Assembly (NCBI GenBank): GCA_035267045.1 | Contig: DATFMH010000238.1 | Span: 5,914-69,913, forward strand | Length of the DNA stretch: 64,000 nucleotides | Reading direction: 5' to 3' | Origin: Balneolales bacterium | Lineage (GTDB): Bacteria > Bacteroidota > Rhodothermia > Balneolales > DATFMH01 | In this document: piece after piece, positions 1 through 64,000 of the stretch | Layout of the letters: each line of letters opens with the position of its first letter | Numbering within the stretch: the first letter of the stretch is position 1 | Notes under the pieces: model-generated | Seen by the model: the letters and a program-made list of their open reading frames with translations, nothing else | The model's database searches: none | What the model was told of the DNA's origin: nothing | Made by a program: the position numbers and the translations under genes

Positions 1-111
1 GATATTCAAAGTCTGATAGGCTGGGAAATCAATCCGTGAGTATTTACACTTTCAAGCTAACTGAAAAAAGAATACCTTTGATCAATTAACAGATCACAAG
101 CTCGAAAAGGG

Positions 112-1155
112 ATGCTTAAGGTTAGTGTACGTAGTTTATTTATCCTGTTATATTTACTGTTTTCAGTCGAATCCTGTACGAATATGGATTACCAAACGAA
201 GACGGTTGGTGCATTTAAAAATACCGGAGCGGGGAAAAGTTTCGTCATTTTAAATATATCCGATATCGGAAAACATGCATTGAAACTTGAAAAAGCCGGG
301 ATCATCGTACATCTCTACAATGGGTTCGCCGCTGTAAAAGAAGAGTATTCTGTAATCAATACCACCGGTCAAAACCTATCGTTGCAAATGGGTGTGCCGG
401 TTTCCGGTTATTATCATAATGATGTTATTGATACCGTAAAATTTGGTAACTGGAGTCATCCGGAGATATCCATTAACGGTAACAAAATAACTCATATGCA
501 GGTAGATACTAATCAGATGATAACCATCCCCGGAATGGAGGTGACAGGTGATAAATGGAACACGTGGAAATTCACCTTTCCAAAAGATACCTCCCGCATT
601 ATTACACATTACCTGGTAAAAACCCATGGTTCGCATGTCCGGGATGGGTACGATATTGAATATACTGATGGATTCACATACTTATTGAAGCCCCTTCTGC
701 AATGGAACACACAGATCCATAAAATTCGGGTTCTTTTTGTAGTGGACAAATCGTCTGTCAGAATGAAATGGATTGATGGCATATTGCCCGCCGGACGTTT
801 TAAGTTGAAGGATCATACATTTGTCTATGATATGGAAAGTGTAAGAGCCAATACCCTTTCAAATATCATTTTCAGATATGGGAAACCGGATATGTATGCC
901 CCGAAAGATGGTTTCAGTTTCTCTTCGATGGCATCGGACACCACAGAATGGTATCAGCAAATTAACAAAACAGGTATTTGGAATATTGATACAACAGGTT
1001 ATAAGAAGTTTGCCCGTGCAGAGTTTAAACCGGCACCTATGGGGTTCTTCTCCATATCAGGTATAGTTATTGTCTTCCTGCTGCTGGGTGTAAGTTTTCT
1101 CGTATTATTATTTTGGGGAGCATACAGTCAATATCGAAATACAGGAAAACGATAA
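112..1155 (+). CDS. hypothetical exported protein (lipoprotein-like signal, C-terminal membrane anchor)
   Basis: 347-aa ORF. The N-terminus MLKVSVRSLFILLYLLFSVESC resembles a signal peptide plus lipobox Cys. The C-terminus has one hydrophobic helix (FFSISGIVIVFLLLGVSFLVLLFWGAY) followed by a basic tail. No family recognised by eye. Confidence 0.55.
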   Translation: MLKVSVRSLFILLYLLFSVESCTNMDYQTKTVGAFKNTGAGKSFVILNISDIGKHALKLEKAGIIVHLYNGFAAVKEEYSVINTTGQNLSLQMGVPVSGYYHNDVIDTVKFGNWSHPEISINGNKITHMQVDTNQMITIPGMEVTGDKWNTWKFTFPKDTSRIITHYLVKTHGSHVRDGYDIEYTDGFTYLLKPLLQWNTQIHKIRVLFVVDKSSVRMKWIDGILPAGRFKLKDHTFVYDMESVRANTLSNIIFRYGKPDMYAPKDGFSFSSMASDTTEWYQQINKTGIWNIDTTGYKKFARAEFKPAPMGFFSISGIVIVFLLLGVSFLVLLFWGAYSQYRNTGKR

Positions 1156-1184
1156 ACATTGATCAATGATCTCCTACCACTTTA

Positions 1185-1907
1185 TTACCACTCGAGTTCT
1201 TTGCCGTTATAATTAAAAAATCGGCCTGTTTGGGCTTTCCCAAATCCGTCAATCAAATCGATCATATTTGAAACGGATTCTTCGGGAGTCAGGCTGGCAC
1301 TTTGACCACCCATATCTGTCTGAACCCAACCAGGATGGAACATCATGGTGTAGATTTTTTCAGGCAGCAAATCATTTGCCAGTGTTTTGCTGTACATGTT
1401 TAATGCGGCTTTGCTTGCCTTATAACCATAACTGCCCCCGCTGCTATTATGATCGATGGAACCCTGAATGGATGAAATATTAATAACTTTTGGATTATTA
1501 CCCTTTAGTAATAAATCGTGAAATTGTTGTGTAACCATGACAGGAGCTATGGCATTAACTTCTATCATGTTAAGTAATTTTTTGTGATCTAATTTGCCAA
1601 AAGTGCTTAATTTGTCGTTTTCATCAATGGAAAGTTCACGAGTTCCTATTCCTGCATTATTAATCAAAAGATCAATTCCGTCGGTATGACTTTTAACAGT
1701 TTGAGTGGCGGCTTTAATCGCTTCTTCATTTGTGACGTCTAACGGCAATATGGTTAACTGATTAATATAGGTTTTCCAAAGATGTTGCAATTCATTAGCA
1801 TTTATAGGGTTCCTGCAGGATGCAAAAACCCGTTCACCGCGTTCCAAATATTGTTTTGCGAATTCAAGGCCAATACCTCTGTTTGATCCGGTAATAAAAA
1901 TTCTCAT
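1185..1907 (-). CDS. short-chain dehydrogenase/reductase (SDR) family oxidoreductase
   Basis: 240 aa. Rossmann motif ITGSNRGIG, NNAG motif, catalytic Y-x3-K (YKASK). Confidence 0.85.
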   Translation of the reverse strand: MRIFITGSNRGIGLEFAKQYLERGERVFASCRNPINANELQHLWKTYINQLTILPLDVTNEEAIKAATQTVKSHTDGIDLLINNAGIGTRELSIDENDKLSTFGKLDHKKLLNMIEVNAIAPVMVTQQFHDLLLKGNNPKVINISSIQGSIDHNSSGGSYGYKASKAALNMYSKTLANDLLPEKIYTMMFHPGWVQTDMGGQSASLTPEESVSNMIDLIDGFGKAQTGRFFNYNGKELEW

Positions 1908-2210
1908 AAAGATTTTTTCTCTGTACTATTATGCTTTACATTTGTTGTTCAGTTTCATAATGATATATAAAAATTATGATTATCAAACCTGAAATTATAG
2001 CAGATTTATTTTTATGTTGACTATTTACTATTATGTTTAATAATCGTTTTAACAAGAAAGATGTTTGGTTACGGGTAGCACATTTTACGCATTAAAGAAA
2101 ATGGAATTTGAGTATGAATTTTAATTAATCCTGTGTTTTTCTGTAAGGAATTAGATTGTAACGTGTCATTTAGTTTGAGAATAAATTTATAATTAATAAG
2201 AGGTAATGAA

Positions 2211-2657
2211 ATGAGTTCATTGAATAAAGCAATGCTTATCGGACGACTTGGAGCAGATCCGGAAGTACGCTATACACAATCGAATACGGCAGTAGCAACC
2301 TTGAACATTGCAACAAACGAGCGTTTTAAAGATAGTAATGGGGAATGGCGTGAGAGAACTGAATGGCACCGCGTTGTTGCCTGGGGGAGGTTGGCTGAAA
2401 TTGTACAACAATACGTTAAAAAAGGCGGACTTGTCTATATTGAAGGACCTATTCAAACCCGGCAATGGGAAGATAAAGATGGCCAGAAACGTTACACAAC
2501 GGAAATTAAAGCTTTAACTCTGAGAATGTTAGATTCCCGTAATGATAGTGGAATGACGGTAGACACCTCCAATTCACAGGAGAAAACAAATGCCGCGAGT
2601 AAACCGGTAGATCTGAACGGGGATTTTGATGATCTTGATGATGATTTGCCTTTCTGA
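2211..2657 (+). CDS. ssb: single-stranded DNA-binding protein
   Basis: 148 aa. OB-fold N-terminus ([19 protein letters not shown]...), acidic C-terminal tip DDDLPF, AGAGG Shine-Dalgarno-like motif upstream. Confidence 0.95.
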
Positions 2658-2692
2658 GCAGTCAATTTCAAAAATAATTATTCTAATTGATC

Positions 2693-2727
2693 AAAAGCGA
2701 TGATATTATGTCATCGCTTTTGTTGTT
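2693..2727 (+). terminator. intrinsic terminator-like hairpin after ssb
   Basis: 11-bp perfect stem: aaaagcgatga (2693-2703) pairs with tcatcgctttt (2711-2721). Loop of 7 nt, T-rich tail. Confidence 0.6.
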
Positions 2728-2805
2728 TAGTTGCAGAGATTAGGATATGTACGTAGTTTTATTTTAATTCTATTAATATATAATACATGAGCGAACGTAA
2801 ACGCA

Positions 2806-4203
2806 TTGTTGAATCAACATCACTTGTTTTTGTTATTGCAGAACACGGGTTTTTTTAACGGGTCAATAAACCTGTTTGAAATATCCATTCAGTTACTAAT
2901 AATGGTATTAGGATTGATACTTTCCGGCTTATTTTCAAGCTCTGAAGTATCATTCTTTTCTTTGACGCCCCATCAGGTTCAGGAGGAGGTCGGGGCTAAG
3001 CATATGGATCCTTCCCTTCACCGAATCGTTACCATGCTCGACCGCCCCCGAAGGCTCCTGGCAACGATATTGATTGGTAATACATTCGCCAATATTGTCA
3101 CATCTGTAATGGCGGCGGTAATCACGGGAAATCTGGTGAATTATTTTGGCGCGCCGGAGATTCTAACCTATATCGTTGAAGTCATTGTTGTAACGTTTAC
3201 GATCGTTATTTTGAGCGAAATTACTCCAAAAGTCATCGCCATTAAGAACCCTATGGCCCTTTCCCGAAAATTGAGCGGGTTTATCTATAGCTTTTTTATA
3301 TTAATGAGGCCGCTGGCTCAAAGTATTGCGAATAGCACACTCCGGTTAGAACGGTACCTTCCAAAACCGCAGTATCGCATATCATCTCATGATATCAAGC
3401 ACATTGCTGAAGTGGGAGAGAAGCAAGGGTCACTGAAAGGTGATGAGCGGGAAATAATTGAGAATGTCATAGAATTCGGAAATATGACCGTGAGGGAAAT
3501 AATGACTTCCCGGGTTAATATTATTGCCGTTTCTACAGAAGATTCATTGGGCGAGGTGTTGAAACTTATTAAGGAAAAAAGTTTATCCCGTTTGCCTCTT
3601 TATGAGAATGAACTGGATAATATTGTGGGCGTTATCTATGCCAAAGACTTACTTCCATACCTTGACTCATCCCATTTGCAGGATATGACGATAAACTGGC
3701 GTACAATGGCTCGAAAATCATTGTTCATACCTTCCTCAAAAAAACTGGATGACCTGCTTCAGGATTTCCAACGCGAGAAAACCCATATGGCCATTGTTGT
3801 TGATGAATATGGCGGTACGGAAGGCCTAATTACACTTGATGACGTTTTATCAGAAATTATCGGTGAATTAACTGATGAACATACCGAGACGGAGCAGCTA
3901 TATACGCGTTTACGCAGTGATGTTTATATTTTTGATGCAAAAATTGACCTGGATGATATGGCTGACATCCTTGAAAAAGAATTGACCAGTGAAGAAGACG
4001 ATTATGAAACACTTGGCGGGTTGATCTATCATCTCACCGAACATATTCCCGACGTCGGGGAAAAAGTACATTTTAAGGGACTGGAACTCACCGTTCATGA
4101 TGTGGATAATAACCGGGTTAAGAAAGTTAAAGTCCGACTCCTGCCTGAAGAAGAGCAATCCGAGAATACCTCAATGAATTACAAAGGGGAAACTGATAAA
4201 TAA
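2806..4203 (+). CDS. CNNM/CorC-HlyC family membrane protein (DUF21 + tandem CBS + CorC_HlyC; GldE-like)
   Basis: 465-aa ORF. N-terminal TM region with SSSEVSFFSL, then a CBS pair, then a C-terminal transporter-associated domain. The position directly after ssb recalls, from memory and unverified, the ssb-gldE arrangement in Flavobacterium. The start is uncertain: TTG at 2806, first in-frame ATG at 2902. Confidence 0.8.
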   Translation: MLNQHHLFLLLQNTGFFNGSINLFEISIQLLIMVLGLILSGLFSSSEVSFFSLTPHQVQEEVGAKHMDPSLHRIVTMLDRPRRLLATILIGNTFANIVTSVMAAVITGNLVNYFGAPEILTYIVEVIVVTFTIVILSEITPKVIAIKNPMALSRKLSGFIYSFFILMRPLAQSIANSTLRLERYLPKPQYRISSHDIKHIAEVGEKQGSLKGDEREIIENVIEFGNMTVREIMTSRVNIIAVSTEDSLGEVLKLIKEKSLSRLPLYENELDNIVGVIYAKDLLPYLDSSHLQDMTINWRTMARKSLFIPSSKKLDDLLQDFQREKTHMAIVVDEYGGTEGLITLDDVLSEIIGELTDEHTETEQLYTRLRSDVYIFDAKIDLDDMADILEKELTSEEDDYETLGGLIYHLTEHIPDVGEKVHFKGLELTVHDVDNNRVKKVKVRLLPEEEQSENTSMNYKGETDK

Positions 4204-4323
4204 TTCCCGACTTCCCATTCAGTAAAAAAGATCACCAAAAGACAAGAATTTTGGTTATAATTAACCGCGCTGATTATATAATTTCATCTAATTAACCAGA
4301 ATAGGATAAAAGGAAAGTTATTA

Positions 4324-5616
4324 ATGATTGAACGCTATTCCAGAAAAGTAATGGCCGATATTTGGTCCGAAGAAAATCAATTCCAATCGTGGCTGGCTGT
4401 TGAATTGGCAGCATGCTGGGCATGGAGTAAGCTGGGGCAAATACCGAAAGAGGATGTAGATTTACTTTATAAAAATGCCGGTTTTGATATCAGTCGTATT
4501 AAAGAGATTGAAAAAGTAACGCGCCATGATGTTGTGGCTTTTACCCGTGCCGTTTCCGAAACTTTGGGGGAGGAAAAAAAATGGGTGCATTATGGTCTTA
4601 CTTCTACTGATGTCGTTGATACCGCTTCAGGTTATCGTCTCAAGCAGGCAAATGAAATATTAGAACGGGACATTGAGAAAATTTTAAAAGTGCTCGCAGA
4701 CAAAGCACGTGAGCATAAATTTACGGTTATGATGGGCCGTACTCATGGCGTCCATGCCGAACCAACCACATTTGGATTAAAATGTGCCTTGTGGTTTGCA
4801 GAGATGAAACGAAATCTGGATCGTTTTCGAAGGGCCGCGAGGGATGTGGAATATGGCAAAATTTCAGGTGCGGTAGGTACTTTCGCCCATATTCCTCCTG
4901 ATGTAGAAAAATACGTTTGTGAACGTTTGGGAATATCAGCAGCGCCTATTTCAACCCAGACTTTGCAAAGAGACAGGCATGCTTATTACATGGCTACATT
5001 GGCTGTTATTGGTTCAACACTTGAGAAGATGGCTGTTGAGATTCGTCATTTACAGAAAAGTGAAACCCGGGAAGTCGAAGAAAAATTTTATGAAGGCCAA
5101 AAAGGCTCTTCTGCAATGCCGCATAAAAGGAATCCGGTCGGATCCGAGAATATCAGCGGTTGCTCCCGTGTTTTAAGAGGTTATATGGTAACAGCCTATG
5201 AAAATATTCCATTATGGCATGAGCGCGATATCTCGCACTCCTCAGCTGAACGGATCATTATTCCGGACGGCACCGTATTACTTGATTACATGTTAAACCG
5301 GTTTTCGAATATTCTTGAAAACCTGGTGGTCTTCGAAGATAATATGAAGAGCAATATAAACCGTACCTATGGACTGGTATTTTCACAAAGACTTCTGCTT
5401 ATGCTCATTGATAAAGGTTTGTCTCGTGAGGATGCCTACGATATGGTCCAGCCGTTGGCTATGAAAGCCTGGAAAGAAAAGAGGCCATTTCGGGAAATCG
5501 TGGAATCAAGCGAGGAATTACAATCACACTTAAGCAGCAAAGAGATAGCGGATGCCTTTGATTTGGATTATCACACACGAAATGTGGATATGATATTCAA
5601 ACGTGTCGGCCTGTAA
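4324..5616 (+). CDS. purB: adenylosuccinate lyase
   Basis: 430 aa. Fumarate-lyase family signature [11 protein letters not shown] and the typical PurB N-terminus MIERYSR...MADIWSEE. Confidence 0.95.
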
Positions 5617-5630
5617 ATAATTATTTCAAA

Positions 5631-5668
5631 AACAGCTGTTCGTAATCGTTTATGAACGGCTGTTTTTA
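5631..5668. terminator. bidirectional terminator-like hairpin between convergent purB and menE
   Basis: 12-bp stem with 2 G-U pairs: aacagctgttcg (5631-5642) pairs with tgaacggctgtt (5653-5664). A-run upstream and T-run downstream. Confidence 0.55.
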
Positions 5669-5676
5669 TGTTATAA

Positions 5677-7119
5677 TTAAGATTTGAGGGCAAAGCGCTT
5701 AAGCTGGTTTCTTCTGATTTTACCCGATTGGTTTTTAGGTAATGATTCAACCAGAATTAATTTCCGTGGTTTTTTAAAATTTGGTAACTGATCACCAAGT
5801 TTTTTTCGAAGTCCGGGTAAATCAATTGAATAATCATTCTTGAGAACAATGAAAGCCGTAACAACTTCCCCCCATTCTTCATCGGGTAAGCCGGCAACGG
5901 CCGCTTCTTCGATTTCAACAAGGTTAAGAAGGGCTTGTTCAACTTCGAACGGGCTAATATTTTCGCCACCCGAAATGATGAGATCCGATCTACGGCTGTA
6001 GACAAATAACTGATTATGTTCATCCAGCCATCCTGTATCATTGGTATTGAACCAACCCTCCTTGTCAAACCGGTTACGATTATCGTACTGGTTAAAATAT
6101 CCGTCAAAAACTTGCGGTCCTTTCAGCCAAATGTTACCCATTTCCCCATTTTTTTTTGGCCTATGATCATTATCCCGTATAGATATATCATTTCCCGGAA
6201 ATATAGATCCGGCCAAACCACTATCGAGAACGGGTAAATTCTTTATATTTACAGCAGCAATTTGAGCACATGTCTCTGTCATACCGAAACTTGGTATGGC
6301 TGGTACCCGTTGTTCTGCTATTTCGTTAAGTAATTTTTGGGGAACGGGTGCTCCTCCCAATAGAACAGCTTTGAAATCGTTATGAATTTCAAAGCCTGGC
6401 GATGACAGGAGACGTTTCAACATAGTAGGAACTAATGAAACAGCCTGTATACGCGTTTCATTTTTTAAAAGATCCATGACTTTCTCCCGATCGAAAGAGG
6501 GAAGGCGATACACCCCGCTGCCGTAAATCAGGGATCGCAATATGACAGATATACCACCGATATGATTCAGAGGCATACATAAAAGCCAGAAGCTCCCGGG
6601 ATCAGGTTTAAAGTTAACAGCTGATCCTTCAGCTGCATGTTGAAGTTGACGGCGTTTGAGAGGCACAATCTTAGGGGTGCCGGTTGTGCCGGAAGTAAAG
6701 AAATATCCAAATACCGAATCTGAATCAATCGAACGGTATATGGTGTTATCATCACTGTTAAATGAAGATTTAAATTTTGGAAATAATATCTGTCTGCCGG
6801 AATAATCAGATAATCGGTTTTTGTTTGCCTGATCTGTTAAAATGAGTTTTGGATTTAATACCCGGAGATAAGAGTTGAGCTCTCCATTTGTTACGTTGGG
6901 TGAAATGGGAATAAAAGGCACACCCAAATTCCAGCAAGCTGCTATCGATAAAACGAGTTCATCTGTCGTTCCTGATAAAAATGCCACAGGTTGACGATTA
7001 TCCAGATCATGAATATATAAAATATGCTCAAATTGCCGGGTATAAATAGCTAAGTCTGAATAGCTATAAGAACCTGATTCTGATTTTAGAAATGGTGAAT
7101 TTGGCAAGTAATGACTCAT
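5677..7119 (-). CDS. menE: O-succinylbenzoate-CoA ligase (AMP-dependent synthetase family)
   Basis: 480 aa. AMP-binding motif FFTSGTTGTPK. Adjacent to menC and menA on the same strand. Confidence 0.8.
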   Translation of the reverse strand: MSHYLPNSPFLKSESGSYSYSDLAIYTRQFEHILYIHDLDNRQPVAFLSGTTDELVLSIAACWNLGVPFIPISPNVTNGELNSYLRVLNPKLILTDQANKNRLSDYSGRQILFPKFKSSFNSDDNTIYRSIDSDSVFGYFFTSGTTGTPKIVPLKRRQLQHAAEGSAVNFKPDPGSFWLLCMPLNHIGGISVILRSLIYGSGVYRLPSFDREKVMDLLKNETRIQAVSLVPTMLKRLLSSPGFEIHNDFKAVLLGGAPVPQKLLNEIAEQRVPAIPSFGMTETCAQIAAVNIKNLPVLDSGLAGSIFPGNDISIRDNDHRPKKNGEMGNIWLKGPQVFDGYFNQYDNRNRFDKEGWFNTNDTGWLDEHNQLFVYSRRSDLIISGGENISPFEVEQALLNLVEIEEAAVAGLPDEEWGEVVTAFIVLKNDYSIDLPGLRKKLGDQLPNFKKPRKLILVESLPKNQSGKIRRNQLKRFALKS

Positions 7120-7138
7120 AATCAGATCACATTAAAAG

Positions 7139-8224
7139 TTACGAGACTCCAAACTCAATCTCTTCCAGCAAGTTCAAATCAGGTTCCAAACCGATCCCCC
7201 GCCCGCCGGGTATATGGTAAGACCCATGTATAAGACATGAAGAGTCATCAAGTATATCATTCTTGAAATATTTACCGGTTGCGAGTCCATGTGCATACTT
7301 GCTACTTCCCATAATGGAAGCCAGATGAGCTGTCGCCAAACGTCCAACACCTGATTCAAGGGAGGTAGTAAAAACCGTTTCAATATCTTTTTCGTGAGCT
7401 TCATTTACGATTTGAAAAATGTCATCCAGGCTGCCAATTAACATTGGCTTTAAAACGAGAACATCAACGGCATCCAGGTCTATTAGTTTTCCAACCGCTT
7501 CTTTATTTGTTGCGGCTTCATCTGCCGCAATAGGAACATTGGTTATTCTTTTAATTTCAGCCAGACCTTTAATGTTCTCACTCTCAACAGGTTGCTCACA
7601 ATATTCTATATTAAGATGAGATAGTTTATGTAAGTTTTGTATGGCTTCATTAACCTGCCATGCCTGATTTGCATCCAGGCGAATATTTGCTGACGGCAGT
7701 GTATTTCGTATTTCCTCAACTATCTTTAATTCCTTTTCAAAATCCCAGCCGATCTTAAACTTGAATGTCCGGTAACCTTCCGACCACGATTGTTTACAAT
7801 CATCAATGATATTTGGCAAATCTCCTAACCCAAAAACCGTATTGACAGGTACGGTGTCTGTTTTTTTCGCCGATATATGAGTATTGAAAGGAATTCCGCG
7901 TTTTTTGGATAACCGGTCAAACAGAAAAGTGTCAAGGCCGAATCGTAAACTCGGATAAAGATCGAGTGAGTCAGCAAAGGTTTTCCAATCAGCATAACTC
8001 TTATCCTGCATGAAATAGCGATCGATGGTATTCTGATATTTGACGAGTTGATCTATAACATCTGTAAGAGATTCTTTCGAATAGCCGGGGAGAGGAGCAA
8101 CATCACCATAACATGAAAAAGCAAGATAATCACAGTTTATCAATAATCCTTCACGTTCGGTAAAGCTACATTGAGCTGTATGTAACGGTTGATGAAATGT
8201 TAATTTGTATTGGAAAAATTTCAT
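7139..8224 (-). CDS. menC: o-succinylbenzoate synthase (enolase superfamily)
   Basis: 361 aa. KxK motif (FKFKIG) and metal ligands in RLDANQAW / YCEQP / AADEA. Lies between menE and menA. Confidence 0.8.
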   Translation of the reverse strand: MKFFQYKLTFHQPLHTAQCSFTEREGLLINCDYLAFSCYGDVAPLPGYSKESLTDVIDQLVKYQNTIDRYFMQDKSYADWKTFADSLDLYPSLRFGLDTFLFDRLSKKRGIPFNTHISAKKTDTVPVNTVFGLGDLPNIIDDCKQSWSEGYRTFKFKIGWDFEKELKIVEEIRNTLPSANIRLDANQAWQVNEAIQNLHKLSHLNIEYCEQPVESENIKGLAEIKRITNVPIAADEAATNKEAVGKLIDLDAVDVLVLKPMLIGSLDDIFQIVNEAHEKDIETVFTTSLESGVGRLATAHLASIMGSSKYAHGLATGKYFKNDILDDSSCLIHGSYHIPGGRGIGLEPDLNLLEEIEFGVS

Positions 8225-8356
8225 TTAAGAACTAAATCGTTGAAAAATTTGGGAGGATCTTGAAAAAATATCATTTGATTTCATTTATTTATAAAAAGTT
8301 TTAATCTGTAACAACAACCACGATTAGTCAAAGGGTTGGTAAAATAACTTATCACT

Positions 8357-9244
8357 TCATGAAAATATAAGTCCTACACTGAACAGCAAACCAAATAGCA
8401 CCATAAATTGAGCTGTTCGTTCAAGAATCCTGTTGAAATTAGCTTTATCCCTTTCCTGCCAGATACTCATAATTAATTTTACAGCAAAAGGAATTGTAAT
8501 GAAAGGCAGAAATATTATCCAGTTGAGGTTATCTCTGATAAACAGATGCGGCGGAATGGCAAAGCTTAGAAGAATCATGACAAAATATTCCCATCTAAGG
8601 GCGTTTTCGCCAAATATCACACCAAGGGTACGTTTACCGGCAGGTTTATCTGTTTCAATATCACGAAGATTATTAATTACTAAAATATTGGTGGATAGAG
8701 CGCCCGCCGGTATTGAAACCCAGAAAGCCAGTGTTGACCAATGCAGGGCATTAACATAATATGTACCCATAACAGCTATTATCCCAAAAAAGATAAAGAC
8801 AAAAATATCACCGAGTCCATTATATCCCAGGGGATAAGGCCCTCCGGTATAGGCAATTCCAAAGATGAGGGATAAAATACCGATTACGAGAATAACCCAG
8901 CCGGCGAGCCAGACAAGATACAAGCCCAAAATGAATGCAAGGCTCATTGTTATAACGGTAGCACGCATCATGACTTTTGGTGTAATGAGTCCCGTTGCCG
9001 TAGCCCTTGTAAAGCCCACACGAGAATTGTTATCGGCACCTTTCTTAGCATCGTAATAATCATTTGCAAAATTGGTGCCGATTTGAATAAGAAAAGCACA
9101 TAACATAGCCACAATGGTGGATGCCGGGTTAAAGGATCCATCGCTGTAAGCCAATGATGAACCTAAGAGTACAGGGACGAATGCTGCGGCCAGAGTTTTG
9201 GGGCGTGCCGCTTCGATCCATATGTTAATTTTGTTTTTATTCAC
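8357..9244 (-). CDS. menA: 1,4-dihydroxy-2-naphthoate polyprenyltransferase
   Basis: 295 aa, polytopic. UbiA-family motifs NDYYD and NNLRDIETD. Confidence 0.9.
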   Translation of the reverse strand: MNKNKINIWIEAARPKTLAAAFVPVLLGSSLAYSDGSFNPASTIVAMLCAFLIQIGTNFANDYYDAKKGADNNSRVGFTRATATGLITPKVMMRATVITMSLAFILGLYLVWLAGWVILVIGILSLIFGIAYTGGPYPLGYNGLGDIFVFIFFGIIAVMGTYYVNALHWSTLAFWVSIPAGALSTNILVINNLRDIETDKPAGKRTLGVIFGENALRWEYFVMILLSFAIPPHLFIRDNLNWIIFLPFITIPFAVKLIMSIWQERDKANFNRILERTAQFMVLFGLLFSVGLIFS

Positions 9245-9544
9245 TATAAATTTTTTGATATCTGATAATTATAATAACCAGTAAGAGTTACCGGTTAAAT
9301 ATTTTCGGATGGTAATTTAATATTTCTAAATAGAGAAATCACCTATACACTTAGATAGTTAGGTAAATAGATCCATTCATTTTTATCAACTTTATTAATT
9401 TAATTAAAAGCGGTTCCAATTTTAAATAATTATGTTTTATTTATTAAATATATATTTATTGTTAGATATAAATGGAATTATGACTAAAATGTGTTATAAT
9501 AAACGTAATTTGTAAATAAAAACCGATAAACATCTACAAAATCC

Positions 9545-11734
9545 ATGAGCAAATCATATCCCAGATACGATACATTAGCTGCAGTTAAAGATTGGAAAAT
9601 GGGTAAGAATGGTATCCAACCCATGACACCTCAGAATATTACACAGATTTTTGGTGAAAACACCTTAACTCTGGATATTCTTAAGGAACGGTTACCGAAG
9701 TCTGTTTGGAAAGATTTAAAAAAGACTTTGTATGAGAATGAACAGATAAGCCACCCAACAGCTGATGCTGTTGCTGTAGTCATGAAAGATTGGGCCATCG
9801 AAAAAGGCGCAACTCACTTTACTCACTGGTTTCAACCATTAACAGGATTAACAGCTGAGAAACATGACAGTTTTATAACCCCTAACCAGGGTGGTGGAGC
9901 CGTCGCTGAGTTTTCTGGCAAGGATTTGATCCAGGGTGAACCGGATGCTTCAAGTTTTCCGAGTGGTGGATTGCGGGCCACATTCGAAGCACGAGGTTAC
10001 ACCGCATGGGATCCAACATCACCGGCTTTTATCGTTGAAAATGAAAATGGATCTGTTTTATGTATACCAACAGCATTTGCTTCGTGGACAGGTGCGGCAT
10101 TAGATCATAAAACACCGTTATTACGTTCTGTAGACGCTTTAAATAAACAAGCCATGCGTGCTTTGAAGTTATTTGATGGCGATGGCGTAAGTAAAGTCGA
10201 ATCAACTGTAGGTTTTGAGCAGGAATATTTTCTCATTGATCAGGAATTTTTCTATCGGCGCCCCGACCTGGTGATGACCGGTCGTACTCTTTTCGGTGCC
10301 CAGCCACCAAGAGGACAGGAGTTGGATGACCATTATTTCGGATCCATACCCGACCGTGTGCTTTCTTTCATGCTTGAAGCGGAAAGAGAATTATACCGTT
10401 TGGGAGTACCGGTTAAAACACGTCATAACGAGGTTGCTCCCGGCCAGTATGAGATTGCCCCAATATATGAAATGGCCAATGTAGCTGCCGATCATCAACA
10501 ACTTACAATGCTGACGCTTAAGCGTATAGCCCGTAAATACGGCCTCGATTGTGTTCTGCATGAAAAACCATTTGCCGGACTTAATGGTAGTGGAAAACAC
10601 ACGAATTGGTCGTTAGCTACCGATACCGGTAAAAACCTATTGGATCCGGGTGATAATCCTCATTCCAATATGATTTTCTTGTTTTTCTGTTCGGCCGTTA
10701 TTAAAGCTGTATATGAGCATCAGGATCTGCTTCGGATATCAATTTCCGGAGCTGGAAACGATCATCGTCTGGGAGCCAATGAAGCACCACCTGCTATTAT
10801 ATCTATTTTTGTCGGTGATCAATTACAGGATGTATTTGATCAAATTATGAAAGGTGAGGCCAAGAGCTCAAAACAAGGTGGTATTCTGGGTCTTGGTACG
10901 CCAACATTACCGAAACTACCCAAACATGCCGGAGATCGTAATCGTACTTCTCCTTTTGCATTTACGGGTAATAAATTTGAGTTTCGTGCTGTGGGATCAA
11001 GTCAATCTGTGTCTTTTCCGGTTGTTGTTTTAAATACCATTGTAGCCGACGCCATTGAAAAAATGTGCGATCAAATGGATAAAGAATTTAAGGATGGTAA
11101 ATCAACGGAAGAGGCTTTGGAGAGTGTTCTTAACAGCACTTTAAATGAATCCGGTAAAGTTATCTTCAACGGTGATGGTTATTCTGAAGAATGGAAAAAA
11201 GAGGCAGAAAAACGCGGTTTACTGAATCTGCCGAATACTCTTGATGCTCTTGATTTATTTGATTCAAGAGATAACATCTCATTATTTGAGAAATATAAAG
11301 TCCTTTCTAAAGAAGAGCTGAGTTCACGGCTTGAAATCATGTTGGATCAATATTTCAAAACAATAAATATAGAGGCCGAGACCACTGCCAATATTGTTAA
11401 AACAATGATCATTCCGGGATCCATTCGTTATCTCAATGAACTCCTGGCTGCGAGTGACAGGGGTAAAGCGATGTCGTTTGATACAATAGGTACCCAAAAT
11501 GTCATCAATAAAGTTAACGACGGTATCAATGAATTGGTAGCAGCCGCTGACGAACTTGATAAAGTGAATGCCGAACTTGGCGGTGACACCATATTGGAGA
11601 AAGCTCAACATATGTTGAAAAATGTCATCCCCAAAATGAATGCCGTACGGGAAGCAACAGATAAACTTGAAGGGGTAGTTGCCGATGATTACTGGCCGTT
11701 ACCTACTTACCGGGAGATGTTGTACCTGAAGTAA
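9545..11734 (+). CDS. glnA: glutamine synthetase, type III
   Basis: 729 aa, the length and N-terminal architecture typical of GSIII. Catalytic-domain motifs [10 protein letters not shown] and [10 protein letters not shown]. Confidence 0.95.
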
Positions 11735-11760
11735 TTGTTTAATTATAATCGACTCAAAAA

Positions 11761-11792
11761 AGCCCTGTTGTTTAAAATGACAGGGCTTTTTC
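11761..11792 (+). terminator. intrinsic terminator after glnA
   Basis: 8-bp stem: agccctgt (11761-11768) pairs with acagggct (11780-11787). Followed by a T-run and preceded by an A-run. Confidence 0.7.
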
Positions 11793-11930
11793 TTAATACA
11801 GATTCCGGTTTTATAACTCCTGCCGTTCTATTTAATATCGAGATAACAGAACAGATTTATCCATGAGGCGGGATAACTAACACCCTAATGTTCGAAAAAA
11901 AAGGGCACTTAATAAAACGTTAATTATTTT

Positions 11931-11967
11931 CCTTTGTGCCTTTGTGCCTTTGTGCCTTTGTGCCTTT
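11931..11967. repeat. short tandem repeat (CCTTTGTG) x about 4.6
   Basis: cctttgtg repeated head-to-tail at 11931-11962 plus a partial copy. It lies 36 bp 3' of the minus-strand aminotransferase stop. Confidence 0.9.
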
Positions 11968-12002
11968 AAAATATACAATGCTCTATGCCCCTGCGCTTTT
12001 CT

Positions 12003-13187
12003 TCATACTTTTATCTCAAATGCCTTTTTCATCCCTCTTACAGCCTGATGGATTCGTTGATCATTTTCGATGAGGGCGAAGCGTACGTATTCATCACCAT
12101 GGTGACCAAATCCTATACCAGGAGAAACGGCAACTTTGGCCTCTTTAAGCAAAAACTTTGAAAATTCGAGGGACCCCATTTCCCGGAAATGTTCGGGTAT
12201 GCGTCCCCAGACAAACATCGTCGCTTTCGGTTTTTTGACCTCCCAGCCAATACGTTGCAATGATTCTATCAATACGTCCCGGCGATTTTGATAAAGGTCA
12301 CTAATCTCCCTGGCATATGAATCACCATTATTAAGTGCCTCAATAGCCGCAATCTGGACGGGTTGGAAGATACCGTAATCCAGATAGCTTTTTATTCTTT
12401 GCAGTGCTGATATCAGGTCCTTATTACCGGCACAAAAACCAACACGCCATCCCGGCATATTGTAACTTTTGGATAGCGTGAATGTTTCAACTCCTATTTT
12501 CCGTGCCTCGGGTATCTGAAGTAAACTGGGAGCTTTGTATCCATCAAAACAGAGATCGGCGTAGGCCAGATCATGGATAACAAGCAGATTATGTTCAAGG
12601 GCAAAATCAACAACTTGTTGGAAAAAATTGAGATCAACTACTTCTGTTGTTGGATTATGCGGGAAGTTCAGGATCAACATTTTGGGACGCGGCCAGCTTT
12701 GATTATATGCTTCCTCCAGCCGTACAAAAAAATCATCACCCTGTTCCAGGGGTACTTGCCTCAGGTCGCCGCCGGCTATAACTACGGAATAGGCATGAAT
12801 TGGGTAAGTCGGATCCGGGCATAATACGATATCTCCCTGATCGATAGTACCCAGCACAAGATGAGCAAGGCCTTCTTTGGATCCCATGGTTACTACGGCT
12901 TCTGACTCAGGGTCCAGATCAACATCATAATGCCTTTTATACCAATCCGTCAATGCCAGCCTCAGTTTATAAATCCCACGTGATACAGAATACCTGTGGT
13001 TATGAGGCTTCCCGGCCGCTTCTACCAACTTGTCCACAATTGGCTGGGGGGTTGGCTGGTCGGGATTACCCATACTCATATCAACGATATCTTCTCCTGC
13101 CCGGCGAGCCTTCATTTTCATCTCATTGGTGACGGCAAAAGCGTATGGCGGTAATCGTTTTATACGATTAAATTCATGAGAGTTCAT
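12003..13187 (-). CDS. class I/II pyridoxal-phosphate aminotransferase (aspartate/alanine/aromatic type)
   Basis: 394 aa. N-terminus [12 protein letters not shown]...[12 protein letters not shown]-lysine region [14 protein letters not shown]. Immediately downstream of pheA. Confidence 0.88.
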
Positions 13188-13231
13188 ATCCTGTGTTTTT
13201 TGGTATGAAAATATCTAATGCGGAGAATTTA

Positions 13232-14413
13232 TTAGTTTTGTACTTCATTATGGGGACTCTGTGCAACATCCTCGCTTTTGGGTTGAATTGGGTAACATCC
13301 CAATATTTTTACGAAACTTGCATGTCGATCCAGTTCCTCAAGGGCTTTTGATACATCCGGATTATTGGCATTTCCCTCAATATCCAGATAGAACAAATAT
13401 TGCCACGGGACATTTGGCCGGGGACGGGATTCGAGCTTAGTCATGTTGATGCCATTATCACCTATTACTCTAAGTGAGTTCATCAGTGCCCCTTTCTGAT
13501 GATTAGTAGCAATGACCAATGAGGTCTTACAGGGTAATTGTGGATCACAATACACCGGATCTCTGGCAACAATTACAAATCGCGTATAGTTTTGGGTCTG
13601 ATTGGCTATATCTCTTTCCAGAATTTGCAGGCCATATCGTTCCGCAGCCTGGGTTCCTGCTATAGCTGCTTGCGAGAGATCACCATCCTCCTGTACTTTC
13701 CTGGCTGCCATGGCAGTATCGATATACGATTCAACTTTACTATAAGGTAACCGGGATAAAAAGCGGCTGCACTGGGCTAAAGCCTGCGGATGTGAAATAA
13801 TCCTTTTGATATGTGTAAGAGGTACTTTGCGAATACCTAACAGACAGTGACGGACCCTGAGTACTTCTTCACCGATGATCACCAGTGAACTATCTCCCAG
13901 TAAATCATATGTCTCATTTATGGAACCGGCAGTTGTGTTTTCTACAGGCAGGACTGCTGCATCGACTTTCCCTTCTTCAACAGCTTTACCCGCTTCGTGA
14001 AATGTATCGAATCCGCAGGTATCAATTTTAGCATAACGTTCACTGAAATGCCGGTATGCCGTCTGATGACTGTATGAACCGACAGTACCCTGATACGCCA
14101 CGGATATTCTTTTATCTGATGGAATATCGTTATGATAATCCATTAAGGCATGAGTCTGTGATCTGACAGAGTGATTGATGATCTCCCGAAAAATCTGTTC
14201 GATAAAATAACGGTCTAATCCGGACTGACGTGCTTTGTCACCGAGTTTTGTCAGAATCTGCTCTTCTCTTTGATAATCACGTATTCTGCCTGAATTTTGT
14301 TTCTTCAGTTTAAAGACATCTTCAACAACTTTTTGGCGGTCAGCAATGGCATCTATGATTCGTTGATCAATTTCATCAAGCTGTTCTCTAATGTTTTGTA
14401 ATTCTTTTTTCAT
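13232..14413 (-). CDS. pheA: bifunctional chorismate mutase / prephenate dehydratase (P-protein)
   Basis: 393 aa. N-terminal CM_2 helix bundle (LREQLDEIDQRIIDAIADR), PDT domain (VAYQGTVGSYSH; TRF..V), C-terminal ACT (ESRP motif). Confidence 0.9.
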   Translation of the reverse strand: MKKELQNIREQLDEIDQRIIDAIADRQKVVEDVFKLKKQNSGRIRDYQREEQILTKLGDKARQSGLDRYFIEQIFREIINHSVRSQTHALMDYHNDIPSDKRISVAYQGTVGSYSHQTAYRHFSERYAKIDTCGFDTFHEAGKAVEEGKVDAAVLPVENTTAGSINETYDLLGDSSLVIIGEEVLRVRHCLLGIRKVPLTHIKRIISHPQALAQCSRFLSRLPYSKVESYIDTAMAARKVQEDGDLSQAAIAGTQAAERYGLQILERDIANQTQNYTRFVIVARDPVYCDPQLPCKTSLVIATNHQKGALMNSLRVIGDNGINMTKLESRPRPNVPWQYLFYLDIEGNANNPDVSKALEELDRHASFVKILGCYPIQPKSEDVAQSPHNEVQN

Positions 14414-14442
14414 CGTTTAAATAATTGATTGTAGGATATAAG

Positions 14443-15771
14443 TCAGATGTTTGTTACTGCGCTGTTTTCGGATTGTTCAAGCAGGAATCTTTTAAACTTA
14501 TTATAAGATGGTTCCATTAAGATGGAATGTTTTTCCCGGATCATACAATCCTTTAGTGTTTGGGGCAGATCTATCTCTTTTTTAATAATCGGTTCTACAA
14601 TATTTTTGAATTTTGCAGGATGAGCTGTTGCCATGATGATAACCGGTTTTTCAGGCTGATTAATCTTTTGCCGAAATTTCACTGCTGCCTGATATCCGAT
14701 AGCCGTGTGGGGATCAAGCAAATAACCGGTTTCATCGAATACCTTTTTTATCGTTTTACGTGTTTGATTATCTGTAAACGAATACCCCTTCAGGGTAGAT
14801 CGCATTTCGTCGATCGAATAATTAAAAAGATATTGGATCCTGGCCAAATTACTCGGGTCACCGACATCCATGGCATTGGAAATAGTATTATGGGATTTTC
14901 GTGCCTTGAAAGTACCCTTTTCAAGATATTCAGGGACGACATCGTTGATATTAGTGGCAATGACAAATTGATCAACCGGCATACCCATTTTCATAGCTAA
15001 AAGACCGGCCGTAACATTCCCCATATTTCCACTGGGAACTACAAATACCGGTGGTTCGGATTCTGATTTTTGGTATTGAGCCAATGCATAGGCGTAGTAA
15101 ATAGATTGAGGTAATAAACGTGCTATATTTATGGAATTTGCCGATGACAGGTGTATTTTTTTTCTTAAATCAGTATCAGAAAAAGCCTGTTTTACCAATC
15201 GCTGACAGTCATCAAAGTTCCCTGTTATTTCTAATGCCGTTACATTTCCGCCAACCGTAGTTAACTGTTGTTCCTGCAATTCGCTGACTTTACCCTTTGG
15301 ATAAAGCAGAAGAACAGAGACATTCTCCGTATTTTTGAAGCCTTGTGCCACGGCGCTTCCGGTATCACCGGATGTAGCTACGAGAATCGTTATTTTACGG
15401 CCATCAGCAAGATGTTCGAATGTTTGAGCTAAGAATCTTGCACCGAAATCCTTGAAAGCCAGTGTAGGGCCATGAAATAATTCGGTAACAAATGTTTTTG
15501 CATTTACTTTCTCAAGCGGGGCATCAAAATTAAAAGCTTTTTTTATAATAGCATGTAATGTATCCTTATCCCAGGTTTCAGAAGTATATGGATAAAGTAA
15601 AATTTGGGCTATTTCATGAAAAGAGTAACGTGATAGATTATCCCAAAAATCAGAGGGAAGAACCGGAACATATTCTGGCATATACAAACCACCATCTTCA
15701 GCGAGGCCATTTATCACAGCATCACTAAAAATAACCGGTTTAGCTTTGTTATTTGTGCTGATATATTTCAT
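14443..15771 (-). CDS. thrC: threonine synthase
   Basis: 442 aa. PLP-lysine motif HGPTLAFKDFG and the typical N-terminus MKYISTN.... Confidence 0.95.
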   Translation of the reverse strand: MKYISTNNKAKPVIFSDAVINGLAEDGGLYMPEYVPVLPSDFWDNLSRYSFHEIAQILLYPYTSETWDKDTLHAIIKKAFNFDAPLEKVNAKTFVTELFHGPTLAFKDFGARFLAQTFEHLADGRKITILVATSGDTGSAVAQGFKNTENVSVLLLYPKGKVSELQEQQLTTVGGNVTALEITGNFDDCQRLVKQAFSDTDLRKKIHLSSANSINIARLLPQSIYYAYALAQYQKSESEPPVFVVPSGNMGNVTAGLLAMKMGMPVDQFVIATNINDVVPEYLEKGTFKARKSHNTISNAMDVGDPSNLARIQYLFNYSIDEMRSTLKGYSFTDNQTRKTIKKVFDETGYLLDPHTAIGYQAAVKFRQKINQPEKPVIIMATAHPAKFKNIVEPIIKKEIDLPQTLKDCMIREKHSILMEPSYNKFKRFLLEQSENSAVTNI

Positions 15772-15809
15772 AAAACAGCAATTATATTCACTCCGTAATC
15801 ATCAATTTT

Positions 15810-16778
15810 CTACTGATTTTTGTCTTCCTGGTCAAATGTTACACATCCTTGTTTATTTATGGGTGAAATAAACAAACTATAGGACAAACCAATTTCCTGT
15901 ATGGCTTTCTCCATAGCTGAGCCCACCTGTGTTGCCGTATCATGTCCACGGGACAACGCAAATATAGAGGGACCGGAACCGGATATACTGCATCCCAGGG
16001 CGCCACCGTCTAATGCTGCTTTTTTTATTATATCGAATCCGGGAATGAGTACAGAACGAATAGGCTCTATTATTTGATCGTGTAACGACCGGCCGATTAA
16101 GTCATAATCGTTTTTGAATAAACCCGCTACCAACGCGCCGACATTACCCCATTGTGATACGGCGTCAGCCAAACGGACTTCCTTACGAAGGATTTTGCGA
16201 GTGTCTTCTGTCCTGATCTCAATTTCTGGATGGATGACTGTACAGAATATATCATCAGGTGTTGGCAGTTCTATAACATCGAGAGGATTATTACTTCTGA
16301 CAAAGATGAAACCGCCCAATAAAGAAGCCGTGGCATTGTCGGCGTGGGATGCACCACATGATACATATTCACCGGCCACTGCAAAAGGCAATAATTCTTT
16401 TTTGGAATATGGATCACCAAGTAAATGATTCGCTGCTACTACAGCGGCAACCGCACTTGCCGCACTTGATCCCAGACCGCTACCGAGGGGCATATTTTTA
16501 TAAAGTTCAAGTTCTATGCCTGTATTATCAGATATATCCAATGACTTCAATAAGCTTGAAGCTGCTACTCCGGCTGTATTTTTATGGGCGTCCAGTGGTA
16601 AATCAGCGTTATTCCCATGAATAGCAATGATTTTGACACCGGGTTGCTTACCAAACCGTGCGACAATTTCATCACCCGGTTCATTGATGGCAAATCCCAT
16701 AACATCAAAGCCGCAGCCGACATTGGCAACACTACCGGGAGCATATGCTCTTACTTCCTGTATCTCTTTATCATTCAT
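15810..16778 (-). CDS. thrB: homoserine kinase
   Basis: 322 aa. GHMP kinase motif PLGSGLGSSAASAVA. Confidence 0.95.
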   Translation of the reverse strand: MNDKEIQEVRAYAPGSVANVGCGFDVMGFAINEPGDEIVARFGKQPGVKIIAIHGNNADLPLDAHKNTAGVAASSLLKSLDISDNTGIELELYKNMPLGSGLGSSAASAVAAVVAANHLLGDPYSKKELLPFAVAGEYVSCGASHADNATASLLGGFIFVRSNNPLDVIELPTPDDIFCTVIHPEIEIRTEDTRKILRKEVRLADAVSQWGNVGALVAGLFKNDYDLIGRSLHDQIIEPIRSVLIPGFDIIKKAALDGGALGCSISGSGPSIFALSRGHDTATQVGSAMEKAIQEIGLSYSLFISPINKQGCVTFDQEDKNQ

Positions 16779-16802
16779 ATCATTAGAATGATGTTACAAT
16801 GT

Positions 16803-18206
16803 TTAAATTATTGATTCAAAATGATTAACAGAGAAGAAAGTTTTATGTAAAGAACGGATTGCATTCGGCTCATCTTTTTGTGAAATGAGAAGAGAAATAT
16901 TCCGCTCAGATGATCCCTGGGCTATTGCTGCAATATTAATATGCTTATCTCCGAGTGTCTTAAATACCTGGCCGGCAATACCCGGTGTGTTACGCATATT
17001 ATCACCAACAACTGCAACAATACACATCGACGGTTCAAGAATGACCGGTTCTATTTGTTCTTGTACAATTTCCTCACGGAATTCATATTCCAGGGCCCTC
17101 CGGGCTTCATCGGCATATTTCGACAGAACGGCGAAGCAGACAGTATATTCGGAAGAAGCTTGTGTAATCATAATGATATTTATTCCTTTATCAGCCATAG
17201 ACTTAAATATCCGTGCAGCTATGCCGTTTACTCCTATCATGCCACCTCCTTTAAGTGTCAGCAGTGCAATGTTTTCAATAGATGAAATACCTTTTATGAA
17301 TCCATTGCTATGCTGTGATTTCCTTGTAATCCAGGTTCCGGTATGCTCAGGATTGAACGTGTTCAGAAGATTTACCGGTATTCCCGCTTTCATTGCAGGT
17401 TGTATGGTAGGAGGGAAGATCACCTTAGCTCCAAAATGTGACAATTCCATGGCTTCTTCATACGAACAGGATGGAATTGTGAATGCATCTTTAACCTTTT
17501 GCGGATTAGCAGTCATTAAGCCATCCACATCCGACCATATTTCGATGACGTCACTATTAAGTGCTACTCCAAGGAGTGAGGCCGTTAAATCCGAACCACC
17601 GCGGCCCAAAGTGGTAGTTTCCCCATTTTCGGTGGCAGCGATAAAGCCGGTTACGATTTGAATATTATTTTTATCCTTAAAATATGAGCGTATACATTTG
17701 TAGGTATCTTCAAATAAGACATTAGCGGAACCAAAACGAACATCCGTTCTAATGAATGATCTCGCATCAGCAAAATCAGCCGCTATATCACTGTCATGCA
17801 GAAAACGACTAATGATAAATGCAGAAAACCGTTCTCCGAAACCGAGGATAAAATCTTGTGTCCTATGTGTAATTTCCCGAACAAGGTAAACACCATTTAG
17901 GACATCTTCCAATTCATTGAAAGTGACTTTAAATTTTGCCAGTGCTTCACTCTGATGATATACGGATATTCCATCCTGGATAATCCGTATATGTTTTTGC
18001 TCGATATCATTTAGAAGCTGCACATAACTTTGATCACCTGAAGCGGCGAGTCCGGAGCAGGTTAGTAGTGAGTCGGTAACGCCTTTAAATGCTGATACTA
18101 CAACGGAAAGGGGTCCCTCTGACCGTTTTTTTTCGATTATACGTATTACCTGAGAGAGAGCGTTGAGTGAACCGACTGATGATCCACCGAATTTTAATAT
18201 GCGCAT
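16803..18206 (-). CDS. aspartate kinase, monofunctional (kinase + two ACT domains, no homoserine dehydrogenase domain)
   Basis: 467 aa. KFGGSS motif at the N-terminus and ACT-like repeats at the C-terminus. Resembles the N-terminal half of bifunctional ThrA but ends after the ACT region. Confidence 0.9.
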   Translation of the reverse strand: MRILKFGGSSVGSLNALSQVIRIIEKKRSEGPLSVVVSAFKGVTDSLLTCSGLAASGDQSYVQLLNDIEQKHIRIIQDGISVYHQSEALAKFKVTFNELEDVLNGVYLVREITHRTQDFILGFGERFSAFIISRFLHDSDIAADFADARSFIRTDVRFGSANVLFEDTYKCIRSYFKDKNNIQIVTGFIAATENGETTTLGRGGSDLTASLLGVALNSDVIEIWSDVDGLMTANPQKVKDAFTIPSCSYEEAMELSHFGAKVIFPPTIQPAMKAGIPVNLLNTFNPEHTGTWITRKSQHSNGFIKGISSIENIALLTLKGGGMIGVNGIAARIFKSMADKGINIIMITQASSEYTVCFAVLSKYADEARRALEYEFREEIVQEQIEPVILEPSMCIVAVVGDNMRNTPGIAGQVFKTLGDKHINIAAIAQGSSERNISLLISQKDEPNAIRSLHKTFFSVNHFESII

Positions 18207-18440
18207 ATTTACCTGACGTGTTAGAATTTAATAAATCACTATTAATTGGAGTTCGAGAACTTTTTTGTAAATACCTTGCCTGATCAAGGAGAGAAATTAA
18301 GTTATTTGTGTTAGCAGATAATCGAACACTTCTGCTTTACTAACCATGATAACGAGGATTCGAATGGTACATTGATAAAGCAAAAGTATATGAAAAAAAT
18401 TATTTATGCTACTAATTATTAATGACTTGTATCAAGACTT

Positions 18441-20156
18441 TTATACTTTTGGTTCTGTTTCAACATTGATCAACCCTGTTGCATCCGTTACACAACCTTT
18501 TGAGGCAGATGATACAAGCTGAGCATATTTATAGAGTGATCCGTTCTGTACCCTAAGTTGCGGTTGCTTCCATTTTTTCCTTCGTTCGTCCAATTCATCA
18601 TCAGAAAGGTCAACGGAGATCCTATGTTCAACACTGTCTATTGTTACCATATCGCCATCCTGAATCAGAGCAATCGGGCCACCCACCTGGGCCTCAGGTG
18701 TAACGTGACCTATTACAAAACCATGAGTACCGCCGGAAAAACGTCCGTCTGTTATTAAAGCTACACTTTTACTTAAACCGGCTCCAACTATGGCTGCTGT
18801 AATAGACAACATTTCGCGCATGCCGGGTCCGCCTTTCGGTCCTTCATAACGAATGACCACCACATCACCTTCATTAATTTTCCCATTTTGAATAGCTTCT
18901 AAACTATCCTCTTCTGAATCAAAGACACGGGCGGGACCGGTAAATTTATCACCTTCTTTACCTGTTATTTTAGCCACAGCACCTTCGGGGGATAAATTAC
19001 CATATAAGATATCGATATGGCCTGTATTTTTTATGGGATCTGATATTGGATGAACAATAGATTGATCTTCCAGGAGATCCGGTAACGTTTCCAAATTTTC
19101 TTCAAGTGTTTTTCCTGTTACCGTCAGGCACGATCCATCCAGAAAACCTTCCCGTATTAATAATTTCTGTACAGCCGGAACACCTCCGACATTATAAAGG
19201 TCTTCCATTACATATTTGCCACTGGGTTTTAAATCAGCCAGGTAGGGCGTTTTTTTACTAATATCCTGAAAGTCATCAATCGTAAAATCCACACCTGCCG
19301 TATGAGCCATAGCCAATAAATGAAGTACAGCATTTGTTGAACCACCCAGGGCTATGACAATGGTAACAGCATTTTCAAATGCTTTGCGGGTCATGATGTC
19401 AAGAGGTTTGATATCTTTTTTGAGGAGGTTATAAATAGCTTTTCCAGCCGCTTCACATTCTTTCAATTTCCTTTTGTTTTGAGCCGGTATTGAAGAGCTG
19501 TATGGTAAACTCATACCCATAGTTTCAATGGCGGAAGCCATAGTATTGGCCGTATACATTCCGCCACAAGCACCGGCACCGGGGCAAGCGTGATGCAAAA
19601 CCAGTTGCATTTCATCCTTATCAATTTCCTTCGACAGATATTGTCCATAAGATTCGAATGCTGAAACAATATCTAGTTTTTGTCCATTTAAATTACCGGG
19701 ATGTATCGTTCCGCCATACACCATTATAGATGGACGATTTACCCGGGCCATGGCCATAATAGATCCGGGCATATTCTTATCACAACCTGCAATAGTAATA
19801 TTTGCATCATACCATTGTGCTTTCATTACTGTTTCAATGGAATCGGCAATAATATCCCTGGAGGGTAGGGAATATTTCATTCCCTGGGTCCCCATCGAAA
19901 TGCCATCACTTACTCCAATAGTATTGAATATGAATCCAATAAGGTTACTGCTTTCCACACTATTTTTAATATGGGCGGCAAAATCGTTCAGGTGCATATT
20001 GCATGTATTGCCTTCCCAGCCGGTACTGGCAATTCCAACCTGTGCCTTATTCATATCATCATCAGACAGACCCACACCATAAAGCATGGCCTGTGATCCT
20101 ACCTGTGATTCAGCCTGTGTTAATCTCTTACTGTATTTGTTTAATTCCTCATTCAT
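18441..20156 (-). CDS. ilvD: dihydroxy-acid dehydratase
   Basis: 571 aa. IlvD/Edd signatures CDKNMPG and [12 protein letters not shown]-like ([14 protein letters not shown]). Confidence 0.95.
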
Positions 20157-20591
20157 ATTTCTGAAAAACCCTTCAACTATATAACTAAATGTTTAGATGT
20201 TTTAATAGGATGAAGCACAAAATCTAAGTCCTAATATGAATTTTTGTCTTCCTGGTTTAATGGCGTGACCAATTTACTTTCACCTTTCTGAAATAAAGTA
20301 ATTACAATAATTTATCTGGAAATATTTTCCCAACTAATTGAGGCGAAAAGGATTATGGCAGAAAAAGCCACTAAAAAATGAACAAAAATTGACTAAACGT
20401 TATCCAATTATTTTATAACTACAAATATAATGGATAAATGTATAATACAAATACAGATGATAGAATCAATAGGTAATTACAAATTAATTGATAAAAAAAG
20501 ATCAAGAAAAAAAATATGTTTTAAAAATGTACGTAATAAAATTAGAAAAGCGCTTCCAAGATAAAAATCAAAAAAAATCTAATAAAAACTA

Positions 20592-20620
20592 TAATTTCTT
20601 CTTGACACATAAGATCCTGT
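20592..20620 (+). promoter_or_regulatory. candidate sigma70-type promoter for the ilv-leu leader transcript
   Basis: TTGACA (20592-20597), 17-nt spacer, TACGTT (20615-20620). Confidence 0.35.
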
Positions 20621-20820
20621 TTAATACGTTAAGTACAGTTGGAAAAGTTAAATAAAGCAGTAATATCTTGGTCGATAATACATCATATCATGCATACAAT
20701 ATTCGCATTGACAGTATCATTACTGCCAAATGGGAAGTGTCTAAAAGTGATTTTCTGTTAACTGCTTTAGCAATTATTATATCCTCTATAATACTACGAC
20801 TATCGATTCTAACCCTATCT

Positions 20821-20892
20821 ATGGTCCTGGGAATTATTGTAGGAATAATCTCTGGCCTAATTCTACTAATTCTAATACGAATTATCAGCTAA
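20821..20892 (+). CDS. candidate Ile/Leu/Val-rich leader peptide of the ilv-leu operon
   Basis: MVLGIIVGIISGLILLILIRIIS is 23 aa, 16 of them I/L/V. The frame is open back to a TTG at 20668, giving a 74-aa ORF with 35 I/L/V residues. It ends 108 nt upstream of ilvB. Confidence 0.4.
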   Translation: MVLGIIVGIISGLILLILIRIIS

Positions 20893-20897
20893 CATAT

Positions 20898-20997
20898 CGC
20901 CAGAGGTTGTTCTACAATGATCAATTAAATTTCCAATAAAAAATGAACTTTGAAGAATGACCTCTGGCGGGAACGGTACGTCCCAAAAAACGAGGTC
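20898..20997 (+). promoter_or_regulatory. candidate attenuator / translational switch (alternative stems) between leader ORF and ilvB
   Basis: cgccagaggt (20898-20907) is perfectly complementary to acctctggcg (20960-20969). It can also pair with ctctggc (20850-20856) inside the leader ORF. gacctc (20959-20964) can alternatively pair with gaggtc (20992-20997), which overlaps the GAGG just 5' of the ilvB ATG. Confidence 0.35.
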
Positions 20998-20999
20998 TT

Positions 21000-22766
21000 A
21001 TGAATAATCAAGCAACACAACTTAAGAAACAACGCTTCGAAGGCAGTCAAGAATCATCTTATAATGAATATCAAGGTCAGGAACAGGTACTTTCCGGATC
21101 TGAGATATTAATTAAAACACTATTAGACCTGGATGTAGATACCATATTTGGTTATCCGGGTGGAGCAGTATTACCCATCTACGATACTTTATATCAAAAT
21201 GAAGAACTTCGCCATATTCTGATTCGTCACGAACAGGGAGGTACTCATGCCGCAGACGGATATGCAAGGGCTACCGGTAAACCCGGTGTTGTGTTGGTAA
21301 CATCCGGACCCGGAGGTACGAATACCGTTACAGGGATTGCAACTGCAGCAATAGATTCTATTCCCTTAGTTGTTTTTACCGGGCAGGTACCAACAAATAT
21401 GATTGGTAATGATGCCTTTCAGGAAGCTGATATTGTAGGTATAACGCGTCCTATTACCAAACAGAATTATCTTGTCAAGGATGTAAATGACCTGGAATAC
21501 ACGATACGGGAAGCTTTTCATATTGCAACGACCGGTAAACCGGGACCCGTACTGATCGATCTTCCCAAAAATATGGTAATGAGTAAAGGGATATATACAG
21601 GGAAGCGTAAAGTTTCTGTTCCCAGTTATCGCCCGGTTACGAAAGGGCATCACAGTCAAATAACTAAGGCAGCTGATTTACTTAGTAACGCAAAACGTCC
21701 TTTAATCTATGCCGGTGGTGGTGTTTTACGTGCCGAGGCATGGGAAGAGTTGACTGCTTTTGCAGAAAGGACGAATATACCTGTAACAACTACACTTATG
21801 GGTTTGGGATGTTTTCCCGAAAGCAAACCACAGTCTTTAGGAATGCTCGGAATGCACGGCACATATTATGCAAATATGGCAATGACCGAGTGCGATGTTC
21901 TTTTAGCCGTTGGTGCCCGGTTTGATGACCGGGTAACCGGACGACTGGATGGTTTTTCACCCAACTCACGTAAAATTCATATTGACATAGATCCATCCTG
22001 TATCTCCAAAAATGTTCCCGTTGAAGTACCGATTGTCGGTGATGTTAAAAATGTCCTCCCTAACATAGACAAGCATACCCAAAAACCCGATATAGATGAG
22101 TGGTGGACGTCGCTCAATAAATGGAAAAAAGAACACCCGCTGCAATCACCTAAAGCTGAAGATCATATTAAGCCACAACATATGATAGAGGCTATATCTG
22201 AAGTTACAAAAGGGGAAGCCATTGTTGTCACGGATGTAGGACAACATCAAATGTGGGCGGCTCAATTGTATAAATATAATCATCCCCGTTCGTTCATCAC
22301 TTCAGGTGGACTGGGAACAATGGGGTATGGTTTCCCGGCAGCAATGGGCGCGGCGGTTGCAAAACCTGATCGCCCGGTTGTCTGTATTACAGGGGATGGC
22401 GGCTTTCAGATGACATTGTTTGAATTGGCTACCTGTGTTGAAAATAAAATACCGGTAAAAATAGCCATTATGAATAACGGTTATTTAGGTATGGTCAGAC
22501 AATGGCAGGAATTATTCTTCGGTAAAAGATATTCACATACCAATCTTAAAAACGGGAACCCTGATTTTGTCAAACTCGCGGAAAGCTATGGTGCTGTGGG
22601 ATTAAGAGCCAGCAGGCCTGATGAAATGATGGAGGTACTGCAAAAAGCTATGGCCATCGATGACCGACCCGTTGTAATGGATTTTATAGTTGATGAAGAG
22701 GAAAATTGCTATCCGATGGTGCCCACCGGTGCAGCATTGAATGAAATGGTGGAGGGAGATCAGTGA
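21000..22766 (+). CDS. ilvB: acetolactate synthase, large (catalytic) subunit
   Basis: 588 aa. ThDP-binding motif GDGGFQM...NNG.LGMV and the typical N-terminal GYPGGA region. Confidence 0.95.
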   Translation: MNNQATQLKKQRFEGSQESSYNEYQGQEQVLSGSEILIKTLLDLDVDTIFGYPGGAVLPIYDTLYQNEELRHILIRHEQGGTHAADGYARATGKPGVVLVTSGPGGTNTVTGIATAAIDSIPLVVFTGQVPTNMIGNDAFQEADIVGITRPITKQNYLVKDVNDLEYTIREAFHIATTGKPGPVLIDLPKNMVMSKGIYTGKRKVSVPSYRPVTKGHHSQITKAADLLSNAKRPLIYAGGGVLRAEAWEELTAFAERTNIPVTTTLMGLGCFPESKPQSLGMLGMHGTYYANMAMTECDVLLAVGARFDDRVTGRLDGFSPNSRKIHIDIDPSCISKNVPVEVPIVGDVKNVLPNIDKHTQKPDIDEWWTSLNKWKKEHPLQSPKAEDHIKPQHMIEAISEVTKGEAIVVTDVGQHQMWAAQLYKYNHPRSFITSGGLGTMGYGFPAAMGAAVAKPDRPVVCITGDGGFQMTLFELATCVENKIPVKIAIMNNGYLGMVRQWQELFFGKRYSHTNLKNGNPDFVKLAESYGAVGLRASRPDEMMEVLQKAMAIDDRPVVMDFIVDEEENCYPMVPTGAALNEMVEGDQ

Positions 22767-23314
22767 ATAATTCAAATTCACAAAAATTAACAGGTAAAAG
22801 TGTAAACGTGGACTCACCACGTAAATCAAGACACACGATATCAGTATTGGTTGATCACAATCTAAATGCATTATCGCGGATATTGGGAATGTTCAACGGC
22901 CGGGGCTTTGATATCGATAGTATCAGCTTTGGCAAGGGGCAACAACCCGGATTGGCACGCATTACAATTACAACTCGTGGTGATAATAGCGTGGTGGAAC
23001 AAATAACAAAGCAATTACACAATGTTATTGATGTGGTAAAAGTCAAGGATCTGACTTTTGAGCCTTTTGTCGAAAGGGAATTGGCTTTGATAAAAGTGAC
23101 AGCTCCGGCATCACGACGATCTGAAATTATGCAGATCGTCAATGTCTTTCGGGCCAAGATAATAGATATCAGTCCTGATAAATTGACTATTGAAGTAACC
23201 GGTAACAGTGACAAAATAACGGCAGCACTTGGGATGCTTCGTCAATTCGGATTGGTCGAGGTAGCCCGAACCGGTAGCGTGGCACTCACAAGGGAATTTA
23301 CAGGTGATACCTGA
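22763..23314 (+). CDS. ilvN: acetolactate synthase, small (regulatory) subunit
   Basis: 183 aa. ACT domain (HTISVLVDHNLNALSRILGMFNGRGFDIDS). 4-bp overlap with ilvB. Confidence 0.92.
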   Translation: MNNSNSQKLTGKSVNVDSPRKSRHTISVLVDHNLNALSRILGMFNGRGFDIDSISFGKGQQPGLARITITTRGDNSVVEQITKQLHNVIDVVKVKDLTFEPFVERELALIKVTAPASRRSEIMQIVNVFRAKIIDISPDKLTIEVTGNSDKITAALGMLRQFGLVEVARTGSVALTREFTGDT

Positions 23315-23354
23315 GCCGATCTGTTGTTAAAAAGCTTTCAAAAAAAAATTCTAA

Positions 23355-24374
<1,020 letters not shown>

Positions 24375-24384
24375 GGATATAATT

Positions 24385-26004
24385 ATGCAAGCACCACACA
24401 TTGATTTGTTCGATACTACTCTGCGGGACGGGACTCAAGGTGAAAAAGTTGCTTTCTCTGCTGAAGATAAACTGAGAATTGCCGAGAGGCTTGATGAGTT
24501 CGGAATTCAGTATATCGAAGGCGGTTGGCCGGGATCTAATCCCAAAGACATGCTTTTTTTCGAAAAAGCAAAAGGCCATACTTTCAAAAATGCTAAAATA
24601 GTTGCTTTTGGAAGTACACATCGTGCCGACCGGAAGCCGGAAGACGACCCCAATCTTCAGGCTCTTGTAGAAGCCCGGACACCTGCGAATTCCATATTCG
24701 GTAAAAGCTGGCTTTTACATGTTCGCGACGCTCTTAAAATAACACCGGAAGAGAATCTTAAAATCATTTATCAATCTGTAAAATATCTGAAAGAACATGA
24801 CAGGGAAGTGATATATGATGCCGAACATTTCTTTGATGGTTATAAAGACAATTCCTCTTATGCCGTAGAAACCTTGTTGGCTGCTCAGGAAGGTGGTGCT
24901 GATGTTCTTGTATTATGTGACACCAATGGTGGTTCTTTACCGGACGAGATATCAAAAATTATCCGTTACGTTAAAAAAAATGTCGATACGCCATTAGGTA
25001 TTCATGCTCATAATGATGGTGAACTGGCGGTAGCTAATTCGTTGGCTGCCGTTCAAGCCGGATGTGTACATGTTCAGGGGACCATAAATGGTTACGGTGA
25101 GCGATGTGGGAATGCCAATCTGTGTTCTGTTACAGCTAACTTACAGCTGAAGTATGGTCGTGATGTTGTCTCTGATAAACAGCTTGAAAAGTTAAGCAAC
25201 CTTTCTCGATATGTAAGCGAGCTGGCCAATTTAAGTCAGGACAATAAGCTGCCTTTCGTCGGTTCGAGTGCTTTTGCCCATAAGGGTGGGGTGCATGTGA
25301 GTGCTGTCATGAAAAATTCATCGACGTATGAGCATTTGGATCCGGCTATCGTTGGTAATCGCCGCCGTGTATTGGTATCCGACTTATCGGGCAAAAGTAA
25401 TGTGATGTATAAATCCAATGAGTTGGGGATCGATCTGGAAGATAAACAGGAAAAATTACCTGCTATAGTAAAAAAATTGAAGAAACTGGAAAATGAGGGC
25501 TATCAATTTGAAGCAGCCGAAGCCTCATTTGAATTATTGGTCAGACGCATGACCGAACCGGTTAAAGATTTCTTTGCACTCGAAGGATTACGTGTGATCA
25601 TTGAAAAAAACGGGACAGGTAATTGTCGTTCTGAAGCTACAATACGCCTGAATGTGAATGGGCAAATGGAACATTGTGCCTCCGAAGGTAGCGGACCTGT
25701 TAATGCTTTGGATTGTGCCTTGAGAAAAGCGCTGAATCAGTTTTATCCGGAGATAGATTTGATGAAGCTTGCCGACTATAAAGTAAGGGTATTGAATGGC
25801 ACCGAAGGTACCGATGCAAAAGTAAGGGTATTGATCGAATCAAGTGATAGCAATGGTGAATCATGGGGAACAATCGGTGTTTCAGCAAATATCATTGATG
25901 CGAGCTGGCAGGCCCTGTCCGACAGTTTTAACTATTTCTTACAAAATCATTATAAGTCAAAAAAGAAGGAGCAAAAGTATGCTAAATCGACTATGGGATC
26001 TTAA
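24385..26004 (+). CDS. cimA: (R)-citramalate synthase (LeuA-related, with C-terminal LeuA_dimer regulatory domain)
   Basis: 539 aa. [21 protein letters not shown], and the C-terminal regulatory fold ([16 protein letters not shown]). The N-terminal pattern is typical of the CimA clade of the IPMS/homocitrate synthase family. A second, LeuA-type paralogue follows. Confidence 0.75.
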
Positions 26005-26116
26005 AGACCGACTATGCCACTATCGCAATCTATATAACCTGAATAATGTACTAAAAAGCATAATGGCTAAACATGTAAAAATTATCACCGAAACATAACA
26101 AGAAAATTTTGCAGGT

Positions 26117-27310
26117 ATGGAAAATCGAATCAGCATATTTGACACTACATTACGCGATGGTGAACAGTCGCCCGGTTACAGCATGAACCAGGATGAAAAA
26201 ATAAAAATGGCTCATCAGCTCGAAAAATTACAAGTTGATGTAATGGAAGCCGGCTTTCCGATTGCTTCTGAAGGTGATTTCCAGACAGTCAGGGAAATAG
26301 GGAAACAGATAAAAAACAGTACGGTCGCTGCTCTGGCACGTACAACTTCAGTCGATATAGAACGTGCTGCCAAATCACTTGAATATGCCAATAGGCCGCG
26401 TATACATACTTTTATTGCTACTTCCGATATCCATATGAAGTATAAATTGAAGAAAACGCGGGTAGAAGTAGTTGAATCGACTATTAAAGCTGTTGAACAG
26501 GCCCGGAAATATTGCGATGAAGTCGAGTTTTCAGCAGAAGATGCTTCCCGGAGTGATCCCGAATTCCTTTATGAAGTATTTACAGCGGCTATTGATGCCG
26601 GAGCCAGCATTATAAACGTACCGGATACCGTTGGTTATGCTCTTCCGTGGGAATATGGTGAACTCATCAAAAATATTCACCAAAACGTGCCGAATATTGA
26701 TAAAGCTATCCTCAGTGTTCATTGTCATAATGATCTCGGTTTGGCTGTAGCTAATTCTTTTGCCGGAATAAGAAACGGTGCCCTGCAGATAGAATGCACG
26801 ATTAATGGTATCGGTGAGCGAGCTGGTAATGCCTCTTTGGAAGAGATCGTGATGGCCATGAAAACCCGTCAGGCCGATATGACCGAGTACACAAATATTA
26901 AGACAGAAGAAATTTTCCCTGCCAGTAGTTTACTGGCTGAGATAACCGGTAAGGGAGTCCAGCCCAATAAAGCTATTGTTGGTGAAAATGCTTTTGCCCA
27001 TGAAGCCGGTATCCACCAGCATGGCGTTCTGAATAACCCGATGACTTACGAGATCATGACACCTGATTCTGTTGGTATTTCGGGTAACAGAATCGTTTTG
27101 GGTAAACATTCCGGCAGATTTGCGTTACGGAAAAAAGTGGAAGCATTGGGATTCGACCTGGATCATGATGAACTTGATGTCGTCTATCAACAATTTACCA
27201 ATCTTGCAGATCAACAAAAGATCGTCCCCGATGATGACATCCTGAATCTGTTGAATGGCAATGGTTATAACCGCTCGCAACAACACGGAATACAGGCTAA
27301 ATCAGCATAA
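26117..27310 (+). CDS. leuA: 2-isopropylmalate synthase, short form lacking the C-terminal regulatory domain
   Basis: 397 aa. DTTLRDGEQSPG, HCHNDLGLAVAN, GERAGNASLEE. It ends about 110-120 residues short of canonical LeuA, and leuC starts 41 nt later. Confidence 0.85.
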   Translation: MENRISIFDTTLRDGEQSPGYSMNQDEKIKMAHQLEKLQVDVMEAGFPIASEGDFQTVREIGKQIKNSTVAALARTTSVDIERAAKSLEYANRPRIHTFIATSDIHMKYKLKKTRVEVVESTIKAVEQARKYCDEVEFSAEDASRSDPEFLYEVFTAAIDAGASIINVPDTVGYALPWEYGELIKNIHQNVPNIDKAILSVHCHNDLGLAVANSFAGIRNGALQIECTINGIGERAGNASLEEIVMAMKTRQADMTEYTNIKTEEIFPASSLLAEITGKGVQPNKAIVGENAFAHEAGIHQHGVLNNPMTYEIMTPDSVGISGNRIVLGKHSGRFALRKKVEALGFDLDHDELDVVYQQFTNLADQQKIVPDDDILNLLNGNGYNRSQQHGIQAKSA

Positions 27311-27351
27311 TTTTTATAATTAATCACATTTATTAAAGGAGTTTTTTTACA

Positions 27352-28653
27352 ATGAGTATGACTCTCACAGAAAAGATATTGGCTAAACACAGCGGCCGTT
27401 CGATGGTAGATCCGGGTGAAACTGTCTGGATTGATGTCGATGTTCTTATGACACACGATGTCTGCGGGCCTCCAACAATATCTATCTTTCATAAAGAGTT
27501 TGGGGAAGAGGCCCGTGTTTGGGATAAAGACAAACTCGTAATCATTCCCGATCATTATATTTTTACCAATGATAAATATGCCAACAGGAATGTGGATATT
27601 TTAAGGGCTTTTGCCGCTGAACAGACCCTTCCGAATTATTATGATGTTGGTACCGACCGCTATAAAGGAGTATGCCACGTAGCACTCCCCGAAGAAGGAT
27701 ATACGCGTCCCGGTGAAGTACTGTTTGGTACGGATTCTCACACCTGTACGGCCGGCGCATTTGGCCAGTTTGCCACAGGTATTGGTAATACTGATGCTGC
27801 TTTTATCATGGGTACAGGTAAATTGTGGGTGAAAGTACCGGAAACCATGCGCTTTGAATTTGAAGGCGATCATTTGCCACCGTATATCATGGCAAAGGAT
27901 ATTATTCTCAAAGTGATCGGAGATATCGGGGTAGACGGTGCCACATACCGCACTATGGAATTTGCAGGTCCAGGTATCAAAGCATTGGATATAGAATCCC
28001 GCATGACACTTACTAATATGGTAATAGAAGCCGGTGGGAAAAATGGTGTAGTAGAGCCAGATGCTAAAACAGAAGAATATGTAAATCAAAGAACTGAGGT
28101 TAGCTATGAGTTAGTCCATAGTGATCCCGATGCCAGTTATCATAGTGTATATAACTATAATCTGGAAGAAATGGTCCCTATGGTTGCCAAACCTCACAGT
28201 CCGGATAACAAAGCCACCGCTGCTGAGCTGGAAGGTACCCCGCTTACACGTGCCTACATTGGTTCATGCACCGGTGGTAAGTTATCCGATTTTAAGGCGG
28301 CTGCTGAAATAATACAGGGCCATGATTTAGCAATCGATACATTTATCGTTCCTGCGACTACAGAAGTTGCTAAAGGTTTGTCGACGGAAAAAATAAACGG
28401 ACAAACATTAAAAGAGATATTCGAAGGAGCCGGTTGTAAGATTGGAAGAGCTTCTTGCGCCGCATGTCTGGGTGGCCCGGAAGATACTTTTGGACGATTG
28501 AATGGTAAGGAAGTTTGTATCTCTACCACCAATCGTAATTTTCCCGGCCGGATGGGATCGAAAGATTCGGAAGTATATCTGGCATCTCCATATACCGTGG
28601 CTGCATCCGCAGTGACAGGAAAAATTACAGATCCACGTCAATTTATCAATTAA
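27352..28653 (+). CDS. leuC: 3-isopropylmalate dehydratase large subunit
   Basis: 433 aa aconitase-family protein. Fe-S ligand regions DSHT, GSCTGG and CAACLGG. Confidence 0.93.
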   Translation: MSMTLTEKILAKHSGRSMVDPGETVWIDVDVLMTHDVCGPPTISIFHKEFGEEARVWDKDKLVIIPDHYIFTNDKYANRNVDILRAFAAEQTLPNYYDVGTDRYKGVCHVALPEEGYTRPGEVLFGTDSHTCTAGAFGQFATGIGNTDAAFIMGTGKLWVKVPETMRFEFEGDHLPPYIMAKDIILKVIGDIGVDGATYRTMEFAGPGIKALDIESRMTLTNMVIEAGGKNGVVEPDAKTEEYVNQRTEVSYELVHSDPDASYHSVYNYNLEEMVPMVAKPHSPDNKATAAELEGTPLTRAYIGSCTGGKLSDFKAAAEIIQGHDLAIDTFIVPATTEVAKGLSTEKINGQTLKEIFEGAGCKIGRASCAACLGGPEDTFGRLNGKEVCISTTNRNFPGRMGSKDSEVYLASPYTVAASAVTGKITDPRQFIN

Positions 28654-28668
28654 AAAATAGTAAATAGC

Positions 28669-29253
28669 ATGTCACAAGATATACTTAAAGGTAAAGCTTT
28701 TGTTTTAGGGAAGAATATCGATACCGATCAGATTATTCCGGCACAACATTTGGTTTATAGTTTAAATGATCCGGAAGAGCGTAAATTTTATGGGCGTTAT
28801 GCATTATCAGGGACTCCTTCGGAAGAATCAGGATTGCCTCAGGGGAATATCCCTTTGGTAGAAGATGACGCTTTTGAAAGTGAATTCAAGATCATTGTCG
28901 GCGGACCTAATTTTGGTTGCGGTTCCTCAAGAGAGCATGCACCTGCTGCTCTTCAAATAGCCGGTATTCAAGCGATCGTTTCACCAAGTTATGCGCGTAT
29001 TTTCTACCGAAACTCAGTAGACGGTGGATTTGTAATTCCTTATGAAAGTCTTGAGGATCTGAGTAAGGAAGTTCATACCAATGATGAACTGGAAATCCAT
29101 AAAAATGAAAATGTGCTTAAAAATATTACTCAGAACAAAACTTATAAATTAAAAGCTTTGGGAAGTGTAGAGGATATTGTTCAAGCCGGCGGAATTTTTG
29201 AATATGCCCGCAAAATGGGAATGGTCCCCAAAAATGAAAAGGTAGCAAGCTGA
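28669..29253 (+). CDS. leuD: 3-isopropylmalate dehydratase small subunit
   Basis: 194 aa. Swivel-domain motif [13 protein letters not shown]. Confidence 0.93.
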
Positions 29254-29255
29254 AG

Positions 29256-30368
29256 ATGAGTGAAAAGATTGTAAAGCAAATTACTGTACTACCTGGCGAC
29301 GGCATCGGTCCGGAAGTTACGGATCAGGCTTTAAGAGTACTTCACACTGCCGGAGAACTATTTAATGTGACGTTCGAATGCCAGGAGTTCCCATTTGGTG
29401 GAGCAGCCATCGACGCCTGGGGGGAGCCCATAAGTGAAGAATTGATAGAATCAGCGAAGAAATCCGATGCCGTTTTATTAGGCGCTGTCGGAGGATCCAA
29501 ATGGGATAATCAACCCAAGGATAAACGACCGGAAGCTGGTTTATTGGGTATTCGCAATGTCCTTGGATTATATACCAATCTTCGACCCGTTAAAGTCTAC
29601 GAACCTCTTTGTGATTCATCCACATTAAAGAAAGAAGTTATTGAAAAGGTTGATCTGTTGGTAGTCAGGGAATTGACCGGTGGCATTTACTTTGGCAAGC
29701 CTCGTTTTATCAAAACGGAGGGTGAGGAAGAACACGCCGTGGATACGATGGATTACCGGACTTCGGAGATTGAACGTATTGCTGTGGCTGCTTTTGAGGC
29801 TGCGGGTAAAAGAAATGGTAACGTTTGCTCCGTAGATAAATCCAATGTGCTGGATACCTCAAGATTGTGGCGAAAAACGGTGATCAATGTGGCGAAAAAC
29901 TACCCGGATATAGAATTGAGTCATATGCTCGTGGATAATTGTGCTATGCAGCTGGTGAGAAATCCCGGTCAGTTTGATGTCATCGTTACCGGAAATATGT
30001 TTGGTGATATCCTGAGTGATGAAGCATCCATGTTGACCGGATCAATAGGTATGTTACCATCCGCAAGTATCGGTAATGGTCCGGGCTTATACGAACCTGT
30101 ACATGGCTCGGCACCGGATATAGCCGGCTCGGGTAAAGCCAACCCGATAGCAGCCATAGCTTCGGTTGCCCTGTTATTCCGCTATTCGCTCAATATGAAT
30201 CCCGCAGCGAAAATCATTGAAGAAGCAATCGAAGAATTTTTGAATAAGGGCTTCCGAACAGCTGGTATAGCCGGGATGGATGAAGAAGCTTTGAATACCG
30301 TTGAAGTCGGGGATACCATTACCGGATTAATTAAAGAGAATGCTAACAAATTACAGGAGCAAGACTGA
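29256..30368 (+). CDS. leuB: 3-isopropylmalate dehydrogenase
   Basis: 370 aa. Motif [25 protein letters not shown]. Confidence 0.95.
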
Positions 30369-30369
30369 G

Positions 30370-31464
30370 ATGCCTGCGAACGTAACTTCAGATATTCAAA
30401 CGGATGTAATTAATGTGAATCCTGTTGAACACAGTCGGTTGCCGGGTGTTGATCTTAACAACCCCGGTTTCGGACGATTATTCGCGGACCACATGTTCAG
30501 CATGGAATACAAAGATGGGCAATGGCAAAATCCGGCGATTGTTCCATTTGACAAGTTAGAGTTCATGCCATCACTAACAGCACTTCATTACGGTCAGTCG
30601 ATTTTTGAAGGGATGAAAGCATTCCGAACAGATGACGGGACGATAAATATTTTCAGACCGGAGAAACATCATGAGCGGTTAAATAAATCCTGCCGGCGTT
30701 TGTGTATTCCCGAAATCGACCAGGATCTTTTCATGGAGGCTTTGCAAACCCTCGTAAAACTGGATCGGGACTGGGTTCCGGAGAAAAAGGGGAATGCCCT
30801 TTATATTCGTCCGCTTGTTTTCGGAACGGATACCCATATTTCGGTTTCCGAAGCTGAAACGTACCGTTTCTTGATCATGACTTCCCCGGTAGGTGCCTAT
30901 TATAAGGAAGGAATCAACCCGGTGAGATTGATGACATCGAGTCATTATGTTCGCTCGGCACAGGGCGGGGCAGGTAATGTTAAAACGGCCGGTAACTATG
31001 CCGCCAGTTTGTTGCCTGCAAAAAAAGCAAAAGAGAAAGGATTCACTCAGGTTTTATGGCTTGATGCAAAAGAACATAAATATATTGAGGAAGTCGGTAC
31101 GATGAACATCTTTTTTAAAATAGATGACCGGCTGATAACACCTCCTCTGGAAGGAACTATTTTAGGTGGTATAACGAGAGATTCTGTTATACAGTTAGCC
31201 CTTGAATGGGATGTAGATGTGGATGAGAGACATATTACTATCGATGAATTGTTCGAAGCCTCTGGAAAGGGATCGTTACAGGAGGCGTTTGGTACCGGTA
31301 CTGCAGCAGTTATATCCCCTGTGGGACGTATTAATCATAATGGCAGTGAGATAATACTTGATGAAAATCAAATCGGTCCGTTTGCACAACGTCTATACAA
31401 TGAATTAACCGGTATTCAATACGGTGAGGTTGAAGACCGTCATAATTGGATTTATTCAGTTTAG
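30370..31464 (+). CDS. ilvE: branched-chain amino acid aminotransferase (fold type IV)
   Basis: The ORF is open from 30340, but the ATG at 30370 lies 1 nt after the leuB stop and avoids the overlap. Motifs GNVKTAGNY and EEVGTMNIF. Confidence 0.9.
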   Translation: MPANVTSDIQTDVINVNPVEHSRLPGVDLNNPGFGRLFADHMFSMEYKDGQWQNPAIVPFDKLEFMPSLTALHYGQSIFEGMKAFRTDDGTINIFRPEKHHERLNKSCRRLCIPEIDQDLFMEALQTLVKLDRDWVPEKKGNALYIRPLVFGTDTHISVSEAETYRFLIMTSPVGAYYKEGINPVRLMTSSHYVRSAQGGAGNVKTAGNYAASLLPAKKAKEKGFTQVLWLDAKEHKYIEEVGTMNIFFKIDDRLITPPLEGTILGGITRDSVIQLALEWDVDVDERHITIDELFEASGKGSLQEAFGTGTAAVISPVGRINHNGSEIILDENQIGPFAQRLYNELTGIQYGEVEDRHNWIYSV

Positions 31465-31552
31465 TAAGTATGGAGATTTTTTAATGAATGATTTCCATCT
31501 ATCCTCACACATATAGAGTGACTCATCACTAAGGTCAGTCAACTCTATCTTA

Positions 31553-31588
31553 GGGAACAGACATGAAAAATCTGTTCCCTATTTTTTT
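31553..31588 (+). terminator. intrinsic terminator of the ilv-leu operon
   Basis: 9-bp perfect stem: gggaacaga (31553-31561) pairs with tctgttccc (31571-31579). Followed by T7 (31582-31588). Confidence 0.8.
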
Positions 31589-31590
31589 AG

Positions 31591-31670
31591 GATACGGCTG
31601 GGAAATAGAACGCGGATGAACGCAGATTGAGCGGATAAAAGAAGGAAAATGGAAACCGGAGACCGGAATA
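31591..31670. repeat. member of a short dispersed intergenic repeat family
   Basis: gatacggctgggaaat (31591-31606) recurs as gataggctgggaaat at 15-29. In reverse orientation its ends (attccggt ... cgttctattt) recur at 11802-11809 and 11824-11833. Internal cgcRgat units: gaacgcggatgaacgcagattgagcggat. Confidence 0.6.
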
Positions 31671-32291
31671 CGGAAAAACAGACCCGGGAAAAAATCCAAA
31701 TGCCAGATAATTAAACATCAACAAAAACGGTCTGGCTGTCATCACGAGGCCGAATGGCCGCGGTGATCCCCTTCTGTAGCATTGCCATACGTGTTATCAA
31801 TGGCAGGTGAAAAAAGCCAAATTAGCGCACTTGCCCTTGATTACGGACCCCACTTTCATCTCCCCCAGGGAAGGAACTTCAAAATGAACCCTTTGGGTTC
31901 TGCCTTTTTATCTCGTGATGGGGCTCTGCCCCTTCACGCAGAGAATGAGGCTCTGCCTCAAACTTGAAACCACAGGTCAGAACCCTGTGATGAGATATAA
32001 ATTTGAATAGCTTCGGGTGTAACCCGGAGAATAGATCAGTGATCAGTAAGCAGTTACAGTAAACAATGTGTTGGTTGCCAATATTCATTGCCCCGTACCT
32101 TCAGGCCGGGGATTAATCGAATTGACAAAATTTTAAAAAGGACTAAAGCCCTGACAATAAATGCTGTATTTTCTAACCACTGGCCTAAAGGCCAGGGCAA
32201 TTATTTGTTATTAAATAAAATTTGGTAAGATGATTGGTTACAGATTGTTCGGCTGTTCGTTCCAGAGTACGGAAACAATAGTTTTAATTTC

Positions 32292-32315
32292 TGCCTTCTG
32301 CCTTTTGCCTTTTGC
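32292..32315. repeat. short tandem repeat (TGCCTTY) x about 3.4
   Basis: tgccttc tgccttt tgccttt tgc, lying 29 bp 3' of the minus-strand galT stop. The core is related to the 11931-11967 repeat. Confidence 0.8.
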
Positions 32316-32343
32316 AAATTACTCATTGCTAATTGTAAAAGTC

Positions 32344-33396
32344 TTATACAATCTTCTTCTTGTAATGAACTTCGGGAAGGTTCCTCAGTTTCTCCGCACT
32401 AAGTTCGGCGGTAATATCCCGTTGCGGGTTGGCAAGCATCTCATATCCGACCATAAATTTTTTAACCGAAGCTGAACGTAGTAACGGGGGATAGAAATGC
32501 ATATGAAAATGCCATTCCGGGTGATGGCTACCATCCGTTGGAGCCGGGTGAAAACCGGCTGAATAAGGAAATGATATATTGAAAATATTGTCGTAACGAA
32601 TGGTTAATCTGCGAATGATATCAGCCAGGGAGGTTTTCTCGGAATCCGTGAGTTCGGTGAAATCGCCCAAATGCCGTTTGCTCATGAGTAATGTTTCATA
32701 AGGCCAAACGGCCCAGAAGGGAACTAGAACAACGAAATCGTCATTTTCGATGACAATACGTTCCTGTAATTCATTTTCCTTTTTTAAGTAATCACATAAC
32801 AGGCAACTTTGATGCTTATTCACATATTCAGTGAATTGATATTGCTCCTTTGAAGGTTCATCAGGAATCGTGTGCTGGGCCCAAATTTGTCCGTGTGGAT
32901 GCGGGTTACTGCATCCCATGATGGTCCCTTTATTTTCGAAGATTTGAACATAATTTATGTTATCGTGACTCCCAAGTACTTTATATTCCTCCGTCCAAAG
33001 GTCTACAACGTTCCGGATAGTCTCCGTCGACATTTCAGGCAGCGTAAGATCGTGACGTGGGGAGAAGCAAATAACCCGGCAAATCCCCTGTTCTCCTTCG
33101 GCAATAATCAGATCATCATTATTTATATCAGCTTCCGGAGTATTCATTTTTAGGGCACTGAAATCGTTGGTAAACACAAAAGTTTCAGGATAATCAGGAT
33201 TTATATCACCATCGGCACGCTTATTACCAGGACAAAGGTAACATCCCGGATCATATTTCGGTTTCTTTTCATCAGGAGTAGACTCTTCATGTCCCTGCCA
33301 GGGACGTTTGGCACGGTGTGGTGAAACCTGAATCCATTCTCCGGTTAATAAGTTATATCTTCTGTGTGGATGATCTTCAAAGTTAAAATCACTCAT
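32344..33396 (-). CDS. galT: galactose-1-phosphate uridylyltransferase
   Basis: 350 aa. Zn-site CYLCPGN and active-site [11 protein letters not shown]. Confidence 0.95.
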
Positions 33397-34583
33397 TTTG
33401 ATATCTCGCTTTGATATACAGTTGAGACGCCGTTTTCTATCTTTGTACGATAGATCTTTATGTTATTGCCGGTCTGTTCAGTGTATGATTTTTGTATCTT
33501 CTGTGCAAAATCTTCCACTTTATCTTTTTGGACTATATTAATTGTGCAACCACCAAAACCACCACCCATCATACGGGAACCGTAAACGCCTTCTATTTCT
33601 TTGGCAATATCAACAAGGATATCAAGTTCATTGCAGCTTACTTCATACTTATTTTTCAAACCGTCATGTGAGTCAAACATGCGTTGTCCAAACGAAATAA
33701 AATCCCCATTTATCAAATCCTGACAGGCATCATTAACCCTCTGGTTTTCTTCAACGACATATTCGCAACGTTTCAAAATTACGGGATTGAATTCCGTTTT
33801 ATGTGATTCAATCATTTCAAGATCTACATCGCGAAGACTGTTAACATCGGGGTAGTGACTATGCAATATTTTAACACCTTCTTCACATTGTTGACGCCGG
33901 ACATTGTATTCAGATGTGGCAAGATCGTGCTTTACATTACTATCACATAGAACTATCCGGAAATCATGATTGTCAAAGGGAAAATATTCGTAATCAAGAG
34001 AGCGGCAATCGAGCTTCAGGGCATGATTTTCTTTACCAAAAATATTTATGAATTGGTCCATAATACCACATTGCACACCAACAAAATCATTTTCTGCTTT
34101 TTGAGCCAGTTTGACTTTTGTGAGATTATCGATATTAAGGTTGAATACTTCCGATAAACCATAAATCAAACCACCCTCAATAGCCGCCGAAGAAGACATA
34201 CCTGCCCCGATGGGGATATTACCACCAAAAACGCAATCAAACCCCTGTAAGCCAATGTCGTTTTTTAATAATTGATCGACCACTCCCATAATGTAATTGG
34301 GCCATCCCTGCTCACTTTTAGCTATGGTGTTGGCGTTAACAATAAATTCAAAGTATTCATCGAGATTAGCAGCATAAAGTCGACAGGTATCGGTATTATT
34401 TGGAGCTAATCCGAGTAATATATATTTATCTATCGCAGCCGGTAAAACAAATCCATTATTATAATCAGTGTGTTCCCCAATAAGATTAACTCTACCCGGA
34501 GATTTTATGAATAACGGGTCAGTTTTAAACTCTTTTAAAAAATAATCTTGAATACGTAAATATAAAGGGTCTTGCTGTCTCAT
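33393..34583 (-). CDS. galK: galactokinase
   Basis: 396 aa. [13 protein letters not shown] signature and GHMP motif GAGMSSSAA. 4-bp overlap with galT. Confidence 0.95.
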
Positions 34584-34590
34584 TATTACT

Positions 34591-34857
34591 TTATTCTACA
34601 GTTGAATTACGAGTTAGCCAGATAAAAACGGCACCTGAGAGGAACATAAAGCCACCCCACCAGATATCCGGATGCAAATATTCTAAAACAGTACCGCTTT
34701 GGCCAGGATAATAAGCATTATATATGCCTGTTATACCGATAACCAGTCCTGTAAAAAATAATATCAGGCCTACAAAAAACCATATAGGTCTCATACCTTT
34801 AGTTTCCTCGGTATTATCATTTGTTGTTTCTGTTGAGATATTTGATTCTTCTGCCAT
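34591..34857 (-). CDS. small two-TM membrane protein of unknown function
   Basis: 88 aa. Acidic, Thr-rich N-terminus, then two hydrophobic helices. Packed between the symporter (15-nt gap) and galK (7-nt gap). Confidence 0.6.
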   Translation of the reverse strand: MAEESNISTETTNDNTEETKGMRPIWFFVGLILFFTGLVIGITGIYNAYYPGQSGTVLEYLHPDIWWGGFMFLSGAVFIWLTRNSTVE

Positions 34858-34872
34858 GAAAGGACTCCTATT

Positions 34873-36534
34873 TTACCAGAAATAAATATTGAGGGCAATT
34901 AATACAACACCGGAAATAATAGCAACAAATTCAGGTGTCTTATAAAAGGGACGTGGTTTGGTATCCACTTCATTTGTCAGGCCTTTAACTAAGCCTACCA
35001 GTTCTTCTCTGGATTTTTTCCGTGTGAAGAAGCTAACGATAATAGTTACACCAAAACATATTAACCAGGCCCACCATGCACGCCAGAAGTTTGCTGCCAT
35101 ATCACTCGATACATGTGAAAAGGAAATCGTATCCCTGGCAATCCAGCCAAATTTAACAGCGATGTACATTCCGAAAGAAGATCCCATTCCAGCCAAAAGG
35201 CCCCAAAAAGCACCATCTGCGGTAATCCAAACCAGGAACATACCAAGCAGCATAGTTGCGAACAGGGGGGCGTTCACCCAGGAAAATATAGCCTGCATAT
35301 AATCCATAATCGTAGGCATGCTTTTAGCCCAATAAGCGGTACCGACACTAATTACGATTCCGACCAAAGTAGCCGCTCTGCCCATCCATAAAAGATGATC
35401 TTTCGTTGCATCTTTATTTATGACAGCCTGGTAAATATCGTACGTCCATACCGTGTTAAAGGCACTTATATTACCTGCCTGACCCGCCATGAAACCAGCG
35501 AGCAGGGCAGTGACACCCAAACCAAGTAATCCATGAGGATAATACCGCTTAAGTAGAAGCGGTAAGGCCGAGTCATAATTAATATGGCTACCGGTATGCA
35601 TTAGATGGAATCCGGTGGAGGCGTCTTTTGAAAGCACCAATGCAATCAATCCACCCAGTACAACGATAAACGGCAGTGCCATTTTAAAAAATGAAGCAAT
35701 GATGGGAGTCATGCGTGCCGAACGCAGATCTCTGGCGGAAAAAGCTCGTTGTACAACCAGAAAATCTGTAGTCCAGTAACCGAAAGAGAGTACAAATCCC
35801 AGGCCAAGAACGATGCCGCCCCATGTTACCATCATACCATTATGAGCGGCATTACCTGATGTAGACCAAAGTGTTGCATATGATTGTGGTATGCGGGCAA
35901 ATATCTGATGAAAACTTCCGATATCAACAATACCTAATACTACGACTAAAAATAAACCAAACCAGATGAGAAAAAATTGGACAATTTCAGTAAATATTGC
36001 AGATAACAGGCCGCTCATTGTAACGTAAACAGCAACTGTAATAGCTGAGGCCCACATACTGATATGCCAGCTCCAGCCAAGGAATGTATGCATAACCAGA
36101 GCCATTGCATACAAGTTAATACCCGCAACCAACAAGGTCATGACTGCGAAAGAGATAGCATTAAGGACTCTGGTCTTCTCATCATACCGTAACTTCAGGT
36201 ATCCTGGAATAGATTTGATTTTACTACTGTAATAGAATGGCATCATATATATCGCCAGAAACAACATAGCCGGGACGGCTCCTATCCAATAGAAATGGGC
36301 GACATATACCCCATATTTAAAAGTATCACCGGTCATTCCCATTAATTCGAGAGCTCCCATATTGGCCGATAGAAAAGCGAGACCCGCAACCCACGAACTG
36401 TTTTTACGTCCGGCCAGGAAAAAATCATTTTCACTTTTCGTAAATTTTTTCAAATAAAAGCCAATACCGATGATAAAGCCGAAGTAAATAGCAATTACCA
36501 GCCAATCGGCAAAATTTAAAGCAAAAGATCCCAT
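34873..36534 (-). CDS. sodium:solute symporter family (SGLT-like Na+/sugar cotransporter)
   Basis: 553 aa, about 14 predicted TM helices. N-terminal FFLAGR motif region typical of the SSS family. gal operon context. Confidence 0.88.
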   Translation of the reverse strand: MGSFALNFADWLVIAIYFGFIIGIGFYLKKFTKSENDFFLAGRKNSSWVAGLAFLSANMGALELMGMTGDTFKYGVYVAHFYWIGAVPAMLFLAIYMMPFYYSSKIKSIPGYLKLRYDEKTRVLNAISFAVMTLLVAGINLYAMALVMHTFLGWSWHISMWASAITVAVYVTMSGLLSAIFTEIVQFFLIWFGLFLVVVLGIVDIGSFHQIFARIPQSYATLWSTSGNAAHNGMMVTWGGIVLGLGFVLSFGYWTTDFLVVQRAFSARDLRSARMTPIIASFFKMALPFIVVLGGLIALVLSKDASTGFHLMHTGSHINYDSALPLLLKRYYPHGLLGLGVTALLAGFMAGQAGNISAFNTVWTYDIYQAVINKDATKDHLLWMGRAATLVGIVISVGTAYWAKSMPTIMDYMQAIFSWVNAPLFATMLLGMFLVWITADGAFWGLLAGMGSSFGMYIAVKFGWIARDTISFSHVSSDMAANFWRAWWAWLICFGVTIIVSFFTRKKSREELVGLVKGLTNEVDTKPRPFYKTPEFVAIISGVVLIALNIYFW

Positions 36535-36565
36535 TCAGTTACTCCTTATATTCAGGGTTAATTGA

Positions 36566-37564
36566 TCAAAAAATATAGTTACTACAATTTTGGAAATCAG
36601 GTTTACCATTAATAACACTCAAAGTCAGGGACCAGGTATCTGTTGCACCTGATTCCAGATACGGACATTCATTTCTGGCTACTGCTTTTTGGAGAGAATC
36701 GGGTCGGCCGTTAGTGGGTTCGAGTCCGACAGTCAAATGTTTATTACTGTTATGATCAGGCCAACCGCCATAGCAGAGCCAAAGTCCCAGGAAGGGTATT
36801 TCACTGGTATTGAAGCTGAATAAAATAGATTCATTAGTATCGGGTTTGTAGATGCCAGCGCATCCTTCGTGTAATTTGTTGGTAAAGATTTTAATGGCAT
36901 GATTCAATTGTTTGCTTTGAACACAGGAATAATTTGTGCTGTTATCCAGATACGGCCATGAAAGAATGTCTCCATACTTCCCAATACTTTCATTTGAAGA
37001 ACCATTTACAAAAACATCTGTTATCTCTTCTCCAATTAGTATTTGATTCCCTTGTTCAACATTTAACAGGGGATGGGCTGACCACAGGTACCGGTACCCG
37101 TAATCTGATTTATTAGATAATTGATAGGAAATATGAATCTGGTTTTTATTAATAGATATTTCCTTATTAAAATTATAATCCAGGTTAACCCCATCGATGG
37201 ACAGCGTAAGAGAATCTTTGTTTATTTCATAATTCCACGGACGTGACCACAATTCACCGTGATCCGGCAAAAATGTCTCTTGCTTATGGTTATTTCCGGT
37301 TTTGAAAAAATAAGATTCTTCAATAGTAGGAAAACATTCATCAAAACCACTGGTATCATACTTATCAAAAGAGTCGCCAAAGGCAGCCTGATGGTACGGT
37401 GATTGTGGTTCTTGTAAAAATTGACTTCCTGTTTTCTTGTTATGCAGTTCAATCATTTTACCACCTATAGCTGGCAAAAAAATAATATTCAAAAAATCGT
37501 TTTCCATACTCACATAATCACAACCATTTTGAGTATAGCTTTCGATGGTTACATTCTTATTCAT
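36566..37564 (-). CDS. aldose 1-epimerase (galactose mutarotase-like) superfamily protein
   Basis: 332 aa. A beta-sandwich-type sequence with PDHGELWSRPW and WSAHPL motifs. First gene of the gal operon. The assignment rests mainly on context. Confidence 0.5.
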   Translation of the reverse strand: MNKNVTIESYTQNGCDYVSMENDFLNIIFLPAIGGKMIELHNKKTGSQFLQEPQSPYHQAAFGDSFDKYDTSGFDECFPTIEESYFFKTGNNHKQETFLPDHGELWSRPWNYEINKDSLTLSIDGVNLDYNFNKEISINKNQIHISYQLSNKSDYGYRYLWSAHPLLNVEQGNQILIGEEITDVFVNGSSNESIGKYGDILSWPYLDNSTNYSCVQSKQLNHAIKIFTNKLHEGCAGIYKPDTNESILFSFNTSEIPFLGLWLCYGGWPDHNSNKHLTVGLEPTNGRPDSLQKAVARNECPYLESGATDTWSLTLSVINGKPDFQNCSNYIF

Positions 37565-37838
37565 ATACTATAAACTTATCGCTCTAAGTTGATTACTTAG
37601 AATATTCAGGACAAACATATTTCTGTAACATATTCAAATTATTGATTATAATAATTTGTAGGACTCTATTAAATCATTTGATTTGTATATATAGAATCTT
37701 TAAATGTTAGTAATTGCAAGCCATTATATAAAAGTACACACAAATATAGTTGCCATTATTTAAGGCTTGTGAATCCCTTCCATATGACTCTATTCCATAC
37801 GTAATGCTTTAATATCAAAACAAGCATTATAACAAAAA

Positions 37839-37852
37839 TGGTAACGATAACA
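37839..37852. promoter_or_regulatory. LacI-family-type operator candidate (gal operon, distal)
   Basis: TGGTAACGATAACA fits TGnnAnCGnTnnCA. Confidence 0.45.
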
Positions 37853-37863
37853 AATTTTAAGAT

Positions 37864-37877
37864 TGTTATCGTTAACA
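37864..37877. promoter_or_regulatory. LacI-family-type operator candidate (gal operon, proximal)
   Basis: TGTTATCGTTAACA, 25 bp centre-to-centre from the 37839 site. A minus-strand TTGACA lies at 37916-37911 upstream. Confidence 0.5.
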
Positions 37878-38459
37878 GTACTAAGATAATAACATCCTTC
37901 AATAAATAAATGTCAAGAAAATATTTTTTTAAAAAAAAATATTAGGGCTAATCTATATAAGATAGGGTATGCTTTTAAAGCCATAATAATAAAAATTATA
38001 AGGATAATTGTATATAACTGTTTTATAAAATAATTAAGTGTAAATATATATTTGAAATCCGAGATCGGATACTCATATATAAACAATGCAGTCTATTGAC
38101 CTATCCATGTGCTATCGTTAATGTTTTTTTTAAATATATTATGTGGAGCAACTTTTTGAAAATTATTTCTCAGATTTTACGATTATCGAATTTACTGATG
38201 TGCGAATATATTTTTGCATCAACAAAAATGTAATGCTATCTAATTGGATAATGGTAAAATCCATTCCATGTAAAATTTTATATAGTGGAAGAATTAAGCA
38301 GCAATAGTCTTCATTGGATTGTTTAAAACTGCAAATGCCCATGTTTGAATTAGTGCTTCTAACATAATACAAAGTGGTGATCCAAGGAAAGAGTATAAAT
38401 AGCTGTTGAACCAATTGTTTTCGAGACGCCCAAATTAACATAGATCAGAGTTTTTTTGA

Positions 38460-38813
38460 TATACTGACCACCGTGATGTTACTACCATTGGTGGCGCTAT
38501 GGTAAATGGAAATGTAAAATATTATAATTTCGGTTTAGATGATTACGACCGGCTTAATGATAAGTATTTAGATCCATATGAGTTTCTGGGCATAGGTTTT
38601 AATAGGTATAAGGTAAGCCGCCGGTGGTATAGCAATATTAAAAAGCAGTTATACTTTTGATGGAGTTGTGGGTTTGGAAATCAAATTGATACCATTGATC
38701 AAGCTATTGATTATCAGTTTACCAAATCGACGGTTCATAATTTTCAGATTCAAATTTTTAATCTTGATAAATCGGTAGGGGAATTACTAATTGGGATAAA
38801 TTATGAACTGTAA
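38460..38813 (+). pseudogene. gene remnant (C-terminal part of a beta-barrel-like protein) with in-frame TGA
   Basis: Single frame open over 38460-38657 and 38661-38810, interrupted by TGA at 38658. There is no start codon. The translation ends ...SVGELLIGINYEL, with alternating beta-strand-like sequence. Confidence 0.3.
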
Positions 38814-38847
38814 ATTATTGATATCTTAACGTTATAATTATACTGAA

Positions 38848-41337
38848 ATGAAAAAAAATAGTTCGGCATTAATAATCATAATCCTGATTGGATTATGTAC
38901 TAATGATAGTTATGCTCAGCAAAATTTTCGACCGCCGGCATATCCTTTGATAGCATCTGATCCGTATTTTAGTATCTGGTCCTTTAATGATACGCTCTAT
39001 AATGGTCCAACCCATCATTGGACTGGTAAAACCCAGTCTTTACAGGGAATCATACGGGTGGATGGAAACTCCATGTATTTTCTCGGAAAACCGATACCGG
39101 AATATGATGCTATTTTGCCATTATCATCGAAAGATAACGGAAGGTGGCGTTATACATTTAATCAACCGGGCAATCAGAAATGGTATGAGCCGGATTATAA
39201 TGCATCATCCTGGAATCAGACAAAGGGGGCTTTCAGCGATCACAAAAATGCGCCTAATAAATGGACCTCACACGATATTTGGGTACGCCGTACATTTGAA
39301 CTGACCCGGGCAAACCTGAATCATCTTTATTTAAAACTGCATCATGATGATAACGTTACAGTCTATATAAATGGCGTTTTGGCTTATAAAAAGATAGGCT
39401 GGGTGTCGTCGCCGGTTTTATTAAAAATGAATGATAAAGTTGAAAAGGCTTTACAAAAAGGATCAAATGTATTGGCAATTCACTGCGTAAACACGGCTGG
39501 TGGGGCCTATCTCGATGCGGGCTTAGTTGAGAAAAAAATATCGCAATTACGGGTACCTGATGATAAACAAACATCGGTAAAAGTAACGGCTACTCAAACA
39601 ATTTATAATTTCAATTGCGATAATGTTGCTTTACAGGTAACCTTTACAACTCCAAAATTACTGGGTAATCCCGATCTTGTTTCCCGTCCTGCCAATTATG
39701 TCACGTTTCGGACACATTCTCTCGATAGTCAAAAACATAAAGTTCAACTATATTTCAGTGCCGCAGGTAACCTGGCAGTGAATACAAAAGATCAGAAAGT
39801 CGTTTGGAGGAGAGAGAAAGATCAGAATCTTTCGGTGATGCGCGTTGGTACAAAAACACAAAATGTACTGGGCCGAAAAGGTGATAATGTACGTGTGGAT
39901 TGGGGATATTTTTACCTGGCCGCCCCCAAAAAGGAAGGTCTGTCCACCAGTATAGATGCAAGTAATAAATCCATAAAGAATTTTGTCGATAACGGGCAAT
40001 TAACCATTCCCGATGATAAGCAAATGCCGCGTGCTGCCGGTAAAAATCCTGTTACATTGGCTTTAACTTATGATATGGGAAGAGTTGGTACAACGAATAT
40101 TAAAAGACATATTATCCTGGCGTACGATGAACTTTACCCGATTGAGTTTTTTCATCAAAAACTAAAAGCGTGGTGGAAAAGAGATGCCGGTATGACAGCG
40201 TTAAAAATGTTGAATCAATCGGATAAAGATTATGCCGATTTAATCACAAAGTGTGATCATTTTGATTCAGAAATGGCCCGAAAAGCAACGGAAGCGGGAG
40301 GACCCCGATATGCTAAATTATGTGAACTGGCTTATCGTCAGGCTTTGGCAGCTTGTAAACTGGCGCAGGGGCCGGATGGGAAACCCTATTATTTTACGAA
40401 AGAAAATTTTAGCAACGGTGATATCAGTACGGTTGACGTAATTTATCCCACTTCACCGGTGATGCTTAATTATAATGCAAATCTGCTGAAAGCATTGATG
40501 AACCCGGTTTTTTATTACAGTGAATCGGGCAAGTGGATTAGGCCTTATTCCCCTCATGATTTAGGTACATATCCCATTGCCAATGGACGCAAGCGTGAGG
40601 AAAGTATGCCCATTGAGGAGAGTGGAAATATGATAATTATGTCAGCTGCAATATCCGAGGTTGATGGAAATGCATCATATGCCAAAAGCCACTGGAAGGT
40701 ATTGACCCAATGGGCCCATTATTTATTACAGTACGGTATGGACCCCCAAAATCAATTAACAACAGACGATTTTGCGGGAAGAACAGCGCACAATGCCAAT
40801 CTGTCCGTTAAAGCTATAATGGGTATCGCCAGTTATGGAAAAATGGCCGGTATGCTCGGTAAAAAACAAATAGCAAAAGAATATGTGGATACAGCCCGGG
40901 CCATGGCAAAAAAATGGATTAAGCTGGATAAAGAAGGGAATCATTATAAATTGACCTTCACCAGGAAAAATTCCTGGTCGCAAAAGTATAACCTGGTCTG
41001 GGATAAGGTTTTCAACTGGAATATATTCCCCGATAAAGTTGCACGGCAGGAAATCGCTTATTATCTCACCAGGCAGAATAAATATGGGCTGCCGCTGGAT
41101 AATCGTGCTACTTATACGAAAAGCGACTGGATAAACTGGACAGCAACGCTTGCAGGCAATAAAACGACATTCGAAAAATTTATTGGTCCGCTGTTCAAGG
41201 CATTCAGCGAGACCAAAGACCGCGTACCGATGACCGACTGGTATCAGACTACGGATGCCAGCCAGGTTGGTTTTCAAGCCCGGTCGGTAGTAGGAGGCTA
41301 TTTTATGAAAATGTTGGATCAGAAAATGGAAAAATAA
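38848..41337 (+). CDS. DUF4965/DUF1793 (glutaminase-A-like) putative glycoside hydrolase with inserted galactose-binding-like domain
   Basis: 829 aa with a signal peptide. N-terminal PPAYPLIASDPYFSIWSF is typical of the DUF5127/DUF4965 architecture. Residues about 95-230 resemble a jelly-roll sugar-binding domain (WVRRTF...LHHDDNVTVYINGV). C-terminal (alpha/alpha)6-like region. Confidence 0.7.
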   Translation: MKKNSSALIIIILIGLCTNDSYAQQNFRPPAYPLIASDPYFSIWSFNDTLYNGPTHHWTGKTQSLQGIIRVDGNSMYFLGKPIPEYDAILPLSSKDNGRWRYTFNQPGNQKWYEPDYNASSWNQTKGAFSDHKNAPNKWTSHDIWVRRTFELTRANLNHLYLKLHHDDNVTVYINGVLAYKKIGWVSSPVLLKMNDKVEKALQKGSNVLAIHCVNTAGGAYLDAGLVEKKISQLRVPDDKQTSVKVTATQTIYNFNCDNVALQVTFTTPKLLGNPDLVSRPANYVTFRTHSLDSQKHKVQLYFSAAGNLAVNTKDQKVVWRREKDQNLSVMRVGTKTQNVLGRKGDNVRVDWGYFYLAAPKKEGLSTSIDASNKSIKNFVDNGQLTIPDDKQMPRAAGKNPVTLALTYDMGRVGTTNIKRHIILAYDELYPIEFFHQKLKAWWKRDAGMTALKMLNQSDKDYADLITKCDHFDSEMARKATEAGGPRYAKLCELAYRQALAACKLAQGPDGKPYYFTKENFSNGDISTVDVIYPTSPVMLNYNANLLKALMNPVFYYSESGKWIRPYSPHDLGTYPIANGRKREESMPIEESGNMIIMSAAISEVDGNASYAKSHWKVLTQWAHYLLQYGMDPQNQLTTDDFAGRTAHNANLSVKAIMGIASYGKMAGMLGKKQIAKEYVDTARAMAKKWIKLDKEGNHYKLTFTRKNSWSQKYNLVWDKVFNWNIFPDKVARQEIAYYLTRQNKYGLPLDNRATYTKSDWINWTATLAGNKTTFEKFIGPLFKAFSETKDRVPMTDWYQTTDASQVGFQARSVVGGYFMKMLDQKMEK

Positions 41338-41400
41338 ACAACTATAGATGTGGTTGGTTTCAAGCTCTTTGAATTTTTTTCATTTGTCCAATAGGAAATC

Positions 41401-41434
41401 ATCAGGCTCTATTTTATATAAAATAGAGCCTGAT
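41401..41434. terminator. 16-bp perfect palindromic hairpin after the DUF4965 gene
   Basis: atcaggctctatttta (41401-41416) pairs with taaaatagagcctgat (41419-41434). No T-run follows. Confidence 0.45.
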
Positions 41435-41491
41435 ACATGTACAAAAGCGTATATATTTATAGCAAAATATATACATGTTCAAAGATTCAAC

Positions 41492-41520
41492 TTGACAAAA
41501 AGATAAATAACCTTTACTCT
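41492..41520 (+). promoter_or_regulatory. candidate sigma70-type promoter for SusC-1
   Basis: TTGACA (41492-41497), 17 nt, TACTCT (41515-41520). Confidence 0.4.
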
Positions 41521-41533
41521 AAATGGTATAACA

Positions 41534-41547
41534 TGTTAGCGTTAACA
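41534..41547. promoter_or_regulatory. LacI-family-type operator candidate (PUL-A)
   Basis: TGTTAGCGTTAACA, starting 14 nt after the putative -10. Confidence 0.5.
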
Positions 41548-41825
41548 AATAAGGTTACTCTACAGTTATGCGTATTTTTAGATCTTATTACTTTTGGAAA
41601 TTAACTTCTAAAAAACTCTTCATAAAATTTATTTTGGGTTGGCGTGTGTAATCCCATACATATCTGGCGCTTCTGAATATACCCTTAATTTAGTCTGAAA
41701 ATCTGTGCACAGGATAAATCTCTGTTATCCTTGTTTCATCTTTTTTAAAAGCGCTTTGCATGTCCGCCCTCCCGGGGATGTATCCGGGTAATAATCCTTA
41801 ACCATAATGACTAATCATCTTACTT

Positions 41826-44800
41826 ATGAAATTAATAAGAAAGGATTCATTCTTTTGTTTGATACGAAACCTGATTACGAAGTTAATATGGGCTCCTGTT
41901 TTTATTATTACACTTTTCATTGGAACGGTATATGCCCAAAACATGAACTCTGGTCATACAGTGAAAGGGAAAGTTGTTGATTCGGCAACTAAATCACCTT
42001 TACCCGGAGTAAATATTGTAATCAAAGGGACAATGCATGGAACATCAACCAATAAAAAAGGGAGATATAATTTAAATAACGTTCAATCATCGGACACTCT
42101 TGTTTTTTCCTTCATTGGTTATGTCACTAAATTCATACCTGTCAAAAACCGGTCAACTATTAATGTGAGGCTATCCCAAAAAACAATACACGGGAAGAAA
42201 ATGGTGGTAGTCGGTTATGGTGAGCAAAAGCAAACCAGCTTGACCAGTTCTGTTTCGAATGTGAATGTGAAAAATGTTAAGAAGCAGAATTTACCCGATG
42301 TAAGAGAATCACTACAAGGTGTATCTCCTGGTGTGACCATCCAAAAAAATGGAGGCGCTCCCGGATCGAAGAACATGCAAATTAATATACGTGGTATAAA
42401 CACGATAGGTAATACAAATCCTTTGATTCTTGTAAACGGAATCGAACAAAATTTATCTGATTTGAACCCGGATAACATCAAATCAATTTCCGTTTTAAAA
42501 GGTGCGGCAGCAACTTCTATTTATGGTTCCAGGGGGGCTAATGGCGTAATTCTTGTTACAACAAAACAGCCTCAAAAGGGTAAATTACATGTATCATATA
42601 GTGGTTATTATGGAATACAAACAGTAGCACATAAACCCCCTCAATTGGGTTTAAGAGCCTCTCTAAATCTGATCAACACTGAATACAAGAATCAGCCTAA
42701 TGGGAAACCCAAATATACGCAACAACAAATAGATCAATGGGTCAATTCAGATAACAGGTTCAAATATCCTGAACAGAATGCATTCTGGAATGTATTATTC
42801 CGCCAGGCACCGGTTGAAAATCATTCATTAACCTTTAATGGCGGTAATGGAAATATCCAGTCCCGGTTGTCACTGAACTATAATAATGAAGGCGGTATCA
42901 TCCCCAATTCGAATTCAAGAAGGTATAGTATCAATTTCGATAATAATATCGATGTTACAGACCATATAAATGTAAGTGCCAACTTATTATACCGGAATAA
43001 AATTAATGAAGAGCCTTACGGATTAAATAATGATTTTCCACAGATCTATTTTGAACTATGGCACTGGACCGAGTTCACAACTCCTCAATATCCCAATGGT
43101 ACGTTTGGATTAAGCGGGTTAAAAACGAATCCATTGATGCTTGCCGATATGTCCGGATGGCAACATCATGTCACGGATTATGCAGTTGGTAATTTAAAAG
43201 CCAATGTGGATATCCTGCCAAATCTTACTTATACCTTCCAATTTGGCGGACATATTAGTTTGGCATCGGATAAAAACTATAAAAATAATTTTACGGAACT
43301 AAATTACTACAATGGTAACCAGGTTTTTGATTACGGTTATAATAATTCAAATGTGTACAATAACCGGGACAGCAGGTGGAATATGAAAAACCTGTTGAAG
43401 TATGATCTGACCATTCATAAAAATCAGATTCATGCTTTACTGGGTTATGAACAGACCAAAGCCAATTATCACTGGTCGAATGCTTATCGGGAACAGTTTT
43501 ATAATAATCAGATAACCGCTTTAAATGCTGCTTCACAGAATAACTGGAGTAATGGAGGTAACAATAATGAGAGACGACTTCGGTCAGTCTTTGGTAGGAT
43601 CCATTATTCATATGCCAATACCTATATGATCGAAGCCAATGCCCGTTATGATGGTTCATCGAAGTTTTACGGATCAAACAACCAGTACAGTTTTTTCCCT
43701 TCTTTTTCAGCAGGTTGGAGAGTATCCAAAGAAAACTTTTGGAAACCGCTCAAATCTATTGTTAATGAGTTCAAGTTAAGGGGATCGTGGGGTAAGGCCG
43801 GTAATAATGATGTTGGGCTTTACACTTTTTTCCCGGCTCTAAATCATACAACCTATGATTTCGGCGGGAATTTAGTGGATGGTTATGTTAAAACGAACAT
43901 ATCCAATAAAAACCTGACATGGGAGACTACCACTCAAACCGATTTGGGTTTTGATGCCCAGCTATTTAATGGCCGTTTTGGTGTCACATTCGACTGGTAT
44001 AAGAAAAAAACAACCGGAATATTGTTGACTCTTCCGATTCCGGCAACTGTTGGTTTGAATCCAGCACCACAAAATGCCGGTCGTGTTGATAATAACGGTT
44101 GGGAACTATCACTGAGTTATAAAGATGTCGTTAATAAAGATCTTAATTTTTCTGTATCAGGGAATATTTCAAATAATCACAATAAGGTTATTAGCCTGGC
44201 GGGAACCGGACCCTATACGGGACGTACCGTTAAGAAAGTGGGTGTACCATTGGATTCATTCTGGGGATATAAGATCCTGGGACTCTTTCAATCCAAGCAG
44301 GAGATCGCCAATTATCCAACGTACGCTGGTAAAAACAATACTTATCCGGGCGATCTGAAATATGCCGATCTGAATGGAGACGGAAAGATCAGTTCTGCTG
44401 ATAAAACGGTTATTGGCAATGGGTTTCCCCATTATCAATTTGGTCTGAATGGCAGTGTCAATTATAAGGAATTCGACCTGAGTTTCTTCATACAAGGTGT
44501 TGGTCAGTTAACAGCTCAGGAGGGTGGACCACCACAACTCGGAGGAGCTTTTCAGGGTTTCATACTTAAAATTGCAGGTGATTACTGGACGCCCAATAAC
44601 AGGCATGCACGTTTTCCAAGGCCACAAAAATTCAGTCATAAAAACTTTCAGGAGAGTTCATGGTGGAATATCAACGCCGCTTATGTTCGGTTGAAGAATG
44701 TGCAGCTGGGTTACACTTTGCCCTCAAGAATTACCAAGAGGGTAGGAATCAGTAACCTGAGATTTTATGTAAGCGGAATGAATCTCCTGACAATTTCAAA

Positions 44801-44906
44801 TGCCTTAAAATGGGGAACAAGTCCTGAAAATCCGGCTTTTGGAAATGCCGGAGGGTACTATCCCGGTACAAAAAGCTACACAATGGGCATAAATCTGAAA
44901 TTCTAA
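41826..44906 (+). CDS. SusC/RagA-family TonB-dependent outer-membrane transporter (PUL-A)
   Basis: 1026 aa. CarboxypepD_reg-like N-domain (GKVVDSATKSPLPGVNIVIKGT), plug (VVVGYGEQK...), SusC signature NLKF C-terminus. Followed by SusD. Confidence 0.93.
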   Translation: MKLIRKDSFFCLIRNLITKLIWAPVFIITLFIGTVYAQNMNSGHTVKGKVVDSATKSPLPGVNIVIKGTMHGTSTNKKGRYNLNNVQSSDTLVFSFIGYVTKFIPVKNRSTINVRLSQKTIHGKKMVVVGYGEQKQTSLTSSVSNVNVKNVKKQNLPDVRESLQGVSPGVTIQKNGGAPGSKNMQINIRGINTIGNTNPLILVNGIEQNLSDLNPDNIKSISVLKGAAATSIYGSRGANGVILVTTKQPQKGKLHVSYSGYYGIQTVAHKPPQLGLRASLNLINTEYKNQPNGKPKYTQQQIDQWVNSDNRFKYPEQNAFWNVLFRQAPVENHSLTFNGGNGNIQSRLSLNYNNEGGIIPNSNSRRYSINFDNNIDVTDHINVSANLLYRNKINEEPYGLNNDFPQIYFELWHWTEFTTPQYPNGTFGLSGLKTNPLMLADMSGWQHHVTDYAVGNLKANVDILPNLTYTFQFGGHISLASDKNYKNNFTELNYYNGNQVFDYGYNNSNVYNNRDSRWNMKNLLKYDLTIHKNQIHALLGYEQTKANYHWSNAYREQFYNNQITALNAASQNNWSNGGNNNERRLRSVFGRIHYSYANTYMIEANARYDGSSKFYGSNNQYSFFPSFSAGWRVSKENFWKPLKSIVNEFKLRGSWGKAGNNDVGLYTFFPALNHTTYDFGGNLVDGYVKTNISNKNLTWETTTQTDLGFDAQLFNGRFGVTFDWYKKKTTGILLTLPIPATVGLNPAPQNAGRVDNNGWELSLSYKDVVNKDLNFSVSGNISNNHNKVISLAGTGPYTGRTVKKVGVPLDSFWGYKILGLFQSKQEIANYPTYAGKNNTYPGDLKYADLNGDGKISSADKTVIGNGFPHYQFGLNGSVNYKEFDLSFFIQGVGQLTAQEGGPPQLGGAFQGFILKIAGDYWTPNNRHARFPRPQKFSHKNFQESSWWNINAAYVRLKNVQLGYTLPSRITKRVGISNLRFYVSGMNLLTISNALKWGTSPENPAFGNAGGYYPGTKSYTMGINLKF

Positions 44907-44924
44907 CAGTAAAATTATTCAGTC

Positions 44925-46529
44925 ATGTATTTTAAGAAATATTCAATATTACTTATAACGATGGCACTTTGTTTAGTTGCTGTTGGTTGTAAAGATAATT
45001 TGCTTCAAACAGTACCTAACGACCGGGTGTCTACAGCTACCTATTGGAAAACCACCAATGATGCAAAATTAGCAGTAAATAACCTGTATAACTACCTCTA
45101 TAACCCTGTTGATTTAATGAATTGGGCAGCCGTCTCGGATATAGCAACCGGTAATGGCGGGTTTAATGCGATAACGCACTACGAACATGATATCGAAACT
45201 GCTGATGGCGGTTACGGCAGTTTTATATGGAATCATTCATATAAAGGTATCAGGGCATGTAATGAGTTTCTCACACACGTCCAGGATATCAAACCTCAAA
45301 GTAATGGTGATCAGAAAAAGCTTGCAGAGTACAAGGCTCAGGCCCGGTTTATGAGAGCTTATTTGTATACGTATCTGATCGAGTTTTTCGGTAATGTGCC
45401 GTTGATCAAGAAGCCCATATCGGTCAAAGATGCTAAAAAACTGACACGAACAGATAAAAGCAAGGTATGGGATTTCATTAGCAGTGAGTTGCAGGATGCT
45501 GCCGGTAATTTGCCAATAACTTATAATAACGATAATAAGGGGCGAATAACAAAAGGTGCCGCACTAGCCATGAAAGCCAGGGCGATGTTGTATGCCGGCA
45601 GGTATTCGGAAGCGGCAAAAGCGGCAAAAGCTGTAATGGATTTGGGAATCTATAGTATATATCCCAGTTATAAAGATCTGTTCAGTTATAAGGCAGAAAA
45701 TAATAGTGAAGTCATACTGGATAAAGAATTTATAAAGGATAACGAGCCACAGGGATTACTTGGTTATATTGGTCCGGGTTCCTTTCCACATGTGGGTTCC
45801 GACCAGGAAGTTGTGCCATCAGCTAATATTGTCAATGCCTACCACATGAAGAGTGGTTTACCTATAACAGATCCAAGTAGTGGTTTTGATCCGAAACATC
45901 CATATCAGAACAGGGATCCGCGGTTAGATTACTCCATATTCGTTAAAGGCGATACCCTGCCGACCGGTATAGTGTATGATCCAAGACCGGGTTTTGGAGG
46001 GGCTGATGATATCTCGAAAGGTTTCGGTACCACTCAAACCGGATTTAATATCGAAAAATATGTATCGAAACAGGATATACAAGCACCAACTAACAGTGGA
46101 TTAAATATTATCCTGATACGATATGCAGAAGTCCTTCTGACCTATGCCGAGGCTAAGATCGAGATGAACGATATTGATCAGTCAGTCTATAACGCCATAA
46201 ATAAAGTCAGACAGCGTCCGGATGTAAATATGCCCTCCATACAACCATCCAAAACGCAGGGTGAGATGAGAAAGATCGTTCGGCACGAAAGAGAAGTGGA
46301 ATTAGCCTTCGAAGGCTTCCGTTTTTTTGATATCAAAAGATGGGGAATTGCCGAAAAGGTAATGAATGGTCCGATTAAAGGTATGACCTATACTGACAAA
46401 TCCGGCAATATGCAAACTGTAGTTTACAGTGATTTCAACCGAAAATTCGTTAAACGTGATTATCTGTGGCCCATACCTCAGAAAGAGTTGGACCTGGATC
46501 CTAAAATGAACCAGAATCCGGGTTGGTAA
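44925..46529 (+). CDS. SusD/RagB-family lipoprotein (PUL-A)
   Basis: 534 aa. Lipobox LVAVGC, TPR-like SusD body, C-terminal motif PIPQKELDLDPKMNQNPGW. Confidence 0.93.
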   Translation: MYFKKYSILLITMALCLVAVGCKDNLLQTVPNDRVSTATYWKTTNDAKLAVNNLYNYLYNPVDLMNWAAVSDIATGNGGFNAITHYEHDIETADGGYGSFIWNHSYKGIRACNEFLTHVQDIKPQSNGDQKKLAEYKAQARFMRAYLYTYLIEFFGNVPLIKKPISVKDAKKLTRTDKSKVWDFISSELQDAAGNLPITYNNDNKGRITKGAALAMKARAMLYAGRYSEAAKAAKAVMDLGIYSIYPSYKDLFSYKAENNSEVILDKEFIKDNEPQGLLGYIGPGSFPHVGSDQEVVPSANIVNAYHMKSGLPITDPSSGFDPKHPYQNRDPRLDYSIFVKGDTLPTGIVYDPRPGFGGADDISKGFGTTQTGFNIEKYVSKQDIQAPTNSGLNIILIRYAEVLLTYAEAKIEMNDIDQSVYNAINKVRQRPDVNMPSIQPSKTQGEMRKIVRHEREVELAFEGFRFFDIKRWGIAEKVMNGPIKGMTYTDKSGNMQTVVYSDFNRKFVKRDYLWPIPQKELDLDPKMNQNPGW

Positions 46530-46667
46530 TATATCAAGATAACAGGGCTCTGTTGAGATGATGGAGCCTTGTTCTAACTACAGTGTTTTTAAATGGCGGA
46601 ATACAGATCACAAGTAACTACAAATAACAGCAGTTTATATAATCGAACATATAAACAGAAAGAAATT

Positions 46668-47291
46668 ATGAAACGTACGATAATAGGTTTATTGACTTTA
46701 ACTTTTTTGACTTGTTTTCATATGCAGAATGTGAAAGCGCAATCGCAAGTCTCAGGTGGTATAAAAGGAGGTGTCTCCATTTTCAATTTTACAGGAAAGG
46801 ATGTAAGCGGTAGTGGTATTTATACTGCTCTGAATGGCGGGCTCTTTGTTGATTTTTCCCCTTCACGGGTATTTAGCGTACAACCTGAATTGAATGTTAA
46901 ATCGGAAGGAGCCAATTACGGCATGATGATCAATGGATTTCCATACAGGAGAGCCAGGGTAACCTATTTGCAAGTTCCTATTCTTTTGAAATTATCGCCG
47001 TTTAATAACGGATCAAAACCGGCGGTTTCTCCCTCAATATTTGCAGGTCCGGCATTTAATGTAATGTTATTTAAACAGTTAAATGGAGAGGTCCTTCCGG
47101 ATGTAACCGGGGGATACTCAATAGATCAAAATCCTAAACAAACAGCTTACAGTGTAATAGGTGGTGTAGGTGTTACTATAAAAAACTTATATATTATTGA
47201 CCTGAGGTATGAAAAAGGTCTAACAAATGTATTTAAACAGGGTGATATCAAAAGCGGTGGCATTATGATAACAACGGGTTTTAAGTTCTAA
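46668..47291 (+). CDS. small outer-membrane beta-barrel protein (porin-family/OMP_b-brl_2-like)
   Basis: The ORF is open from 46593, but the ATG at 46668 gives a clean signal peptide, MKRTIIGLLTLTFLTCFHMQNVKAQ. Alternating beta-strand pattern with a terminal F. Confidence 0.7.
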   Translation: MKRTIIGLLTLTFLTCFHMQNVKAQSQVSGGIKGGVSIFNFTGKDVSGSGIYTALNGGLFVDFSPSRVFSVQPELNVKSEGANYGMMINGFPYRRARVTYLQVPILLKLSPFNNGSKPAVSPSIFAGPAFNVMLFKQLNGEVLPDVTGGYSIDQNPKQTAYSVIGGVGVTIKNLYIIDLRYEKGLTNVFKQGDIKSGGIMITTGFKF

Positions 47292-47369
47292 AGCGATACA
47301 AATGTATTAAATCAAAATTACCTTAATAAACAGTAATATAACGTTCTTTTTATGAATCTTACTCAGGGG

Positions 47370-47397
47370 ATTGGGCATTAAATAGTGAATGCCCAAT
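47370..47397 (+). terminator. hairpin after the PUL-A OMP gene
   Basis: attgggcat (47370-47378) pairs with atgcccaat (47389-47397). 9-bp perfect stem, no clear T-run. Confidence 0.35.
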
Positions 47398-47834
47398 CAA
47401 CCCTCACGATTCAATCAATAACCTACACATAAATACGGTATTAAATTATATATTGGCTACCCATCGTAATGGATCGAAGGGTATTACGACATTATAATCT
47501 CCCAAAGGATAATTTAACGATATGGGACATCTAATATTAGTGGGAAATCATATATTCATATCAATCCAGTGTAGTTCAAATATCACAAAAGCGACAAATC
47601 AGGAGGGATAACGAACAAGCAGGAGCTAACGATTTCCAGCTGATGATACCTGTACACTTCGCGAAACAGGATTAAGCAAATAAATATTGTATATAAAAAT
47701 CAGGTATGCATGGATTTAGTTGTTTTTTTAAAAAATTATTCTCATCACTGGAATAACGTATAATGAAACTATGTAATTGTCTGATAGGAGCTTAGAGTGA
47801 TAATTTTATTAATTATGCCTCAGTATAAAAAGAT

Positions 47835-47863
47835 TTGACTCTTCAATTTAAAAAGGGTAAAAT
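47835..47863 (+). promoter_or_regulatory. candidate sigma70-type promoter for SusC-2
   Basis: TTGACT (47835-47840), 17 nt, TAAAAT (47858-47863). Confidence 0.5.
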
Positions 47864-47877
47864 AGTTGAAGCTGTGT

Positions 47878-47891
47878 TGTTAACGTTAACA
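47878..47891. promoter_or_regulatory. LacI-family-type operator candidate (PUL-B, perfect palindrome)
   Basis: TGTTAACGTTAACA sits within the 16-bp perfect palindrome ttgttaacgttaacaa. It starts 15 nt after the putative -10. Confidence 0.6.
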
Positions 47892-47976
47892 ATAATTTTT
47901 CAAAGAAGTTACTTTTGAATAAAGGTTGTGTTTAAGTTATAAGTCATTACTATCGGCTTTTTTTAATACCATTCAA

Positions 47977-47990
47977 AGATAACGTTAACA
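47977..47990. promoter_or_regulatory. second LacI-type operator candidate (PUL-B)
   Basis: AGATAACGTTAACA. The right half-site is perfect. It lies 99 bp from the first site. Confidence 0.45.
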
Positions 47991-48138
47991 TAAAGTAATT
48001 CACATATCACAATGATATGATTGAGATGATTGAAATGCTGTATTGAGCTTAAAAGCGCTTCTAATTCTGATGTGAATACATACAGGAATCAGAAATATAC
48101 ATCTGTAAAACTATCAATAATTACTAACAATTTGTTTT

Positions 48139-51100
48139 ATGATAACTAAATGTAAGAACATTATATACGGTGCACTTCGATTCCTTACGGTAAGCTTTAT
48201 TTGTGCTATTCTTGTTTCAGTGCTTCCCTCAGGGAATGTGTACGCGCAAAATTCAGGTATGGCCATAAAGGGAAAAGTAATTGATGCACAGTCTCAAGCA
48301 CCTTTACCGGGGGTTAACATTGTTGTAAAAGGTACAACAAATGGAACTGCTACCGGTAAAAATGGGAATTATCAGTTATCCAATGTGGGCAGAAATGATA
48401 CGCTGGTTTATTCGTATATCGGATATGTAACCCAATTTATACCCGTTAACGGCAAAAGAGTTATAAATGTATCCCTGAAAACCAGGACGATAAAAGGACA
48501 GGAAATGGTAGTCGTCGGTTATGGAGTGCAGAAAAAAAGTGACCTGACAGGATCCATTACGTCTATTCAAAGTAAAGATTTTAACAAAGGTGTACACACA
48601 TCTGTAGATCAGTTACTTCAAGGTAAGGTTGCAGGGGCTAGAATTGTTGAAAACAGCGGAGAACCTGGAAGCGGTTTATCCGTCAGTATTAGGGGAGCTA
48701 GCTCGGTTAACGCTGGAACAGGCCCATTATATGTGATAGATGGAATGCCCATTGATAATTCAAGTGCTGTTAGTGGAACGGGTTCCGGTTTTGTTGGTTC
48801 CAGGTCGGGAAGTAGTCCTTTGAGCTCTCTTAATCCGAATGATATTGCATCAATAGAGGTTTTGAAAGATGCTTCAGCAACAGCAATATATGGTGCGAGG
48901 GGGGCCAATGGTGTGATCATCATTACCACCAAGCATGGTACAAAAGGGAAAATGAAGGTTGATTATAACGCTTCTGCAGGCTTTCAAAGTCCTGCCAATA
49001 CGATGAATGTTTTATCCCCCCAGCAATATAAGAGTGTAAAAAATGCCATAATCGCCGAAGGCGGGGGATCCCCGGCTGACAAAGTTGGAACATTAAGCAA
49101 TAATGGTCAGGGCACCGATTGGCAGTCTCAAATCTATAATAACCAGGCCCTGATCCAAAATCAGAATTTATCCATTTCGGCAGGTAATGATAAGACACAA
49201 TATCTCATATCCCTGAATTATACCAATCAGGATGGGATTATTAAGACCTCGGGATTTAAGAGATACGGTGGACGCGTAAATCTGACTTCTGATCTAAATG
49301 ATAAATTTCACGTTGGATTTAATTTAAGTGCAACCTATTCAAAGAATAATTTTGCACCTGTAGGATATGGTCTCAATGAATATGCAGGTGCGATGTATAC
49401 CGCAATAAACTGGGACCCCAGTAAACCTGTATATGATTCCAATGGTAATTATTATGTAGATCCCACACTTTCCATGGACAATCCTTTAGCAATCATTCAT
49501 GGTAGTAATTCTTATAAGAATACCTATCGCTATTTTGGTACTGCGTATGGTACGTATGATATTCTGCCGTATTTAAGTGTTAAAATTAATGTGGGTGGTG
49601 ATGTAACAAGTCAACGAAGAGATACCTATATCAATCGTCTGACCAAAATTGGCCGGGCCACAGGTGGTGAAGCCACGATTTTACAGGGACAATTATCCAA
49701 TTATCTGATCGAAGGTACTACTACTTTTCATAAGTCATTTGGTCCAAATGACTTAAAAGTGCTTGCTGGTATTACAACTCAAAAGTTCCTGACTGACCGA
49801 TCGAGCGAATCTGCAAGTGGATTCTCATCCGATGCCACAACTACCAACAATATCGGCTTAGGTGATCAATTAACTTATGGTATTGGCAGTAGTAAATACG
49901 GTTCACGATTATTGTCATATATTGGCAGATTGAATTATACCTTTCATGATAAATACCTATTAACGGCAACTTTCAGAGCGGATGGATCGTCCAAATTTGG
50001 CTCGAATCATAAGTATGGTTACTTCCCTTCATTTGCACTGGGTTGGAAACTTAAACAGGAAAAATTCCTGAAAAATGTGGATTTCATAAGCAATATGAAA
50101 TTGCGTGCAAGCTGGGGACAAACAGGTAATGATGAAATCGGTAATTTCCTGTCAATGACGACATTTGGCTCGGGAGCAAATGCCATATGGAATAATAATC
50201 CAACTGTCGGTTTAAGTCCGACCCGTTTGCCTAATCCCAATATACAATGGGAAACCACAAATCAGACGGATATTGGCTTAGACTTCGGTTTCTTTAATGA
50301 CAGGCTTAATGGTAGTATCGATTATTACCAAAAAAAGACATTTAATATGCTGTTGAACTTACCGGTTCCGAAATCTTCGGGTTTTGGTGTTCAAACTCAA
50401 AATATTGGAAGTATTAAAAACTCGGGATTTGAATTGTCTTTAACTTCTTATAATATCAGCAGTAGAAATCTGCAGTGGAATACCAATCTGAATGTTTCAA
50501 CCTTAAAGAATGAAGTAACAAATTTGGGTGGTATCCCACAAATTATAAGTGGCGGTGCTGGCTTTACGAATCAAATATTTGTAACTCAGGTCGGCTTGCC
50601 ACTGCGTAGTTATTATGGCTATAAAGTAATCGGGGTATGGCAAAAAGGCGATGACTTCTCTAAAACTAAAGACAATGTTCATCCCGGAGATTTAAAATAT
50701 CTGGATGTTAATGGTGATGGAACCGTTAATGCTGCCGACAGGGTACCGCTGGGAAGTTCTTTCCCCAAATATACGTTCTCATTAGATAATACCTTCTCTT
50801 ACAAAAACTTCTCACTCGATGTGTTTATTGAAGGTGTACAGGGGATTAAAATGTTGAACAACAACCTGGTTGATACCTATTTTCCGGTTCAATTCAGAAG
50901 AAATGTTATTGCAAAACCATACTTAAACAGATGGACACCTAGTAATCCTTCTAATAAATATCCTTCATTTGTAACACCATTAGACCAGGGACAAAAAGGG
51001 GTTAATTCTTACACGGTTGAGGATGCGTCTTATGTAAGACTGAAATCCGTACAACTCAGTTATACAGTGCCACGAGAAGCCCTGCATAACGTGATTAATT

Positions 51101-51261
51101 CTTTAGAAATCTCCTTGACGGGTGAAAATCTCTATACACTGACCAATTATCAGGGAATAGATCCGGCTGTCAATTCAAATGGCAATGCCAATGCGCGAAT
51201 CGATTACAACACATATCCGCTTCCCAGAACATTTACACTTGGTCTGAAATTAGGATTTTAA
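48139..51261 (+). CDS. SusC/RagA-family TonB-dependent outer-membrane transporter (PUL-B)
   Basis: 1040 aa. CarboxypepD_reg-like domain, plug (VVVGYGVQKKSDLTGS), SusC-type C-terminus ...GLKLGF. Confidence 0.93.
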   Translation: MITKCKNIIYGALRFLTVSFICAILVSVLPSGNVYAQNSGMAIKGKVIDAQSQAPLPGVNIVVKGTTNGTATGKNGNYQLSNVGRNDTLVYSYIGYVTQFIPVNGKRVINVSLKTRTIKGQEMVVVGYGVQKKSDLTGSITSIQSKDFNKGVHTSVDQLLQGKVAGARIVENSGEPGSGLSVSIRGASSVNAGTGPLYVIDGMPIDNSSAVSGTGSGFVGSRSGSSPLSSLNPNDIASIEVLKDASATAIYGARGANGVIIITTKHGTKGKMKVDYNASAGFQSPANTMNVLSPQQYKSVKNAIIAEGGGSPADKVGTLSNNGQGTDWQSQIYNNQALIQNQNLSISAGNDKTQYLISLNYTNQDGIIKTSGFKRYGGRVNLTSDLNDKFHVGFNLSATYSKNNFAPVGYGLNEYAGAMYTAINWDPSKPVYDSNGNYYVDPTLSMDNPLAIIHGSNSYKNTYRYFGTAYGTYDILPYLSVKINVGGDVTSQRRDTYINRLTKIGRATGGEATILQGQLSNYLIEGTTTFHKSFGPNDLKVLAGITTQKFLTDRSSESASGFSSDATTTNNIGLGDQLTYGIGSSKYGSRLLSYIGRLNYTFHDKYLLTATFRADGSSKFGSNHKYGYFPSFALGWKLKQEKFLKNVDFISNMKLRASWGQTGNDEIGNFLSMTTFGSGANAIWNNNPTVGLSPTRLPNPNIQWETTNQTDIGLDFGFFNDRLNGSIDYYQKKTFNMLLNLPVPKSSGFGVQTQNIGSIKNSGFELSLTSYNISSRNLQWNTNLNVSTLKNEVTNLGGIPQIISGGAGFTNQIFVTQVGLPLRSYYGYKVIGVWQKGDDFSKTKDNVHPGDLKYLDVNGDGTVNAADRVPLGSSFPKYTFSLDNTFSYKNFSLDVFIEGVQGIKMLNNNLVDTYFPVQFRRNVIAKPYLNRWTPSNPSNKYPSFVTPLDQGQKGVNSYTVEDASYVRLKSVQLSYTVPREALHNVINSLEISLTGENLYTLTNYQGIDPAVNSNGNANARIDYNTYPLPRTFTLGLKLGF

Positions 51262-51287
51262 ATAAAAAATAAATTAAAGGTGATAAG

Positions 51288-52766
51288 ATGAGTTCTATTA
51301 ATCGAAGTGAATTTTTGAAATTACTAGCAGGGGGAGGATTTGGGATGTTCTTCTTTAGCAGTTGCAAGAATATACTACAGGAACAGCCGTATTCCCAGAT
51401 TGCACCGGGAAACCTGCTTACATCACAAGATGGAGTTACGGCCGTGCTAGCTTCTGCTTATGGTAATGCCAATGCTATATCGAAATATTTTGTGAATGAT
51501 TTAAGTGAATGGTGCACCGATTTATCATGGCAAACTAACGGCGGTGAAAACAGGGAAGCTGTTCTTTATATTAATTTTAACTGGGATCCTTCGGCCGGTG
51601 GCTTAAATAATTATTATAATAATTATTATGGCGCTATTCGTGATGCGAATACTATTCTGGATAATAAAGACCAGATGAGCAAGATTGCTAATGCCGATGA
51701 ATTAATTGCAGAAGCACGTTTTGTCAGAGCATTATCCTATCAATATTTGCACTTGATGTTTGGCCCGACGCCATTACGGAAAAGTAACAACGACAAGTTG
51801 GATTTGCCCAAGGCTTCTGAGAGCGACATGCTTAGCTTTATTGAATCGGAATATAAAGCGGTTATATCGACTCTTCCGGATCCAGGTAAAGAAGCGGCTT
51901 ATGGGCGGGCGACCAGTGGTGCAGCCCGCGGTTTGCTATGTAAGTTTTATTTGAATACCAAACAATGGCAAAAGGCAGCAGATATGGCCAAGGAAATTAT
52001 AAATATGGGCTATTATAATCTGTTCCCAAACTTTATGGATATGCTTAAAGTATCGAATGAAGGCAACCGTGAAATGATTTGGGTATTTCCATATTCAGCT
52101 AAAGGTCATGGTGGCCAAGAGGCAAATCTTATTGCTAACGGCACGTTTCCACCTGGATTCCAAAAATGGCCCAGAACGGGATTGGTGATGCAAAGTAATT
52201 GGAATAACTGGGCTTCCCAATATCGTCTTCGTGATGCATTTTATAATTCATTTGATCCAAACGATGATCGAATAAAACCCATCATGACTGAATATATAAA
52301 TGCCAAAGGCAATACGATTAACCTGTTAAATACCAAGGATGATACACGATCATTCCGGTACTGGCCTGATCCGAATGCCCAGGGTAACTTTCATGGAAAT
52401 GATATACCCGCTGTTCGTTATGCCGATATCCTTTTAACCAGGGCTGAAGCTCTCAATGAACTAAATGGTCCCAATCAAGAATCTATTGATCTGATTAACC
52501 AGGTCCGGACAAGGGCAGGTATGAGTAACTTGCAATTGTCCGGATTCTCATCCAAAGATGCTCTTCGGTCTCATATCCTGTTAGAACGGGGATGGGAGTT
52601 TTATGACGAAGGTAAAAGGAGAGAAGATCTTATACGGATGGGAAAATTCATTGAATATGCACATAATCGTGGTGTCAGTCATGCTGATTCCCATCAAGTA
52701 TTATACCCGATACCGCAGCCTGCAATAGACGCAAATCCTAATTTAAAACAAAACCCAGGGTATTAA
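51288..52766 (+). CDS. SusD/RagB-family lipoprotein (PUL-B)
   Basis: 492 aa. Lipobox FFSSC and C-terminal YPIPQPAIDANPNLKQNPGY. The N-terminus is unusual (NRSEFLKLLAGGG). Confidence 0.9.
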   Translation: MSSINRSEFLKLLAGGGFGMFFFSSCKNILQEQPYSQIAPGNLLTSQDGVTAVLASAYGNANAISKYFVNDLSEWCTDLSWQTNGGENREAVLYINFNWDPSAGGLNNYYNNYYGAIRDANTILDNKDQMSKIANADELIAEARFVRALSYQYLHLMFGPTPLRKSNNDKLDLPKASESDMLSFIESEYKAVISTLPDPGKEAAYGRATSGAARGLLCKFYLNTKQWQKAADMAKEIINMGYYNLFPNFMDMLKVSNEGNREMIWVFPYSAKGHGGQEANLIANGTFPPGFQKWPRTGLVMQSNWNNWASQYRLRDAFYNSFDPNDDRIKPIMTEYINAKGNTINLLNTKDDTRSFRYWPDPNAQGNFHGNDIPAVRYADILLTRAEALNELNGPNQESIDLINQVRTRAGMSNLQLSGFSSKDALRSHILLERGWEFYDEGKRREDLIRMGKFIEYAHNRGVSHADSHQVLYPIPQPAIDANPNLKQNPGY

Positions 52767-52809
52767 GAGGCGCTAAACCTCTTGTTAAGACAAAATCATA
52801 ATAACCCTT

Positions 52810-52844
52810 GAGGCGAACTTTGGTATGTAAACAAAGTTCGCCTC
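52810..52844 (+). terminator. strong hairpin between susD-2 and the glycosidase genes
   Basis: 12-bp perfect stem: gaggcgaacttt (52810-52821) pairs with aaagttcgcctc (52833-52844). Followed by tgattt. Confidence 0.5.
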
Positions 52845-52962
52845 TGATTTATGTCGTTTAGCTCAACAGGTCAGGATTCATCGAAGTCTGAAGATTCCTA
52901 TACCTGGAAGGCTGGTATTGAATGAAAAATGGTGGCTAATATATCTAGTAAATGAGAAAAAA

Positions 52963-55242
52963 ATGAGAAAAAGTATCGTAATAGGAAGCGCCTTAATTAT
53001 TGTAATTGCTGGTTTGGGACTGATGGGTTGTTCCAATACGAGTAATAAAAAAAGTGTTGAACCTGTAAATGTATTTATCAAGGTGAATCCGGCGTTGGCT
53101 GGCTCACAGCCATTAAGTGCTAATATGTTTGCAAAGTTTTTTGAGTATAACGGGTGCGATGCTTATCCCGGAATTTATGCAGATCATCTTGCCAATGGCT
53201 CATTTGAAATCTGGAATAAATCAGGTAACAGGACAGCAGTTCTTTACAATAATACAAAAAAATATAAAGGTATAGCCTATCCCTGGGAACCGGTGACTAA
53301 TTCACCACATGTATCATATCAACAGGTTCCAGGCGGAATCAATGGGCGTAAACCGGAACCGGATCTTGATCATGGAAGTGAAATAATACAGGCGGAACGG
53401 CCTAAACCGTCAGGCATTAAACGGCCACGATATGAACGAATATCTGTGAAAAATGGGAGTGGGGGTGTATTACAGAGAACAGCCTTACCCGATCACCGCA
53501 CATCATCATACATTGTAAAGTTTTCAGTACGAGGTAAGATAAATGGTCAGTTTGATGTTGCATTAACAGATCAATATGGAAGTGTTCTTGCCCAAAAAAC
53601 AGTTTCGGTATCCCGTAGCTGGAAAAGACAAAAAATAAAGCTTCATCTGAAAAAATTAAGTACCCACAGGTACCAGGGTTCTCCATTCGGAGAGTATGCT
53701 CTTGTTTTCCGGGTAAAGGGAAAGGGACATGTGGACCTTGACTGGACAATGCTTATGAGTGGTGATGCGGTTGATGGTATGTTTAATCCGACAACGATCA
53801 AGCTTCTGAAAAAATTTGATGTAACAGGTATCCGGTGGCCGGGTGGTAATTTTGCCAGCCAATATCATTGGAAAGATGGAGTAGGGCCATTGAAAAATCG
53901 TCCGATTGTGCCCAATGGCAACTGGGGCGGATTTGAGCGTAACTACCTGGGTACGGATGAATTCCTGGAGTTTTGTAAAATTGCGGGAATTAAACCCATT
54001 ATTACTGTTGCTTCCTGGTCAGGTATTTCCCCCAAAGAAATTGCCGATTGGGTTCAGTATGTCAACGGCGATGCTTCAACCAAATATGGCAGGTTACGGG
54101 CCCGGTATGGACACCCTAAACCATGGAATGTTAAACACTGGCAGATAGGAAACGAAGTATGGGGTAATTATCAAATCGGACATACAGATGCCAAAAAATA
54201 TGCCGGGAGATATAAAAAAATATACGAGGCAATGAAAAAGGCCGATCCTGACATCATAATTGATGCAACAGGTATTGATCCATATTACACGGAATATAAA
54301 GATGGATCTTATAAAAACCGGCAACCGGGTGTACCTCCGGTTTGGAATAAAATCCTTTTTAAAAATGATGCGAGTTTGGTACATGGAGTGGACATCCATC
54401 GATATACGAGGGGACTCACAACCGATAAGGCAAGGTTAAAATGGTTGAAAACGAATCACTCCGATCCAATTGGTTATGATGAAGCTATGGTTGGTTTTCC
54501 TACCGAATATGAGCAATTATTACATGGCTTAAGAAAAGAAGCGGCTCAATACGGGATAAAAGATCTCAGGATAAATGTGGGAGAATGGAACCTGAGCGCA
54601 AGAGTAAACAAAGGTTGGCCAAGAATCGATTATCCTACAATGGCTCATGCTGTGTATATGGCTGGAATATTTAATGATTATATCAGGCTGGGCCATATCG
54701 TCAGTTATATGAGAGATAATACGTTATACTATCGACCATATCCGGTTGATATGCGCCCGTTATACCCCGGACTCTATACTGAAAAGTTTTATGCCGAACC
54801 ATTTATGAATCGCGATATCATTTGGCACAATCTGCCAGTGAAAGTCAACAGCCCAACTTTTACCATTCCGAAAACAGGCCTTCGAATTCATAAGATGAAA
54901 GGAGTGCCTTATGTTGATGTGGCAAGCATTATATCCCCAAAAGGAAGAAATGTAATTGTGTTTGCTGTAAATCGAAATTTGAAAAAAACATACAAGGTTG
55001 CCTTTAATCTTCAGAATAAGAATTCGGATAATATTTTGAAATTAAAAAACGGTAAGGTACAGGTAATTATTCAGACCCCGATTGATAATAATCCGTTTAA
55101 AAGGCAAACAAGCTGGAAGGGCCCGAATAGTTTTGTCTTAAAAAAAGAATCTGTTAACCCGGATCGAAATGGGATCATACATTTAAAGATGCCACCTGCT
55201 TCAATAGTAAGAATGAAATTGCAGATCATCTCGGGAAAGTAA
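52963..55242 (+). CDS. GH51-type alpha-L-arabinofuranosidase with N-terminal extension
   Basis: The ORF is open from 52918, but the ATG at 52963 gives a lipoprotein signal, MRKSIVIGSALIIVIAGLGLMGC. GH51 motifs IRWPGGNFASQYHWKDGVGP, acid/base WQIGNEVWG, nucleophile region NVGEWNL. Confidence 0.82.
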   Translation: MRKSIVIGSALIIVIAGLGLMGCSNTSNKKSVEPVNVFIKVNPALAGSQPLSANMFAKFFEYNGCDAYPGIYADHLANGSFEIWNKSGNRTAVLYNNTKKYKGIAYPWEPVTNSPHVSYQQVPGGINGRKPEPDLDHGSEIIQAERPKPSGIKRPRYERISVKNGSGGVLQRTALPDHRTSSYIVKFSVRGKINGQFDVALTDQYGSVLAQKTVSVSRSWKRQKIKLHLKKLSTHRYQGSPFGEYALVFRVKGKGHVDLDWTMLMSGDAVDGMFNPTTIKLLKKFDVTGIRWPGGNFASQYHWKDGVGPLKNRPIVPNGNWGGFERNYLGTDEFLEFCKIAGIKPIITVASWSGISPKEIADWVQYVNGDASTKYGRLRARYGHPKPWNVKHWQIGNEVWGNYQIGHTDAKKYAGRYKKIYEAMKKADPDIIIDATGIDPYYTEYKDGSYKNRQPGVPPVWNKILFKNDASLVHGVDIHRYTRGLTTDKARLKWLKTNHSDPIGYDEAMVGFPTEYEQLLHGLRKEAAQYGIKDLRINVGEWNLSARVNKGWPRIDYPTMAHAVYMAGIFNDYIRLGHIVSYMRDNTLYYRPYPVDMRPLYPGLYTEKFYAEPFMNRDIIWHNLPVKVNSPTFTIPKTGLRIHKMKGVPYVDVASIISPKGRNVIVFAVNRNLKKTYKVAFNLQNKNSDNILKLKNGKVQVIIQTPIDNNPFKRQTSWKGPNSFVLKKESVNPDRNGIIHLKMPPASIVRMKLQIISGK

Positions 55243-55291
55243 ATCCAAATAACGGTATAAATATATCATTAGGTTAAAGAAGAGATAGTTA

Positions 55292-56572
55292 ATGAGTTCT
55301 ATAAATCGAATCCTTATTGTAAGTGTCATAACTGTATTGGCATTAATCGGTTGTAAGAAATCGGTCAGTAATGTGAATGGGAATACCAATAATAACTGTA
55401 ATTCGGCGAATGTTGATACAACGAATGTGACTGGTATCGTAGATTCATTAACAAACGGACAACAAAGTCTGGGTGTTAACTATAACGGACAGTTCGATCA
55501 TCTCAATATCAATGATTTGCACAGAACCAGGACTAAATGGGTAAGAGGATTTATTGATTTCTTTCAATTATACAGTAATCCGGATACCCTTAAAACAGAC
55601 CCACAAATCATTAATTATCTGAAACTGAATGATAATGGCTTCAATACGATATTAAATATTAAATGGAATTTTCATAATAAAGATTTCCCTTCAAACAGTA
55701 GTGCTACTATGAGAAATTATGAGAGTTTCCTGAAAAAATTGTTGGATAAGGTTTGGTCGAAGACAGATATAATAGTTGTAGGGAATGAGCCTTTCATAGA
55801 AGCAAAAAATTCTGAAAAAGGTACGGCTCTTGTGCAATTTTACGAGGAAATAGCTAAATATATTCGAGCTTATGAGACTGGAGCTCTTGATAATAATGGA
55901 TGTACAAATGGAAATAATTCAACGAGTCATGTATCAGTAAAGCCCGTTTTTATAGGAGCCTTTAATAACCTTTACGAAAATTCATGGCAAACAAGTGCTG
56001 TGGTTCAACTGCTCAATTTTACTAAAAGTGAGAACTGGATTGCAGGGATCGATATGCATATTCATCATAGCAGCTTCAACCAGTTGAGCCAGGCTTTGAA
56101 TTATGTAAACGGCAAGATCAGAAGTGATCAAAAAATAATCATTACTGAATTTTCTATGGTGAAATACTTTCAATCGTACATGAACAATACTATTCCTTCA
56201 TCGTTTGCCGGCAAATACGGCTATGATTCTACAATGGTGAATTATCAGTACATCAACCAGACCTTGCACAATCCGGTAAGCCGGAAGGAATGGGTGGGTT
56301 TTTTGAGTAACAGCAACTGGTTTGAAAGTAAAAAGACGTATGTCAGCGATGCTTTTAACTTATTTACGACTTATCGGAAATTTGCGATAGCTACGTATGG
56401 TTTGCGTCAAAGTTACCCGTATAACAAGGATTTTACTTCGAATACCATGCCCTGGATACTGAACAGTATTTATGCCAACAGAACAGTCAGACCTGATTCA
56501 ACTGGACAAAATCAGTTTAATTATGCATGGATTCAGGATTTCCTTGCCGTTCAAAATGGAACGTATAATTAA
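55292..56572 (+). CDS. lipoprotein, putative clan GH-A (beta/alpha)8 glycosidase of unassigned family
   Basis: 426 aa. Lipobox LALIGC. Strand-like segments in TIM-barrel order, with IIVVGNEPF (Asn-Glu at a beta-4-like position) and KIIITEFS (Glu at a beta-7-like position), plus GIDMHIHH. Confidence 0.5.
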   Translation: MSSINRILIVSVITVLALIGCKKSVSNVNGNTNNNCNSANVDTTNVTGIVDSLTNGQQSLGVNYNGQFDHLNINDLHRTRTKWVRGFIDFFQLYSNPDTLKTDPQIINYLKLNDNGFNTILNIKWNFHNKDFPSNSSATMRNYESFLKKLLDKVWSKTDIIVVGNEPFIEAKNSEKGTALVQFYEEIAKYIRAYETGALDNNGCTNGNNSTSHVSVKPVFIGAFNNLYENSWQTSAVVQLLNFTKSENWIAGIDMHIHHSSFNQLSQALNYVNGKIRSDQKIIITEFSMVKYFQSYMNNTIPSSFAGKYGYDSTMVNYQYINQTLHNPVSRKEWVGFLSNSNWFESKKTYVSDAFNLFTTYRKFAIATYGLRQSYPYNKDFTSNTMPWILNSIYANRTVRPDSTGQNQFNYAWIQDFLAVQNGTYN

Positions 56573-56664
56573 GAGTTTTAATTGAAAATGTAATTACCGT
56601 TCATATCACGGTTGCTACATTTTAAAACAGGGAAATAGTTTAATAATCACAAAATAGTAGGATT

Positions 56665-57780
56665 ATGAATAGAAGAGAATTTTTACAGAAAATGTTAGCC
56701 GGCGGAATAATTGTAACTGGTGGTAATGCTCTGAATAATAATTTTTTTATTAAACGACCCTCCAATTATGGGAATGTTGATGTGCATGCACCGGGTACCC
56801 AGGTTCCGAAGAGCGTAAATCCATTATTTAAACGATGGATGCGTGATGTGCAGGTCGAAAAGGCACCGGATGGTTATTACTATTTAACCGGCACTATTGC
56901 CGATAAAGGGTATAATTATATTCATGCTGCCCGGCAGTTTAATAAAGGGATCATGCTCTGGCGCTCTAAAGATCTTAAAAACTGGGAAAATATGGGATAT
57001 GTGTGGACTTTTGATAAAGATGGAACCTGGCAAAAGGACTTCGGTATAGCCGGAAAAGAGAAGAACAGAACCTTATGGGCGGCCTCTATACATTATATCA
57101 GCAGTCAGAAAAATTATTTTATTGTCGCCTGTGTGCCGCATAATCCTCATGGAAGCGGATCTTTCATATTGCGAAGTAAAACAGGTAAACCGGAAGGACC
57201 ATATGAGAATATCGAAGGGAATAAAAAAGGGCCCCTTTTTAAGAAAATTGATGGAAATTTGTTCGAGGATGATGACGGTAAGGTATATTTCCTAGGACAT
57301 GCTCATTATATAGCACGTATGAAGGATGATATGAGTGGGTTCTCCGAACCTCTTCGAAAATTCAATGAAAAATCATATCAGCCTGAGCCTTATATAGAGG
57401 GGATAAGTGTTTTTAAGGCAAACGGGAAATATCATTTGGTCCAGGCGATATGGAGTGTTCGGTTACCTGATGGGACGTATACATACGCTCCCGGAAATAC
57501 CTACCACTCAGGACGAAAAATTCAGCAGAATAAATATAGCTACGACTGTGTGATAGCAACGGCTGATAATATTTATGGTCCATATTCTTACCGGTACACA
57601 GCCATAACTGATGGGGGACATAACAATTTTATCAAGGATGATGATGGAAACTGGTGGGCTACTATGTTCGGTAATCCCGGCAGTTTGAATCATGATGCCA
57701 GGATAGTATGTAATGCTGCTCTTGTACCCATGCATGTTGTAGATGGTAAGTTTAAAACAGACAACAAGAGAACATTATAA
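56665..57780 (+). CDS. GH43-family glycoside hydrolase (five-bladed propeller) with Tat-type signal
   Basis: 371 aa. Twin-arginine motif MNRREFLQK. GH43-like blocks YYYLTGT, LWAASIHYI, GNLFEDDDGKVYFL, YIEGISVFKANGKYHLV. Confidence 0.8.
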   Translation: MNRREFLQKMLAGGIIVTGGNALNNNFFIKRPSNYGNVDVHAPGTQVPKSVNPLFKRWMRDVQVEKAPDGYYYLTGTIADKGYNYIHAARQFNKGIMLWRSKDLKNWENMGYVWTFDKDGTWQKDFGIAGKEKNRTLWAASIHYISSQKNYFIVACVPHNPHGSGSFILRSKTGKPEGPYENIEGNKKGPLFKKIDGNLFEDDDGKVYFLGHAHYIARMKDDMSGFSEPLRKFNEKSYQPEPYIEGISVFKANGKYHLVQAIWSVRLPDGTYTYAPGNTYHSGRKIQQNKYSYDCVIATADNIYGPYSYRYTAITDGGHNNFIKDDDGNWWATMFGNPGSLNHDARIVCNAALVPMHVVDGKFKTDNKRTL

Positions 57781-57814
57781 TAAGAAGATTTATGAGTTAG
57801 CTAAACATGGTTAT

Positions 57815-57837
57815 CCGGCATCAAAACCTGATGCCGG
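57815..57837 (+). terminator. hairpin after the GH43 gene
   Basis: ccggcatc (57815-57822) pairs with gatgccgg (57830-57837). 8-bp perfect stem. Confidence 0.4.
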
Positions 57838-58162
57838 TACCTGTTTAAATCTCACCGGATCTATTGATTTAAATTCATAATACCCAATTTTATTTTATCA
57901 TTATAACTGCATTTTGATCCGGTTACCTGTAAAGTTCGTGATAGGTGATTACTATACTATATTATCATTTGATTGATCATATTTATCAATTGGCAGTAAT
58001 TTATTGCTCATTAACATATCCGGTTTAATTTATATCGAAGTAGATTAGGCAGGGTGAGATGAATCCTGCTCACAATAATGATTATCTGGGTTGCAACACC
58101 GGTAATATATCAAATCAATTAAGAACAAGATTATTAACAGTCAACAGTTCAATTCCTATAAC

Positions 58163-60160
58163 ATGAATAGTTCGAAAAACAAGTTTTATGTAATCAGGGA
58201 TAAGGCGATGCAAAATGGAAAATCCTTTTTAAAGATTGATGTTGCTATCATTTTTCTTTTATTCTTTTTGGGATTCCCTTCTTATCTGACAAATAATACT
58301 AAAATTGATGCTGATAGAGCGGTTTCCATGAAACCGAAGGGGGCGAAAATTGTAAAAATACAGGCCTTTGATTTGGATGATGTGCGGATTTTAAATGGCC
58401 CCTTCCTGCATGCTATGAAACTGGATGAGAAATATATGTTGGAATTAAATTCCGACCGCTTACTCGCCCCATTTTTTAAATCTGCAGGTTTAAAACCCAA
58501 AGCAAAACCTTATAAAGCCTGGGAAGCACGAAACACTTCCGGACATACCCTCGGAAGCTATTTGTCGGCACTTTCTATGATGTACGCGGCCACAGGTAAT
58601 CAAAAGCTTCTGGACAGGGTAGATTATATTGTTAATGAATTAGGTGTTGTGCAACAGGCCAATGGCGACGGGTACGTAGCCGGTATTCCGGGTGGTGAAA
58701 AGTTATGGAACCAGATAAAAAATGGTGAGCTGCATGTTAAATCGTTTAACATAAACGGCATAGGAGTACCGTGGTATAATCTTCACAAAACATTTATTGG
58801 TTTACGTGATGCCTATTGGTATGCTCATAATAAACAGGCAAAAGAAGTCCTGGTTCAATTGGCTGACTGGGCTGTTAATCTTACTAATCATTTAAGTGAT
58901 GCCCAGTTCGAGAAAATGATACAATGTGAGTACGGTGGCATGAATGAAGCTATGGCCGATATATATGAAATTACAGGTAAAAGAAAGTATTTGAACCTGG
59001 CAAAGAGGTTTAATGATAAGAAGGTATTTCATCCGTTAGTACAGGGAGTGGATTCATTACAGGGATTACACGTAAATACAAATATTCCTAAGATAATAGG
59101 TGCTGCCAAGCAGTATGAACTGGACGGTAATAAACAAATGGAATCCGTGGCCAGTAATTTTTGGCGGGATGTCACCGGCAAACGTATTTACGTTAACGGA
59201 GAAATGGGAGTAAATGAATATTTTGGGAAATTAGGACAGTTACCTAATCGCCTTGCTAAATCATCGGGTGAAACATGTAACGTCTTTAATATGTTAAAAT
59301 TAACCCGTCATCTTATGCAATGGCAGCCCTATGCTTCGTATGCCGATTATTACGAGCGGGCTCTCTATAATGATATTCTGGCATCACAGGATCCTCAAAC
59401 GGGTATGATGACCTATTTTATATCCATGAAGCCAGGATTTTTCAAAACCTTCAGTCAGCCATTCAATTCCTTTTGGTGCTGTGTGTGTACCGGAATGGAG
59501 AATCATGCTAAGTATGGTAAGGTTATCTATATGCATGGTGAAAACAGTTTATTTGTTAATCTGTTTATTCCATCTAAACTGAACTGGAAACAGAAAGGGA
59601 TAACGGTTCAGCAAAACACAAAATTCCCTGAATCACAAAAGAGTACTTTAACACTTTCAGTGTCTCATCCCCAAAAATTGACGTTGCATATACGTCGCCC
59701 CTACTGGGCAGAAGAAGGTTATGATGTGAAAGTAAACGGGAAAAGGGTCAGGCATATCAGTAAACCAAGTAGTTATGTAACTGTGTCACGAACATGGCAT
59801 AATGGTGATAAAGTTGAAATCTCGCTTCCAATGAAACTACATGTTGTGCCAATGAGTGATGATGCCAACAAAATTGCAATCATGGACGGTCCCATAGTAT
59901 TGGCTGGTGATTTGGGTGATTATGTCTCACAGCCATATGCTAATGAACCCAACGACTTTTTCAAGTTACCAGCTATATCGGTACCGGGCCTGGCTATTCA
60001 GAATAAACCGATCGATACATGGTTGAAGCCAATACCTGGAAAGCCATTACATTTTAAAACGGTTGGCGTTGGTAAAACCAATGATGTGAAACTGGTTCCT
60101 TTTTATGAAATAGTGCATCAGCATTATACCATATATTGGAATAAAGCATCTGAAATGTGA
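58163..60160 (+). CDS. GH127/GH146-type (DUF1680) beta-L-arabinofuranosidase-like protein
   Basis: 665 aa. DUF1680 pattern (GHTLGSYLSALSMMYAATG) and a Cys-rich catalytic/zinc motif FWCCVCTGMENH. Alternative start ATG at 58208. Confidence 0.8.
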   Translation: MNSSKNKFYVIRDKAMQNGKSFLKIDVAIIFLLFFLGFPSYLTNNTKIDADRAVSMKPKGAKIVKIQAFDLDDVRILNGPFLHAMKLDEKYMLELNSDRLLAPFFKSAGLKPKAKPYKAWEARNTSGHTLGSYLSALSMMYAATGNQKLLDRVDYIVNELGVVQQANGDGYVAGIPGGEKLWNQIKNGELHVKSFNINGIGVPWYNLHKTFIGLRDAYWYAHNKQAKEVLVQLADWAVNLTNHLSDAQFEKMIQCEYGGMNEAMADIYEITGKRKYLNLAKRFNDKKVFHPLVQGVDSLQGLHVNTNIPKIIGAAKQYELDGNKQMESVASNFWRDVTGKRIYVNGEMGVNEYFGKLGQLPNRLAKSSGETCNVFNMLKLTRHLMQWQPYASYADYYERALYNDILASQDPQTGMMTYFISMKPGFFKTFSQPFNSFWCCVCTGMENHAKYGKVIYMHGENSLFVNLFIPSKLNWKQKGITVQQNTKFPESQKSTLTLSVSHPQKLTLHIRRPYWAEEGYDVKVNGKRVRHISKPSSYVTVSRTWHNGDKVEISLPMKLHVVPMSDDANKIAIMDGPIVLAGDLGDYVSQPYANEPNDFFKLPAISVPGLAIQNKPIDTWLKPIPGKPLHFKTVGVGKTNDVKLVPFYEIVHQHYTIYWNKASEM

Positions 60161-60571
60161 TGTCTTCAAAATGCTTTTGTAAGATTACATTAATATTTAA
60201 GAATTGAATAAAACCGTTAGGTATATCTGGATTTATATATGCCCTTCAATGTGTATCGTAACACTGTTGCCGGGGATACAACAGCTGTACAAATAAATAA
60301 TCGGTTATAAAGGCTTTTTAAGTTTGTGGCGATTTATTATAAGTGATGATTCCGGACAGGGGATGACAGCAATAGTATATAAGATCCTTTATTACCAATA
60401 ATATATACGAGAAAAGGTAAAGCCTGCAACTATATAATGATCAAATGAAACCATATTTGTGTATATCGTGCCCAACGATAAGATTTTATATAAAAAGGTT
60501 TATGTATAAATAAAACCATTATACGATTTTATCAAACTATGATGATAATCTATCAATGTAGAGTTATCTGA

Positions 60572-60600
60572 TTGATTTGTATGATGTGCTGGTTTAAAAT
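60572..60600 (+). promoter_or_regulatory. candidate sigma70-type promoter for SusC-3
   Basis: TTGATT (60572-60577), 17 nt, TAAAAT (60595-60600). Confidence 0.4.
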
Positions 60601-60641
60601 GAAGTCAGGTTCTAAAAGGCTAAATGAATTAATTTCGATAA

Positions 60642-60655
60642 TGTTATCGATATCA
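60642..60655. promoter_or_regulatory. LacI-family-type operator candidate (PUL-C)
   Basis: TGTTATCGATATCA fits TGnnAnCGnTnnCA. It lies 87 nt upstream of the SusC-3 start. Confidence 0.45.
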
Positions 60656-60741
60656 TAGCATGCCATGAGGCTAAAATATCGGACTATATATCAACTAATG
60701 TTAAGACATGTTTGTGGTAGATTAATAAAAAAATCGAAGGA

Positions 60742-63700
60742 ATGATTATGAAAAACAGATACTATCCATTAGTTCCATTGATTAGAATAGGGAAGCGGTT
60801 CTCGTTATTTATTATAGTATTATTTACTATGATGAATTTGCCGGGGCTAACCTTTGCTCAAAGCAATTTCCATATCAATGGTAAAATTACAGATCAAAAA
60901 ACAAAGAGTAGTTTACCCGGTGTAAACATTTTGGTTAAAGGTACTACTATAGGTGCCTCGACAGATGTGAATGGGGAATATTCTCTGGATGTTCCCAATA
61001 GTAATGATACTTTGGTTGTCTCATATATTGGATATCAAACACAAATAATACCAATCAATGGGAGACATACCATAAACATAGCATTAGTTTCACAAACAAT
61101 ATCCGGTCAGGAAGTTGTTGTTGTGGGATACGGTGAGCAAAAGAAAACAAGTCTGACCAGTTCTGTTGCAGATGTTAATATGCAAAATGTGAAAAAAAGT
61201 AATGTACCCGATGTTCGTCAGGCTATTCAGGGTATTTCACCGGGTGTAACACTTGTTCAAAACAGTGCTGAACCGGGAAATAAAAATTTCACCATTTATA
61301 TCCGTGGTATTAATACCATTGGAAGCACGCAACCTTTAGTCATTGTTGATGGAATTCAGCAAAATTTATCGGATTTGGATCCGGATAATGTCAAATCCAT
61401 ATCCATTTTAAAAGGTGCTTCAGCAACAGCAATTTATGGTTCCCGGGGTGCAAACGGAGTTATCCTGGTAACTACTAAAAGTCCTGAAAAGGGTAAATTG
61501 CAAGTTTCGTATGATGGATATTACGGGATTGAAAGAATTGATAATAAACCGCCTGTTCTGGGAACCAGGGAAAGTTTACAATTATGGAATGTCGGTTTTG
61601 AAAATCAACCCAATGGTCATGCACATTATACTGATCAACAAATTGAGCAATGGGCTAATGCCACAGGAAACGACATCTATAAGTATCCGCCACAAAGTAT
61701 TATGTGGGATGTCCTTTTCAAGGATGCACCAACACAGCATCACACATTGAGTTTTACGGGTGGTACAAAAAATATTCAATCACTCCTATCATTAAGCTAT
61801 AATGATGAGGGGGGAATACTTGATAATTCAAGTGGTAAGCGATATGAAGTAGACTTCAATAATGATTTTAAAGTCAGTAAAAATATTGATGTCACCAGTA
61901 AGCTGACCTACCGGAACAACATCAATAAGATGCCGATGCAGTTGACTGGAGCTCCCAGTGTTTATTTCGATTTATGGCACTGGACCGAATTTACTTATCC
62001 ACAATTTCCGGATGGAACATTTGGTCTTAGTAATGTTAATACCAATCCGGTTATGTTAGCAGATATGAGCGGTTGGCGGAATAATGTGAGTGATTATGCA
62101 GTAGCTATTGTAAATGCTAATGTAAATCTCTCCAAAAACCTTACGTATATCATGCAATTTGGGGGACATGTTAATCTTCAATCAAATAAAAACTACGCCA
62201 ATAATTATCAGGAAGTAGATTATTTCACTAAAAAATTGCAATTCGATAGTGGTTATAATAATTCCAATGATTATAGTAGCAGGGATACCCGCTGGACATG
62301 GAGAAACTTGCTTAAATACAGTGTTTCATTAAATAAAAGCCAGATAAATGTATTGGCAGGATATGAGCAAATAAGTCATGATAATTCCAGTTTCAGTGCT
62401 TACAGAGAGCAATTTTATAATAATGATGTAGTGGCTTTAAACGGAGGTTCTCAAAATAACTGGAGTAATGGTGGTGATTTAAGTCAGACCAGATTAAGGT
62501 CGATGTTTGGTCGTATTCATTATGCTTATAATGATAAATATATTATTGAGGCTAATGCCAGATATGACGGATCATCTAAATTCAACGGTTCTAATAATCA
62601 ATTCGGTTTCTTCCCCTCATTTTCAGCTGCATGGCGTTTGTCTCGCGAAAACTTCTGGAATCCTTTACGGAAATACGTGAATGAGTTTAAGTTAAGAGGT
62701 TCTTGGGGTAAAGCAGGAAATAACACCGTCGCTAATTACACTTTCTACCCGAGTTTGAATGGCACAACCTATGACTTTGGTGGTAATCTTGTTGACGGTT
62801 ACGCAAAGACGGATGTTGCCAATCCGGATTTAACCTGGGAAACCACAACCCAAACCGATATCGGTGTGGATGCTGAATTTTTGGATAGTAAGTTTGGGGT
62901 AACTTTCGACTATTATAAAAAAAGTACGACAGGTATTTTGTTAACCCTGCCTATCCCCGCAACGGTGGGTTTGAATCCAGCACCTCAGAATGCCGGACAA
63001 GTTGATAACGATGGTTGGGAACTTTCGATAACTCATAAAAATACAGTCAGTCGTGATTTTAGATATTCCCTGACCGCCAATTTGGCTAATAACCATAATA
63101 AAGTGATAAGTTTGGCCGGTACTGGTCCATATTTTCAGGCGGGTGGTTTTCAGGTTATCCAAACCGGATATCCAATCGACTCATTCTGGGGATATAAAGC
63201 ATTAGGTTACTTTAAGTCCCAGCAGGAAATCGATAATTATCCCACTTTTGCCGGTAAAAATAACACCTTCCCTGGCGATTTGAAATATGCCGATCTGAAT
63301 GGTGATGGTAAAATTACTGCTGATGATCGCACTGTGATTGGTGATCCCTTTCCACACTATACCTTTGGCTTAAATGGTAATTTTTATTACAAAAGTTTTG
63401 ATCTGAGTTTCTTCATTCAGGGGGTAGGCAAGATGCAATATCAATTAGATGGACCACCGATACTAGATGGAATGTTTAACGGTTTAATTCTTAAAGTTGG
63501 CGGTGATTATTGGACGCCAAAGAATACCAATGCCCGTTTCCCAAGGCCACAAAAGAACTCTCACAAGAATTATGAAAGAAGTTCATGGTGGACGATTAAC
63601 GCTGCGTATGCACGTCTGCAAAATGCACAGATAGGATATACACTCCCTACGAATATCGTACATAAACTTGGTATTCAACGACTGAGAGTCTATGTCAGCG

Positions 63701-63831
63701 GTGTTAACTTAATTACGCTCTCCAAGGCTTTGAAATTTGGAGAAGGACCGGAAAATCCAGCTAACAATAATGCGAATGGATACTATCCGGGTACCAAAAG
63801 CTATTCAATGGGCATTAACCTGAATTTTTAA
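60742..63831 (+). CDS. SusC/RagA-family TonB-dependent outer-membrane transporter (PUL-C), paralogue of SusC-1
   Basis: 1029 aa. Collinear with the 41826-44906 product over its whole length, with many identical blocks, e.g. LWHWTEFT, ILLTLPIPATVGLNPAPQNAG, FPGDLKYADLNGDGKI. Confidence 0.93.
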   Translation: MIMKNRYYPLVPLIRIGKRFSLFIIVLFTMMNLPGLTFAQSNFHINGKITDQKTKSSLPGVNILVKGTTIGASTDVNGEYSLDVPNSNDTLVVSYIGYQTQIIPINGRHTINIALVSQTISGQEVVVVGYGEQKKTSLTSSVADVNMQNVKKSNVPDVRQAIQGISPGVTLVQNSAEPGNKNFTIYIRGINTIGSTQPLVIVDGIQQNLSDLDPDNVKSISILKGASATAIYGSRGANGVILVTTKSPEKGKLQVSYDGYYGIERIDNKPPVLGTRESLQLWNVGFENQPNGHAHYTDQQIEQWANATGNDIYKYPPQSIMWDVLFKDAPTQHHTLSFTGGTKNIQSLLSLSYNDEGGILDNSSGKRYEVDFNNDFKVSKNIDVTSKLTYRNNINKMPMQLTGAPSVYFDLWHWTEFTYPQFPDGTFGLSNVNTNPVMLADMSGWRNNVSDYAVAIVNANVNLSKNLTYIMQFGGHVNLQSNKNYANNYQEVDYFTKKLQFDSGYNNSNDYSSRDTRWTWRNLLKYSVSLNKSQINVLAGYEQISHDNSSFSAYREQFYNNDVVALNGGSQNNWSNGGDLSQTRLRSMFGRIHYAYNDKYIIEANARYDGSSKFNGSNNQFGFFPSFSAAWRLSRENFWNPLRKYVNEFKLRGSWGKAGNNTVANYTFYPSLNGTTYDFGGNLVDGYAKTDVANPDLTWETTTQTDIGVDAEFLDSKFGVTFDYYKKSTTGILLTLPIPATVGLNPAPQNAGQVDNDGWELSITHKNTVSRDFRYSLTANLANNHNKVISLAGTGPYFQAGGFQVIQTGYPIDSFWGYKALGYFKSQQEIDNYPTFAGKNNTFPGDLKYADLNGDGKITADDRTVIGDPFPHYTFGLNGNFYYKSFDLSFFIQGVGKMQYQLDGPPILDGMFNGLILKVGGDYWTPKNTNARFPRPQKNSHKNYERSSWWTINAAYARLQNAQIGYTLPTNIVHKLGIQRLRVYVSGVNLITLSKALKFGEGPENPANNNANGYYPGTKSYSMGINLNF

Positions 63832-63851
63832 AATACAAAAATTAAACTGCC

Positions 63852-64000
63852 ATGAAGAATTTTAAGTTAAAAATAACAACGATGATTGCGATCCTGGTCT
63901 TATCAGGGGTGAGTTGTAAAGATAATTTCTTGCAAACGGTACCGCAGGACAGAGTATCAGAGGCCATTTACTGGAAAACTCCTAAGGATGCTCAATTGGC
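63852..64000 (+). CDS. SusD/RagB-family lipoprotein, 5' fragment (runs off window)
   Basis: MKNFKLKITTMIAILVLSGVSCKDNFLQTVPQDRVSEAIYWKTPKDAQL... matches the N-terminus of the PUL-A SusD (CKDNLLQTVPNDRVSTATYWKTTNDAKL). Confidence 0.85.
   Translation, partial: MKNFKLKITTMIAILVLSGVSCKDNFLQTVPQDRVSEAIYWKTPKDAQL

Follow-up and report, generated by a model that had tools for sequence, protein, structure and literature searches.

The 843 bp spacer between the divergent ilvD and ilvB genes of this Balneolales bacterium probably harbors a ribosome-mediated leader-peptide attenuator of the ilvBNC-leu-ilvE operon that is specific to the Balneolaceae. Within the stretch of 64,000 nucleotides that was analyzed (hereafter the window), an open reading frame (ORF) rich in isoleucine, leucine and valine (I/L/V) codons lies between a putative promoter of its own and ilvB, and four RNA segments in and behind this ORF can pair alternately. 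A preliminary description had proposed an I/L/V-sensing four-segment switch with attenuator-like topology at this site. This proposal is supported by a frame and segments that are conserved in 14/14 Balneolaceae loci, as well as by compensatory changes in the two competing helices formed by segments 1 and 2 (1:2) and by segments 2 and 3 (2:3). Some of its measures required adjustment: the spacer, correctly recognized as such, had been given as 840 bp, and the leader stop lies 107 nt rather than 108 nt before the ilvB ATG. The features considered in the following are:

20602 to 20630, plus strand: putative leader promoter with a -35 hexamer TTGACA (20602-20607), a 17-nt spacer and a -10 hexamer TACGTT (20625-20630), based on sequence and relatives.
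20668 to 20892, plus strand: leader ORF with TTG start, 74 codons, 35 I/L/V and TAA stop, based on the ORF list and 13/14 loci.
20821 to 20889, plus strand: putative sensing stretch formed by the last 23 codons (MVLGIIVGIISGLILLILIRIIS), which flank segment 1, based on I/L/V and CUA content.
20842 to 20856, plus strand: segment 1 (GGAAUAAUCUCUGGC), inside the ORF, a near-copy of segment 3 whose predicted partner is segment 2, based on 1:2 covariation and RNAalifold.
20898 to 20913, plus strand: segment 2 (CGCCAGAGGUUGUUCU), about 5-6 nt past the stop, with segment 1 or segment 3 as predicted partner, based on folding and alignment.
20954 to 20969, plus strand: segment 3 (AGAAUGACCUCUGGCG), predicted to pair with segment 2 (15-16 bp) or, via GACCUC (20959-20964), with segment 4, based on 2:3 covariation.
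20969 to 20984, plus strand: predicted small hairpin GGGAACGGUACGUCCC, enclosed by helix 3:4, based on the fold.
20992 to 21002, plus strand: segment 4 (GAGGUC, 20992-20997) and the ilvB start codon (21000-21002), predicted to be hidden in 3:4.
21000 to 31464, plus strand: the putatively regulated operon, consisting of ilvB, ilvN, ilvC, two HMGL-family synthases (cimA/leuA-like), leuC, leuD, leuB and a class IV aminotransferase (ilvE), based on ORFs and Pfam domains.

The comparison set comprised the window and 13 independently fetched Balneolaceae ilvB loci. These relatives were picked by IlvB similarity alone (72-82% identity), via IlvB homologues and subsequent exact-protein look-ups. Locus L089 has the same sequence as L086. 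The IlvB encoded in the window matches a protein from a Balneolales metagenome-assembled genome with 100% identity. When the upstream regions of ilvB were aligned, as the preliminary description had suggested, 14/14 loci turned out to retain all four segments together with the frame, its stop position and the run of I/L/V codons. The UAA stop is invariably located 6-9 nt 5' of segment 2, whose core CAG.GGU does not vary in any of the 14 loci. Moreover, I/L codons are found on both sides of segment 1 at distances that fall within a ribosome footprint, as judged from the geometry and a footprint size taken from general knowledge. The minus strand of the spacer, facing ilvD, was searched for a second leader in the window and in loci L001, L081 and L169, and none of them has a conserved I/L/V ORF there.

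Sequence and relatives support the notion that the leader has its own sigma-70-type promoter. While the hexamers and the spacing of a TTGACA-17-TACGTT promoter had been recognized correctly before, its position had been given as 20592 instead of 20602-20607 for the TTGACA element; transcription is predicted to start at approximately 20637. Among the relatives that cover the promoter region, TTGAC is almost invariant and a TAnnnT hexamer follows 17 nt downstream, with the divergent locus L085 being devoid of the promoter stretch. A generic promoter scan missed this promoter because TACGTT fits just 3/6 consensus positions.

The TTG-initiated ORF from 20668 to 20892 indeed encodes 74 amino acids including 35 I/L/V, provided that the start is counted as Met. 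An in-frame TTG or GTG at the aligned position and a frame of 70-86 codons were found in 13/14 loci. L085, which does not have the conserved start, features a frame that is cut off at the locus edge, with 21 I/L/V in 52 codons; the leaders of the other loci contain 28-41 I/L/V each. These residues are dense at the end of the frame: of the last 25 codons, 15-19 specify I/L/V wherever the start is conserved (13 leaders), compared to 12 in L085. The ATG at 20821 had been considered as an alternative start. It does give rise to a 23-aa peptide with 16 I/L/V, yet its position is not conserved, and the conserved start is the TTG at 20668. In simulations with a Markov model, ORFs of at least 74 codons occurred in 3.2% of the spacers, and 0/3000 simulated spacers had one that reached both 60 codons and an I/L/V share of 47%.

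By its leucine codons, the leader departs from the genes around it. As stated in the preliminary description, CTA accounts for eight of the last ten Leu codons of the ORF. It is the rarest Leu codon in the 38 window genes (65/1529, 4.3%). In total, CUA makes up 8/12 Leu codons of the window leader, and five of the eight are situated inside the last 23 codons. Pooled over the 14 leaders, the CTA share of Leu codons amounts to 40% compared to 0-8% in the ilvB genes.

The cores of the four segments are located exactly where they had been placed before, i.e. ctctggc at 20850-20856, cgccagaggt at 20898-20907, acctctggcg at 20960-20969 and gaggtc at 20992-20997. The pairings were likewise correct but longer than assumed: 1:2 consists of 15 pairs including G-U (20842-20856 with 20899-20913) instead of about 9 bp, and 2:3 spans 20898-20913 and 20954-20969 with 15-16 bp, 15 of them fully Watson-Crick, instead of 10 perfect bp. 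Folding of positions 20800-21010, another step suggested at the outset, resulted in a z-score of -3.3, with 0/200 shuffles folding equally well. The 1:2 and 2:3 states are predicted to be close in energy (within about 8 kcal/mol), and the predicted 3:4 duplex reaches -10.9 kcal/mol vs -3.6 kcal/mol for shuffled start regions. At the site of the small hairpin, relatives share a conserved GGGWAAASUAUAUCC stretch with weak pairing and register shifts in the alignment; L085 carries a different, stronger hairpin there.

Evidence for alternative pairing comes from compensatory changes, a search for which had been proposed at the outset and which were found in both competing helices. Helix 1:2 is paired in 91% of the alignment cells compared to 34-51% in slid registers, and helix 2:3 in 90.5% compared to 34-57%; four and five pairs, respectively, are changed on both sides, although the compensatory changes trace to few independent events, mainly in the clade of the window, L081 and L169 and in L085. 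The covariation scores of 1:2 and of 2:3 were each matched by 0/500 shuffles. Segments 1, 2 and 3 even co-change at the same three positions, from UUCU/AGAA/UUCU to GAAU/GUUC/GAAU in the window clade, and this three-way covariation is computational evidence of unusual clarity for an RNA with two states. Without guidance, RNAalifold folded the complete alignment into 1:2; after removal of segment 1, it predicted 2:3 and left the start region open. For helix 3:4 in a fixed register, 74% of the cells are paired vs 22-44% in slid registers, and four pairs are changed on both sides. The complementarity between segment 3 and the start region is better than in shuffles (z ≤ -2) in 10/14 loci and weak in four (L086, L088, L171 and L172). 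In Rhodohalobacter, 3:4 co-varies, as UUUUUUCCUC pairs with GAGUAAAAAA.

Based on these data, we infer translation of the ORF, selection of the fold by ribosome stalling and a translational output. The sigma-70-type promoter at 20602-20630 would give rise to a leader RNA of about 360 nt, on which ribosomes would initiate at TTG 20668 and read the 74-codon frame with roughly one half Ile/Leu/Val codons; the final 20 or so codons of the frame, rare CUA Leu codons among them, would flank segment 1. When charged Ile, Leu and Val tRNAs are plentiful, the ribosome would reach the UAA and depart, so that segment 1 could pair with the adjacently transcribed segment 2. Segment 3, thus left free, would pair with segment 4 and thereby bury the approximately 10 nt before the ilvB AUG. 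In a genome that scarcely uses Shine-Dalgarno sequences, a buried start should suffice to block ilvB initiation, and Rho could then terminate the untranslated message. When the tRNAs are scarce, the ribosome would stall within a zone that begins about 12 nt 5' of segment 1 and extends to the final sense codons. This would separate segment 1 from segment 2, allowing 2:3 to form, whereupon segment 4 and the AUG would be open and the operon would be expressed. Stalls in the first hydrophobic block of the peptide would leave segment 1 unaffected.

The region around the ilvB start is in line with such an output. In 14/14 loci, including those in which its sequence has changed, segment 4 precedes the next start codon by no more than about 15 nt. 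The mean unpaired probability predicted for the start region (-15 to +4) is 0.56 in the 2:3 state compared to 0.36 in the 1:2 state. The predicted accessibility is higher in the 2:3 state in 14/14 loci, with a gap that is modest in some loci and that amounts to 0.65 vs 0.58 in the window itself. The GAGG directly before the ilvB ATG is positioned as described earlier but probably does not act as a Shine-Dalgarno sequence, given the scarcity of such motifs in this genome; even with a lenient test, SD-like motifs were found before only 10/38 window genes. Hence, 3:4 probably hides the start region as such rather than a Shine-Dalgarno sequence. In SD-poor Bacteroidia, mRNA structure serves to tune initiation (PMC6847099).

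The preliminary description had further assumed that a ribosome at the stop codon covers segment 2 and in this way leads to 3:4. This step was rejected, as modeling such a ribosome by a 14-nt mask led to a replacement of 2:3 by 3:4 in only about half of the loci. A ribosome at this position would cover no more than the first few nt of the approximately 15-bp 2:3 helix, the remainder of which still folds in silico in about half of the relatives. It is therefore more plausible that the OFF state is set by 1:2 re-forming behind an unstalled ribosome, a process that would depend on folding kinetics. The likeliest output would be a blocked ilvB start, perhaps accompanied by Rho polarity. That the attenuator acts purely at translation initiation, with stalling on a long (70-86-codon), TTG-initiated and Ile/Leu-saturated leader deciding on the burial of the ilvB start in a lineage that barely uses Shine-Dalgarno sequences, is a serious possibility, albeit one that we would stop short of calling probable. 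In that case, the hydrophobic nascent chain, being long, could additionally serve, for example, to slow translation or to target the membrane.

Alternatively, the same leader-peptide switch may have a primarily transcriptional output, either via Rho loading or via an atypical terminator without U-tract, that stops transcription early in ilvB and renders the hiding of the start secondary or irrelevant. In its Rho-based form, the formation of 1:2 would let Rho load on the G-poor RNA that separates segments 2 and 3, as well as on the untranslated ilvB start. We regard either form as rather unlikely. In agreement with the preliminary description, no U-tract terminator and no other intrinsic terminator was found on the plus strand of 20100-21100, and in 14/14 loci the ilvB AUG and coding sequence directly follow segment 4 without a U-run; transcriptional control would thus need a factor. 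Rho-dependent leader-peptide systems do exist (tna) and have been suggested for actinobacterial cys leaders (PMC1262725). Furthermore, canonical terminators are not in excess in 20 kb of the downstream region (a simple scan of 21001-41000 identified 18, with 17 expected), and the termination signals of this lineage may be atypical. The stretch between segments 2 and 3, which varies freely in length (22-56 nt) and sequence, is G-poor in 14/14 loci (8% G and 23% C, pooled), like Rho loading sites. However, it is short compared to typical Rho sites of about 70-80 nt, and it forms a loop in one state and is free in the other, which does not clearly discriminate between the two. Moreover, a purely Rho-based device needs no segment 4 at the start codon, yet the segment is placed there in 14/14 loci.

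The ORF could also encode a functional small hydrophobic membrane protein of approximately 75 aa with two membrane helices that is co-transcribed with ilvB. The stem past the stop would then be a stabilizing or processing hairpin, and the I/L/V richness would merely mirror hydrophobicity in an AT-rich genome. This is very improbable, even though 70-86 codons are long for a leader and gene callers occasionally annotate the ORF as a hypothetical protein; the 12 leader ORFs that are called in the protein database all share N- and C-terminal motifs. The N-terminal third of the peptide is polar, carries a conserved x-S/T-K/Q-x-x-H motif and is followed by an I/L/V/S-rich tail; the first of the hydrophobic blocks, in which Phe and Ala occur, resembles a membrane helix. 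A Pfam and NCBIfam scan with three leader peptides returned solely sub-threshold matches to unrelated DUF and membrane families. By contrast, the last 45 residues are composed of 58% I+L+V and 15% S with less than 3% F+W+Y+M, a low aromatic and methionine content that is unlike that of ordinary membrane helices. The middle of the peptide is poorly conserved (38% mean column identity, many indels), whereas roughly the final 20 codons show conservation even at synonymous sites in the alignments and Leu is encoded by the rarest codon of the genome. Segment 1 co-varies with segment 2, and segment 3 with segment 2 and the ilvB start, neither of which a gene-end hairpin needs. In addition, the ORF was found only before ilvB: the covariance model yielded one match in the 64-kb window and none in more than 150 non-Balneolaceae ilvB loci.

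Equally improbable is a riboswitch-like binding site for a protein or small ligand, in which the conserved RNA (the long 2:3 hairpin and GGGWAAASUAUAUCC) would control the ilvB start site and the overlapping ORF would be incidental: the motif is conserved in sequence while weakly paired, a pattern that can mark a binding site, and the actinobacterial LEU element, with leader ORF and start-site pairing, has been argued to be protein-bound and not ribosome-sensed (PMC1262725), but no Rfam family matches, the 2:3 loop of freely varying length and sequence offers little space for a ligand pocket, and there would be no explanation for the conservation of the frame and its stop position, of the richness in I/L/V and CUA codons and of the pairing in which segment 1 takes part. 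For the preferred leader-peptide attenuator, a word of caution comes from the ilvB leader of Streptomyces coelicolor, where mutation of the putative regulatory codons had no effect (PMC1262725); a leader-like appearance is thus no proof of function.

The Balneolaceae element combines traits of several known systems. Among the classical leader-peptide attenuators of branched-chain operons are ilvL, ivbL and leuL, with leaders of 14-32 codons. Like these enterobacterial elements upstream of ilvGMEDA, ilvBN and leuABCD, respectively, the Balneolaceae element has an ORF ahead of the operon in which codons for the amino acids made by the pathway are overrepresented, mutually exclusive pairings (1:2, 2:3 and 3:4), and a stop codon a few nt before segment 2; the proposed logic, from a stall via 2:3 to the ON state of the operon, is also shared. 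In enterobacterial attenuators, however, 3:4 is a GC-rich hairpin followed by a U-tract, while the Balneolaceae 3:4 overlaps the ilvB start instead, and the short, AUG-initiated enterobacterial leaders contrast with the 70-86 codons and the conserved TTG/GTG start found here. No sequence or profile similarity links the two. Rare CUA Leu codons are a further common trait, as they are reported for the leu leader of Salmonella and E. coli (Carter, Bartkus and Calvo, 1986).

Translational attenuation is known from ermC, cat and cmlA, in which an antibiotic and a specific nascent peptide provide the stalling signal. In common with the Balneolaceae element, a start region that is base-paired by default is freed by a ribosome stalled in the leader, and no terminator is involved. 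The defining feature of this mode of control, a start that is paired by default and becomes accessible in the fold adopted when a ribosome stalls, is predicted for the element described here as well. The proposed signal differs, since a shortage of charged Ile/Leu/Val tRNAs across many codons would take the place of antibiotic-induced stalling, and erm leaders have two-hairpin layouts and short peptides. In tnaC-tnaA, free tryptophan is sensed via the nascent peptide, and a stall at the stop codon blocks Rho access. This system (also cited in PMC1262725) likewise relies on a leader ORF and a ribosome position that decides downstream expression in the absence of an intrinsic terminator, but it is devoid of four-segment alternative pairing.

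The leaders of Corynebacterium ilvBNC (PMC11857589) and Staphylococcus aureus ilv-leu (PMC5794164), along with predicted ones (PMC1262725), share the target, i.e. ilvB as first gene of an operon for branched-chain amino acids. They also have a short upstream ORF with Ile/Val/Leu codon runs and alternative hairpins. These actinobacterial and firmicute ilvB leaders end in a hairpin with poly-U (PMC1262725), whereas the Balneolaceae element is without terminator, belongs to another lineage (Balneolota) and shows no sequence relationship. The actinobacterial LEU element upstream of leuA also comprises a leader ORF with a run of regulatory codons and a covered ribosome-binding region without terminator (PMC1262725). 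In this case, it is the stretch of Leu codons that base-pairs with the Shine-Dalgarno box in the basal part of a pseudoknot, and a protein is the ligand favored in that study (PMC1262725). In the Balneolaceae element, on the other hand, the codon-bearing segment pairs with segment 2, a third segment sequesters the start, and a pseudoknot is not needed.

No convincing homologue was found outside the Balneolaceae by an I/L/V-window scan of 80 ilvB upstream regions, by a pattern search of 168 loci, by inspection of five Rhodothermales loci or by a search with covariance model R1 in 172 loci and the window; the divergent L085 is missed by this model as well. Rfam gave no match at gathering score in the whole window, and a permissive search of 20100-21100 returned only matches to unrelated families with E ≥ 0.4. 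The earlier claim that such a device is undescribed in this lineage is consistent with its absence from Rfam, Pfam, NCBIfam and the literature searched on Balneol* leader peptides and on Bacteroidetes/Chlorobi attenuators. Similarly, no cis-regulatory RNA for amino acid operons of Balneolota was found in the libraries and the literature searched.

To our knowledge, reports of leader-peptide attenuation come almost exclusively from Proteobacteria, Firmicutes and Actinobacteria, and an intrinsic terminator is involved in nearly all of them. The element would extend this type of control to Balneolota, joining a known sensor to a different output in which the start of the first gene is hidden instead of transcription being terminated. 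For annotation purposes, the Balneolaceae ilvB genes are preceded by a conserved, hitherto unannotated ORF and an RNA element that is captured by covariance model R1. As Shine-Dalgarno motifs are few in the genome, the element would furthermore constitute a natural, well-delimited switch with which the on/off control of SD-independent initiation could be examined. If the proposed mechanism is true, the classical four-segment logic has been moved to start-site occlusion in the Balneolaceae, which would provide a natural test bed for the control of SD-independent initiation in the FCB group.

The 843 bp spacer (29% G+C) between the divergent genes ilvD and ilvB contains a leader ORF with its own promoter, followed by RNA stretches with alternative pairings (segment 1 inside the ORF, segment 4 just before the ilvB AUG).

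18441-20156, minus strand: ilvD
20602-20607 and 20625-20630: leader promoter, hexamers TTGACA and TACGTT
20668-20892, plus strand: leader ORF with TTG start, 74 codons (35 I/L/V) and TAA stop
21000-22766, plus strand: ilvB
3' of ilvB, in order: ilvN, ilvC, two HMGL-family synthases, leuC, leuD, leuB, class IV aminotransferase

The promoter hexamers exist, albeit about 10 nt away from position 20592, where the preliminary description had placed them. A short palindrome, (A)AAGCGCTT(C), at 20546-20557 (core AAGCGCTT, 20548-20555) sits ~50 nt before the leader -35 hexamer, in the region that separates the diverging promoters of ilvD and ilvB, and may represent a transcription-factor site. At a similar place, GAAGCGCTT is found in the ilvB loci L001, L081, L088, L170, L171 and L172, and not in L083, L084 and L086. 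The adjacent HMGL-family synthase genes occupy 24385-26004 and 26117-27310, and a LeuA allosteric/dimerisation domain is present in the first and absent from the second; the two would fit a pair of citramalate synthase and isopropylmalate synthase. In L172, gene calling places a 90-codon ORF (2966-3238), which has no match in Pfam, between ilvB and ilvN. The IlvB of the window matches a protein from a 'Balneolales bacterium' MAG at 100% identity, and its closest named relatives belong to Fodinibius, Aliifodinibius, Halalkalibaculum and Rhodohalobacter (all Balneolaceae).

The I/L/V-rich ORF was recovered as initially described, including its sole in-frame ATG (20821; 23 residues, 16 of them I/L/V) and the predominance of CTA (eight codons) among the last ten Leu codons. 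When the spacer was simulated with a Markov model, a chance ORF of at least 74 codons arose in 3.2% of trials, while one of 60 codons or more that also reached 47% I/L/V arose in 0 of 3000. CTA, previously noted as a minority codon, is in fact the rarest Leu codon in 38 window genes (65 of 1529, 4.3%), and its share of Leu codons amounts to 40% pooled over the leaders of all loci versus 0-8% in three ilvB genes. Rare CUA codons also occur in the enterobacterial leu leader; the Balneolaceae leader resembles it in favouring the rarest Leu codon, a preference consistent with a sensor geared to a scarce isoacceptor tRNA.

Relatives were chosen via IlvB homologues of 72-82% identity, with contigs fetched by exact look-up; as they were picked by IlvB alone, leader features did not bias the sample. 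In IlvB-seeded collection scans, the Balneolaceae loci among the matches listed were L001 (genome) and L089 (metagenome). The resulting alignment of ilvB upstream regions, comprising the window and 13 relatives, shows that the I/L/V frame and the pairing segments are conserved. In most loci ilvD and ilvB remain divergent, and 13 of the 14 share the aligned features: a nearly invariant TTGAC followed 17 nt downstream by a TAnnnT hexamer, an in-frame start (TTG in most loci, GTG in two), and an open frame of 70-86 codons. Of the two starts initially offered, the TTG/GTG is thus conserved, whereas the position of ATG 20821 is not. After the start, a CA-rich stretch coding for x-S/T-K/Q-x-x-H is conserved, with the consensus CAnACAAnCAUCACAUA (window 20668-20700). 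Leaders with the conserved start contain 28-41 I/L/V residues, 15-19 of them within the last 25 codons, and the last 45 positions consist of 58% I+L+V, 15% S and <3% F+W+Y+M. The 3' end of the frame is nearly invariant (..CUA AUU UCU GGC AUU CUA AAC CUA AUU CUA AUU AUU AGC UAA), its UAA lying 6-9 nt ahead of segment 2. The remaining locus, L085, deviates in promoter, start and frame length. Its leader (2286-2504; IlvB P0107, 73% identical) is a divergent variant, whose segments 1-4 differ in sequence yet retain their pairing. Between this switch and ilvB lies an ORF of 72 codons that has a GGAGG motif and overlaps the ilvB start (ATGA); the L085 switch appears to control the start site of the intervening ORF.

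In the window, segments 1-4 are located where they had been reported (20850-20856, 20898-20907, 20960-20969 and 20992-20997). In the alignment, segment 2 reads GCCAGAGGUUAGAA and segment 3 reads UUCUGACCUCUGGC; segment 3 is also complementary to the bases directly preceding the first AUG downstream of it. The suggested folding of 20800-21010 gave z = -3.3, with 0 of 200 shuffles folding as well, and mainly a 15-bp helix (20898-20912 with 20955-20969) adjoined by a small hairpin. For covariation, segments 1, 2 and 3 were aligned ungapped as 16-nt windows anchored on invariant cores. Paired cells amounted to 91.0% for helix 1:2 (34-51% in slid registers; 4 pairs changed on both sides), 90.5% for 2:3 (34-57%; 5 pairs) and 74% for 3:4 in a fixed register (22-44%; 4 pairs). 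The covariation score of each helix was reached by 0 of 500 shuffles, a statistic not to be over-read since few independent events underlie the compensatory changes. Three positions co-change across strands: most relatives carry UUCU, AGAA and UUCU in segments 1, 2 and 3, respectively, while the window, L081 and L169 carry GAAU, GUUC and GAAU; L084, L172 and L085 show other changes, with both helices retained via wobble pairs or double substitutions. In the two Rhodohalobacter loci, the segment 3 and start-region strands are both changed, to UUUUUUCCUC and GAGUAAAAAA. Of the 14 loci, 10 have a duplex of segment 3 with the start region that beats those formed with shuffled start sequences (z <= -2). 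Given no structure, RNAalifold predicts 1:2 when the alignment includes segment 1; when the alignment starts at segment 2, it predicts 2:3 and leaves the start region unpaired. The three alternative pairings claimed at the outset are supported, and helices 1:2 and 2:3 are longer than proposed.

Ribosomes would translate the leader from TTG 20668. If they stalled at I/L/V codons anywhere between ~12 nt ahead of segment 1 and the last sense codons, segment 1 would be kept from segment 2; helix 2:3 would then form, leaving segment 4 and the AUG accessible and the operon ON. Without a stall, 1:2 would form and 3:4 would then bury the start region (OFF). In model calculations that forced segment 2 to pair upstream or downstream, the predicted energy gap between 1:2 and 2:3 ranges from -8 to +8 kcal/mol (mostly <4), and the predicted accessibility of the start region (-15 to +4) is higher in the 2:3 state in all 14 loci (mean 0.56 versus 0.36 in 1:2). 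Originally, a ribosome at the stop codon was proposed to cover segment 2 and thereby release 3:4. When 14 nt after the stop were masked to mimic it, 3:4 displaced 2:3 in no more than about half of the loci; from this modelling, we think that OFF is set by 1:2 once the unstalled ribosome has departed rather than by a ribosome remaining over segment 2.

As to the output, the reported lack of a U-tract terminator was confirmed by a terminator scan, which found none on the plus strand of the spacer. Its sole match lies on the minus, ilvD-sense strand (20355-20371, GTGGCTTTTTCTGCCAT then a T-rich tail), some 200 nt ahead of the ilvD start codon; in the window, L001, L081 and L169, no I/L/V-rich leader ORF is conserved beside it. 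By a lenient test (25 nt upstream of 38 long ORFs in the window), Shine-Dalgarno (SD)-like motifs precede only 10 of 38 genes, and clear GAGG/GGAGG only ilvB and ilvN, which suggests SD-independent, Bacteroidia-like initiation. The GAGG before ilvB is therefore probably a pairing partner rather than a working SD. In SD-poor Bacteroidia, mRNA structure tunes initiation (PMC6847099), and we infer that Balneolaceae ribosomes behave likewise; with SD motifs scarce, start-region occlusion is thus a plausible and sufficient output. Rho-dependent polarity may follow occlusion or even constitute the principal effect; the RNA linking segments 2 and 3 is G-poor (8% G, 23% C).

Segment 3 is followed by GGGWAAASUAUAUCC (window 20969-20984), which is kept as sequence and forms 3-6 weak pairs in most relatives. 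Such a pattern can mark a binding site, but the conserved reading frame and a loop that varies freely speak against the leader RNA acting by binding a protein or ligand. The residue composition, the use of rare codons and the conservation at synonymous sites likewise argue against a functional small membrane protein, as do the weak conservation in the middle of the peptide and the fact that segment 1 covaries with downstream RNA.

The proposed switch works like classical four-segment attenuators, yet fails their defining output feature, as its 3:4 is no intrinsic terminator. Its predicted output is like that of erm/cat-type translational attenuation and loosely like that of the actinobacterial LEU element, from both of which it differs in sensed signal and architecture. 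Caution is warranted by Streptomyces, where leader-like ORFs ahead of ilvB showed no attenuator behaviour when mutated (PMC1262725). A covariance model built from 13 leaders (R1) finds one copy in the window (20841-21002) and, among 172 loci, copies in Balneolaceae ilvB loci only, missing the divergent L085; five Rhodothermales ilvB loci gave no counterpart. Among 5.8 billion proteins, gene callers predicted 12 ORFs with the N- and C-terminal motifs of the leader, three named 'hypothetical protein' and nine without name. The element matches no Rfam, Pfam or NCBIfam family and is not described in the literature searched, in line with its proposed novelty in this lineage. Overall, covariation reveals a two-state RNA structure, whose function we infer, and the interpretation first put forward is supported, with refinements of leader start and length, helix length and OFF setting, and the role of GAGG.

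What the first reader, a model, noticed from the sequence alone, without database searches (positions are those of the whole stretch)
47835..47990. Shared CG-centred 14-bp palindrome (TGTTAnCGTTAACA) links the gal operon and all three SusC/SusD loci to an unseen LacI-type regulator
The perfect palindrome TGTTAACGTTAACA (47878-47891, within a 16-bp perfect palindrome) begins 15 nt after a near-consensus TTGACT-17-TAAAAT promoter in front of SusC-2. A second site, AGATAACGTTAACA, lies 99 bp downstream. Close variants occur upstream of SusC-1 (41534-41547 TGTTAGCGTTAACA, 14 nt after a TTGACA-17-TACTCT promoter). They also occur upstream of SusC-3 (60642-60655 TGTTATCGATATCA) and as a tandem pair upstream of the galactose operon (37839-37852, 37864-37877). 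All fit the LacI/GalR-family operator pattern TGnnAnCGnTnnCA. I did not find the motif in the other intergenic regions of the window that I scanned by eye. No LacI-family gene, and no HTCS, SusR or ECF-sigma/anti-sigma gene, is present in the 64 kb. So these PULs appear to be wired as a repressor regulon together with galactose catabolism. That differs from the regulator types usually co-encoded with Bacteroides PULs.
Basis: partly seen in the sequence, partly recalled or inferred. Interest (0 to 1): 0.6.

Follow-up and report, generated by a model that had tools for sequence, protein, structure and literature searches.

The report
LacI-type operator regulon linking gal genes and PULs
A 14-bp DNA palindrome repeated in front of the galactose genes and three sugar-uptake gene clusters is very probably the docking site of one LacI-type repressor; its gene lies elsewhere in the same genome, which makes this a tidy but conventional sugar regulon.

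Summary
All sites are at the stated coordinates. TGTTAnCGnTAACA with up to 2 mismatches occurs 13 times against 2.9 expected (0 of 100 shuffles). A weight matrix separates nine sites (20-26 bits), all intergenic and all in the carbohydrate part, from everything else (12 bits or less).

The organism is a Balneolales MAG, not a Bacteroides. In a sister species the same gal operon is directly preceded by a LacI-family gene, with the tandem operator pair conserved between them. LacI orthologues of at least 60% identity from five further lineages carry the motif beside them. Nineteen loci with 30-39% paralogues have none beside the gene; one has a single distant match.

The "unseen" regulator was found: HKJ47380.1 (338 aa), in the same NCBI accession run as the window's proteins and in the same five samples. 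Its DNA-reading head matches the sister repressor.

Nine of 11 independent operators lie 34-43 nt downstream of a TTGAC/T -35-like element (P about 1e-11), which fits repression. An AraC-family regulator gene just past the window end also carries two sites.

Verdict: a new member of a known kind. The closest analogue is the XylR/xyl-box regulon of Xanthomonas. Binding, effector and genome-wide extent remain untested.

The parts
47878..47891 (.). Operator in front of SusC-2 (TGTTAACGTTAACA; 16-bp perfect palindrome 47877-47892)
   Evidence: 23.4 bits; 14 nt after TTGACT-17-TAAAAT
47977..47990 (.). Second operator in the SusC-2 leader (AGATAACGTTAACA), 99 bp downstream of the first
   Evidence: 21.1 bits
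47835..47863 (+). Sigma-70-like promoter TTGACT-17-TAAAAT for PUL-2
   Evidence: The geometry is shared by 9 of 11 independent operators.
41534..41547 (.). Operator in front of SusC-1 (TGTTAGCGTTAACA)
   Evidence: 21.6 bits
41492..41520 (+). Sigma-70-like promoter TTGACA-17-TACTCT for PUL-1
60642..60655 (.). Operator in front of SusC-3 (TGTTATCGATATCA), centre 93.5 nt before the ATG
   Evidence: (21.6 bits). Also present in L001 and L002 from other samples.
37864..37877 (.). gal operon operator, promoter-distal copy of the tandem pair (TGTTATCGTTAACA)
   Evidence: Conserved in the sister species at L010 9703.
37839..37852 (.). gal operon operator, second copy 25 bp closer to the operon (TGGTAACGATAACA). 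Its half-site doubles as a TTGTTA -35-like hexamer, followed after 16 nt by TATAAT.
   Evidence: Conserved at L010 9731.
37886..37916 (-). Sigma-70-like promoter TTGACA-19-TATTAT for the gal operon, ending 8 nt before the distal operator
34328..34341 (.). Weak intragenic copy inside galK (TGTTGGCGTTAACA); a candidate auxiliary operator
   Evidence: 11.2 bits. It sits at the same CDS position in L010 and L025 although the peptide there varies.
38824..38837 (.). Weak copy (TCTTAACGTTATAA) 24 bp before the GtaA-like gene; membership is uncertain
   Evidence: 12.1 bits
32344..37564 (-). Regulated gal operon: mutarotase-like gene, Na+/solute symporter, 88-aa membrane ORF, galK, galT
   Evidence: Pfam. 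Same gene order in L010, L025 and L026.
41826..47291 (+). PUL-1: SusC-1, SusD-1, OMP beta-barrel protein
   Evidence: Pfam
48139..60160 (+). PUL-2: SusC-2, SusD-2, arabinofuranosidase-like protein, hypothetical protein, GH43, GH127
   Evidence: Pfam; NCBIfam
60742..64000 (+). PUL-3: SusC-3 and the start of SusD-3. Beyond the window it continues with an OMP gene, an AraC-family regulator, a GH5-like gene and a sulfatase, with three more operators.

Best explanation
The 14-bp CG-centred palindrome TGTTAnCGnTAACA is the operator of a single LacI/GalR-family repressor. In this Balneolales genome the repressor is HKJ47380.1 (P0241, 338 aa). It is encoded on another contig, in a locus of sulfatase, anSME, FGE and GH63-like genes.

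Proposed mechanism:
- A dimer binds the palindrome, with the hinge-helix leucine (AKSL) inserting at the central CpG.
- The operators sit immediately downstream of, or inside, sigma-70-type promoters, so bound repressor blocks initiation.
- The regulon covers the Leloir genes and their symporter, three SusC/SusD pairs with their arabinofuranosidase-like, GH43 and GH127 genes, an AraC-family regulator and a sulfatase.
- Extra copies (25-bp tandem, +99 bp, +127 bp, inside galK) probably act as auxiliary operators.
- The inducer is most likely galactose or a galactoside released from the glycan.

Shown here: the motif, its enrichment, its conservation, its linkage to this LacI orthologue group, and the presence of the orthologue in the same MAG.

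Inferred: binding, the sign of regulation, the effector, and the substrate (an arabinogalactan-like, possibly sulfated glycan).
For: Motif enrichment and exclusively intergenic location.

The sister species (gal proteins 65-91% identical) has LacI, then the tandem operators, then the same gal operon. The DNA around the operators is 75% identical.

LacI orthologues with the motif beside them:
- L025 (71% identity): sites before the GH35-GH53/LacI divergent pair, before the gal operon and inside galK
- L026 (66%): a perfect palindrome 78 bp after the LacI gene
- Aliifodinibius L024 (65%)
- L030 (66%, GC 58%): LacI, operator, galK
- L031 (60%)

Six of 8 orthologue loci carry a site, against 1 of 19 paralogue loci (Fisher P = 6e-4).

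The recognition helix MTVSRALNN and the hinge PNxxAKSL are shared by the orthologues and differ in the paralogues.

P0241 is 86% identical to the sister repressor. Over residues 1-60 there are five substitutions, none in the recognition helix or hinge. It has Pfam LacI plus Peripla_BP domains, and its closest solved relatives are CcpA, RbsR and PurR.

Its accession HKJ47380.1 lies in the same run as the window's HKJ47396, 47402, 47405, 47415 and 47427. It occurs in exactly the five samples that hold window-organism contigs.

A TTGA[CT] pentamer lies 34-43 nt upstream of 9 of 11 independent operators, against a 4% background (P = 1.4e-11).

Even-length palindromes with a central CG are the hallmark of LacI-family sites: 1173 of 1303 TFs (PMC4052901).
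Against: - There is no binding or expression data.
- There is no operator near the LacI gene itself, whereas 72% of LacI-family TFs are autoregulated (PMC4052901).
- Assignment of HKJ47380.1 to this genome rests on MAG binning, the accession run and sample co-occurrence. It is not on the same contig as the window.
- The Gracilimonas orthologue locus shows no site.
- Sites lie 94-307 nt before the start codons, further than the 30-140 nt typical for the family.
- The sigma-70-like promoter scan as a whole is at chance level (43 found, 44.9 expected).
- Bacteroidetes-type -7 boxes (TAnnTTTG at 47910 and 41589) would place the operators upstream of the promoters instead.
Confidence: 0.8

Rival explanations
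1. The same LacI-family protein binds the sites but acts as an activator or dual regulator. This would follow if the organism used Bacteroidetes-type -33/-7 promoters located downstream of the operators.
For: Perfect TAnnTTTG boxes lie downstream of the operators at 47910 (SusC-2), 41589 (SusC-1) and 37748 (gal, minus strand). A TACTTTTG box also precedes the Gracilimonas LacI gene.
Against: The distance from operator to these boxes is inconsistent (25, 48 and 91-129 nt). By contrast, the distance to an upstream TTGAC/T hexamer is conserved in 9 of 11 cases across lineages. The sulfatase operator lies in the spacer of TTGAAT-18-TATTAT. Sugar-responsive LacI-family members are predominantly repressors (established knowledge).
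Confidence: 0.1
2. The motif is bound by the AraC-family regulator encoded just beyond the window end (L001 14946-15857), which would then be autoregulated and control the PULs.
For: The best-scoring site, plus a second one, lie upstream of that gene. It is the only regulator gene physically inside the PUL region.
Against: AraC-type DNA-binding domains read long asymmetric sites of about 17-20 bp per monomer, not a compact 14-bp palindrome with an invariant CpG centre (established knowledge). In six other lineages the motif travels with the LacI orthologue, without such an AraC gene. The AraC gene next to the Gracilimonas LacI is not orthologous: 32% identity, in the HTH region only.
Confidence: 0.04
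3. The sites belong to a Crp/Fnr-type global sugar regulator, analogous to BT4338 (Crp) of Bacteroides.
For: Bacteroides has a predicted global sugar regulon with a palindrome containing TGTT...AACA (wwwTATGTTnTAnAACATAwww) upstream of several sugar operons (PMC3878776).
Against: The spacing differs: TGTT-N4-AACA there, TGTT-N6-AACA here. The centre here is an invariant CG in 9 of 9 sites, whereas Crp-type sites have unconserved centres. No Crp gene is linked to the motif in any locus examined, while a LacI orthologue is.
Confidence: 0.03
4. The sites arise by chance in AT-rich intergenic DNA, are copies of one duplicated promoter segment, or form an RNA hairpin.
For: The genome is 39% GC and the motif is AT-rich. 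The palindromes can fold.
Against: No shuffle reaches the observed count. The site flanks are unrelated. The motif is conserved in a 58% GC genome. Single-site hairpins are weak, at -2.3 and -7.6 kcal/mol with flanks. No Rfam family is found in the window.
Confidence: 0.01

Closest known systems
XylR / xyl-box regulon of Xanthomonas (and Caulobacter)
   Same: A LacI-family repressor acts through a 14-bp CG-centred palindrome (xyl-box TGGTAGCGCTAACA, PMC10380989). That sequence is one or two bases from the sites here. It controls xylan-degradation and xylose-utilisation genes (PMC10380989). That the sites are scattered over several loci which include TonB-dependent transporter genes is from my own knowledge of Dejean et al. 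2013.
   Different: The effector and pathway differ: xylose and xylan there, presumably galactose and an arabinogalactan-like glycan here. The phylum differs (Proteobacteria against Balneolales). The targets here are true SusC/SusD pairs. Orthology of the repressors was not tested.
E. coli GalR/GalS-gal regulon
   Same: A LacI-family repressor of the galactose genes galK and galT that uses two operators, one of them intragenic (galOI). Here the operators are a tandem pair plus a conserved copy inside galK.
   Different: P0241 does not reach the NCBIfam GalR or GalS cut-offs (187 and 168 bits, against 557 and 555). The regulon extends to outer-membrane glycan-import loci. The operators are 14-bp even palindromes.
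CcpA-cre (Bacillus)
   Same: CcpA is the closest solved structure to P0241 (3oqo, E = 3e-59). The cre consensus TGWAANCGNTNWCA (from my own knowledge) is almost matched by TGTTAACGTTAACA. CcpA controls many operons and is encoded apart from its targets.
   Different: CcpA needs HPr-Ser-P as co-repressor and mediates global catabolite control. Nothing here suggests that. The orthologue group here is tied specifically to gal genes.
Bacteroides PUL regulators (HTCS, SusR, ECF sigma/anti-sigma) and the predicted BT4338 Crp-type sugar regulon
   Same: They control SusC/SusD loci. BT4338 is a trans-acting regulator with a shared palindrome before several sugar operons (PMC3878776).
   Different: None of those regulator types is encoded in the window. 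The motif architecture and the TF family differ. In Aliifodinibius the homologous PUL keeps an ECF sigma/FecR pair, with the LacI operator in front of the sigma gene.

Membership tests
LacI/GalR-family operator and regulon | Even-length inverted repeat with a conserved central CG | tested here: met
   The 14-bp palindrome has C and G invariant at the centre in 9 of 9 strong sites. This is the family hallmark according to PMC4052901.
LacI/GalR-family operator and regulon | A LacI-family TF gene (HTH_LacI plus periplasmic-binding-protein fold) is genomically linked to the motif across related genomes | tested here: met
   Linked in L010/L028, L025, L026, L024, L030 and L031. The counts are 6 of 8 orthologue loci against 1 of 19 paralogue loci.
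LacI/GalR-family operator and regulon | A cognate LacI-family TF is present in the same genome | tested here: met
   P0241 = HKJ47380.1 lies in the same accession run as the window proteins and in the same five samples. It is on a different contig, so the assignment rests on binning and co-occurrence.
LacI/GalR-family operator and regulon | DNA-reading head and hinge-helix leucine are conserved with orthologues that sit next to the motif | tested here: met
   Over residues 1-60, P0241 differs from the sister repressor at five positions, none in the recognition helix or hinge. MTVSRALNN and AKSL are shared by the orthologues and differ in the paralogues.
LacI/GalR-family operator and regulon | Operator overlaps or directly follows the promoter (repressor geometry) | tested here: met
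   A TTGA[CT] pentamer lies 34-43 nt upstream of 9 of 11 independent operators, P = 1.4e-11. The promoters are predicted, not mapped.
LacI/GalR-family operator and regulon | Direct, effector-sensitive binding of the protein to the site | not testable with these tools
   This needs EMSA or DAP-seq, with and without galactose.
LacI/GalR-family operator and regulon | Autoregulatory site at the TF gene (common in the family, not obligatory) | tested here: not met
   No site of 8 bits or more lies near the LacI gene in L017-L021, L029 or L051. L025 does have a site upstream of its LacI gene.
Canonical Bacteroides-type PUL regulation (HTCS, SusR, ECF/anti-sigma encoded in the locus) | One of these regulator genes is adjacent to the SusC/SusD pair | tested here: not met
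   No such Pfam domain is found in any window ORF. Only an AraC-family gene follows PUL-3, beyond the window end.
Crp-type global sugar regulon (BT4338-like) | A palindrome with TGTT-N4-AACA spacing (wwwTATGTTnTAnAACATAwww) and a linked or autoregulated Crp-family gene | tested here: not met
   The spacing here is N6 with an invariant CG (against PMC3878776). No Crp gene is present in any locus.

The most novel reading that the evidence does not exclude
In this Balneolales lineage, an ancestrally local repressor encoded next to the gal operon has been unlinked from its operon and has lost autoregulation. It has been promoted to master regulator of a multi-locus glycan-foraging programme. That programme comprises three SusC/SusD PULs, sulfatases and a subordinate AraC-family regulator, which together form a repressor-to-activator cascade. 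A conserved operator inside galK would take part in looping.
Probability: 0.35. Interest if true: 0.45.

Novelty: new member of a known kind. Interest (0 to 1): 0.35.

Why it matters
The result gives a concrete, testable regulon for an uncultured, poorly studied group (Balneolales). It comprises one identified repressor, a sharply defined operator, and at least six or seven target transcription units. These couple outer-membrane glycan import to galactose catabolism.

It shows that SusC/SusD loci outside the Bacteroidia can be wired to a classical cytoplasmic sugar-sensing repressor, rather than to HTCS, SusR or ECF systems. The operator can therefore be used to predict functionally linked PULs in metagenome-assembled genomes.

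Conceptually it extends a well-known mechanism rather than revealing a new one.

Tried and rejected
1. The genome-collection scan with the GtaA-like protein returned only one relative, a Chitinophagaceae MAG at 61% identity (L003). It has no motif and a different context.
2. A search for a decayed LacI gene in the 1283-bp gap upstream of the gal operon found nothing. tblastn with the sister LacI gave no hit better than E = 6.
3. The P0122 and P0241 contigs were tested for overlap with the window or with L001. There is none.
4. The Gracilimonas mengyeensis orthologue locus has no convincing site within 10 kb either side.
5. A full-text search for the exact motif found only unrelated primer and cloning sequences.
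6. My recollection that BT4338 is a LacI-family protein was wrong. It is Crp-family.
7. The generic sigma-70 promoter scan is at chance level overall. Only the conserved offset analysis was informative.
8. Rfam found no family in the window. Hairpin folding of single sites is weak.
9. The AraC gene of L001 is not orthologous to the AraC gene beside the Gracilimonas LacI.
10. The first window ORF (112-1155) is not on record, so the left flank could not be extended.

Full report
**Observation**

- TGTTAACGTTAACA at 47878-47891, inside the 16-bp perfect palindrome 47877-47892
- AGATAACGTTAACA at 47977-47990
- TGTTAGCGTTAACA at 41534-41547
- TGTTATCGATATCA at 60642-60655
- the tandem pair TGGTAACGATAACA (37839-37852) and TGTTATCGTTAACA (37864-37877)

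With up to two mismatches, TGTTANCGNTAACA occurs 13 times in the window against 2.93 +/- 1.74 expected. None of 100 dinucleotide-preserving shuffles reaches 13.

I built a weight matrix from the strong sites and scanned the window plus a 6.7-kb extension. Nine sites score 20.5-25.9 bits. All nine lie in the 13% of the sequence that is non-coding, and all lie at 37.8-69.3 kb. The next best scores are 12.1 bits (38824, 24 bp before the GtaA-like gene) and 11.2 bits (34328, inside galK).

The flanks of the sites do not align with each other, so they are independent occurrences and not copies of one duplicated promoter.

**Gene content**

- galT, galK, an SSF symporter and a mutarotase-like gene on the minus strand (32344-37564)
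- a GtaA-like protein
- SusC/SusD/OMP (PUL-1)
- SusC/SusD with an arabinofuranosidase-like protein, a hypothetical protein, GH43 and GH127 (PUL-2)
- SusC-3 (PUL-3)
- housekeeping genes at 1-31 kb

No LacI, HTCS, SusR or ECF/anti-sigma gene is present in the window.

**Extension beyond the window**

A metagenome contig that is 99.75% identical to the window (L001) extends 6.7 kb past its end. It carries SusD-3, an OMP gene, an AraC-family regulator, a GH5-like gene and a sulfatase.

It adds three more strong sites. Two lie upstream of the AraC gene (GGTTAGCGTTAACA and TGATAACGTTAACA, the latter the best-scoring site of all). One lies upstream of the sulfatase (CGTTAACGTTATCA).

The regulon therefore covers at least six or seven transcription units in about 38 kb.

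**Whose genome**

The only hit of the genome-collection scan was a Chitinophagaceae MAG at 61% identity, without the motif. That was misleading.

The window's own proteins are on record as NCBI HKJ47396.1, HKJ47402.1, HKJ47405.1, HKJ47415.1 and HKJ47427.1, all named 'MAG TPA... [Balneolales bacterium]'. The organism is therefore a Balneolales bacterium, not a Bacteroides.

**Who binds the motif**

The closest relative of the first gal-operon gene (65% identity) comes from a second Balneolales MAG, GCA_035267005.1. Its gal proteins are 65-91% identical to those of the window.

In that relative the same operon (mutarotase-like gene, SSF, small ORF, galK, galT) is directly preceded by a LacI-family gene of 344 aa with PF00356 and Peripla_BP domains. 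The tandem operator pair lies between the two: TGTTAACGATAACA at L010 9703 and TGTTATCGTTATCA at 9731. The surrounding DNA is 75% identical to window 37808-37936.

In the window, the equivalent position is a 1283-bp gene-poor gap. It holds no detectable LacI remnant.

Orthologues of this LacI are highly conserved, at 60-70% identity even in Ignavibacteria- and Calditrichaeota-labelled MAGs. I fetched loci for several of them:
- L025 (71%): one site between the divergent GH35-GH53 genes and the LacI gene, one between LacI and the gal operon, and a perfect copy inside galK
- L026 (66%): the perfect palindrome TGTTAACGTTAACA 78 bp after the LacI gene, in front of an M24 peptidase, mutarotase-like, SSF, galK operon
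- Aliifodinibius L024 (65%): TGTTAGCGATAACA in front of an ECF-sigma/FecR/SusC/SusD locus, whose SusC is 52% identical to SusC-2
- L030 (66%, GC 58%): LacI, then TGTTAGCGCTAACA, then galK
- L031 (60%): TGTTACCGTTAACA 92 bp after the LacI gene

Nineteen loci holding LacI paralogues of 30-39% identity have no such site, apart from one distant match in L039. The counts are 6 of 8 orthologue loci against 1 of 19 paralogue loci (Fisher P = 6e-4).

The orthologues share the recognition helix MTVSRALNN and the hinge PNxxAKSL. The paralogues differ at both.

Even-length palindromes with a central CG are the hallmark of LacI-family sites, seen for 1173 of 1303 TFs (PMC4052901).

**The unseen regulator**

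An 86%-identical orthologue (P0122 and P0241, 338 aa) lies in a different context, with no gal operon and no operator nearby. Its neighbours are a radical-SAM anSME, a GH63-like gene, an FGE-sulfatase gene and a sulfatase.

P0241 is NCBI HKJ47380.1, 'LacI family DNA-binding transcriptional regulator [Balneolales bacterium]'. That accession lies in the same run as the window's proteins. The sister species' proteins are in the HKJ30xxx run.

P0241 is found in ERZ27257072, ERZ27257102, ERZ27257104, SRR5210466 and SRR6056298. Those are exactly the samples in which window-organism contigs occur.

Over residues 1-60, which contain the helix-turn-helix and the hinge, it differs from the sister species' repressor at five positions. 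None is in the recognition helix or the hinge. It is a full-length LacI/GalR-family protein. Its closest solved relatives are CcpA, RbsR and PurR, and it reaches no NCBIfam equivalog cut-off.

The link is by MAG membership and co-occurrence, not by physical contiguity.

**How it most likely works**

I oriented each independent operator towards its gene and looked at the sequence upstream. A TTGA[CT] -35-like pentamer starts 34-43 nt upstream of 9 of 11 operators. These are gal, SusC-1, SusC-2 and AraC in the window, plus L025, L026, Aliifodinibius, L030 and L031. The background frequency in the window's intergenic DNA is 4% (binomial P = 1.4e-11).

A -10-like hexamer follows after 16-19 nt, and the operator begins 5-14 nt after that. 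It therefore covers roughly +1 to +25.

The sulfatase operator lies in the spacer of TTGAAT-18-TATTAT. The second gal operator supplies the TTGTTA -35-like hexamer of a TTGTTA-16-TATAAT element, an arrangement that is conserved in the sister species.

This is classical repressor geometry. The support comes from the conserved offset, not from the generic scan, which is at chance level over 37.4-48.2 kb (43 found, 44.9 expected).

The second copies probably act as auxiliary operators. They lie 25 bp away (gal), 99 bp away (SusC-2) and 127 bp away (AraC), and there is one inside galK.

The galK copy sits at nucleotide 239-242 of the CDS in three species. The encoded peptide there is variable ([39 protein letters not shown]), which suggests selection on the DNA rather than on the protein.

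The effector is inferred. The orthologue group is tied to galK, galT and beta-galactosidase/galactanase genes across lineages, so galactose or a galactoside is the likeliest inducer. The enzyme set points to an arabinogalactan-like, possibly sulfated, glycan: GH43, GH127, an arabinofuranosidase-like protein, and sulfatases at both the PUL-3 and LacI loci. None of this was tested.

**Rivals**

- Activator reading. Perfect Bacteroidetes-type -7 boxes (TAnnTTTG) lie downstream of three operators. Their distance from the operators is inconsistent, so I give this about 0.1.
- AraC-family protein as the binder. A compact CG-centred palindrome does not suit that family, and the motif follows the LacI orthologue in lineages that lack such a gene. 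I give this about 0.04.
- Crp-type regulator like BT4338. Its predicted motif is wwwTATGTTnTAnAACATAwww (PMC3878776). It has different spacing and no conserved centre. I give this about 0.03.
- Chance, segment duplication or RNA structure. These are rejected.

**Comparison with what is known**

The closest analogue is the XylR/xyl-box system. There a LacI-family repressor uses a 14-bp palindrome (TGGTAGCGCTAACA, PMC10380989) to control xylan-degradation and xylose-utilisation genes in Xanthomonas. That these loci include TonB-dependent transporter genes is from my own knowledge of Dejean et al. 2013. The operator differs from the sites here by one or two bases.

E. coli GalR (a gal operon with an intragenic operator) and CcpA-cre are further analogues.

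Relative to the LacI-family survey (PMC4052901), three features are somewhat unusual:
- The regulator is unlinked from its targets and apparently not autoregulated, whereas 72% of the family are autoregulated.
- The regulon is large for the family, in which 93% of regulons have 20 genes or fewer. I count about 19-21 genes already in this 38-kb stretch.
- The sites lie 94-307 nt upstream of the start codons, further than the usual 30-140 nt.

None of this departs from the known mechanism.

**Verdict**

The predicted regulator is identified by inference.

It is a new member of a known kind: a GalR-like LacI-family regulon that has absorbed SusC/SusD loci in an uncultured Balneolales bacterium. 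It is useful for annotation and directly testable, but not surprising to a specialist. Interest is 0.35.

Noticed in passing
window 34328-34341; L010 13223-13236; L025 9950-9963: galK carries a motif copy at nt 239-242 of its CDS in three species, and the copy in L025 is perfect. The encoded peptide there is variable, which suggests a conserved intragenic auxiliary operator like galOI or lacO2.
   Followed up: partly
window 37565-38847: A 1283-bp gene-poor gap lies between the gal operon and the GtaA-like gene. Its only sizeable ORF is an unannotated one of 92 aa. The sister species has its LacI gene directly upstream of the gal operon, but no LacI remnant is detectable here.
   Followed up: yes
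L001 14946-15857 (about 66652-67563 in window numbering, beyond the window end): An AraC-family regulator (cupin plus HTH_18 domains) lies behind PUL-3 and is preceded by two strong operators 127 bp apart. This may be a LacI-to-AraC regulatory cascade.
   Followed up: partly
window 34591-34857 (minus strand): A small ORF of 67-88 aa lies between the SSF symporter and galK in the window, L010, L025 and L026. The window copy (88 aa) has two hydrophobic stretches that look like transmembrane segments. It might be an accessory subunit of the transporter.
   Followed up: no
L024 12927-19787 (Aliifodinibius sp.): A SusC 52% identical to window SusC-2 lies behind an ECF sigma/FecR pair. The LacI operator is in front of the sigma gene and a LacI orthologue is 2 kb upstream. 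This is the same type of PUL with two regulatory layers.
   Followed up: partly
window 41400-41435: A 16-bp-stem hairpin, flanked by T and A runs, follows the GtaA-like gene. It looks like a bidirectional intrinsic terminator that separates that gene from the SusC-1 promoter.
   Followed up: no
window 47910-47917, 41589-41596, 37741-37748 (minus strand): Perfect Bacteroidetes-type -7 boxes (TAnnTTTG; two of them read TACTTTTG) occur downstream of operators, alongside classical TTGACA-type elements. Which promoter type Balneolales use is not settled.
   Followed up: partly
window 41548-41825, 47892-48138, 37565-37838: Leaders of about 250-300 nt lie between the operators and the start codons of SusC-1, SusC-2 and the gal operon. 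No Rfam family matches them.
   Followed up: partly
L019 1-729 (JGI 3300026126): The sequence upstream of the LacI gene differs from all other contigs that carry this gene. This indicates either a strain-level rearrangement or an assembly junction.
   Followed up: no
window 38848-41337: The only hit for the GtaA-like protein in the species-representative genome collection is a Chitinophagaceae MAG at 61% identity, although the genome is Balneolales. The cause could be horizontal transfer or sparse sampling of the lineage.
   Followed up: no
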